NCBI GenBank assembly: GCA_964016885.1
Contig: OZ024744.1
Span: 45,632,001 to 45,696,000, forward strand
DNA: 64,000 bases
Source: Eledone cirrhosa
Taxonomy: Eukaryota
Direction of reading: 5' to 3'
Below, one piece after another: positions 1 through 64,000 of this stretch (the stretch's first letter is position 1; each line of letters opens with the position of its first letter). The position numbers and the translations under genes were made by a program. The notes beneath the pieces are model-generated. The model was not told the origin of the DNA and did no database searches. It worked only from the letters and a program-made list of their open reading frames with translations.

Positions 1-21
1 CGGCCGATTAACCCACTCGAT

Positions 22-29
22 ATGCAAAT
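22..29 (+). promoter_or_regulatory. Octamer motif ATGCAAAT (representative; present in most monomers)
   Basis: Exact match to the POU/Oct octamer about 100 nt upstream of the predicted cleavage site. Function not shown. Confidence 0.4.
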
Positions 30-70
30 TGGGCTACTCAGCCGTTACTATGCATAAGGTAATTATATAA

Positions 71-157
71 GTTCAACAATCTGGCAGGAAGGTATACGTT
101 GCTGACGATAGCTAATAAGCTTGAAACTAGTACAGCGTTCCTTTGTCAGTGTTGAAC
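71..157 (+). ncRNA. Type I hammerhead ribozyme (first representative; the motif recurs once per monomer)
   Basis: Stem I ACGTTG(96-101)/CAGCGT(133-138), extended by AAGG/CCTT, CTGGCA/TGTCAG and GTTCAACA(71-78)/TGTTGAAC(150-157). Core CTGACGA(102-108). Stem II AGCT-AATA-AGCT(110-121) with a U.U first pair. GAAA(123-126). Palindromic stem III ACTAGT(126-131). Predicted cleavage after A132 (GUA). Confidence 0.92.
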
Positions 158-250
158 AAATGATGCAACGATGGTTGTTGGATACTACGTCTTAATACGG
201 GATGTTTGTTTACAAACACACCGAGCATGATAATAAATGTTCGGTGAATC

Positions 251-342
251 CATACGTACATATATATATGTGTGCATGTATGTATATATATATACATACT
301 ACTGTACGTCTGTATACTTATATGTATGTACGTGTACATACT
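251..342. repeat. Internal alternating purine-pyrimidine microsatellite-like tract of the monomer (representative)
   Basis: (TA)n/(TATG)n/(TG)n mixture including the perfect palindrome GTATGTATATATATATACATAC (278-299). Changes in TA number explain most monomer length variation. Confidence 0.9.
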
Positions 343-3300
343 TATATTTAAGTAACAGCCGTACTAAGAGTGGTAAATGAAATTTCTTTCATTTTTTTCC
401 TTTATCGTTTTCGGTGCACCCGGCCGATTAACCCACTCGATACGCAAATATGGGCTACTCAGCCGTTACTATGCATAAGGTAAGTATATACGTTCAACAA
501 TCTGGCAGAACGGTATTCGTTGCTGACGATAGCTAATAAGCTTGAAACTAGTACAGCGTTTCTTTGTCAGTGATGAACAAACGAGCAACGATAGTTGTTG
601 GACACTACGGCTTAATACGGGATGTTTGTTTACAAACACACCGAGCATTATAATATATGTTCGGTGAATCCATACGTACATATATATATATGTGCATGTA
701 TGTATATATATATAAATACTACTGTACGTCTGTTTACATATATGTATGTACGCGTACATACTTATATTTAAGTAACAGCCGTACTAAGAGTGAGAAATAA
801 AATTTCGTTTCATTTTTTCCGTTTATCGATTTCGGTGCACCCGGCCGATTAACCCACTCGATATGCAAATTGGGCTACTCAGCTGTTAATATGCATAAGG
901 TAAGTATATAAGTTCAACAATCTGGCAGGAAGGTATACGTTGCTGACGATAGCTAATAAGTTTGAAACTAGTACAGCGTTCCTTTGTCAGTGTTGAACAA
1001 ATGATGCAACGATGGTTCCTGGACACTACGGCTTAATACGGGATGTTTGTTTACAAACACACCGAGCATTATAATAATGTTCGGTAAATCCATACGTACA
1101 TATATATATGTGTGCATGTACGTATATACATATATACATACTACTGTACGTCTATATACATATATGTATGTACGCGTACATACGTATATTTAAGTAACAG
1201 CCGTACTAAGAGTGGGAAATGGAATTTCGTTTCATTTTTTCCGTTTATCGTTTTCGGTGCACCCGGCCGATTAACCCACTCGATATGCAAATTGGGTTAC
1301 TCAGCCGTTAATATGCATGTGGTAAGTATATACGTTCAACAATCTGGCAGGAAGGTATACGTTGCTGACGATAGCTAATAAGCTTGAAACTAGTACAGCG
1401 TTCCTTTGTTAGTGTTGAACAAATGATGCAACGATGGTTACTGGATACTACGGCTTAATACGGGATGTTTGTTTACAAACACACCGAGCATTATAATAAA
1501 TGTTCGGTGAATCCATACGTACATATATATATGTGTGCATGTATGTATATATATATACATACTACTGTACGTCTGTATACTTATATGTATGTACGTGTAC
1601 ATACTTATATTTAAGTAACAGCTGTACTAAGAGGGCAAATGAAATTTCGTTTCATTTTTTCTGTTTCTCATTTTCGTTGCACCCGGCCGATTAACCCACT
1701 TGATATGCAAATATGTGCTACTCAACCGTTAATATACATAAGGTAAGTATATACGTTCAACAATCTGGCAGGAAGGTATACGTTGCTGACGATAGCTAAT
1801 AAGCTTGAAACTAATACAGCGTTCCTTTGTCAGTGTTGAACAAACGAGCAACGATAGTTGCTGGACACTACGGCTTAATACGGGATGTTTGTTTACTAAC
1901 ACACCGAGAATTATAATAGATGTTCGGTGAATCCATACGTATATATATATATATGTGCATGTATGTATATATATATACATACTACTGTACGTCTGTATCC
2001 ATATATGTATGTACGTGTACATACTTATATTTAAGTAACAGCCGTACTAAGAGTTTGAAATGAAATTTCGTTTCATTTTTTCCGTTTATCGTTTTCGGTG
2101 CACCCGGCCGATTAACCCACTCGATATGCAAATTGGGCTACTCAGCCGTTACTATTCATAAGGTAAGTATATAAGTTCAACAATCTGGCAGGAAGGTTAC
2201 GTTGTTGACGATAGCTAATAAGCTTGAAACTAGTACAGCGTTCCTTTGTCAGTGTTGAACAAATGATGCAACGATGGTTACTGGATACTACGGCTTAATA
2301 CGGGATGTTTGTTTACAAACACACCGAGCATTATAATAAATGTTCGGTGAATCCATACGTACATATATATATGTGTGCATGTATGTATATATATATACAT
2401 ACTACTGTACGTCTGTATACTTATATGTATGTACGTGTACATACTTATATTTAAGTAACAGCTGTACTAAGAGGGCAAATGAAATTTCGTTTCATTTTTT
2501 CTGTTTCTCATTTTCGTTGCACCCGGCCGTTAACCCACTTGATATGCAAATATGTGCTACTCAACCGTTAATATACATAAGGTAAGTATATACGTTCAAC
2601 AATCTGGCAGGAAGGTATACGTTGCTGACGATAGCTAATAAGCTTGAAACTAGTACAGCGTTCCTTTGTCAGTGTTGAACAAACGAGCAACGATTGTTGC
2701 TGGACACTACGGCTTAATTCAGGATGTTTGTTTACAAACACACCGAGCATTATAATAAATGTTCGGTGAATCCATACTTACATATATATATACGTGTGTG
2801 CATGTATGTATATATATATACATACTACTGTACGTCTGTATCCATATATGTATGTACGTGTACATACTTATATTTAAGTAACAGCCGTACTAAGAGTTTG
2901 AAATGAAATTTCGTTTCATTTTTTCCGTTTATCGTTTTCGGTGCACCCGGCCGATTAACCCACTCGATATGCAAATTGGGCTACTCAGCCGTTACTATGC
3001 ATAAGGTAAGTATATAAGTTCAACAATCTGGCAGGAAGGTATACGTTGCTGACGATAGCTAATAAGCTTGAAAATATTACAGCGTTCCTTTGTCAGTATT
3101 GAACAAATGATGCAACGATGGTTACTGGATACTACGGCTTAATACGGGATGTTTGTTTACAAACACACCTAGCATTATAATAAATGTTCGGTGAATCCAT
3201 ACGTACATATATATATGTGTGCATGTATGTATATATACATACATACTACTGTACGTCTATATACATATATGTATGTACGCGTACATACTTATATTTAAGT

Positions 3301-6300
3301 AACAGCCGTACTAAGAGTGAGAAATAAAATTTCGTGTCATTTTTTCCGTTTATCGTTTTCGGTGCACCCAGTCGATTAACCCACTCGATATGCAAATTGG
3401 GCTACTCAGCCGTTAATATGCATAAGGTAAGTATATACGTTCAACAATCTGGCAGGAAGGTATACGTTGCTGACGATAGCTAATAAGCTTGAAACTAGTA
3501 CAGCGTTTCTTTGTCAGTGTTGAACAAACGCGCAACGATGCTTGCTGGACACTACGGCTTAATACGGGATGTTTGTTTACAAACACACCGAGCATTATAA
3601 TAAATGTTCGGTGAATCCATACGTACGCATATATATCTGTGCATGTATGTATATATATATATATACAAGTAACTGTACGTCTGTATACATATATGTATGT
3701 ACGTGTACATACTTATATTTAAGTAACAGCCGTACTAAGAGTGGGAAATGAAATTTCGTTTCATTTTTTCCGTTTATCGTTTTCGGTGCACCCGGCCAAT
3801 TAACCCACTCGATATGCAAGTTGGGCTACTCAGCCGTTACTATGCATAAGGTAAGTATATACGTTCAACAATCTGGCAGGAAGGTATACGTTGCTGACGA
3901 TAGCTAATAAGCTTGAAACTAGTACAGCGTTCCTTTGTCAGTGTTGAACAAACGAGCAACGATGGTTGCTGGACACTACGGCTTAATACAGGATGTTTGT
4001 TTACAAACACACCGAGCATTATAATAAATGTTCGGTGAATCCATACTTACATATATATATATGTGTGTGCATGTATGTATATATATATACATACTACTGT
4101 ACGTCTGTATACATATATGTATGTACGCGTACATACTTATATTTAAGTAACAGCCGTACCAAGAGTTTGAAATGAAATTTCGTTTCATTTTTTCCGTTTA
4201 TCGTTTTCGGTGCACCCGGCCGATTAACTCACTCGATATGCAAATTGGGCTACTCAGCCGTTACTATGCATAAGGTAAGTATATAACTTCAACAATCTGG
4301 CAGGAAGGTATACGTTGCTGACGATAGCTAATAAGTTTGAAACTAGTACAGCGTTCCTTTGTCAGTGTTGAACAAACAATGCAACGATGGTTCCTGGACA
4401 CTACGGCTTAATACGGGATGTTTGTTTACAAACACACCGAGCATTATAATAAATGGTCGGTGAATCCATACGTATATATATATATATGTGCATGTATGTA
4501 TATATATATACATACTGCTGTACGTCTGTATCCATATATGAATGTACGTGTACATTCTTATATTTAAGTAACAGCCGTACTAAGAGTTTGAAATGAAAAT
4601 TCGTTTCATTTTTTCCGTTTATCGTTTTCGGTGCACCCGGCCGATTAACCCACTCGATATGAAAATTGGGCTACTCAGCCGTTAATATGCATAAGGTAAG
4701 TATATACGTTCAACAATCTGGCAGGAAGGTATACGTTGCTGACGATAACTAATAAGCTTGAAACTATTACAGCGTTCCTTTGTCAGTATTGAACAAATGA
4801 TGCAACGATGGTTACTGGATACTACGGCTTAATACGGGATGTTTGTTTACAAACACACCGAGCATTATAATAAATGTTCGGTGAATCCATACGTACATAT
4901 ATATATGTGTGCATGTATGTATATATACATACATACAACTGTAAGTCTGTATACATATATGTATGTACGTGTACATTCTTATATTTAAGTAACAGCTGTA
5001 CTAAGAGTGAGAAATGAAATTTCGTGTCATTTTTTCCGTTTATCGTTTTCGGTGCACCCAGTCGATTAACCCACTCGATATGCAAATTGGGCTACTCAGG
5101 CGTTAATATGAATAAGGTAAGTATAAACGTTCAACAATCTGGCAGGAAGGTATAGGTTGCTGACGATAGCTAATAAGCTTGAAACTAGTACGTCGTTTCT
5201 TTGTCAGTGTTGAACAAACGCGCAACGATGCTTGCTGGACACTACGGCTAAATACGGGATGTTTGTTTACAAACACACCGAGCATTATAATAAATGTCCG
5301 GTGAATCCATACGTACATATATATATGTGTGCATGTATGTATATATATATACATACTACTGTACGTCTGTATACTTATATGTATGTACGTATACATACTT
5401 ATATTTAAGTAACAGCCGTACTAATTGTGGGAAATGAAATTTCGTTTCATTTTTTCAGTTTATCGTTTTCGGTGCACTCGGCCGATTAACCCTTTCTATA
5501 TGCAAATTGGGCTACTCAGCCGTTACTATGCATAAGGTAAGTATATAAGTTCAATAATCTGGCAGGAAAGTATACGTTGCTGACGATAGCTAATAAGCTT
5601 GATACTATTACAGCGTTCCTTTGTCAGTATTGAACAAATGATGCAAAGATGGTTACTGGATACTACGGCTTAATACGGGATGTTTGTTTACAAACACACC
5701 TAGCATTATAATAAATGTTCGGTGAATCCATACGTACATATATATATGTGTGCATGTATGTATATATACATACATACTACTGTACGTCTGTATACATATA
5801 TGTATGTACGCGTACATACTTATATTTAAGTAACAGCCGTACTAAGAGTGAGAAATGAAATTTCGTGTCATTTTTTCCGTTTATCGTTTTCGGTGCACCC
5901 AGTCGATTAACCCACTCGATATGCAAATTGGGCTACTCAGCCGTTAATATGCATAAGGTAAGTATATACGTTCAACAATCTGGCAGGAAGGTATACGTTG
6001 CTGACGATAGCTAATAAGCTTGAAACTAGTACAGCGTTTCTTTGTCAGTGTTGAACAAACGCGCAACGACGCTTGCTGGACACTACGGCTTAATACGGGA
6101 TGTTTGTTTACAAACACACCCAGCATTATAATAAATGTTCGGTGAATTCATACGTACTTATATATATGTGTGCATGTATGTATATATATATACATACTAC
6201 TGTACGTCTGTATACTTATATGTATGTACGTGTACATACTTATATTTAAGTAACAGCTGTACTAAGAGGGCAAATGAAATTTCGTTTCATTTTTTCTGTT

Positions 6301-9300
6301 TCTCATTTTCGTTGCACCCGGCCGATTAACCCACTTGATATGTAAATATGTGCTACTCAACCGTTAATATACATAAGGTAAGTATATACGTTCAACAATC
6401 TGGCAGGAAGGTATACGTTGCTGACGATAGCTAATAAGCTTGAAACTAGAACAGCGTTCCTTTGTCAGTGTTGAACAAACGAGCAACGATAGTTGCTGGA
6501 CACTACGGCTTAATACGGGATGTTTGTTTACTAACACACCGAGAATTATAATAAATGTTCGGTGAATCCATACGTATATATATATATATGTGCATGTATA
6601 TATATATATATACATACTACTGTACGTCTGTATCCATATATGTATGTACGTGTACATTCTTATATTTAAGTAACAGCCGTACTAAGAGTTTGAAATGAAA
6701 TTTCGTTTCATTTTTTCCGTTTATCGTTTTCGGTGCACCCGGCCGATTAACCCACTCGATATGCAAATTGGGCTACTCAGCCGTTACTATGCATAAGGTA
6801 AGTATATAAGTTCAACAATCTGGCAGGAAGGTATACGTTGCTGACGATAGCTAATAAGCTTGAAACTAGTACAGCGTTCCTTTGTCAGTGTTGAACAAAC
6901 AAGCAACGATGGTTGCTGGACACTACGGCTTAATACAGGATGTTTGTTTACAAACACACCGAGCATTATAATTAATGTTCGGTGAATCCATACCTACATA
7001 TATATATATGTGCATGTATGTATATATATATACATACTACTGTACATCTGTATACATATATGTATGTACGTGTACATACTTATATTTAAGTAACAGCCGT
7101 ACTAAGAGTGAGAAATGAAATTTCGTTACATTCTTTCCGTTTATCGTTTCCGGTGCACCCGGCTGACTAACCCACTCGATATGCAAATTGGGCTACTCAG
7201 CCGTTAATATGCATAAGGTAAGTATATAAGTTCAACAATCTGGCATGAACGTATACGTTGCTGACGATAGCTAATAAGCTTGAAACTATTACAGCGTTCC
7301 TTTGTCAGTATTGAACAAATGATGCAACGATGGTTACTGGATACTACGGCTTAATACGGGATGTTTGTTTACAAACACACCGAGCATTATAATAAATGTT
7401 CGGTGAATCCATACGTACATATATATATGTGTGCATGTATGTATATATACATACATACTACTGTACGTCTGTATACTTATATGTATGTACGTGTACATAC
7501 TTATATTTAAGTAACAGCCGTACTAAGAGTGAGAAATGAAATTTCATGTCATTTTTTCCGTTTATCGTTTTCGGTGCACCCAGTCGATTAACCCACTCGA
7601 TATGCAAATTGGGCTACTCAGCCGTTAATATGAATAAGGTAAGTATATACGTTCAACAATCTGGCAGGAAGGTATACGTTGCTGACGATAGCTAATAAGC
7701 TTGAAACTAGTACAGCGTTAATTTGTTAGTGATGAACAAACGAGCAACAATGGTTGCTAGACACTACGGCTTAATAGGGGATGTTTGTTTACAAACACAC
7801 CGAGCATTATTATAAATGTTCGGTGAATCCATACGTACATATATATATATGTGTGTGCATTTATGTATATATATATACATACTACTGTACGTCTGTATAC
7901 ATATATGTATGTACGTGTACATTCTTATATTTAAGTAATAGCGGTACTAAGAGTTTGAAATGAAATTTCGTTTCATTTTTTCCGTTAATCGTTTTCGGTG
8001 CACCCGGCCGATTAACCCACTCGATATGCAAATTGGGCTACTCAGCCGTTACTATGCATAAGGTAAGTACATAAGTTCAACAATCTGGCAGGAAGGTTAC
8101 GTTGCTGACGATAGCTAATAAGCTTGAAACTAGTACAGCGTTCCTTTGTCAGTGTTGAAGAAATGATGCAACGATGGTTACTGGATACTACGGCTTAATA
8201 CGGGATGTTTGTTTACAAACACACCGAACATTATAATAAATGTTCGGTGAATCCATACGTACATATATATATGTGTGCATGTATGTATATATATATACAT
8301 ACTACTGTACGTCTGTATACTTATATGTATGTACGTGTACATACTTATATTTAAGTAACAACTGTACTAAGAGGGCAAATGAAATTTCGTTTCATTTTTT
8401 CTGTTTATCGATTACGGTGCACCCGTCCGATTAACCCACTCTATACGCAAATATGGGCTACTCAGCCGTTAATATGTATAAGGTAAGTATATACGTTCTA
8501 CAATCTGGCAGGAAGGTATACGTTGCTGACGATAGCTAATAAGCTTGAAACTAGTACAGCGTTCCTTTGTCAGTGTTGATCAAACGAACAAAGATGGATG
8601 CTGGACACCACGGCTTAATAAGGGATGTTTGTTTACAAACACACCGAGCATTATAATAAATGTTCGGTGAATCCATACGTACATATATATATATATGGGT
8701 GCATGTATGTATATATATATATATACTACTGTACGTCTGTATACATATATGTATGTACGTGTACATACTTATATTTAAGTAACAGCCGTACTAAGAGTGA
8801 GAAATGAAATTTCGTTTCATTTTTTCCGTTTATCGTTTTCGGTGCACCCGGCCGATTAACCAACTCGATATGCAAATTGGATTACTCAGTCGTTCATATG
8901 CATAAGGAAGGTATATAAGTTCAACAATCTGGCAGGAAGGTATACGTTGCTCACGTTAGCTAATAAGCTTGAAACTAGTACAGCGTTCCTTTGTCAGTGT
9001 TGAACAATCGAGCAAAGATGGATGCTGGACACTACCACTTAATACGGGATGTTTGTTTACAAACACATCGAGCATTTTAATAATGTTCGGTGAATCCATA
9101 CGTACATATATATATATGTGTGCATGTATGTATATATATATACATACTACTGTACGTCTGTATACATATATGTATGTACGTGTACATTCTTATATTTAAG
9201 TAATAGCGGTACTAAGAGTTTGAAATGAAATTTCGTTTCATTTTTTCCGTTAATCGTTTTCGGTGCACCCGGCCGATTAACCCACTCGATATGCAAATTG

Positions 9301-12300
9301 GGTTACTCAGCCGTTACTATGCATAAGGTAAGTATATAAGTTCAACAATCTGGCAGGAAGGTATACGTTGCTGACGATAGCTAATAAGTTTGAAACTAGT
9401 ACAACGTTCCTTTGTCAGTGTTGAACAAACGAGCAAAGATGGATGGTGGACACTACGACTTAATACGGGATGTTTGTTTACAAACACATCGAGCATTTTA
9501 ATAATGTTCGGTGATTCCATACGTATATATATATATATGTGCATGTATGTATATATATATAAATACTACTGTACGTCTGTATACATATAGGTATGTACGT
9601 GTACATACTTATATTTAAGTAACAGCCGTACTAAGAGTGGGAAATGAAATTTCGTTTCATTTTTCCGTTTATCGTTTTTGGTGCAGCCGGCCGATTAACC
9701 CACTCGATATGCAATTTGGGTTACTCAGTCGTTAATATGCATAAGGTAAGTATATACGTTCAACAATCTGGCAGGAAGGTATACGTTGCTGACGATAGCT
9801 AGTAAGCTTGAAACTAGTACAGCGTTCCTTTGTCAGTGTTGAACAAACGAGCAACGATGGTTGCTGGGCACTACGGCTTAATACAGGATGTTTGTTTACA
9901 AACACACCGAGCATTATAATAAATGTTCGGTGAATCCATATTTACATATATATATATGTGTGTGCATGTATGTATATATATATACATACTACTGTACGTC
10001 TGTATACATATATGTATGTACGTGTACATACTTATATTTAAGTAACAGCCGTACTAAGAGTGAGAAATGAAACTTCGTTTCATTTTTTCCGTTTATCGTT
10101 TTCGGTGCACCCCGCCGATTAACCCACTCGATATGCAAAGTGGATTACTCAGTCGTTCATATGCATAAGGTAAGTATATAAGTTCAACAATCTGGCAGGA
10201 AGGTATACGTTGCTCACGATAGCTAATAAGCTTGAAACTAGTACAGCGTTCCTTTGTCAGTGTTGAACAATCGAGCAAAGATGGATGCTGGACACTACGA
10301 CTTAATACGGGATGTTTGTTTACAAACACATCGAGCATTTTAATAATGTTCGGTGAATCCATACGTACATATATATATATATGTGTGCATGTATGTATAT
10401 ATATATACATACTACTGTACATCTGTATACATATATGTATGTACGTGTACATACTTATATTTAAGTAACAGCCGTACTAAGAGTGAGAAATGAAATTTCG
10501 TTACATTTTTTCCGTTTATCGTTTTCGGTGCACCCGGCTGACTAACCCACTCGATATGCAAATAGGGCTACTCAGCCGTTACTATGCATAAGGTAAGTAT
10601 ATAAGTTCAACAATCTGGCATGAAGGTATACGTTGCTGACGATAGCTAATAAGCTTGAAACTATTACAGCGTTCCTTTGTCAGTATTGAACAAATGATGC
10701 AACGATGGTTACTGGATACTACGGCTTAATACGGGATGTTTGTTTACAAACACACCGAGCATTATAATAAATGTTCGGTGAATCCATACGTACATATATA
10801 TATGTGTGTGCATGTATGTATATATATATACATACTACTGTACATCTGTATACATATATGTATGTACGCGTACATACTTATATTTAAGTAACAGCCGTAC
10901 TAAGAGTGAGAAATGAAATTTCATGTCATTTTTTCCGTTTATCGTTTTCGGTGCACCCAGTCGATTAACCCACTCGATATGCAAATTGGGCTACTCAGCC
11001 GTTAATATGAATAAGGTAAGTATATACGTTCAACAATCTGGCAGGAAGGTATACGTTGCTGACGATAGCTAATAAGCTTGAAACTAGTACAGCGTTAATT
11101 TGTTAGTGCTGAACAAACGAGCAACAATGGTTGCTAGACACTACGGCTTAATACGGGATGTTTGTTTACAAACACACCGAGCACTATTATAAATGTTCGG
11201 TGAATCCATACGTACATATATATATATGTGTGTGCATTTATGTATATATATATACATACTACTGTACGTCTGTATACATATATGTATGTACGTGTACATT
11301 CTTATATTTAAGTAATAGCGGTACTAAGAGTTTGAAATGAAATTTCGTTTCATTTTTTCCGTTTATCGTTTTCGGTGCACCCGGCCGATTAACCCACTCG
11401 ATATGCAAATTGGGCTACTCAACCGTTACTATGCATAAGGTAAGTATATAAGTTCAACAATCTGGCAGGAAGGTTACGTTGCTGACGATAGCTAATAAGC
11501 TTGAAACTAGTACAGCGTTCCTTTGTCATTGTTGAAGAAATGATGCAACGATGGTTACTGGATACTACGGCTTAATACGGGATGTTTGTTTACAAACACA
11601 CCGAGCATTATAATAAATGTTCGGTGAATCCATACGTACATATATATATGTGTGCATGTATGTATATATATATACATACTACTGTACGTCTGTATACTTA
11701 TATGTATGTACGTGTACATACTTATATTTAAGTAACAGCTGTACTAAGAGGGCAAATGAAATTTCGTTTCATTTTTTCTGTTTATCGATTTCGGTGCACC
11801 CGTCCGATTAACCCACTCTATACGCAAATATGGGCTACTCAGCCGTTAATATGTATAAGGTAAGTATATACGTTCAACAATCTGGCAGGAAGGTATACGT
11901 TGCTGACGATAGCTAATAAGCTTGAAACTAGTACAGCGTTCCTTTGTCAGTGTTGAACAAAGGAACAAAGATGGATGCTGGACACCACGGCTTAATAAGG
12001 GATGTTTGTTTACAAACACACCGAGCATTATAATAAATGTTCGGTGAATCCATACGTACATATATATATATATGGGTGCATGTATGTATATATATATACA
12101 TACTACTGTACGTCTGTATACATATATGTATGTACGTGTACATACTTATATTTAAGTAACAGCCGTACTAAGAGTGAGAAATGAAACTTCGTTTCATTTT
12201 TTCCGTTTATCGTTTTCGGTGCACCCGGCCGATTAACCCACTCGATATGCAAAGTGGATTACTCAGTCGTTCATATGCATAAGGTAAGTATATAAGTTCA

Positions 12301-15300
12301 ACAATCTGGCAGGAAGGTATACGTTGCTCACGATAGCTAATAAGCTTGAAACTAGTACAGCGTTCCTTTGTCAGTGTTGAACAATCGAGCAAAGATGGAT
12401 GCTGTACACTACGACTTAATACGGGATGTTTGTTTACAAACACATCGAGCATTTTAATAATGTTCGGTGAATCCATACGTACATATATATATATATGTGT
12501 GCATGTATGTATATATATATAAATACTACTGTACATCTGTATACATATATGTATGTACGTGTACATACTTATATTTAAGTAACAGCCGTACTAAGAGTGA
12601 GAAATGAAATTTCGTTACATTTTTTCCGTTTATCGTTTACGGTGCACCCGGCCGACTAAGCCACTCGATATGCAAATAGGGCTACTCAGCCGTTACTATG
12701 CATAAGGTAAGTATATAAGTTCAACAATCTGGCATGAAGGTATACGTTGCTGACGATAGCTAATAAGCTTGAAACTATTACAGCGTTCCTTTGTCAGTAT
12801 TGAACAAATGATGCAACGATGGTTACTGGATACTACGGCTTAATACGGGATGTTTGTTTACAAACACACCGAGCATTATAATAAATGTTCGGTGAATCCA
12901 TACGTACATATATATATGTGTATATATATGTGTGTGCATGTATGTATATATATATACATACTACTGTACATCTGTATACATATATGTATGTACGTGTACA
13001 TACTTATATTTAAGTAACAGCCGTACTAAGAGTGAGAAATGAAATTTCGTTACATTTTTTCCGTTTATCGTTTACGGTGCACCCGGCCGACTAAGCCACT
13101 CGATATGTAAATTGGGCTACTCAGCCGTTAATATGAATAAGGTAAGTATATACGTTCAACAATCTGGCAGGAAGGTATACGTTGCTGACGATAGCTAATA
13201 AGTTTGAAACTAGTACAGCGTTCCTTTGTCAGTGTTGAACAAATAATGCAACGATAGTTCCTGGACACTACGGCTTAATACGGGATGTTTGTTTACAAAC
13301 ACACCGAGCATTATAATAAATGGTCGGTGAATCCATACGTATATATATATATATATGTGCATGTATGTATATATATATACATACTACTGTACATCTGTAT
13401 ACATATATGTATGTACGCGTACATACTTATATTTAAGTAACAGCCGTACTAAGAGTGAGAAATGAAATTTCATGTCATTTTTTCCGTTTATCGTTTTCGG
13501 TGCACCCAGTCGATTAACCCACTCGATATGCAAATTGGGCTACTCAGCCGTTAATATGAATAAGGTAAGTATATACGTTCAACAATCTGGCAGGAAGGTA
13601 TACGTTGCTGACGATAGCTAATAAGCTTGAAACTAGTACAGCGTCAATTTGTTAGTGCTGAACAAACGAGCAACAATGGTTGCTAGACACTACGGCTTAA
13701 TACGGGATGTTTGTTTACAAACACACCGAGCACTATTATAAATGTTCGGTGAATCCATACGTACATATATATATATGTGTGTGCATTTATGTATATATAT
13801 ATACATACTACTGTACGTCTGTATACATATATGTATGTACGTGTACATTCTTATATTTAAGTAATAGCGGTACTAAGAGTTTGAAATGAAATTTCGTTTC
13901 ATTTTTTCCGTTTATCGTTTTCGGTGCACCCGGCCGATTAACCCACTCGATATGCAAATTGGGCTACTCAGCCGTTACTATGCATAAGGTAAGTATATAA
14001 GTTCAACAATCTGGCAGGAAGGTTACGTTGCTGACGATAGCTAATAAGCTTGAAACTAGTACAGCGTTCCTTTGTCAGTGTTGAAGAAATGATGCAACGA
14101 TGGTTACTGGATACTACGGCTTAATACGGGATGTTTGTTTACAAACACACCGAGCATTATAATGAATGTTCGGTGAATCCATACGTACATATATATATGT
14201 GTGCATGTATGTATATATATATACATACTACTGTACGTCTGTATACTTATATGTATGTACGTGTACATACTTATATTTAAGTAACAGCTGTACTAAGAGG
14301 GCAAATGAAATTTCGTTTCATTTTTTCTGTTTATCGATTTCGGTGCACCCGTCCGATTAACCCACTCTATACGCAAATATGGGCTACTCAGCCGTTAATA
14401 TGTATAAGGTAAGTATATACGTTCAACAATCTGGCAGGAAGGTATACGTTGCTGACGATAGCTAATAAGTTTGAAACTAGTACAGCGTTCCTTTGTCAGT
14501 GTTGAACAAACGAGCAAAGATGGATGCTGGACACTACGACTTAATACGGGATGTTTGTCTACAAACACATCGAGCATTTTAATAATGTTCGGTGATTCCA
14601 TACGTACATATATATATATATGTGTGCATGTATGTATATATATATACATACTACTGTACATCTGTATACATATATGTATGTACGTGTACGTAATTATATT
14701 TAAGTAACAGCGGTACTAAGAGTGAGAAATGAAATTTCGTTACATTTTTCCGTTTATCGTTTCCGGTGCACCCGGCCGACTAACCCACTCGATATGCAAA
14801 TTGGGCTACTCAGCCGTTACTATGCATAAGGTAAGTATATACGTTCAACAATCTGGCAGGAAGGTATACGTTGCTGACGATAGCTAGTAAGCTTGAAACT
14901 AGTACAGCGTTCCTTTGTCAGTGTTGAACAAACGAGCAACGATGGTTGCTGGACACTACGGCTTAATACAGGATGTTTGTTTACAAACACACCGAGCATT
15001 ATAATAAATGTTCGGTGAATCCATACTTACATATATATATATGTGTGTGCATGTATGTATATTTATATACATACTACTGTACGTCTGTATACATATATGT
15101 ATGTACGCGTACATACTTATATTTAAGTAACAGCCGTACTAAGAGTCTGAAATGAAATTTCGTTTCATTTTTTCCGTTTATCCTTTTCGGTGCACCCGGC
15201 CGATTAACCCACTCGATATGCAAATTGGGCTACTCAGCCGTTACTATGCATAAGGTAAGTATATAAGTTCAACAATCTGGCAGGAAGGTTACGTTGCTGA

Positions 15301-18300
15301 CGATAGCTAATAAGCTTGAAACTAGTACAGCGTTCCTTTGTCAGTGTTGAACAAATGATGCAACGATGGTTACTGGATACTACGTCTTAATACGGGATGT
15401 TTGTTTACAAACACACCGAGCATTATAATAAATGTTCGGTGAATCCATACGTACATATATATATATGTGTGCATGTATGTATATATATATACATACTACT
15501 GTACGTCTGTATATTTATATGTATGTACGTGTACATACTTATATTTAAGTAACAGCCGTACTAAGAGTTTGAAATGAAATTTCGTTTCATTTTTTCCGTT
15601 TATCATTTTCGGTGCACCCGGCCGATTAACCCACTCGATATGCAAATTGGGCTACTAAGCCGTTACGATGCATAAGGTAAGTATATACGTTCAACAATCT
15701 GGCAGGAAGGTATACGTTGCTGACGATAGCTAATAAGTTTGAAACTAGTACAGCGTTCCTTTGTCAGTGTCGAACAAATAATGCAACGATGGTTCCTGGA
15801 CACTACGGCTTAATACGGGATGTTTGTTTACAAACACACCGAGCATTATAATATATGGTCGGTGAATCCATACGTATATATATATATATGTGCATGTATA
15901 TATATATACATACTACTGTACGTCTGTATACATATATGTATGTACGTGTACATTCTTATATTTAAGTAACAGCCGTACTAAGAGTTTGAAATGAAATTTC
16001 GTTTCATTTTTTCCGTTTATCGTTTTCGGTGCACCCGGCCGATATACCCACTCGATATGCAAATTGGACTACTCAGCCGTTACTATGCATAAGGTAAGTA
16101 TATAAGTTCAATAATCTGGCAGGAAAGTATACGTTGCTGACGATAGCTAATAAGCTTGAAACTAGTACAGCGTTCCTTTGTCAGTGTTGAACAAACGAGC
16201 AACGATGGTTGCTGGACACTACGGCTTAATACAGGATGTTTGTTTACAAACACACCGAGCATTATAATAAATGTTCGGTGAATCCATACGTACATATATA
16301 TGTGTGCATGTATGTATATATATATATACATACTACTGTACGTCTGTATACTTATATGTATGTACGTGTACATACTTATATTTTTAGTAACAGTCGTACT
16401 AAGAGTGGGAAATGAAACTTCGTTTCATTTTTTCCGTTTCTCATTTTCGTTGCACCCGGCCGATTAACCCACTCTATATGCATATATGTGCTACTCAGCC
16501 GTTACTATGCATGAGGTAAGTATATAAGTTCAACAATCTGGCAGGAAGGTATACGTTGCTGACGATAGCTAATAAGCTTGAAACTAGTACAGCGTTCCTG
16601 TGTCAGTGTTGAACAAACGAGCAACGATGGTTGCTGGACACTACGGCTTAATACAGGATGTTTGTTTACAAACACACCGAGCATTATAATAAATATTCGG
16701 TGAATCCATACTTACATATATATATATATGTGTGTGCATGTATGTATATATATATACATACTGCTGTACGTCTGTATACATATATGTATGTACGCGTACA
16801 TACTTATATTTAAGTAACAGCCGTACTAAGAGTTTGAAATGAAATTTCGTTTCATTTTTTCCGTTTATCGTTTTCGGTGCACCCGGCCGATTAACCCACT
16901 CGATACGCAAATATGGGCTACTCAGCCGTTAATATGCATAAGGTAAGTATATAAGTTCAACAATCTGGCAGGAAGGTTACGTTGCTGACGATAGCTAATA
17001 AGCTTGAAACTAGTACAACGTTCCTTTGTCAGTGTTGAACAAATGATGCAACGATGGTTACTGGATACTACGTCTTAATACGAGATGTTTGTTTACAAAC
17101 ACACCGAGCATTATAATAAATGTTCGGTGAATCCATACGTACATATATATATATGTGTGCATGTATGTATATATATATACATACTACTGTACGTCTGTAT
17201 ACTTATATGTATGTACGTGTACATACTTATATTTAAGTAACAGCCGTACTAAGAGTTTGAAAAGAAATTTCGTTTCATTTTTTCCGTTTTTCGTTTTCGG
17301 TGCACCCGGCCGATTAACCCACTCGATATGCAAATTGGGCTACTCAGCCGTTACGATGCATAAGGTAAGTATATACGTTCAACAATCTGGCGGGAGGGTA
17401 TACGTTGCTGACGATAGCTAATAAGCTTGAAACTATTACAGCGTTCCTTTGTCAGTGATGAACAAACGAGCAACGATAGTTGTTGGACACTACGGCTTAA
17501 TACGGGATGTTTGTTTACAAACACACCGAGCATTATAATATATGTTCGGTGAATCCATACGTACATATATATATATATGTGTGCATGTATGTATATATAT
17601 ATACATACTGCTGTACGTCTGTATACATATATGTATTTACGTGTGCATACTTCTATTTAAGTGACAGCCGTACTAAGAGTGGGAAATGAAATTTCGTTTC
17701 ATTTTTTCCGTTTATCGATTTCGGTGCACCCGACCGATTAACCCACTCGATACGCAAATATGGGCTACTCAGCCGTTAATATACATAAGGTAAGTATATA
17801 CGTTCAACAATCTGGCAGGAAGGTATACGTTGCTGACGATAGCTAATAAGTTTGAAACTAGTACAGCGTTCCTTTGTCAGTGTTGAACAAATAATGCAAC
17901 GATGGTTCCTGGACACTACGGCTTAATACGGGATGTTTGTTTACAAACACACCGAGCATTATAATAAATGGTCGGTGAATCCATACGTATATATATATAT
18001 ATGTGCATGTATGTATATATATATACATACTACTGTACGTCTGTATCCATAAATGTATGTACGTGTACATTCTTATATTTAAGTAACAGCCGTACTAAGA
18101 GTTTGAAATGAAATTTCGTTTCATTTTTTCCGTTTATCGTTTTCGGTGCACCCGGCCGATTAACCCACTCGATATGCAAATTGGGCTACTCAGCCGTTAC
18201 TATGCATAAGGTAAGTTTATAAGTTCAATAATCTGGCAGGAAAGTATACGTTGCTGACGATAGCTAATAAGATTGAAACAAGTACAGCGTTCCTTTGTCA

Positions 18301-21300
18301 GTGTTGAACAAACGAGCAACGATGGTTGCTGGACACTACGGCTTAATACAGGATGTTTGTTTACAAACACACCGAGCATTATAATAAATGTTCGGTGAAT
18401 CCATACGTACATATATATATATATGTGCATGTATGTATATATATATAAATACTACTGTACGTCTGTATACATATATCTATGTACGTGTACATACTTATAT
18501 TTAAGTAACAGCCGTACTAAGAGTGAGAAATGAAATTTCGTGTCATTTTTTCCGTTTATCGTTTTCGGTGCACCCAGTCGATTAACCCACTCGATATGCA
18601 AATTGGGCTACTCAGCCGTTAATATGAATAAGGTAAGTATATACGTTCAACAATCTGGCAGGAAGGTATACGTTGCTGACGATAGCTAATAAGCTTGAAA
18701 CTAGTACAGCGTTTCTTTGTCAGTGTTGAACAAACGCGCAACGATGCTTGCTGGACACTACGGCTTAATACGGGATGTTTGTTTACAAACACACCGAGCA
18801 TTATAATAAATGTTCGGTGAATCCATACGTACATATATATATGTGTGCATGTATGTATATATATATACATACTACTGTACGTCTGTATACTTATATGTAT
18901 GTACGTATACATACTTATATTTAAGTAACAGCAGTACTAAGAGTGGGAAATGAAATTTCGTTTCATTTTTTCAGTTTATCGTTTTCGGTGCACCCGGCCG
19001 ATTAACCCTTTCTATATGCAAATTGGGCTACTCAGCCGTTACTATGCATAAGGTAAGTATATACGTTCAACAATCTGGCAGGAAGGTATACGTTGCTGAC
19101 GATAGCTAATAAGCTTGAAACTAGTACAGCGTTTCTTTGTTAGTGATGAACAAACGAGCAACGATGGTTGCTAGACACTACGGCTTACTACTGGATGTTT
19201 GTTTACAAACACACCGAGCATTATTATAAATGTTCGGTGAATCCATACGTACATATATATAAGTGTGCATGTATCTATATATATACATACTACTGTACGT
19301 CTGTATACTTATATGTATGTACGTGTACATACTTATATTTAAGTAACAGCCGTACTAAGAGTGGGAAATGAAATTTCGTTTCATTTTTTCCGTTTATCGT
19401 TTTCGGTGCACCCGGCCGATTAACCCACTCGATATGCAAATTGGGCTACTCAGCCGTTACTATGCATAAGGTAAGTATATACGTTCAACAATCTGGCAGG
19501 AAGGTATACGTTGCTGACGATAGCTAATAAGCTTGAAACTATTACAGCGTTCCTTTGTCAGTATTGAACAAATGATGCAACGATGATTACTGGATACTAC
19601 GGCTTAATACGGGATGTTTGTTTACAAACACACCGAGCATTATAATAAATGTTCGGTGAATCCATACGTACATATATATATATGTGTGCATGTATGTATA
19701 TATATATACATACTACTGTACGTCTGTATACTTATATGTATGTACGTGTACATACTTATATTTAAGTAACAGCTGTACTAAGAGGGCAAATGAAATTTCG
19801 TTTCATTTTTTCTGTTTCTCATTATCGTTGCACCCGGCCGATTAACCCACTCGATATGCAAATATGTGCTACTCAACCGTTAATATACATAAGGTAAGTA
19901 TATACGTTCAACAATCTGGCAGAAAGGTATACGTTGCTGACGATAGCTAATAAGCTTGAAACTAGTACAGCGTTCCTTTGTCAGTGTTGAACAAATGATG
20001 CAACGATGGTTACTGGATACTACGGCTTAATACGGGATGTTTGTTTACAAACACACCGAGCATTATAATAAATGTTCGGTGAATCCATACGTACATATAT
20101 ATATGTGTGCATGTATGTATATACATATATACATACTACTGTACGTCTGTATACATATATGTATGTACGTGTACATACTTATATTTAAGTAACAGCCGTA
20201 CTAAGAGTTTCAAATGAAATTTCGTTTCATTTTTTCCGTTTATCGTTTTCGGTGCACCCGGCCGATTAACCCTTTCTATATGCAAATTGGGCTACTCAGC
20301 CGTTACTATGCATAAGGTAAGTATATACGTTCAACAATCTGGCAGGAAGGTATACGTTGCTGACGATGGCTAATAAGCTTGAAACTAGTACAGCGTTTCT
20401 TTGTTAGTGATGAACAAACGAGCAACGATGGTTGCTAGACACTACGGCTTAATACGGGATGTTTGTTTACAAACACACCGAGCATTATTATAAATGTTCG
20501 GTGAATCCATACGTACATATATATAAGTGTGCATGTATGTATATATATATACATACTACTGAACGTCTGTATACTTATATGTATGTACGTGTACATACTT
20601 ATATTTAAGTAACAGCCGTACTAAGAGTGGGAAATAAAATTTCGTTTAATTTTTTCCGTTTATCGATTTCGATGCACCCGGCCGATTAACCCACTCGATA
20701 CGCAAATATGGGCTACTCAGCCGTTAATATACATAAAGTAAGTATATACGTTCAACAATCTGGCAGGAAGGTATACGTTGCTGTCGATAGCTAATAAGTT
20801 TGAAAGTAGTACAGCGTTCCTTTGTCAGTGTTGAACAAACGCGCAACGATGCTAGCTGGACACTACGGCTTAATACGGGATGTTTGTTTACAAACACACC
20901 GAGCATTATAATAAATGTTCGGTGAATCCATACGTACATATATATATGTGTGCATGTATGTATATACATATATACATACTACTGTACGTCTGTATACATA
21001 TATGTATGTACGCGTACATACTTATATTTAAGTAACAGCCGTACTAAGAGTGAGAAATGAAATTTCGTGTCATTTTTTCCGTTTATCGTTTTCGGTGCAC
21101 CCAGTCGATTAACCCACTCGATATGCAAATTGGGCTACTCAGCCGTTAATATGAATAAGGTAAGTATATACGTTCAACAATCTGGCAGGAAGGTATACGT
21201 TGCTGACGATAGCTAATAAGCTTGAAACTAGTACAGCGCTTCTTTGTCAGTGTTGAACAAACGCGCAACGATGCTTGCTAGACACTACGGCTTAATACGG

Positions 21301-24300
21301 GATGTTTGTTTACAAACACACCGAGCATTATAATAAATATTCGGGGAATCCATACGTACATATATATGTGTGCATGTATGTATATATATATACATACTAC
21401 TTTACGTCTGTATACTTATATGTATGTACGTATACATACTTATATTTAAGTAACAGCCGTACTAAGAGTGGGAAATGAAATTTCGTTTCATTTTTTCAGT
21501 TTATCGTTTTCGGTGCACCCGGCCGATTAACCCTTTCTATATGCAAATTGGGCTACTCAGCCGTTACTATTCATAAGGTAAGTATATACGGTCACCAATC
21601 TGGCAGGAAGGTATACGTTGCTGACGATAGCTAATAAGCTTGAAACTAGTACAGCGTTTCTTTGTTAGTGATGAACAAACGATCAAAGATGGTTGCTAGA
21701 CACTACTGCTTAATACGGGATGTTTGTTTACAAACACACCGAGCATTATTATAAATGTTCGGTGAATCCATACGTACATATATATATGTGTGCATGTATG
21801 TATATATATATATACATACTACTGTACGTCTGTATACTTATATGTATGTACGTGTACATACTTATATTTAAGTAACAGCCGTACTAAGAGTGGGAAATGA
21901 AACTTCGTTTCATTTTTTCCGTTTCTCATTTTCGTTGCACCCGGCCGATTAACCCACTCGATATGCATATATGTGCTACTCATTCGTTAATATGAATAAG
22001 GTAAGTATATACGTTCAACAATCTGGCAGGAAGGTATTCGTTGCTGACGATAGCTAATAAGCTTGAAACCAGTACAGCGTTTCTTTGTCAGTGATGAACA
22101 AACGAGCAACGATAGTTGTTGGACACTACGGCTTAATACGGGATGTTTGTTTACAAACACGCCGAGCATTATAATATATGTTCGGTGAATCCATACGTAC
22201 ATATATATATATGTGTGTGCATGTATGTATATATATATACATAATACTGTACGTCTGTATACATATATGTATGTACGCGTACATACTTATATTTAAGTAA
22301 CAGCCGTACTAAGAGTGGGAAATAAAATTTCGTTTCATTTTTTCCGTTTATCGATTTCGATGCACCCGGCCGATTAACCCACTCGATACGCAAATATGGG
22401 CTACGCAGCCGTTAATATACATAAGATAAGTATATACGTTCAACAATCTGGCAGGAAGGTATACGTTGCTGACGATAGCTAGTAAGTTCGAAACTAGTAC
22501 AGCGTTCCTTTGTCAGTGTTGAACAAATGATGCAACGATGGTTCCTGGACACTACGGCTTAATACGGGATGTTTGTTTACAAACACACCGAGCATTATAA
22601 TAAATGTTCGGTGAATCCATACGTACATATATATATGTGTGCATGTATGTATATACATATATACATACTACTGTACGTCTGTATACATATATGTATGTAC
22701 GCGTACATACTTATATTTAAGTAACAGCCGTACTAAGAGTGAGAAATGAAATTTCGTGTCATTTTTTCCGTTTATCGTTTTCGGTGCACCCAGTCGATTA
22801 ACCCACTCGATATGCAAATTGGGCTACTCAGCCGTTAATATGAATAAGGTAAGTATATACGTTCAACAATCTGGCAGGAAGGTATACGTTGCTGACGATA
22901 GCTAGTAAGTTCGAAACTAGTACAGCGTTCCTTTGTCAGTGTTGAACAAACGAGCAATGATGGTTGCTGGACACTACGGCTTAATACGGGATGTTTGTTT
23001 ACAAACACACCGAGCATTATTATATATGTTCGGTGAATCCATACGTACATATATACATATGTGTGTGCATTTATGTATATATATATAAATACTACTGTAC
23101 GTCTGTATACATATATGTATGTACGTGTACATACTTATATTTAAGTAAGAGCCGTACTAAGAGTGAGAAAGCCAATTTCGTTTCATTTTTTCCGTTTATC
23201 GTTTTCGGTGCACCCAGTCGATTAACCGACTCGATATGCAAATTGGGCTACTCAGCCGTTAATATGAATAAGGTAAGTATATACGTTCAACAATCTGGCA
23301 CGAAGGTATACGTTGCTGACGATAGCTAATAAGCTTGAAACTAGTACAGCGTTTCTTTGTCAGTGTTGAACAAACGCGCAACGATGCTTGCTGGACACTA
23401 CGGCTTAATACGGGATGTTTGTTTACAAACACACCGAGCATTATAATAAATATTCGGGGAATCCATACGTACATATATATATGTGTGCATGTATGTATAT
23501 ATAGATATACATACCACTGTACGTCTGTATACATATATGTATGTACGTGTACATACTTATATTTAAGTAACAGTCGTACTAAGAGTGGGAAATGAAATTT
23601 CGTTTCATTTTTTCAGTTTATCGTTTTCGGTGCACCCGGCCGATTAACCCTTTCTATATGCAAATTGGGCTACTCAGCCGTTACTATGCATAAGGTAAGT
23701 ATATACGTTCAACAATCTGGCAGGAAGGTATACGTTGCTGACGATAGCTAATAAGCTTGAAACTAGTACAGCGTTTCTTTGTTAGTGATGAACAAACGAG
23801 CAACGATGGTTGCTAGACACTACGGCTTAATACGGGATGTTTGTTTACAAACACACCGAGCATTATTATAAATGTTCGGTGAATCCATACGTACATATAT
23901 ATATGTGTGCATGTATGTATATATATATACATACTACTGAACGTCTGTATACTTATATGTATGTACGTGTACATACTTATATTTAAGTAACAGCCGTACT
24001 ACGAGTGGGAAATAAAATTTCGTTTCATTTTTTCCGTTTATCGATTTCGATGCACCCGGCCGATTAACCCACTCGATACGCAAATATGGGCTACTCAGCC
24101 GTTAATATACATAAGGTAAGTATATACGTTCAACAATCTGGCAGGAAGGTATACGTTGCTGTCGATAGCTAATAAGCTTGAAACTAGTACAGCGCTTCTT
24201 TGTCAGTGTTGAACAAACGCGCATCGATGCTTGCTGGACACTACGGCTTAATACGGGATGTTTGTTTACAAACACACCGAGCATTATAATAAATATTCGG

Positions 24301-27300
24301 GGAATCCATACGTACATATATATATGTGTGCATGGATGTATATATAGATATACATACCACTGTACGTCTGTATACATATATGTATGTACGTGTACATACT
24401 TATATTTAAGTAACAGCTGTACTAAGAGTGGGAAATGAAATTTCGTTTTATTTTTCTGTTTATCGTTTTCGGTGCACCCGGCCGATTAACCCATTCGATA
24501 TGCAAATTGGGCTACTCAGCCGTTACTATGCATAAGGTAATTATATACGTTCAACAATCTGGCAGGAAGGTATACGTTGCTGACGATAGCTAATAAGCTT
24601 GAAACTAGTACAGCGTTTCTTTGTCAGTGTTGAACAAACGTGCAACGATGCTTGCTGGACACTACGGCTTAATACGGGATGTTTGTTTACAAACACACTG
24701 AGCATTATAATAAATGTTCGGTGAATCCATACGTACATATATATATGTGTGCATGTATGTATATATATATACATACTACTTTACGTCTGTATACTTATAT
24801 GTATGTACGTATACATACTTATATTTAAGTAACAGCCGTACTAAGAGTGGGAAATGAAATTTCGTTTCATTTTTTCAGTTTATCGTTTTCGGTGCACCCG
24901 GCCGATTAACCCACTCGATATGCAAATTGGGCTACTCAGCCGTTACTATGCATAAGGTAAGTACATAAGTTCAACAATCTGGCAGGAAGGTATACGTGGC
25001 TGGCGATAGCTAATAAGGTTGAAACTAGTACAGCGTTCCTTTGTCAGTGTTGAACAAACGAGCAACGATGGTGGCTGGACACTACGGCTGAATACAGGAT
25101 GTTTGTTTACAAACACACCGAGCATTATAATAAATGTTCGGTGAATCTATACGTACATATATATATATGTGCATGTATGTATATATATATAAATACTACT
25201 GTACGTCTGTATACATATATGTATGTAGGTGTACATACTTATATTTAAGTAACAGCCGTACTAAGAGTGGGAAATGAAATTTCGTTTCATTTTTCCGTTT
25301 ATCGTTTTCGGTGCACCCGGCCGATTAACCCACTCGATATGCAATTTGGGTTACTCAGCCGTTAATATACATAAGGTAAGTATATACGTTCAACAATCTG
25401 GCAGGAAGGTATACGTTGCTGACGATAACTAATAAGCTTGAAACTAGTACAGCGTTCCTTTGTCAGCGTTGAACAAATGATGCAACGATGGTTGCTGGAT
25501 ACTACGGCTTAATACGGGATGTTTGTTTACAAACACATCGAGCATGATAATAAATGTTCGGTGAATCCATACGTACATATATATATATGTGTGCATGTAT
25601 GTATATATATATACATACTACTGTACGTCTGTATACATATATGTATGTACGTGTGCATACTTATATTTAAGTAACAGCCGTACTAAGAGTGGGAAATGAA
25701 ATTTCGTTTCATTTTTTCCGTTTCCCGTTTTCGTTGCACCCGGCCGATTAAACCAATCGATATGCAAATATGTGCTACTCATCCGTTAATATGCATAAGG
25801 TAAGTATATACGTTCAACAATCTGGCAGGAAGGTATATGTTACTGACGATAGCTAATAAGCTTGAAACTAGTACAGCGTTCCATTGTCAGTGTTGAACAA
25901 ACGAGCAACGATGCTTCCTGGACACTACGGCTTAATACGGGATGTCTGTTTACAAACACACCGAGCATTATAATAAATGTTCGGTGAATCCATACGTATA
26001 TATATATATATGTGCATGTATGTATATATATATATATACATACTACCGTACGTCTGTATCCATATATGTATGTACGTGTACATTCTTATATTTAAGTAAC
26101 AGCCGTACTAAGAGTTTGAAATGAAATTTCGTTTCATTTGTTCCATTTATCGTTGTCGATACACCCGTACGATTAACCCACTCGATATGCAAATTGGGCT
26201 ACTCAGCCATTAATATGCATAAGGTAAATATATACGTTCAACAATCTGGCAGGAAGGTATACGTTGCTGACGATAGCTAATAAGCTTGAAACTAGTACAG
26301 CGTTCTTTTGTCAGTGTTGAACAAACGAGCAACGATGGTTTCTTGACACTACGGATTAATACGTGATGTTTGTTTACAAACACACCGAGCATTATAATTA
26401 ATGTTCGGTGAATCCATACGTACATTTATATATGTGTGCATGTATGTATATATATATATACATACTACTGTACGTCTGTATACATATATGTATGTGCGCG
26501 TAGATACTTATATTTAAGTAACAGCCGTACTAAGAGTGGGAAATGAAATTTCGTTTCATTTTTTCAGTTTATCGTTTTCGGTGCAGCCGGCCGATTAACC
26601 CATTCTATATGTAAATTGGGCTACTCAGCCGTTACTATGCATAAGGTAAGTATATACGTTCAACAATCTGGCAGGAAGGTATACGTTGCTGACGATAGCT
26701 AATAAGCTTGAAACTAGTACAGCGTTTCTTTGTTAGCGATTAACAAACGAGCAACGATGGTTGCTAGACACTACGGCTTAATACGGGATGTTTGTTTACA
26801 AACACAACCGAGCGTTATTATAAATGTTCGGTGAATACATACGTACATATATATATGTGTGCATGTATGTATATATATATAAATTCTACTGTATGTCTGT
26901 ATACATATATGTATGTACGTGTACATACTTATATTTAAGTAACAGCCGTACTAAGAGTGGGAAATGAAAATTTCGTTTCATTTTTCCGTTTATCGATTTC
27001 GGTGCACCCGGCCGATTAACCTACTCGATATGCAATTTGGGTTACTCAGCCCTTAATATGCATAAGGTAAGTATATACGTTCAACAATCTGGCAGGAAGG
27101 TATACGTTGCTGACGATAGCTAATAAGCTTGAATCTAGTACAGCGTTTCTTTGTCAGTGTTGAACAAACGAGCAACGATGCTTGCTGGACACTACGGCTT
27201 AATACGGGATGTTTGTTTACAAACACAGCGAGCATTATAATAAATGTTCGGTGAATCCATACGTACATATATATATGTGTGCATGTATGTATATATATAT

Positions 27301-30300
27301 ACATACTACTGTACGTCTGTATCCATATATGTATGTACGTGTACATTCTTATATTTAAGTAACAGCCGTACTAAGAGTTTGAAATGAAATTTCGTTTCAT
27401 TTTTTCCGTTTATCGTTTGCGGTGCACCCGGTCGATTAACCCACTCGATATGCAAATTGGGCTACTCAGCCGTTACTATGCATAAGGTAAGTATATATGT
27501 TCAACAATCTGGCAGGAAGGTATACGTTGCTGGCGATAGCTAATAAGCTTGAAACTAGTACAGCGTTCCTTTGTCAGTGTTGAACAAACGAGCAACGATG
27601 GTTGCTGGACACTACGGCTTAATACAGGATGTTTGTATACAAACACACCGAGCATTATAATAAATGTTCGGTGAATCCATACGTACATATATATATATGT
27701 GTGCATGTATGTATATATATATACATACTACTGTACGTCTGTATACATATATGTATGTACGCGTATATACTTATATTTAAGTAAGAGCCGTACTAAGAGT
27801 GAGAAAGGAAATTTCGTTTCATTTTTTCCGTTTATCGTTTTCGGTGCACCCGGTCGATTAACCCACTCGATATGCAAATTGGGCTACTCAGCCGTTAATA
27901 TGCATAAGGTAAGTATATACGTTCAACAATCTGGCAGGCAGGTATACGTTGCTGACGATAGCTAATAAGCTTGAAACTAGTACAGCGTTTCTTTGTCAGT
28001 GTTGAACAAACGAGCAACGATGCTTGCTGGACACTACGGCTTAATACGGGATGTTTGTTTACAAACACAGCGAGCATTATAATAAATGTTCGGTGAATCC
28101 ATACGTACATATATATATGTGTGCATGTATGTATATATATATATACATACTACTGTACGTCTGTATACATATATGTATGTACGTGTGCATACTTATATTT
28201 AAGTAACAGCCGTACTAAGAGTGGGAAATGAAATTTCGTTTCATTTTTTCCGTTTCTCGTTTTCGTTGCACCCGGCAGATTAAACCAATCGATATGCAAA
28301 TATGTGCTACTCATCCGTTAATATGCATAAGGTAAGTATATACGTTCAACAATCTGGCAGGAAGGTATACGTTACTGACGATAGCTAATAAGCTTGAAAC
28401 TAGTACAGCGTTCCAGTGTCAGTGTTGAACAAACGAGCAACGATGCTTGCTGGACACTACGGCTTAATACGGGATGTTTGTTTACAAACACACCGAGCAT
28501 TATAATTAATGTTCGGTGAATACATACGTACATATATATATATATATGTGTGCATGTATGTATATATATATATAAATTCTACTGTATGTCTGTATACATA
28601 TATGTATGTACGTGTACATACTTATATTTAAGTAACAGCCGTACTAAGAGTGGGAAATGAAAATTTCGTTTCATTTTTTCCGTTAATCGTTTTCGGTGCA
28701 CCCGGCCGATTAACCCACTCGATATACAAATTGGGCTACTCAGCCGTTACTATGCATAAGGTAAGTATATAAGGTCAACAATCTGGCAGGATGGTATACG
28801 TTGCTGACGATAGCTAATAAGTTTGAAACTAGTACAGCGTTTCTTTGTCAGTGTTGAACAAACGAGCAACGATGCTTGCTGGACACTACGGCTTAATACG
28901 GGATGTTTGTTTACAAACACATCGAGCATGATAATAAATGTTCGGTGAATCCATACGTACATATATATATATGTGTGCATGTATGTATATATATATACAT
29001 ACTACTGTACGTCTGTATACATATATGTATGTACGCGTATATACTTATATTTAAGTAAGAGCCGTACTAAGAGTGAGAAAGCAAATTTCGTTTCATTTTT
29101 TCCGTTTATCGTTTTCGGTGCACCCGGCCGATTAACCCACTCGATATACAAATTGGGCTACTCAGCCGTTACTATGCATAAGGTAAGTATATAAGTTCAA
29201 CAATCTGGCAGGAAGGTATACGTTGCTGACGATAACTAATAAGCTTGAAACTAGTACAGCGTTCCTTTGTCAGTGTTGAACAAATGATGCAACGATGGTT
29301 GCTGGATACTACGGCTTAATACGGGATGTTTGTTTACAAACACATCGAGCATGATAATAAATGTTCGGTGAATCCATATGTACATATATATATATGTGTG
29401 CATGTATGTATATATATATACATACTACTGTACGTCTGTATACATATATGTATGTACGCGTATATACTTATATTTAAGTAAGAGCCGTACGAAGAGTGAG
29501 AAAGCAAATTTCGTTTCATTTTTTCCGTTTATCGTTTTCGGTGCACCCGGTCGATTAACCCACTCGATATGCAAATTGGGCTACTCAGCCGTTAATATGC
29601 ATAAGGTAAGTATATACGTTCAACAATCTGGCAGGAAGGTATACGTTTCTGACGATAGCTAATAAGTTTGAAACTAGTACAGCGTTTCTTTGTCAGTGTT
29701 GAACAAACGAGCAACGATGCTTGCTGGACACTACGGCTTAATACGGGATGTTTGTTTACAAACACAGCGAGCATTATAATAAATGTTCGGTGAATCCATA
29801 CGTACATATATATATGTGTGCATGTATGTATATATATATACATACTACTGTACGTCTGTATACATATATGTATGTACGTGTGCATACTTATATTTAAGTA
29901 ACAGCCGTACTAAGAGTGGGAAATGAAATTTCGTTTAATTTTTTCCGTTTCTCGTTTTCGTTGCACCCGGCCGATTAAACCAATCGATATGCAAATATGT
30001 GCTACTCATCCGTTAATATGCATAAGGTAAGTATATACGTTCAACAATCTGGCAGGAAGGTATTCGTTGCTGACGATAGCTAATAAGCTTGAAACCAGTA
30101 CAGCGTTTCTTTGTCAGTGATGAACAAACGAGCAACGATAGTTGTTGGACACTACGGCTTAATACGGGATGTTTGTTTACAAACACGCCGAGCATTATAA
30201 TATATGTTCGGTGAATCCATACGTACATATATATATATGTGTGTGCATGTATGTATATATATATACATAATACTGTACGTCTGTATACATATATGTATGT

Positions 30301-33300
30301 ACGCGTACATACTTATATTTAAGTAACAGCCGTACTAAGAGTGGGAAATAAAATTTCGTTTCATTTTTTCCGTTTATCGATTTCGATGCACCCGGCCGAT
30401 TAACCCACTCGATACGCAAATATGGGCTACGCAGCCGTTAATATACATAAGGTAAGTATATACGTTCAACAATCTGGCAGGAAGGTATACGTTGCTGACG
30501 ATAGCTAGTAAGTTCGAAACTAGTACAGCGTTCCTTTGTCAGTGTTGAACAAATGATGCAACGATGGTTCCTGGACACTACGGCTTAATACGGGATGTTT
30601 GTTTACAAACACACCGAGCATTATAATAAATGTTCGGTGAATCCATACGTACATATATATATGTGTGCATGTATGTATATACATATATACATACTACTGT
30701 ACGTCTGTATACATATATGTATGTACGCGTACATACTTATATTTAAGTAACAGCCGTACTAAGAGTGAGAAATGAAATTTCGTGTCATTTTTTCCGTTTA
30801 TCGTTTTCGGTGCACCCAGTCGATTAACCCACTCGATATGCAAATTGGGCTACTCAGCCGTTAATATGAATAAGGTAAGTATATACGTTCAACAATCTGG
30901 CAGGAAGGTATACGTTGCTGACGATAGCTAGTAAGTTCGAAACTAGTACAGCGTTCCTTTGTCAGTGTTGAACAAACGAGCAATGATGGTTGCTGGACAC
31001 TACGGCTTAATACGGGATGTTTGTTTACAAACACACCGAGCATTATTATATATGTTCGGTGAATCCATACGTACATATATACATATGTGTGTGCATTTAT
31101 GTATATATATATAAATACTACTGTACGTCTGTATACATATATGTATGTACGTGTACATACTTATATTTAAGTAAGAGCCGTACTAAGAGTGAGAAAGCCA
31201 ATTTCGTTTCATTTTTTCCGTTTATCGTTTTCGGTGCACCCAGTCGATTAACCGACTCGATATGCAAATTGGGCTACTCAGCCGTTAATATGAATAAGGT
31301 AAGTATATACGTTCAACAATCTGGCACGAAGGTATACGTTGCTGACGATAGCTAATAAGCTTGAAACTAGTACAGCGTTTCTTTGTCAGTGTTGAACAAA
31401 CGCGCAACGATGCTTGCTGGACACTACGGCTTAATACGGGATGTTTGTTTACAAACACACCGAGCATTATAATAAATATTCGGGGAATCCATACGTACAT
31501 ATATATATGTGTGCATGTATGTATATATAGATATACATACCACTGTACGTCTGTATACATATATGTATGTACGTGTACATACTTATATTTAAGTAACAGT
31601 CGTACTAAGAGTGGGAAATGAAATTTCGTTTCATTTTTTCAGTTTATCGTTTTCGGTGCACCCGGCCGATTAACCCTTTCTATACGCAAATTGGGCTACT
31701 CAGCCGTTACTATGCATAAGGTAAGTATATACGTTCAACAATCTGGCAGGAAGGTATACGTTGCTGACGATAGCTAATAAGCTTGAAACTAGTACAGCGT
31801 TTCTTTGTTAGTGATGAACAAACGAGCAACGATGGTTGCTAGACACTACGGCTTAATACGGGATGTTTGTTTACAAACACACCGAGCATTATTATAAATG
31901 TTCGGTGAATCCATACGTACATATATATATGTGTGCATGTATGTATATATATATACATACTACTGAACGTCTGTATACTTATATGTATGTACGTGTACAT
32001 ACTTATATTTAAGTAACAGCCGTACTACGAGTGGGAAATAAAATTTCGTTTCATTTTTTCCGCTTATCGATTTCGATGCACCCGGCCGATTAACCCACTC
32101 GATACGCAAATATGGGCTACTCAGCCGTTAATATACATAAGGTAAGTATATACGTTCAACAATCTGGCAGGAAGGTATACGTTGCTGTCGATAGCTAATA
32201 AGCTTGAAACTAGTACAGCGCTTCTTTGTCAGTGTTGAACAAACGCGCATCGATGCTTGCTGGACACTACGGCTTAATACGGGATGTTTGTTTACAAACA
32301 CACCGAGCATTATAATAAATATTCGGGGAATCCATACGTACATATATATATGTGTGCATGGATGTATATATAGATATACATACCACTGTACGTCTGTATA
32401 CATATATGTATGTACGTGTACATACTTATATTTAAGTAACAGCTGTACTAAGAGTGGGAAATGAAATTTCGTTTTATTTTTCTGTTTATCGTTTTCGGTG
32501 CACCCGGCCGATTAACCCATTCGATATGCAAATTGGGCTACTCAGCCGTTACTATGCATAAGGTAATTATATACGTTCAACAATCTGGCAGGAAGGTATA
32601 CGTTGCTGACGATAGCTAATAAGCTTGAAACTAGTACAGCGTTTCTTTGTCAGTGTTGAACAAACGTGCAACGATGCTTGCTGGACACTACGGCTTAATA
32701 CGGGATGTTTGTTTACAAACACACTGAGCATTATAATAAATGTTCGGTGAATCCATACGTACATATATATATGTGTGCATGTATGTATATATATATACAT
32801 ACTACTTTACGTCTGTATACTTATATGTATGTACGTATACATACTTATATTTAAGTAACAGCCGTACTAAGAGTGGGAAATGAAATTTCGTTTCATTTTT
32901 TCAGTTTATCGTTTTCGGTGCACCCGGCCGATTAACCCACTCGATATGCAAATTGGGCTACTCAGCCGTTACTATGCATAAGGTAAGTACATAAGTTCAA
33001 CAATCTGGCAGGAAGGTATACGTTGCTGACGATAGCTAGTAAGTTCGAAACTAGTACAGCGTTCCTTTGTCAGTGTTGAACAAATGATGCAACGATGGTT
33101 CCTGGACACTACGGCTTAATACGGGATGTTTGTTTACAAACACACCGAGCATTATAATAAATGTTCGGTGAATCCATACGTACATATATATATGTGTGCA
33201 TGTATGTATATACATATATACATACTACTGTACGTCTGTATACATATATGTATGTACGCGTACATACTTATATTTAAGTAACAGCCGTACTAAGAGTGAG

Positions 33301-36300
33301 AAATGAAATTTCGTGTCATTTTTTCCGTTTATCGTTTTCGGTGCACCCAGTCGATTAACCCACTCGATATGCAAATTGGGCTACTCAGCCGTTAATATGA
33401 ATAAGGTAAGTATATACGTTCAACAATCTGGCAGGAAGGTATACGTTGCTGACGATAGCTAGTAAGTTCGAAACTAGTACAGCGTTCCTTTGTCAGTGTT
33501 GAACAAACGAGCAATGATGGTTGCTGGACACTACGGCTTAATACGGGATGTTTGTTTACAAACACACCGAGCATTATTATATATGTTCGGTGAATCCATA
33601 CGTACATATATACATATGTGTGTGCATTTATGTATATATATATAAATACTACTGTACGTCTGTATACATATATGTATGTACGTGTACATACTTATATTTA
33701 AGTAAGAGCCGTACTAAGAGTGAGAAAGCCAATTTCGTTTCATTTTTTCCGTTTATCGTTTTCGGTGCACCCAGTCGATTAACCGACTCGATATGCAAAT
33801 TGGGCTACTCAGCCGTTAATATGAATAAGGTAAGTATATACGTTCAACAATCTGGCACGAAGGTATACGTTGCTGACGATAGCTAATAAGCTTGAAACTA
33901 GTACAGCGTTTCTTTGTCAGTGTTGAACAAACGCGCAACGATGCTTGCTGGACACTACGGCTTAATACGGGATGTTTGTTTACAAACACACCGAGCATTA
34001 TAATAAATATTCGGGGAATCCATACGTACATATATATATGTGTGCATGTATGTATATATAGATATACATACCACTGTACGTCTGTATACATATATCTATG
34101 TACGTGTACATACTTATATTTAAGTAACAGTCGTACTAAGAGTGGGAAATGAAATTTCGTTTCATTTTTTCAGTTTATCGTTTTCGGTGCACCCGGCCGA
34201 TTAACCCTTTCTATATGCAAATTGGGCTACTCAGCCGTTACTATGCATAAGGTAAGTATATACGTTCAACAATCTGGCAGGAAGGTATACGTTGCTGACG
34301 ATAGCTAATAAGCTTGAAACTAGTACAGCGTTTCTTTGTTAGTGATGAACAAACGAGCAACGATGGTTGCTAGACACTACGGCTTAATACGGGATGTTTG
34401 TTTACAAACACACCGAGCATTATTATAAATGTTCGGTGAATCCATACGTACATATATATATGTGTGCATGTATGTATATATATATACATACTACTGAACG
34501 TCTGTATACTTATATGTATGTACGTGTACATACTTATATTTAAGTAACAGCCGTACTACGAGTGGGAAATAAAATTTCGTTTCATTTTTTCCGCTTATCG
34601 ATTTCGATGCACCCGGCCGATTAACCCACTCGATACGCAAATATGGGCTACTCAGCCGTTAATATACATAAGGTAAGTATATACGTTCAACAATCTGGCA
34701 GGAAGGTATACGTTGCTGTCGATAGCTAATAAGCTTGAAACTAGTACAGCGCTTCTTTGTCAGTGTTGAACAAACGCGCATCGATGCTTGCTGGACACTA
34801 CGGCTTAATACGGGATGTTTGTTTACAAACACACCGAGCATTATAATAAATATTCGGGGAATCCATACGTACATATATATATGTGTGCATGGATGTATAT
34901 ATAGATATACATACCACTGTACGTCTGTATACATATATGTATGTACGTGTACATACTTATATTTAAGTAACAGCTGTACTAAGAGTGGGAAATGAAATTT
35001 CGTTTTATTTTTCTGTTTATCGTTTTCGGTGCACCCGGCCGATTAACCCATTCGATATGCAAATTGGGCTACTCAGCCGTTACTATGCATAAGGTAATTA
35101 TATACGTTCAACAATCTGGCAGGAAGGTATACGTTGCTGACGATAGCTAATAAGCTTGAAACTAGTACAGCGTTTCTTTGTCAGTGTTGAACAAACGTGC
35201 AACGATGCTTGCTGGACACTACGGCTTAATACGGGATGTTTGTTTACAAACACACTGAGCATTATAATAAATGTTCGGTGAATCCATACGTACATATATA
35301 TATGTGTGCATGTATGTATATATATATACATACTACTTTACGTCTGTATACTTATATGTATGTACGTATACATACTTATATTTAAGTAACAGCCGTACTA
35401 AGAGTGGGAAATGAAATTTCGTTTCATTTTTTCAGTTTATCGTTTTCGGTACACCCGGCCGATTAACCCACTCGATATGCAAATTGGGCTACTCAGCCGT
35501 TACTATGCATAAGGTAAGTACATAAGTTCAACAATCTGGCAGGAAGGTATACGTGGCTGGCGATAGCTAATAAGGTTGAAACTAGTACAGCGTTCCTTTG
35601 TCAGTGTTGAACAAACGAGCAACGATGGTGGCTGGACACTACGGCTGAATACAGGATGTTTGTTTACAAACACACCGAGCATTATAATAAATGTTCGGTG
35701 AATCTATACGTACATATATATATATGTGCATGTATGTATATATATATAAATACTACTGTACGTCTGTATACATATATGTATGTAGGTGTACATACTTATA
35801 TTTAAGTAACAGCCGTACTAAGAGTGGGAAATGAAATTTCGTTTCATTTTTCCGTTTATCGTTTTCGGTGCACCCGGCCGATTAACCCACTCGATATGCA
35901 ATTTGGGTTACTCAGCCGTTAATATACATAAGGTAAGTATATACGTTCAACAATCTGGCAGGAAGGTATACGTTGCTGACGATAACTAATAAGCTTGAAA
36001 CTAGTACAGCGTTCCTTTGTCAGCGTTGAACAAATGATGCAACGATGGTTGCTGGATACTACGGCTTAATACGGGATGTTTGTTTACAAACACATCGAGC
36101 ATGATAATAAATGTTCGGTGAATCCATACGTACATATATATATATGTGTGCATGTATGTATATATATATACATACTACTGTACGTCTGTATACATATATG
36201 TATGTACGTGTGCATACTTATATTTAAGTAACAGCCGTACTAAGAGTGGGAAATGAAATTTCGTTTCATTTTTTCCGTTTCCCGTTTTCGTTGCACCCGG

Positions 36301-39300
36301 CCGATTAAACCAATCGATATGCAAATATGTGCTACTCATCCGTTAATATGCATAAGGTAAGTATATACGTTCAACAATCTGGCAAGAAGGTATATGTTAC
36401 TGACGATAGCTAATAAGCTTGAAACTAGTACAGCGTTCCATTGTCAGTGTTGAACAAACGAGCAACGATGCTTCCTGGACACTACGGCTTAATACGGGAT
36501 GTCTGTTTACAAACACACCGAGCATTATAATAAATGTTCGGTGAATCCATACGTATATATATATATATGTGCATGTATGTATATATATATATATACATAC
36601 TACCGTACGTCTGTATCCATATATGTATGTACGTGTACATTCTTATATTTAAGTAACAGCCGTACTAAGAGTTTGAAATGAAATTTCGTTTCATTTGTTC
36701 CATTTATCGTTGTCGATACACCCGTACGATTAACCCACTCGATATGCAAATTGGGCTACTCAGCCATTAATATGCATGAGGTAAATATATACGTTCAACA
36801 ATCTGGCAGGAAGGTATACGTTGCTGACGATAGCTAATAAGCTTGAAACTAGTACAGCGTTCTTTTGTCAGTGTTGAACAAACGAGCAACGATGGTTTCT
36901 TGACACTACGGATTAATACGTGATGTTTGTTTACAAACACACCGAGCATTATAATTAATGTTCGGTGAATCCATACGTACATTTATATATGTGTGCATGT
37001 ATGTATATATATATATACATACTACTGTACGTCTGTATACATATATGTATGTGCGCGTAGATACTTATATTTAAGTAACAGCCGTACTAAGAGTGGGAAA
37101 TGAAATTTCGTTTCATTTTTTCAGTTTATCGTTTTCGGTGCAGCCGGCCGATTAACCCATTCTATATGTAAATTGGGCTACTCAGCCGTTACTATGCATA
37201 AGGTAAGTATATACGTTCAACAATCTGGCAGGAAGGTATACGTTGCTGACGATAGCTAATAAGCTTGAAACTAGTACAGCGTTTCTTTGTTAGCGATTAA
37301 CAAACGAGCAACGATGGTTGCTAGACACTACGGCTTAATACGGGATGTTTGTTTACAAACACAACCGAGCGTTATTATAAATGTTCGGTGAATACATACG
37401 TACATATATATATGTGTGCATGTATGTATATATATATAAATTCTACTGTACGTCTGTATACATATATGTATGTACGCGTACATACTTATATTTAAGTAAC
37501 AGCCGTACTAAGAGTGAGAAATGAAATTTCGTGTCATTTTTTCCGTTTATCGTTTTCGGTGCACCCAGTCGATTAACCCACTCGATATGCAAATTGGGCT
37601 ACTCAGCCGTTAATATGAATAAGGTAAGTATATACGTTCAACAATCTGGCAGGAAGGTATACGTTGCTGACGATAGCTAGTAAGTTCGAAACTAGTACAG
37701 CGTTCCTTTGTCAGTGTTGAACAAACGAGCAATGATGGTTGCTGGACACTACGGCTTAATACGGGATGTTTGTTTACAAACACACCGAGCATAATTATAT
37801 ATGTTCGGTGAATCCATACGTACATATATACATATGTGTGTGCATTTATGTATATATATATAAATACTACTGTACGTCTGTATACATATATGTATGTACG
37901 TGTACATACTTATATTTAAGTAAGAGCCGTACTAAGAGTGAGAAAGCCAATTTCGTTTCATTTTTTCCGTTTATCGTTTTCGGTGCACCCAGTCGATTAA
38001 CCGACTCGATATGCAAATTGGGCTACTCAGCCGTTAATATGAATAAGGTAAGTATATACGTTCAACAATCTGGCACGAAGGTATACGTTGCTGACGATAG
38101 CTAATAAGCTTGAAACTAGTACAGCGTTTCTTTGTCAGTGTTGAACAAACGCGCAACGATGCTTGCTGGACACTACGGCTTAATACGGGATGTTTGTTTA
38201 CAAACACACCGAGCATTATAATAAATATTCGGGGAATCCATACGTACATATATATATGTGTGCATGTATGTATATATAGATATACATACCACTGTACGTC
38301 TGTATACATATATCTATGTACGTGTACATACTTATATTTAAGTAACAGTCGTACTAAGAGTGGGAAATGAAATTTCGTTTCATTTTTTCAGTTTATCGTT
38401 TTCGGTGCACCCGGCCGATTAACCCTTTCTATATGCAAATTGGGCTACTCAGCCGTTACTATGCATAAGGTAAGTATATACGTTCAACAATCTGGCAGGA
38501 AGGTATACGTTGCTGACGATAGCTAATAAGCTTGAAACTAGTACAGCGTTTCTTTGTTAGTGATGAACAAACGAGCAACGATGGTTGCTAGACACTACGG
38601 CTTAATACGGGATGTTTGTTTACAAACACACCGAGCATTATTATAAATGTTCGGTGAATCCATACGTACATATATATATGTGTGCATGTATGTATATATA
38701 TATACATACTACTGAACGTCTGTATACTTATATGTATGTACGTGTACATACTTATATTTAAGTAACAGCCGTACTACGAGTGGGAAATAAAATTTCGTTT
38801 CATTTTTTCCGTTTATCGATTTCGATGCACCCGGCCGATTAACCCACTCGATACGCAAATATGGGCTACTCAGCCGTTAATATACATAAGGTAAGTATAT
38901 ACGTTCAACAATCTGGCAGGAAGGTATACGTTGCTGTCGATAGCTAATAAGCTTGAAACTAGTACAGCGCTTCTTTGTCAGTGTTGAACAAACGCGCATC
39001 GATGCTTGCTGGACACTACGGCTTAATACGGGATGTTTGTTTACAAACACACCGAGCATTATAATAAATATTCGGGGAATCCATACGTACATATATATAT
39101 GTGTGCATGGATGTATATATAGATATACATACCACTGTACGTCTGTATACATATATGTATGTACGTGTACATACTTATATTTAAGTAACAGCTGTACTAA
39201 GAGTGGGAAATGAAATTTCGTTTTATTTTTCTGTTTATCGTTTTCGGTGCACCCGGCCGATTAACCCATTCGATATGCAAATTGGGCTACTCAGCCGTTA

Positions 39301-42300
39301 CTATGCATAAGGTAATTATATACGTTCAACAATCTGGCAGGAAGGTATACGTTGCTGACGATAGCTAATAAGCTTGAAACTAGTACAGCGTTTCTTTGTC
39401 AGTGTTGAACAAACGTGCAACGATGCTTGCTGGACACTACGGCTTAATACGGGATGTTTGTTTACAAACACACTGAGCATTATAATAAATGTTCGGTGAA
39501 TCCATACGTACATATATATATGTGTGCATGTATGTATATATATATACATACTACTTTACGTCTGTATACTTATATGTATGTACGTATACATACTTATATT
39601 TAAGTAACAGCCGTACTAAGAGTGGGAAATGAAATTTCGTTTCATTTTTTCAGTTTATCGTTTTCGGTGCACCCGGCCGATTAACCCACTCGATATGCAA
39701 ATTGGGCTACTCAGCCGTTACTATGCATAAGGTAAGTACATAAGTTCAACAATCTGGCAGGAAGGTATACGTGGCTGGCGATAGCTAATAAGGTTGAAAC
39801 TAGTACAGCGTTCCTTTGTCAGTGTTGAACAAACGAGCAACGATGGTGGCTGGACACTACGGCTGAATACAGGATGTTTGTTTACAAACACACCGAGCAT
39901 TATAATAAATGTTCGGTGAATCTATACGTACATATATATATATGTGCATGTATGTATATATATATAAATACTACTGTACGTCTGTATACATATATGTATG
40001 TAGGTGTACATACTTATATTTAAGTAACAGCCGTACTAAGAGTGGGAAATGAAATTTCGTTTCATTTTTCCGTTTATCGTTTTCGGTGCACCCGGCCGAT
40101 TAACCCACTCGATATGCAATTTGGGTTACTCAGCCGTTAATATACATAAGGTAAGTATATACGTTCAACAATCTGGCAGGAAGGTATACGTTGCTGACGA
40201 TAACTAATAAGCTTGAAACTAGTACAGCGTTCCTTTGTCAGCGTTGAACAAATGATGCAACGATGGTTGCTGGATACTACGGCTTAATACGGGATGTTTG
40301 TTTACAAACACATCGAGCATGATAATAAATGTTCGGTGAATCCATACGTACATATATATATATGTGTGCATGTATGTATATATATATACATACTACTGTA
40401 CGTCTGTATACATATATGTATGTACGTGTGCATACTTATATTTAAGTAACAGCCGTACTAAGAGTGGGAAATGAAATTTCGTTTCATTTTTTCCGTTTCC
40501 CGTTTTCGTTGCACCCGGCCGATTAAACCAATCGATATGCACATATGTGCTACTCATCCGTTAATATGCATAAGGTAAGTATATACGTTCAACAATCTGG
40601 CAGGAAGGTATATGTTACTGACGATAGCTAATAAGCTTGAAACTAGTACAGCGTTCCATTGTCAGTGTTGAACAAACGAGCAACGATGCTTCCTGGACAC
40701 TACGGCTTAATACGGGATGTCTGTTTACAAACACACCGAGCATTATAATAAATGTTCGGTGAATCCATACGTATATATATATATATGTGCATGTATGTAT
40801 ATATATATATATACATACTACCGTACGTCTGTATCCATATATGTATGTACGTGTACATTCTTATATTTAAGTAACAGCCGTACTAAGAGTTTGAAATGAA
40901 ATTTCGTTTCATTTGTTCCATTTATCGTTGTCGATACACCCGTACGATTAACCCACTCGATATGCAAATTGGGCTACTCAGCCATTAATATGCATAAGGT
41001 AAATATATACGTTCAACAATCTGGCAGGAAGGTATACGTTGCTGACGATAGCTAATAAGCTTGAAACTAGTACAGCGTTCTTTTGTCAGTGTTGAACAAA
41101 CGAGCAACGATGGTTTCTTGACACTACGGATTAATACGTGATGTTTGTTTACAAACACACCGAGCATTATAATTAATGTTCGGTGAATCCATACGTACAT
41201 TTATATATGTGTGCATGTATGTATATATATATATACATACTACTGTACGTCTGTATACATATATGTATGTGCGCGTAGATACTTATATTTAAGTAACAGC
41301 CGTACTAAGAGTGGGAAATGAAATTTCGTTTCATTTTTTCAGTTTATCGTTTTCGGTGCAGCCGGCCGATTAACCCATTCTATATGTAAATTGGGCTACT
41401 CAGCCGTTACTATGCATAAGGTAAGTATATACGTTCAACAATCTGGCAGGAGGGTATACGTTGCTGACGATAGCTAATAAGCTTGAAACTAGTACAGCGT
41501 TTCTTTGTTAGCGATTAACAAACGAGCAACGATGGTTGCTAGACACTACGGCTTAATACGGGATGTTTGTTTACAAACACAACCGAGCGTTATTATAAAT
41601 GTTCGGTGAATACATACGTACATATATATATGTGTGCATGTATGTATATATATATAAATTCTACTGTATGTCTGTATACATATATGTATGTACGTGTACA
41701 TACTTATATTTAAGTAACAGCCGTACTAAGAGTGGGAAATGAAAATTTCGTTTCATTTTTCCGTTTATCGATTTCGGTGCACCCGGCCGATTAACCTACT
41801 CGATATGCAAATTGGGCTACTCAGCCGTTACTATGCATAAGGTAAGTATATATGTTCAACAATCTGGCAGGAAGGTATACGTTGCTGGCGATAGCTAATA
41901 AGCTTGAAACTAGTACAGCGTTCCTTTGTCAGTGTTGAACAAACGAGCAACGATGGTTGCTGGACACTACGGCTTAATACAGGATGTTTGTATACAAACA
42001 CACCGAGCATTATAATAAATGTTCGGTGAATCCATACGTACATATATATATATGTGTGCATGTATGTATATATATATACATACTACTGTACGTCTGTATA
42101 CATATATGTATGTACGCGTATATACTTATATTTAAGTAAGAGCCGTACTAAGAGTGAGAAAGGAAATTTCGTTTCATTTTTTCCGTTTATCGTTTTCGGT
42201 GCACCCGGTCGATTAACGCACTCGATATGCAAATTGGGCTACTCAGCCGTTAATATGCATAAGGTAAGTATATACGTTCAACAATCTGGCAGGCAGGTAT

Positions 42301-45300
42301 ACGTTGCTGACGATAGCTAATAAGCTTGAAACTAGTACAGCGTTTCTTTGTCAGTGTTGAACAAACGAGCAACGATGCTTGCTGGACACTACGGCTTAAT
42401 ACGGGATGTTTGTTTACAAACACAGCGAGCATTATAATAAATGTTCGGTGAATCCATACGTACATATATATATGTGTGCATGTATGTATATATATATATA
42501 CATACTACTGTACGTCTGTATACATATATGTATGTACGTGTGCATACTTATATTTAAGTAACAGCCGTACTAAGAGTGGGAAATGAAATTTCGTTTCATT
42601 TTTTCCGTTTCTCGTTTTCGTTGCACCCGGCCGATTAAACCAATCGATATGCAAATATGTGCTACTCATCCGTTAATATGCATAAGGTAAGTATATACGT
42701 TCAACAATCTGGCAGGAAGGTATACGTTACTGACGATAGCTAATAAGCTTGAAACTAGTACAGCGTTCCAGTGTCAGTGTTGAACAAACGAGCAACGATG
42801 CTTGCTGGACACTACGGCTTAATACGGGATGTTTGTTTACAAACACACCGAGCATTATAATTAATGTTCGGTGAATACATACGTACATATATATATATAT
42901 GTGTGCATGTATGTATATATATATATAAATTCTACTGTATGTCTGTATACATATAGGTATGTACGTGTACATACTTATATTTAAGTAACAGCCGTACTAA
43001 GAGTGGGAAATGAAAATTTCGTTTCATTTTTTCCGTTAATCGTTTTCGGTGCACCCGGCCGATTAACCCACTCGATATACAAATTGGGCTACTCAGCCGT
43101 TACTATGCATAAGGTAAGTATATAAGGTCAACAATCTGGCAGGATGGTATACGTTGCTGACGATAGCTAATAAGTTTGAAACTAGTACAGCGTTTCTTTG
43201 TCAGTGTTGAACAAACGAGCAACGATGCTTGCTGGACACTACGGCTTAATACGGGATGTTTGTTTACAAACACATCGAGCATGATAATAAATGTTCGGTG
43301 AATCCATACGTACATATATATATATGTGTGCATGTATGTATATATATATGCATACTACTGTACGTCTGTATACATATATGTATGTACGCGTATATACTTA
43401 TATTTAAGTAAGAGCCGTACTAAGAGTGAGAAAGCAAATTTCGTTTCATTTTTTCCGTTTATCGTTTTCGGTGCACCCGGCCGATTAACCCACTCGATAT
43501 ACAAATTGGGCTACTCAGCCGTTACTATGCATAAGGTAAGTATATAAGTTCAACAATCTGGCAGGAAGGTATACGTTGCTGACGATAACTAATAAGCTTG
43601 AAACTAGTACAGCGTTCCTTTGTCAGTGTTGAACAAATGATGCAACGATGGTTGCTGGATACTACGGCTTAATACGGGATGTTTGTTTACAAACACATCG
43701 AGCATGATAATAAATGTTCGGTGAATCCATACGTACATATATATATATGTGTGCATGTATGTATATATATATACATACTACTGTACGTCTGTATACATAT
43801 ATGTATGTACGCGTATATACTTATATTTAAGTAAGAGCCGTACGAAGAGTGAGAAAGCAAATTTCGTTTCATTTTTTCCGTTTATCGTTTTCGGTGCACC
43901 CGGTCGATTAACCCACTCGATATGCAAATTGGGCTACTCAGCCGTTAATATGCATAAGGTAAGTATATACGTTCAACAATCTGGCAGGAAGGTATACGTT
44001 TCTGACGATAGCTAATAAGTTTGAAACTAGTACAGCGTTTCTTTGTCAGTGTTGAACAAACGAGCAACGATGCTTGCTGGACACTACGGCTTAATACGGG
44101 ATGTTTGTTTACAAACACAGCGAGCATTATAATAAATGTTCGGTGAATCCATACGTACATATATATATGTGTGCATGTATGTATATATATATACATACTA
44201 CTGTACGTCTGTATACATATATGTATGTACGTGTGCATACTTATATTTAAGTAACAGCCGTACTAAGAGTGGGAAATGAAATTTCGTTTCATTTTTTCCG
44301 TTTCTCGTTTTCGTTGCACCCGGCCGATTAAACCAATCGATATGCAAATATGTGCTACTCATCCGTTAATATGCATAAGGTAAGTATATACGTTCAACAA
44401 TCTGGCAGGAAGGCATACGTTACTGACGATAGCTAATAAGCTTGAAACTAGTACAGCGTTCCATTGTCAGTGTTGAACAAACGAGCAACGATGCTTGCTG
44501 GACACTACGCCTTAATACGGGATGTTTGTTTACAAACACACCGAGCATTATAATAAATGTTCGGTGAATCCATACGTATATATATATGTATGTGCATGTA
44601 TGTATATATATATATATATACATACTACTGTACGTCTGTATCCATATATGTATGTACGTGTACATTCTTATATTTAGGTAACAGCCGTACTAAGAGTTTG
44701 AAATGAAATTTCGTTTCATTTGTTCCATTTACCGTTGTCGGTGCACCCGTACGATTAACCCACTCGATATGCAAATTGGGCTACTCAGCCGTTAATATGC
44801 ATAAGGTAAATATATACGTTCAACAATCTGGCAGGAAGGTATACGTTGCTGACGATAGCTAATAAGCTTGAAACTAGTACAGCGTTCCTTTGTCAGTGTT
44901 GAACAAACGAGCAACGATGGTTTCTGGACACTACGGATTAATACGTGATGTTTGTTTACAAACACAGCGAGCATTATAATAAATGTTCGGTGAATCCATA
45001 CGTACATATATATATGTGTGCATGTATGTATATATATATACATACTACTGTACGTCTGTATACATATATGTATGTACGTGTGCATACTTATATTTAAGTA
45101 ACAGCCGTACTAAGAGTGGGAAATGAAATTTCGTTTCATTTTTTCCGTTTCTCGTTTTCGTTGCACCCGGCCGATTAAACCAATCGATATGCAAATATGT
45201 GCTACTCATCCGTTAATATGCATAAGGTAAGTATATACGTTCAACAATCTGGCAGGAAGGTATACGTTACTGACGATAGCTAATAAGCTTGAAACTAGTA

Positions 45301-48300
45301 CAGCGTTCCAGTGTCAGTGTTGAACAAACGAGCAACGATGCTTGCTGGACACTACGGCTTAATACGGGATGTTTGTTTACAAACACACCGAGCATTATAA
45401 TTAATGTTCGGTGAATACATACGTACATATATATATATATGTGTGCATGTATGTATATATATATATAAATTCTACTGTATGTCTGTATACATATAGGTAT
45501 GTACGTGTACATACTTATATTTAAGTAACAGCCGTACTAAGAGTGGGAAATGAAAATTTCGTTTCATTTTTTCCGTTAATCGTTTTCGGTGCACCCGGCC
45601 GATTAACCCACTCGATATACAAATTGGGCTACTCAGCCGTTACTATGCATAAGGTAAGTATATAAGGTCAACAATCTGGCAGGATGGTATACGTTGCTGA
45701 CGATAGCTAATAAGTTTGAAACTAGTACAGCGTTCCTTTGTCAGTGTTGAACAAACGAGCAACGATGCTTGCTGGATACTACGGCTTAATACGGGATGTT
45801 TGTTTACAAACACATCGAGCATGATAATAAATGTTCGGTGAATCCATACGTACATATATATATATGTGTGCATGTATGTATATATATATACATACTACTG
45901 TACGTCTGTATACATATATGTATGTACGCGTATATACTTATATTTAAGTAAGAGCCGTACGAAGAGTGAGAAAGCAAATTTCGTTTCATTTTTTCCGTTT
46001 ATCGTTTTCGGTGCACCCGGTCGATTAACCCACTCGATATGCAAATTGGGCTACTCAGCCGTTAATATGCATAAGGTAAGTATATACGTTCAACAATCTG
46101 GCAGGAAGGTATACGTTTCTGACGATAGCTAATAAGTTTGAAACTAGTACAGCGTTTCTTTGTCAGTGTTGAACAAACGAGCAACGATGCTTGCTGGACA
46201 CTACGGCTTAATACGGGATGTTTGTTTACAAACACAGCGAGCATTATAATAAATGTTCGGTGAATCCATACGTACATATATATATGTGTGCATGTATGTA
46301 TATATATATACATACTACTGTACGTCTGTATACATATATGTATGTACGTGTGCATACTTATATTTAAGTAACAGCCGTACTAAGAGTGGGAAATGAAATT
46401 TCGTTTCATTTTTTCCGTTTCTCGTTTTCGTTGCACCCGGCCGATTAAACCAATCGATATGCAAATATGTGCTACTCATCCGTTAATATGCATAAGGTAA
46501 GTATATACGTTCAACAATCTGGCAGGAAGGTATACGTTACTGACGATAGCTAATAAGCTTGAAACTAGTACAGCGTTCCAGTGTCAGTGTTGAACAAACG
46601 AGCAACGATGCTTGCTGGACACTACGGCTTAATACGGGATGTTTGTTTACAAACACACCGAGCATTATAATTAATGTTCGGTGAATACATACGTACATAT
46701 ATATATATATGTGTGCATGTATGTATATATATATATAAATTCTACTGTATGTCTGTATACATATATGTATGTACGTGTACATACTTATATTTAAGTAACA
46801 GCCGTACTAAGAGTGGGAAATGAAAATTTCGTTTCATTTTTTCCGTTAATCGTTTTCGGTGCACCCGGCCGATTAACCCACTCGATATACAAATTGGGCT
46901 ACTCAGCCGTTACTATGCATAAGGTAAGTATATAAGGTCAACAATCTGGCAGGATGGTATACGTTGCTGACGATAGCTAATAAGTTTGAAACTAGTACAG
47001 CGTTCCTTTGTCAGTGTTGAACAAACGAGCAACGATGCTTGCTGGATACTACGGCTTAATACGGGATGTTTGTTTACAAACACATCGAGCATGATAATAA
47101 ATGTTCGGTGAATCCATACGTACATATATATATATGTGTGCATGTATGTATATATATATACATACTACTGTACGTCTGTATACATATATGTATGTACGCG
47201 TATATACTTATATTTAAGTAAGAGCCGTACGAAGAGTGAGAAAGCAAATTTCGTTTCATTTTTTCCGTTTATCGTTTTCGGTGCACCCGGTCGATTAACC
47301 CACTCGATATGCAAATTGGGCTACTCAGCCGTTAATATGCATAAGGTAAGTATATACGTTCAACAATCTGGCAGGAAGGTATACGTTTCTGACGATAGCT
47401 AATAAGTTTGAAACTAGTACAGCGTTTCTTTGTCAGTGTTGAACAAACGAGCAACGATGCTTGCTGGACACTACGGCTTAATACGGGATGTTTGTTTACA
47501 AACACAGCGAGCATTATAATAAATGTTCGGTGAATCCATACGTACATATATATATGTGTGCATGTATGTATATATATATACATACTACTGTACGTCTGTA
47601 TACATATATGTATGTACGTGTGCATACTTATATTTAAGTAACAGCCGTACTAAGAGTGGGAAATGAAATTTCGTTTCATTTTTTCCGTTTCTCGTTTTCG
47701 TTGCACCCGGCCGATTAAACCAATCGATATGCAAATATGTGCTACTCATCCGTTAATATGCATAAGGTAAGTATATACGTTCAACAATCTGGCAGGAAGG
47801 CATACGTTACTGACGATAGCTAATAAGCTTGAAACTAGTACAGCGTTCCGTTGTCAGTGTTGAACAAACGAGCAACGATGCTTGCTGGACACTACGTCTT
47901 AATACGGGATGTTTGTTTACAAACACACCGAGCATTATAATAAATGTTCGGTGAATCCATACGTACATATATATATGTGTGCATGTATGTATATATATAT
48001 ACATACTACTGTACGTCTGTATTCATATATGTATGTACGTGTGCATACTTATATTTAAGTAACAGCCGTACAAAGAGTGGGAAATGAAATTTCGTTTCAT
48101 TTTTTCCGTTTCTCGTTTTCGTTGCACCCGGCCGATTAAACCAATCGATATGCAAATATGTGCTACTCATCCGTTAATATGCATAAGGTAAGTATATACG
48201 TTCAACAATCTGGCAGGAAAGTATACGTTACTGACGATAGCTAATAAGCTTGAAACTAGTACAGCGTTCCATTGTCAGTGTTGAACAAACGAGCAACGAT

Positions 48301-51300
48301 GCTTGCTGGACACTACGGCTTAATACGGGATGTTTGTTTACAAACAGACCGAGCATTATAATAAATGTTCGGTGAATCCATACGTATATATATATATGTG
48401 TGCATGTATGTATATATATATATATACATACTACTGTACGTCTGTATCCATATATGTATGTACGTGTACATTCTTATATTTAAGTAACAGCCGTACTAAG
48501 AGTTTGAAATGAAATTTCGTTTCATTTGTTCCATTTATCGTTGTCGGTACACCCGTACGATTAACCCACTCGATATGCAAATTGGGATACTCAGCCGTTA
48601 ATATGCATAAGGTAAATATATACGTTCAACAATCTGGCAGGAAGGTATACGTTGCTGACGATAGCTAATAAGCTTGAAACTAATACCGCGTTCCTTTGTC
48701 AGTGTTGAACAAACGAGCAACGATGGTTTCTGGACACTACGGATTAATACGTGATGTTTGTTTACAAACACACCGAGCATTATAATTAATGTTCGGTGAA
48801 TCCATACGTACATTTATATATGTGTGCATGTATGTATATATATATATACATACTACTGTACGTCTGTATACATATATGTATGTGCGCGTAGATACTTATA
48901 TTTAAGTAACAGCCGTACTAAGAGTGGGAAATGAAATTTCGTTTCATTTTTTCAGTTTATCGTTTTCGGTGCAGCCGGCCGATTAATCCATTCTATATGC
49001 AAATTGGGCTACTCAGCCGTTACTATGCATAAGGTAAGTATATACGTTTAACAATCTGGCAGGAAGGTACACGTTGCTGACGATAGCTAATAAGCTTGAA
49101 ACTAGTACAGCGTTTCTTTGTTAGGGATTAACAAACGAGCAACGATGGTTGCTAGACACTACGGCTTAATACGGGATGTTTGTTTACAAACACACCGAGC
49201 ATTATTATAAATGTTCGGTGAATCCATACGTACATATATATATGTGTGCATGTATGTATATATATATAAATTCTACTGTATGTCTGTATACATATATGTA
49301 TGTACGTGTACATACTTATATTTAAGTAACAGCCGTACTAAGAGTGGGAAATGAAAATTTCGTTTCATTTTTCCGTTTATCGTTTTCGGTGCACCTGGTC
49401 GATTAACCCACTCGATATGCAAATTGGGCTACTCAGCCGTTAATATGCATAAGGTAAGTATATACGTTCAACAATCTGGCAGGAAGGTATACGTTGCTGA
49501 CGATAGCTAATAAGTTTGAAACTAGTACAGCGTTTCTTTGTCAGTGTTGAACAAACGAGCAACGATGCTTGCTGGACACTACGGCTTAACACGGGATGTT
49601 TGTTTACAAACACAGCGAGCATTATAATAAATGTTCGGTGAATCCATACGTACATATATATATGTGTGCATGTATATATATATACATACTACTGTACGTC
49701 TGTATACATATATGTATGTACGTGTGCATACTTATATTTAAGTAACAGCCGTACTAAGAGTGGGAAATGAAATTTCGTTTCAATTTTTCCGTTTATTGTT
49801 TTCGGTATACCCGTCCGATTAACCCACTTGATATGCAAATTGGGCTACTCAGGCATTAATATGCATAAGGTAAGTATATACGTTCAACAATCTGGCAGGA
49901 AGGTATACGTTGCTGGCGATAGCTAATAAGCTTGAAACTAGTACAGCGTTTCTTTGTCAGTGTTGAATAAACGAGCAACAATGGTTGCTGTACACTACGG
50001 CTTAATACGGGATGTTTGTTTACAAACACAGTGAGCATTATAATAAATGTTCGGTGAATCCATACGTACATATATATATATGTGTGCATGTATTTATATA
50101 TATATATACATACTACTGTACGTCTGTATACATATATGTATGTACGTGTACATTCTTATATTTAAGTAACAGCCGTAGTAAGAGTGGGAGATGAAATTTC
50201 GTTTCATCTTTTCCGTTTATCGTTTTCGTTGCACCCGGCCGATTAACCCACTCGATATGCAAATTGGGCTACTCAGCCGTTAATATGCATAAGGTAAGTA
50301 TATACGTTCAACAATCTGGCAGGAGGGTATACGTTGCTGACGATAGCTAATAATCTTGAAACTAGTCCAGCGTTCCTTTGTCAGTGTTGAACAAACGAGC
50401 AACGATGGTTACTGGACACTACGGCTTAATACGGGATGTTTGTTTACAAACACACCGAGCATTTAAATAAATGTTCGGTGAATCCATACGTACATATATA
50501 TATGTGTGCATGTATGTATATATATATATATATACATACTATTCTACGTCTGTATACTTATATGTATGTAAGGGTACATACTTATATTTAAGTAACAGCC
50601 GTACTAAGAGTGGGAAATGAAATTTCGTTTTATTTTTTCCGTTTATCGTTTTCGTTGCACCCGGCCGATTAACCCACTCGATATGCAAATATGGGCTACT
50701 CATCGTTAATATGCATAAGGTAGAGTATATACGTTCAACAATGTGGTAAGAAGGTATACTTTGCTGACGATAGCTAATAAGCTTGAAACTAGTACAGCGT
50801 TTCTTTGTCAGTCTTGAACAAACGAGCAACGATGGTTGCTGGACACTACGGCTTAATAAGGGATGTTTGTTTACAAACACACCGAGCATTTAAATAAATG
50901 TTCGGTGAATCCATACGTACATATATATATGTGTGCATGTATGTATATATATATATACATACTACTCTACGTCTGTATACTTATATGTATGTACGTGTAC
51001 ATACTTATATTTAAGTAACAGCCATACTAAGAGTGGGAAATGAAATTTCGTTTCATTTTTTCCGTTTATCGTTTTCGTTGCACCCGGCCGATTAACCCAC
51101 ACGATATGCAAATTGGGTTACTCAGGCGTTAATATGCATAAGGTAAGTATATACGTTCAACAATGTGGTAAGAAGGTATACGTTGCTGACGATAGCTAAT
51201 AAGCTTGAAACTAGTACAGCGTTCCTTTGTCAGTGTTGAACAAACGAGCAACAATGGTTGCTGTACACTACGGCTTAATACGGGATGTTTGTTTACAAAC

Positions 51301-54300
51301 ACAGTGAGCATTATACTAAATGTTCGGTGAATCCATACGTACATATATATATGTGTGTGCATGTATGTATATATATATACATACTACTGTACGTCTGAAT
51401 ACATATATGTATGTACGTGTACATACTTATATTTAAGTAACAGCCGTACTAAGAGTGGGAAATGAAATTTCGTTTCATTTTTTCCGTTTATAGTTTTCGG
51501 TGCACCCGGCCGATTAACCCACTCGATATGCAAATTGGGCTATTCAGCCGTTATTATGCATAAGGTAAGTATATACTTTCAACAATCTGGCAGGGAGGTA
51601 TACGTTGCTGACGATAGCTAATAAGCTTGAAACTAGTACAGCGTTTCTTTGTTAGTGTTGAACAAACGACCAACAATGGTTGCTGTACACTACGGCTTAA
51701 TACGGGATGTTTGTTTACAAACACAGTGAGCAATATAATAAATGTTCGGTGAATCCATACGTACATATATATATGTGTGCATGTATGTATACATATATAC
51801 ATACTACTGCACGTCTGTATACATATATGTATGTACGTGTACATACTTATATTTAAGTAACAGCCGTACTAAGAGTGGGAAATGAAATTTCGTTTCATTT
51901 TTTACGTTTATCAATTTCGGATCACCTGGCCGATTAACCCACTCGATATGCAAATTGGGCTACTCAGCCGTTAATATGCATAAGGTAAGTATATATGTTC
52001 AACAATCTGGCAGGAAGGTATACATTGCTGACGATAGCTAATAAGCTTGAAACTAGTACAGCGTTCTTTTGTCAGTTTTGAACAAATGATGCAACGATGG
52101 TTACTGGACACTACGGCTTAATACGGGATGTTTGTTTACAAAGCCACCGAGCATTATAATAAATGTTCGGTGAATCCATACGTAGATATATATATGTGTG
52201 CATGTATGTATATATATATACATACTACTGTACGTCTGTATACATATATGTATCTACGCGTACATACTTTTATTTAAGTAACAGCAGTACTAAGAGTAGG
52301 AAATGAAATTTCCTTTCATTTTTACCGTTTATCGTTTTCGGTACACCCGGCCGATTAACCCACTCGATATGCAAATTGGGCTACTCAGGCGTTAATATGC
52401 ATAAGGTTAGTATATACGTTCAAAAATCTGGCAGGAAGGTATACGTTGCTGACGATATATAATAAGTTTGAAACTAGTACAGCGTTTCTTTGTCAGTGTT
52501 AAAACATCGGGCAACGATGTTTTCTGGACACTACGTCTTAATACGGGATGTTTGTTTACAAACACAGTGAGCATTATAATAAATGTTCGGTGAATCCATA
52601 CGTACATATATACATGTGTGTGCATGTATGTATATATATATACATACTACTGTACGTCTGTATACATATATGTATGTAAGTGTACATTCTTATATTTAAG
52701 TAACAGCCGTACTAAGAGTGGGAAATGAAATTTCGTATCATTTTTTCCGTTTATCGTTTTCGTTACACCCGGCCGATTAACCCACTCGATATGCAAATTG
52801 GCTACTCAGGCGTTAATATGCATAAGGTAAGTATATACGTTCAAAAATCGGGCAGGAAGGTATACGTTGCTGACGATATATAATAAGTTTGAAACTAGTA
52901 CAGCGTTTCTTTGTCAGTGTTAAAACATCGGGCAACGATGTTTTCTGGACACTACGTCTTAATACGGGATGTTTGTTTACAAACACAGTGAGCATTATAA
53001 TAAATGTTCGGTGAATCCATACGTACATATATACATGTGTGTGCATGTATGTATATATATATACATACTACTGTACGTCTGTATACATATATGTATGTAA
53101 GTGTACATTCTTATATTTAAGTAACAGCCGTACTAAGAGTGGGAAATGAAATTTCGTATCATTTTTTCCGTTTATCGTTTTCGTTACACCCGGCCGATTA
53201 ACCCACTCGATATGCAAATTGGCTACTCAGGCGTTAATATGCATAAGGTAAGTATATACGTTCAAAAATCTGGCAGGAAGGTATACGTTGCTGACGATAT
53301 ATAATAAGTTTGAAACTAGTACAGCGTTTCTTTGTCAGTGTTAAAACATCGGGCAACGATGTTTTCTGGACACTACGTCTTAATACGGGATGTTTGTTTA
53401 CAAACACAGTGAGCATTATAATAAATGTTCGGTGAATCCATACGTACATATATACATGTGTGTGCATGTATGTATATATATATACATACTACTGTACGTC
53501 TGTATACATATATGTATGTAAGTGTACATTCTTATATTTAAGTAACAGCCGTACTAAGAGTGGGAAATGAAATTTCGTATCATTTTTTCCGTTTATCGTT
53601 TTCGTTACACCCGGCCGATTAACCCACTCGATATGCAAATTGGCTACTCAGGCGTTAATATGCATAAGGTAAGTATATACGTTCAAAAATCGGGCAGGAA
53701 GGTATACGTTGCTGACGATAGCTAATATGTTTGAAACTAGTACAGCGTTTCTTTGTCAGTGTTAAACCATCGAGCAACGATGGTTTCTGGACACTACCGC
53801 TTAATACGGGATGTTTGTTTACAAACACACCGAGCAAAATAATAAATGTCCGGTGAATCCATACGTACATATATATATGTGTGTGTGCATGTATGTATAT
53901 ATATATACATACTACTGTACGTCTGTATACTTATATGTATGTACGTGTACATACTTATATTTAAGTAACAGCCGTACTAAGAGTGGGAAATGAAATTCCG
54001 TTTCATTTTTTCCGTTTATCGTTTTCGGTGCACCCGGCCGATTAACCCACTCGATATGCAAATTGGGCTACTCAGCCCTTAATATGCATAAGGTAAGTAT
54101 ATATGTTCAACAATCTGGCAGCACTGTATACGTTGCTGACGATAGCTAATAAGCTTGAAACTAGTACAGCGTTTCTTTGTCAGTGTTGAACCATCGAGCA
54201 ACGATGGTTTCTGGACACTACGGCTTAATACGGGATGTTTGTTTACAAACACAGTGAGCATTATAATAAATGTTCGGTGAATCCATACGTACATATATAT

Positions 54301-57017
54301 ATGTGTGCATGTATGTATATATATATACATACAACTGTACGTCTGAATACATATATGTATGTACCTGTACATACTTATATTTAAGTAACAGCCGTACTAA
54401 GAGTGGGAAATGGAATTTCGTTTCATTTTTTCCGTTTATAGTTTTCGGTGCACCCGGCCGATTAACCCACTCGATATGCAAATTGGGCTATTCAGCCGTT
54501 AATATGCATAAGGTAAGTATATACGTTCAACAATCTGGCAGGAAGGTATACGTTGCTGGCCATAGCTAATAAGCTTGAAACTAGTACAGCGTTGCTTTGT
54601 CAGTGTTGAATAAACGAGCAACAATGGTTGCTGTACACTAAGGCTTAATACGGGATGTTCGTTTACAAACACAGTGAGCATTATAATAAATGTTCGGTGA
54701 ATCCATACGTACATATATATATATGTGTGCATGTATGTATATATATATACATACTAGTGTACGTCTGAATACATATATGTATGTACGTGTACATACTTAT
54801 ATTTAAGTAACTGCCGTACGAAGAGTGGGAAATGAAATTTCGTTTCAATTTTCCTGTTTATCGTTTTCCGTATACTCGTCCGATGAACCAACTCGATATG
54901 CAAATTGGGCTAATCAGGCATAATATGCATAAGGTAAGTATATACGTTCAACAATCTGGCAGGAAGGTATACGTTGCTGACGATAACTAATAAGCTTGAA
55001 ACTAGTACAGCGTTCCTTTGTCAGTGTTGAACAAACGAGCAACGATGGTTTCTGGACACTACGGCTTAATACGGGATGTTTGTTTACAAACACAGTGAGC
55101 ATTATGATAAATGTTCGGTGAATCCATACATACATATATTTATGTGTGCATGTATGTATATATATATATACATACTACTGTACGTCTGTATATTTATATG
55201 TATGTACGTGTACATACTTATATTTAAGTAACGGCCGTACTAAGAGTGGCAAATGAAATTTCGTTTCATTTTTTCCATTTATCGTTTTCGTTGCACCCGA
55301 CCGATTAACCCACTCGATATGCAAATTGGGCTACTCAGCCGTTAATATGCATAAGGTAAGTATATACGTTCAACAATCTGGCAGGAAGGTATACGTTGCT
55401 GACGATAGCTAATAAGCTTGAAACTAGTACAGCGTTTCTTTGTCAGTGTTGAACCATCAAGCAACGATGGTTTCTGGACACTACGGCTTAATACGGGATG
55501 TTTGTTTACAAACACAGTGAGCAATATAATAACTGTTCGGTGAATCCATACGTACATATATATATGTGTGCATGTATGTATATATATATATACGTACTAC
55601 TGTACGTCTGTATACTTATATGTATGTACGTGTACATACTTATATGTAAGTAACAGCCGTACTAAGAGTGCGAAATGAAATTTCGTTTCATTTTTTCCGT
55701 TTATCGTTTTCGGTATACCCGTCCGATGAACCCACTCGATATGCAAATTGGGCTACTCAGCCGTTAATATGCATAAGGTAAGTATATATGTTCAACAATC
55801 TGGCAGGACTGTATACTTTGCTGACGATAGCTAATAAGCTTGAAACTAGTACAGCGTTTCTTTGTCAGTGTTGAACAAACGACCAACAATGGTTGCTGTA
55901 CACTACGGCTTAATACGGGATGTTTATTTACAAACACAGTGAGCAATATAATAAATGTTCGGTGAATCCATACGTACATATATATATGTGTGCATGTATG
56001 TATATATATATACATACTACTGTACGTCTGAATACATATATGTATGTACGTGTACATACTTATATTTAAGTAACAGCCGTACTAAGAGAGGGAAATGAAA
56101 TTTCGTTTCAATTTTTCCGTTTATCGTGCTCGGTATACTCGTCCGATTAACCCACTCGATATGCAAATTGGGCTACGTTCAAAAATCTGGCAGGAAGGTA
56201 TACGTTGCTGACGATAGCTAATAAGTTTGAAACTAGTACAGCGTTTCTTTGTCAGTGTTAAACCATCGAGCAACGATGGTTTCTGGACACTACGGCTTAA
56301 TACGGGATGTTTGTTTACAAACACACCGAGCATTATAATAAATGTTCGGTGAATCGATACGTACATATATATATGTGTGTGCATGTATGTATATATATAC
56401 ATACTACTGTACGTCTGTATACATATATGTATGTACGTGAACATTCTTATATTTAAGTAACAGCCGTAGTAAGAGTGGGAAATGAAATTTCGTTTCATTT
56501 TTTCCGTTTATCGTTTTCGGTGCACCCGGCCGACTAACCCACTCGATATGCAAATTGAGCTACTCAGCCGTTAATATGCATAAGGTAAGTATATATGTTC
56601 AACAATCTGGCAGGAAGGTATACGTTGCTGACGATAGCTAATAAGCTTGAAACTAGTACAGCGATCCTTTGTCAGTGTTGAACAAATGATGCAACGATGG
56701 TTACTGGACACTACGGCTTAATACGGGATGTTTGTTTACAAACCCACCGAGCATTATAATAAATGTTCGGTGAATCCATACGTACATATATATATGTGTG
56801 CATGTATGTATATATATATACATACTACTGTACGTCTGTATACATATATGTATGTACGCGTACATACTTTTATGTAAGTACCAGCAGTACTAAGAGTGGG
56901 AAATGAAATTTCGTTTCATTTTTTCCGTTTATCGTTTTCGGTGCACTCGGCCGATTAACCCACTCGATATGCAAATAGGGCTACTCAGCCGTTAATATGC
57001 ATAAGGTAAGTATATAC

Positions 57018-57104
57018 GTTCAACAATCTGGCAGGAAGGTATACGTTGCTGAGGATAGCTAATAAGCTTGAAACTAGTACAGCGTTCCTTTGTCAGTGTT
57101 GAAC
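57018..57104 (+). ncRNA. Last complete hammerhead ribozyme of the array
   Basis: GTTCAACAATCTGGCAGGAAGGTATACGTTG CTGAGGA TAGCTAATAAGCTT GAAA CTAGTA CAGCGTTCCTTTGTCAGTGTTGAAC; the only core change is at the variable position 7. Confidence 0.88.
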
Positions 57105-57492
57105 AAACGAGCAACGATGGTTTCTGGACACTACGGCTTAATACGGGATGTTTGTTTACAAAAACACCGAGCATTATAATAAATGTTCGGTGAATCTATA
57201 CGTACATATATATATATATGTGTGCATGTATGTATATATATATACATACTACTTTACGTCTGTATACTTATATGTATCTACGTGTACATACTTATATTTA
57301 AGTAACAGCCGTACTAAGAGTGGGAAATAAAATTTCGTTTCATTTTGTCCGTTTATGGTTTTCGGTGCACCCGGCCGATTAACCCACTCGATGTGCAAAT
57401 TGGGATACTCAGCCTTTAATATGCATAAGGTTCAACAATCTGGCAGGAAGCTATACGTTGATGACGATACACATGTACAGATACAAAGCATA

Positions 57493-57622
57493 TACACATG
57501 CACACATACAACTCAAAATATCCACATCCACACATACAATAACATCCATATCTACACATGCACACATACAACTCAAAATATCCACATGCACACATACAAT
57601 AACATCCATATCTACACATGCA
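57493..57622. repeat. 60-bp minisatellite, ~2.2 copies, with two related internal sub-repeats
   Basis: TACACATGCACACATACAACTCAAAATATCCACAT(C/G)CACACATACAATAACATCCATATC repeats at an exact 60-bp offset. Confidence 0.9.
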
Positions 57623-57750
57623 TGCATGAAGACATACAAACATATGTACCTAGTTGATGTTGTGTATATTCCAATGAGAGTCTTGTGTCTATGTTAGAAA
57701 CTGACTCTCCCTCTACTGACAAAAATTGGTGAAATTATAAAATCAGAAAA

Positions 57751-57969
<219 letters not shown>

Positions 57970-57970
57970 T

Positions 57971-58902
57971 GTATGTACACATTTCTTCTAAGTTTGAATT
58001 TACACCAAATTGTGTATGATTGATTGTATATTTGGTCAGTTTCTACATGCTGTCGAAATGTTGGGTAAATACTCTATTGAGGCCACCGCGAAGAGGCCAC
58101 TTTCGTTTGTTTGTCGGAGATTTCTTCATAGGAGCCTTTATCCTTATAGCTTCGTCTAATTGATTTTTTATATGGTTAATTATGCTGATTGGCAGAGGAA
58201 ATGATATATATTTTATTTATCTAATAATTCTATAGACATGATTTATGATATATTGCTCTGATTATTTAATTTATTAATTCTTCATAGAGCCACAAAGTGA
58301 CCGGTTGTAACATATATAACTTTATGTATATGTGAACCTTTATATTTAATAATCTCCCGTTAGGTTGAGATGCAATTTGGCGATATTTGGCTGCGCTTTC
58401 TAGCAACAAGCCTACCCGCCGTAAGCAACCAATCACATTCTTTCCAACTTGACCACGGCCATATTGTGATTCTAAGCCATTTTTGAATCTAATTTTGGCG
58501 TGATCGCTTTGGAATACTAAGTGTCTATTTTTGAGTTTGTCTCCTAATGAATCCGAACTCTGTGGATTTCCTATTAATTGGATATCTAAAAATACGGATG
58601 AAACCATGGTAGAGATATAATTACGGTATGTACACATTTCTTCTAAGTTTGAATTTACACCAAATTGTGTATGGTTGATTGTATATTTGGTCAGTTTCTA
58701 CATGCTGTCGAAATGTTGGGTAAATACTCTATTGAGGCCACCGCGAAGAGGCCACTTTCGTTTGTTTGTCGGAGATTTCTTCATAGGAGCCTTTATCCTT
58801 ATAGCTTGGTCTAATTAAATTTTTTTATATGGTTAATTATGCTGATTGGCAGAGGAAATGATATATATTTTATTTATCTAATAATTCTATAGACATGATT
58901 TA

Positions 58903-58909
<7 letters not shown>
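57971..58909. repeat. Element with two ~283-bp near-identical direct repeats (57971-58252 and 58626-58909) around a ~370-bp spacer, flanked by (TA)n on both sides
   Basis: GTATGTACACATTTCTTCTAAG...GACATGATTTATGATATA occurs twice at an offset of ~655 bp with few differences. Confidence 0.9.
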
Positions 58910-58939
<30 letters not shown>

Positions 58940-58947
58940 AACGAGTA

Positions 58948-59067
58948 GATTCTAGAACTGCGGGTTCTTCGGACACATGTAATGCTTTCGGAGCAAATTT
59001 TCTCACTGGTGAGAAAATTTGCTCCGAAAGCATTACATGTGTCCGAAGAACCCGCAGTTCTAGAATC
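58948..59067. repeat. Perfect inverted repeat with 59-bp arms and a 2-nt spacer
   Basis: GATTCTAGAACTGCGG...TTTTCTCAC-TG-GTGAGAAAA...CCGCAGTTCTAGAATC; the arms are exact reverse complements. Confidence 0.97.
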
Positions 59068-59249
59068 AGACAGATCCACACAATGATCGTGTCTCGAGCT
59101 ATCTGCCGGCGAAACAATTGTAACACACAATAAACTGAGTCTAGATGCATCACTGATTTTTCGTTTTATATTATATCACACTCTGCTCTGTAAGAACATA
59201 GAGTGCTCAACTGGCATACCGCCTATGGAAGCACCATAGCTGCCATTAA

Positions 59250-59279
59250 ACACACACACACATGCACACATACACACAG

Positions 59280-59342
<63 letters not shown>
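59250..59342. repeat. (CA)n-(TA)n microsatellite
   Basis: Directly visible. Confidence 0.95.
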
Positions 59343-59343
<1 letters not shown>

Positions 59344-59663
59344 TTTGTCTTTTTATTTGATTTGCAACATTTTATGTGAAAACGCGTGTTGAAACATATA
59401 TTGTTATAATTTATGATGGGAGGGGAGGGGGTCATGCTATCGATTGAAACACACACACACCTGTTGGTTTTCACTTCAATTTATTATAAATTTCCAGTTG
59501 GTTCATTTGTAACACTATCTGTGACCTCCTCAGTGACTAATTTGTTATTTTTCGTCTCTCCTTTGTTTTATCCTACACCATCATGTTTGTGTGTGTTATG
59601 TGCTCACAACAAAATGAAAGACAAAGGGTCGTCATCAAAAGCAGTTAATCTTCTTCTGAGATA

Positions 59664-59832
59664 AAGGATATAGAAGCCTTCTATGAAGGCATGAGACCTG
59701 ATCAGTAATAACATGAGAGGGATCTATTTTGTTAACAGATAAAAGTGATATTTTTAGACGCTGGAAAGAACACTTTGAAACCGTTTTCAATTCTCCATAT
59801 CTATTGAATCATGATGTCATAAACTCAATTTT
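59664..59832 (+). mobile_element. Degenerate RTE-clade LINE ORF fragment (linker between endonuclease and RT)
   Basis: Translates to DIEAFYEGMR...GSILLTDKSDIFRRWKEHFETVFNSP...NHDVINSI, resembling the RTE motif 'LLTDKxxILxRWxEHFxxxLN' recognised from memory; contains stops and indels. Confidence 0.75.
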
Positions 59833-60515
59833 TTTAGCCTGGAAATACCTGATTTGGACATCAACCCAGTATTTTCCCCCACTCCACAATCATATAGAAC
59901 ATTTATCCTTGCCAAACTCCATTCCTATATCCTTAGAAAACATGGTCACCAGGTCAATATTTTAATTCATACCATTTATATTCCTGGCATAAACATTCAG
60001 GTCATCCACCAATAAGCTATATTTTAGGTTTGTGTTTCTGTGAAACAACTATATATCTTTCAGACTTCAGAATAACGGACAAAGGGTTTACTGACAGAAT
60101 AAATATCACAGAAAGCCTGTATTTTGTATACATACCCCTGTGATATTCTATTTTATCAGTGACACTATAGTCTCCTTTCTCTGAATTTTAATTCAAGTTA
60201 GTGGCCCAGGAAGAAAATATATTTTCTATGGCTTTGATAATGTTATTTCGGACTTTAGCAAGTGCGAAACACTTGTCGTTTTCCTTCGATTCTTCCTTAA
60301 CGCTATTGGTGTTGCTGTTGTCGAGTCCAACAATGTTTATTTTAGCAAATCTTTGCCAGATGAATTCGTAACTTAAAAGGATTTCTCTACGATTTCGAAT
60401 AAAAGAGGGCTTAAATGAATATCACCAGCAAAAGATGAAATTATATAATCAAGGTTGGTAATTTGGCACTATCATTGGAGATATTATTCATCTTCAATTT
60501 CGTGGATAGTTTACT

Positions 60516-60800
60516 TGGTGAGGAGAATGATTTTTGACACCCTGCAGGACAAAAAACAAAACATGACAAAGGGTGGAAGAACTCATAAGAGTCAACGGCC
60601 ATCCAGAATTGTGTAAACATGTGTATATATGTATATACATGTGCGCATGTGTATGTATATACGCGGGGACATAAACACAATCGGGCTGGATACCTGATCG
60701 CGTGGTTAAACCACTGGGAGTGAAGGATCCCTAGCTTTAGTCAGGGCATTCTTCTAGGAGATGGCAACTCAGGAAACTGGGATAACTCTGACATAAAACC
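60516..60800 (+). mobile_element. Interspersed SINE-like / RTE 5'-UTR-like repeat, copy 1
   Basis: Two blocks (60516-60608 and 60712-60800) are clearly homologous to 61750-61917. The CTAGGAGA(A/T)GG-AACTCTGA-AAACC block resembles RTE-related 5' regions. Confidence 0.6.
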
Positions 60801-60870
60801 TGGGCCTCTGTAATTACAGATAATGTTGATCTTTTCTTCTTTTCGGGTTATAGCTACTGTCACTCAGAGA

Positions 60871-60873
60871 GTA

Positions 60874-60909
<36 letters not shown>

Positions 60910-61054
60910 TGTATGTATGTATGTATGTATGTATGTATGTATGTATGTATGTATGTATGTATGTAGGTAGGTATGTATGTATGTATGTATGTATTTAGCT
61001 ATGTATGCAGGTATGTATGTATTATGTTTGGATGTATGTACGTATGTATGTATG

Positions 61055-61088
<34 letters not shown>

Positions 61089-61313
61089 TGTATGTATGTA
61101 TGTATGTATGTATGTATGTATGTATGTATGTATGTATTATGTTTGGATGTATGTATGTATGTATGAATGTATGTATGTATGTATGTATGTATGTATGTAT
61201 GTATGTATGTATATGTATACATACATATATATATACATACATTCATACATATATATATATGTATGTATATATATATATATGTATGTATGTATATATATAT
61301 GTATGTATGTATA

Positions 61314-61349
<36 letters not shown>

Positions 61350-61651
61350 TATATATATATGTATGTATGTATGTATGTATATATATATATGTATGTATGT
61401 ATGTATATATATATGTATGTATGTATGTATATATATATATGTATGTATATATATATATGTATGTATGTATATATATATGTATGTGTGTATATATATATAT
61501 GTATGTATGTATATATATATGTATGTATGTATTATATATATATGTATGTATGTATGTATATATATATGTATGTATGTATGTATATATATATATATGTATG
61601 TATGTATGTATGTATATATATGTATGTGTGTATATATATATGTATGTATGT
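60871..61651. repeat. Compound (TATG)n/(TA)n microsatellite
   Basis: Directly visible; includes the interruption TATTATGTTTGGATG twice. Confidence 0.97.
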
Positions 61652-61653
61652 CA

Positions 61654-61920
61654 GGTCACCACTTGGTGCTACTGGTAACATGTATCCCAGTACAACCTGT
61701 CTCATGGTCGGGTCGTTGGCGACTAAACTGGCAACCCCACCAAGGTTTCTTGGTGAGGAGGGTGACTTTGGACATCCTGCAGGACTAAAAACAAAACCTG
61801 TCAAAGGGCAAAGGAGCTCTTAAGAGTCAATGGCCATCCAAAATCACTGGGAGAGATGACCCCTTAGCCTTTGTCAAGGCAGAATTCTAGGAGAAGGAAA
61901 ACTCTGATATAACACCTGCA
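61654..61920 (+). mobile_element. Interspersed SINE-like / RTE 5'-UTR-like repeat, copy 2 (longer at the 5' end)
   Basis: TTGGTGAGGAG...CCTGCAGGAC...AAGAGTCAA(C/T)GGCCATCCA and CACTGGGAG...CTAGGAGA...AACTCTGA are shared with 60516-60800. Confidence 0.6.
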
Positions 61921-62108
61921 ACTCTGATGGTATCCAATGATGTTGACTTGTTTTTCTTTTTGGTAAATATCATCTTGGTTAAGAGAGTGGGACTGGCTTT
62001 GTGCAGTGCCTTTGCTCACTATAAAAGCTTCACGGCACAGGCATTGCTTTATATCTGGAGATCTCTCTGCACTTGTCGTCACATGGTACCAAAGGCAAAG
62101 CACTATGT

Positions 62109-62258
62109 GTCAATAATTGTCACAAGTGTAGTATTTGTACCAGAGTTTTCAAGTCGCTGGCTGGACTAAAAAGTCACACTCGTTCAGCGCATCGGTAGGG
62201 GTTCTCCTACATGGATATAAAGTAGTGGCCGTACTCGAAAACGAGTTGGCAGCCACCA
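62109..62258 (+). mobile_element. 3' end relic of an RTE-like LINE: C-terminal C2H2 zinc finger, stop codon, short UTR with stem-loop, then microsatellite tail
   Basis: 62127-62198 reads [23 protein letters not shown] (C-x2-C-x12-H-x4-H). The hairpin GTGGC..ACTCG-AAAA-CGAGT..GCCAC (62225-62256) lies immediately before (TGTA)n. Confidence 0.7.
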
Positions 62259-62490
62259 TGTATGTATGTATATGTGTATGTATATATATATATATGTATG
62301 TATGTATATATGTATGTATGTATATATATATGTATGTATGTATGTATATATATATGTATGTATATATATATGTATGTATGTATATATGTATGTATGTATA
62401 TATGTATGTATGCATGTATGTATGTATGTATATATATATGTATGTATGTATGGATATATATATATATATGTATGCATATATATATGTATG

Positions 62491-62524
<34 letters not shown>

Positions 62525-62850
62525 TGTATGTATGTATGTATGTATGTATGTATGTATGTATGTATGTATGGGTATATATATATATGTATATATATGTGTA
62601 TGTATGTATGTATGTATGTATGTATGTATGTATGTATGTATGTATGTATGTATGTATGTATGTATGTATATATGTATGTATATATGTATGTATGTATATA
62701 TGTATGTATGTATATATATGTGTATGTATGTATATATATATATGTATATATGTATATATATATATATGTATGTATATATATATGTATGTATATATATATA
62801 TGTATGTATATATATATATGCGTGTGTGTATATATATATATGTGTGTGTA
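62259..62850. repeat. Compound (TATG)n/(TA)n microsatellite
   Basis: Directly visible. Confidence 0.97.
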
Positions 62851-63649
62851 GGAACGAGTAGGACCCCGACAGCTGAGCTCAAGCCGTTTCAACGGCTAAT
62901 TCTGGACTAAATGAACATTTTTATCCTGGTATTTGAATAGCCGAGCTTCTCAAGGGGTAATTCCATATATGGTAAAAGTGATTGTCACAAGGATTGGTCA
63001 AAAGTTTGTTGTTGAGACATAATAATTCTATGATGGCAATTTGTGGAGGGAAGGGGTAGCTGAACCTGCCAGTAGGAGAAAGAGAGAGAGGGGTGGAGGA
63101 GACCCATTCATGCGTTGATAGTGCCGACTACAGCTGGGCATGAGGTCAAAGAAGATACTAGGGAGGGGGGGGGGGAGGGGGAGGAAGTCGAAACAATAAG
63201 TAGAACGATATGGGGTAAATATATAGAAAAATACCGAGAGTGTTAAAAAGCAATTAAATGTAAAAAAAACAAAACAATTTCTGGTTACTACGACTACTGG
63301 TACTGCTAGGCTAAAGAAAGGTATACTAGGTGGGATGGAATTATAATGAGACCCTTTTAAGAGGTATAAGTAATAAACCAAGTATATCTTACGGTGACGG
63401 GTCAACAAGTGAGGGGCCAAAATACTAAAGAAACTACCACAAAATAATAAATAAAGGTTTCTACCCCAGACACAAGGCCAGCAACCACCCAGGGCAAAAA
63501 AGTAAACTAATACGAAATAATAATTCAGAGTCCCGAAAAAGAATACTAATACTATCTCTAAGGGTGCCGCCACGATACAAAAGTTCTAGTGCAAGCTACA
63601 TAAAAGCTCGTACGAAGTATATGTAAAATTTGATACGTAAAATTAATGC

Positions 63650-63714
63650 ATGTATGTATGTATGTATATATGTGTATGTATGTATGTATATATATATGTA
63701 TATATATATGTATG

Positions 63715-63769
<55 letters not shown>
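63650..63769. repeat. (TATG)n-(TA)n microsatellite
   Basis: Directly visible. Confidence 0.95.
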
Positions 63770-63773
<4 letters not shown>

Positions 63774-63905
63774 AAGTTCTATTTAAAGTTGTTGGGATAC
63801 AACAAGTAAATATTTTTATAACTGATATAAAGCACTCGACAAATTTTTGGAGAAGATATGCGATATTGGTAGATGGAAACTATATTTGTGGAACCATGTT
63901 TGTTT

Positions 63906-63963
63906 CATTGTGCATGTTTCAGGGATGCCACATTGAGTTGTGGTATGCCTTCATCAGACAAGG
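63906..63963 (-). ncRNA. Degenerate type I hammerhead ribozyme unrelated to the array motif (Penelope-like pLTR style)
   Basis: Minus strand reads TTGT CTGATGA AGGCATACCACA ACTCAA TGTGGCATCCCT GAAA CATG-C ACAA. Stem II has 10 of 12 pairs, stem III is ACATG(T), and U16.1 is missing. Confidence 0.72.
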
Positions 63964-64000
63964 TGCAATATATAGCAGTTTTGCAGGTGGGTTTGACGTG

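What the first reader, a model, noticed from the sequence alone, without database searches (positions are those of the whole stretch)
123..133. Palindromic two-base-pair stem III suggests cleavage as a double hammerhead between neighbouring monomers
Seen: stem III is A-C-UA-G-U (ACUAGU), too short to be stable alone but self-complementary. Established: newt satellite 2, ASBVd and Penelope-type minimal hammerheads with palindromic stem III cleave more efficiently as dimers. Inference: the tandem arrangement supplies partners in cis, so the array structure itself could be functional.
Basis: partly seen in the sequence, partly recalled or inferred. Interest (0 to 1): 0.75.

Follow-up and report, generated by a model that had tools for sequence, protein, structure and literature searches.

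The report
Paired hammerhead ribozymes in retrozyme array
Each 420-base unit of this tandem repeat carries a hammerhead RNA motif whose tiny third arm is a palindrome, so two neighbouring copies are predicted to pair and cut out one unit, a design already described for newt and axolotl repeats, and related families in this genome keep the palindrome while changing its letters.

Summary
Observation confirmed: ACUAGU (126-131) is helix III of a type I hammerhead present in every ~420-bp unit of a ~150-unit array. As a monomer it is really one pair plus a palindromic CUAG loop. Dimer cleavage is likely but untested. Related families in the genome switch among five palindromes (97.9% of 57,175 motif matches have TA, GC or AT loops). 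The double hammerhead is near the minimum-energy fold in 11 of 12 neighbour pairs, and a lone unit misfolds its core onto the palindrome. This is the published design of metazoan non-LTR retrozymes. 'The array itself is functional' is not supported: two units suffice, the array is an ageing copy with block duplications, and it shows no extra conservation of the palindrome. Dispersed copies bear Penelope-type marks (two fixed 3' ends, inverted arms, (AT)n targets), and an intact Hydra-like Penelope element is abundant. The scan has already reported this anatomy and the palindrome variety on other DNA of this genome. One small new lead: units with incompatible palindromes appear in alternation within insertions, as if trapped in dimer circles; counter-examples exist.

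The parts
1..57468 (+). Head-to-tail array of ~420-bp retrozyme units (136 anchors, one interval holds two units, last unit cut at about unit position 109); continues upstream for 13 more full units and begins with an inverted piece ending at unit position ~403
126..131 (+). Palindrome ACUAGU = helix III; 1 bp plus CUAG loop in a monomer, predicted 6-bp helix between two units
102..108 (+). Hammerhead core CUGACGA (C3-A9); in a lone unit CUG is predicted to mispair with UAG 128-130
109..122 (+). Stem II: U.U at its base (109/122), AGCU/AGCU, AAUA loop
   Evidence: U.U base also in axolotl HHR_Amex2
123..126 (+). Core GAAA (G12-A15.1)
132..133 (+). Predicted cleavage site after GUA (A17 = 132)
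   Evidence: position inferred from the hammerhead consensus; not shown experimentally
71..157 (+). Stem I (96-101/133-138), internal loop (about 93-95/139) and its long extension; must swap partners in the double hammerhead
351..405 (+). 55-nt Penelope-type 'tail' between the two fixed 3' ends (unit positions ~350 and ~405) of dispersed copies
22..29 (+). Octamer ATGCAAAT about 80 nt upstream of the core; found 87-100 nt upstream in 4 of 9 other loci printed; possible snRNA-type promoter element (untested)
   Evidence: 98 of 135 units intact
62849..63269 (-). 3' end of a Hydra-like Penelope element with its own U3-A8 hammerhead, ending at the short fixed end next to a microsatellite

Best explanation
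The unit is a non-coding retrozyme whose type I hammerhead has a one-pair, palindromic helix III, and two copies on one transcript likely pair their ACUAGU segments and swap stem I partners to form a double hammerhead that would cut both sites and release one 420-nt unit. Shown: motif, array, family-level covariation, insertion anatomy. Computed: a lone unit prefers an inactive fold (core CUG paired to UAG of the palindrome), whereas the double fold is near the energy minimum. Inferred: transcription, cleavage, ligation to a circle that is stable because it has no partner, and copying of that RNA by a Hydra-like Penelope reverse transcriptase into (AT)n, giving two-armed multi-unit insertions. 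This long array is most likely one such insertion later enlarged by DNA duplication and now decaying, not a structure kept for function.
For: Pattern counts: 55,968 of 57,175 matches have loops TA (40,031), GC (15,194) or AT (743); ATGCAT and AGTACT families also occur. In 11 hand-picked representatives helix III is 100% self-paired with both-side changes at 2 of 3 pairs; loop-pair covariation has no use in a monomer. Double fold within 0.2-2.9 kcal/mol of the minimum in 11 of 12 neighbour pairs, 13-17 better than two closed singles and 2-6 better than two open singles. Lone-unit misfold. Young insertions are identical units on both arms (L023, L051, L052); six units of L075 share 11 changes, 9 of them A-to-G on the hammerhead strand, as expected for copying of one edited RNA. 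7 of 7 contiguous two-armed loci with both ends readable (of 18 dispersed loci) have one end at ~350 and one at ~405; the Penelope element shows the same two-end rule in 5 of 5 two-armed loci chosen. Precedent: PMC4209133, PMC7229834.
Against: No cleavage or expression data. Nearest-neighbour energies ignore core and loop-loop contacts and Mg2+, and penalise lone pairs; for one 310-nt family pair (L052) the double fold was 11.6 kcal/mol above the minimum, and for the 466-nt family it tied with open singles. The local stem I rod forms first during transcription and must be displaced. Within the array the palindrome is not extra conserved. Self-incompatible loops were copied at template level in L074 (both arms), L092 (two identical adjacent units) and L068. 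The 11 representatives are related and hand-picked. A purified Penelope enzyme did not need its hammerhead to cut (PMC11167929 passage).
Confidence: 0.7

Rival explanations
1. Each unit cuts as a single extended hammerhead stabilised by stem I loop / loop II contacts; dimerisation only helps, or the palindrome is an optional relic.
For: The stem I internal loop (GUA.../UCC) and UAA-starting loop II are kept across four families with different stems. Newt monomers cleave using an internally looped helix I (PMC6155905 passage); coral and mussel retrozyme monomers cleave well; axolotl Amex2, with the same U.U base, gave 22% as a monomer. L074 and L092 carry self-incompatible loops.
Against: Does not explain TA/GC/AT covariation of the loop; closed singles cost 13-19 kcal/mol; both axolotl types cut much better as dimers.
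Confidence: 0.17
2. The hammerhead works as a dimer, but mostly in trans between separate RNA molecules, so tandem position is not needed.
For: Palindromic hammerheads occur in single-copy or one-per-arm insertions (L059-L065, several of L013-L030).
Against: A 6-bp A/U-rich duplex is weak (-4.8 kcal/mol); the abundant families are tandem; unit-length periodic arms need two cuts one unit apart, which one cis double hammerhead gives.
Confidence: 0.07
3. The ribozyme is dispensable; the array is ordinary satellite DNA grown from a Penelope-type insertion and copied from uncut read-through RNA.
For: Block duplications at lags 6-35 units and about 6.5% divergence between units; heterogeneous multi-unit insertions exist (L020, L022, L068, L069); hammerhead mutants did not impair a purified Penelope enzyme; 8 of 9 Xenopus retrozyme dimers were inactive in vitro.
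Against: Compensatory changes in stems I, II and III across families; the whole hammerhead is about half as diverged as background even in this array (P 0.004); identical multi-unit arms fit a cut-and-circularised template.
Confidence: 0.06

Closest known systems
Metazoan non-LTR retrozymes (Cervera and de la Pena 2020, PMC7229834: passages, sections 14 and 17 read; Li et al. bioRxiv 10.64898/2026.07.22.740005: parts 1-3 of 5 read)
   Same: Short tandem non-coding units, GC below 45%, one type I hammerhead per unit, highly self-paired predicted fold, co-occurrence with Penelope-like elements.
   Different: 420 nt is at or just above the 170-400 nt range quoted for invertebrates; insertion ends here carry explicit Penelope marks, which those papers only propose; expression and circles untested here.
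Newt satellite 2 and axolotl HHR_Amex1 / HHR_Amex2 (PMC7229834 passages; PMC6155905 passages; Forster et al. 1988 known only second-hand)
   Same: Amex1: one-pair helix III with palindromic tetraloop; Amex2: U.U at base of helix II; both cut better as dimers.
   Different: This motif combines both weak features and has a GUA site; no sequence comparison with them was made.
Minimal hammerheads of Penelope-like pseudo-LTRs (Cervera and de la Pena 2014, PMC4209133: parts 1-2 of 4 read)
   Same: Palindromic positions 15.2-16.2 and loop 3; proposed dimer action.
   Different: Those have long helix II, short helix I and no loop contacts; this one has the canonical 6-bp stem I and 4-bp stem II. The Penelope element of this genome has its own, different hammerhead with no detectable similarity to the unit.
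Hydra-clade Penelope-like elements (Craig et al. 2021, PMC8557442: passages and section 11 read)
   Same: The likely helper has RT plus C-terminal nuclease region with RWR, DKT, CxCX5C, CxxC and CxH motifs, (TA)n targets, inverted arms and a tail.
   Different: Tails are 55 nt (retrozyme) and about 80 nt (element) versus 30-40 nt in the paper; clade assigned by motifs only, no tree; Pfam gave no hit.

Membership tests
Type I hammerhead ribozyme | Core CUGANGA, GAAA, UH with three helices, stem I open | tested here: met
   helices covary across families. U.U replaces the usual 10.1-11.1 pair.
Type I hammerhead ribozyme | Match to an Rfam hammerhead model | tested here: not met
   no hit; the models do not cover this short-helix-III form well (inference)
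Type I hammerhead ribozyme | Self-cleavage at the predicted site | not testable with these tools
   needs in vitro transcription or RNA-end data
Dimer-type (double) hammerhead | 1-2 bp helix III with self-complementary loop | tested here: met
Dimer-type (double) hammerhead | Palindrome kept through sequence change | tested here: met
   five palindromes across families; copies are not independent
Dimer-type (double) hammerhead | Dimer cleaves faster than monomer, partner-dependent | not testable with these tools
   only energies and mixed natural-variant evidence
Non-LTR retrozyme | Tandem non-coding units of a few hundred bases, each with a type I hammerhead, GC <45% | tested here: met
   ORFs in the unit were not listed
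Non-LTR retrozyme | Dispersed copies showing retrotransposition | tested here: met
Non-LTR retrozyme | Expressed as linear and circular unit-length RNA | not testable with these tools
Penelope pseudo-LTR derivative | Sequence similarity of the unit to an autonomous element's terminal repeat | tested here: not met
   no similarity to the one intact family examined; other families not examined; one chimera joins the two (L024)

The most novel reading that the evidence does not exclude
Insertions are a fossil record of double-hammerhead cleavage in vivo: when neighbouring units carry incompatible palindromes the middle site is skipped, a dimer circle forms, and it is copied as a strictly alternating array (L058: ACAUGU/ACUAGU alternating over five units; L091: ACCUGU/ACUAGU/ACCUGU). 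The palindrome would thus set the size of the circle that is mobilised, and this genome's >57,000 motifs allow a genome-wide test.
Probability: 0.25. Interest if true: 0.6.

Novelty: new member of a known kind. Interest (0 to 1): 0.33.

Why it matters
The dimer design itself is known since the newt and viroid work and is described as the norm for animal type I hammerheads, so the finding adds a new, very abundant instance rather than a new mechanism. Its value is as test material: natural palindrome variants in very young insertions could show whether dimer cleavage governs retrozyme processing in living cells, which has been shown only in vitro in the papers read, and the same loci link retrozymes to Penelope enzymes.

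Tried and rejected
Rfam: nothing at gathering score; only AT-rich microRNA-like noise by E-value. Expression: no RNA holder listed; no reads were laid, so expression stays open. Within-array selection on the palindrome: none (P 0.42; CUAG P 0.55; 77 non-redundant units of 135). Wobble-compatible UG versus incompatible CA loops on contig C1: 18 versus 19 family hits counted by eye, no excess. L075 (six UG units) rejected as evidence for selection because its changes look like A-to-I editing. Period-2 pattern is not specific: L057 looks period-2 with normal palindromes; period-3 and period-6 cases (L093, L073, L072, L109) may be DNA duplications. ATTATT and ATAGTT motif groups had no stem I in my register and were left out of the alignment. 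First label 'Neptune-like' for the helper dropped after reading PMC8557442 section 11. Pfam found nothing on the helper protein. Primary papers on newt monomer cleavage and on Penelope dimers were not held; no supplements were read, and those of PMC4209133, PMC7229834 and PMC8557442 may already list these families.

Full report
Observation. Window 123-133 is GAAACTAGTAC, and ACUAGU (126-131) is self-complementary. It is helix III of a type I hammerhead: stem I 96-101/133-138, CUGACGA 102-108, a U.U at 109/122, stem II 110-113/118-121, GAAA 123-126, predicted cut after A132; stem I extends into a long rod. GUA sites occur in natural hammerheads (PMC1636495, start of abstract). The unit repeats with period 422 over 1-57,431; 136 anchors were found, one interval holding two units; 13 more full units lie upstream and the array starts with an inverted piece. 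Of 135 units examined (the last, truncated one dropped), 119 keep ACTAGT, 116 keep the core, and 77 of 134 neighbour pairs have both cores and a fully pairable helix III. A 2-nt hairpin loop is not sterically normal (own knowledge), so the monomer has one pair plus a CUAG loop, +6.0 kcal/mol; the six-pair duplex is -4.8. Rfam does not recognise it.

What it is. The genome is a 3.0-Gb animal assembly; the hammerhead region recurs on many contigs. Among 18 dispersed loci, copies are 5'-truncated, run into (AT)n and end at unit position ~350 or ~405; 7 are contiguous two-armed inversions with both outer ends readable and all 7 have one end of each kind; 7 are one-armed and 4 are gapped, chimeric or complex. 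Craig et al. describe 5' truncation, inverted arms, a tail at one end and (TA)n targets as Penelope features (PMC8557442 passages), and Frangieh et al. show that the tail lies between two reverse-transcription start sites (PMC11167929 passages). Locus L024 joins a Penelope 3' body to unit positions 1-350. That protein finds an abundant young family with intact 784-codon frames; its ORF has the Hydra-clade motifs, and its copies show the same two-end rule, about 80 nt apart, in 5 of 5 two-armed loci chosen. Its own hammerhead is different (U3-A8 core, five-pair helix III with a palindromic loop) and shows no similarity to the unit. Young retrozyme insertions consist of identical units on both arms, and L075 has six units sharing 9 A-to-G changes of 11 on the hammerhead strand. 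This fits copying of one RNA many times round. Earlier notes of the scan report this anatomy on other DNA of this genome; I had reached it independently before that look-up, except for the clade name and the editing idea.

The dimer question, for. The pattern CTGAYGA-N12-16-GAAAC-NN-GT-H has 57,175 matches against 140 for the control; NN is TA in 40,031, GC in 15,194 and AT in 743, together 97.9%. AA/AG/CA/CG give 505 and GG/GT/TG/TT 465; the first 100 of each are mostly scattered single mutants of the same families; five dinucleotides (237 matches by subtraction) were not listed. Families with ATGCAT and AGTACT also exist. In 11 hand-picked representatives helix III is fully self-paired with changes on both sides at two of three pairs, and stems I and II covary too. 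Pairing of the two loop bases is meaningless in a monomer, so this is the best evidence, though it rests on a handful of related families, not on thousands of events. In 12 of the 16 neighbour pairs with consensus hammerheads, the double fold lay within 0.2-2.9 kcal/mol of the minimum in 11 (8.7 in one), 13-17 below two closed singles and 2-6 below two open singles. A lone unit, linear or circular, pairs core CUG with UAG of the palindrome, an inactive fold. One double hammerhead cuts both sites, one unit apart, so it would excise exactly one monomer (inference from topology).

The dimer question, against. In other families the double fold was 1.8-4.2 above the minimum in four pairs, 0.0 in one 310-nt pair and 11.6 in another. 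The model lacks tertiary contacts. The stem I internal loop and loop II letters are kept across families, and newt monomers can cleave through such an extended stem I (PMC6155905 passages); coral and mussel monomers cleave well. Within this array the whole hammerhead is about half as diverged as composition-matched background (P 0.004) but the palindrome is not (P 0.42).

Natural variants. All 21 doubly changed loops in the TA-loop backbones and all 30 first-position changes in the GC-loop backbone were listed, and 40 loci picked from these and were read. Most variants are single units among normal ones. L058 alternates ACAUGU and ACUAGU units over five units, the two types differing at 7-8 sites; mixed pairs cost 12.6 versus 4.2 kcal/mol. 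L091 reads ACCUGU, ACUAGU, ACCUGU. Both fit a dimer circle made because the middle site lacked a partner. Against: L057 looks period-2 with normal palindromes; L092 has two identical adjacent units with a self-incompatible loop, L074 has one on both arms, L068 likewise; UG and CA loops are equally common on C1 (18 and 19 by eye). No run of three or more identical units with a self-incompatible loop was seen among the listed hits, but such runs are expected to be rare anyway. A word search of earlier findings for this idea returned none; paper searches were not aimed at it, so I do not claim it is absent from print.

Is the array functional? Two units suffice. Neighbouring units differ as much as random pairs (26 versus 27 differences) and near-identical blocks recur at lags of 6 to 43 units: an old insertion enlarged by DNA duplication. 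Arrays of up to 300 units are reported for retrozymes (bioRxiv 10.64898/2026.07.22.740005). It could still be transcribed and cut, which is untested.

Comparison. Cervera and de la Pena 2014 state that most metazoan type I hammerheads have a 1-2 bp helix III with a palindromic loop and work as dimers in tandem repeats; the 2020 paper shows this for axolotl retrozymes, one with a palindromic tetraloop and one with a U.U at the base of helix II; a review repeats the tandem-supplies-partner argument (PMC6765202 passages); cave-cricket satellites show similar conservation (PMC2837043 passages). Verdict: a real, likely dimer-type hammerhead in a new non-LTR retrozyme family; new member of a known kind; interest 0.33.

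Noticed in passing
window 62849-63269 (-); L031 1670-1780: 3' end of a very young, abundant Hydra-like Penelope element with a U3-A8 hammerhead, long stem II and five-pair helix III capped by a palindromic loop; intact 3,531-bp tandem units exist elsewhere.
   Followed up: partly
L024 3100-3554 and 4737-6900: Chimera of a Penelope 3' body with retrozyme positions 1-350, present twice in opposite orientation; suggests template switching by one enzyme.
   Followed up: partly
L058 (G000:C1:319,892,000-319,898,500), L091: Insertions whose units alternate between two helix III palindromes.
   Followed up: partly
L075 (G000:C2:78,933,000-78,939,000): Six units share nine A-to-G changes on the hammerhead strand, like A-to-I editing fixed by reverse transcription.
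   Followed up: partly
window 22-29 and 64-69; L055, L059, L061, L063: Octamer ATGCAAAT 80-100 nt upstream of the hammerhead in several families, a TATA-like stretch after it and a T6 run at unit 392-397; could be an snRNA-type promoter (recalled for newt satellite 2; search found no paper).
   Followed up: partly
window 96-138 across the array: The hammerhead as a whole is about half as diverged as the rest of the unit within this one array (P 0.004), unexpected for purely neutral decay; unexplained.
   Followed up: partly
window 252-340: Long (AT/GT)-rich hairpin inside the unit; its microsatellite length varies between units and gives spurious microRNA-family hits.
   Followed up: no
window 57955-58253 and 58610-58910: About 300-bp direct repeat, 655 bp apart, bounded by (AT)n.
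   Followed up: no
window about 58938-59070: Near-perfect fold-back of about 60-bp arms next to (AT)n, starting with the reverse complement of the Penelope short-end motif (read by eye).
   Followed up: no
L053, L056, L067: Another repeat family carries two opposed hammerhead-like cores a few bases apart on opposite strands, without stem I in the register tested.
   Followed up: no
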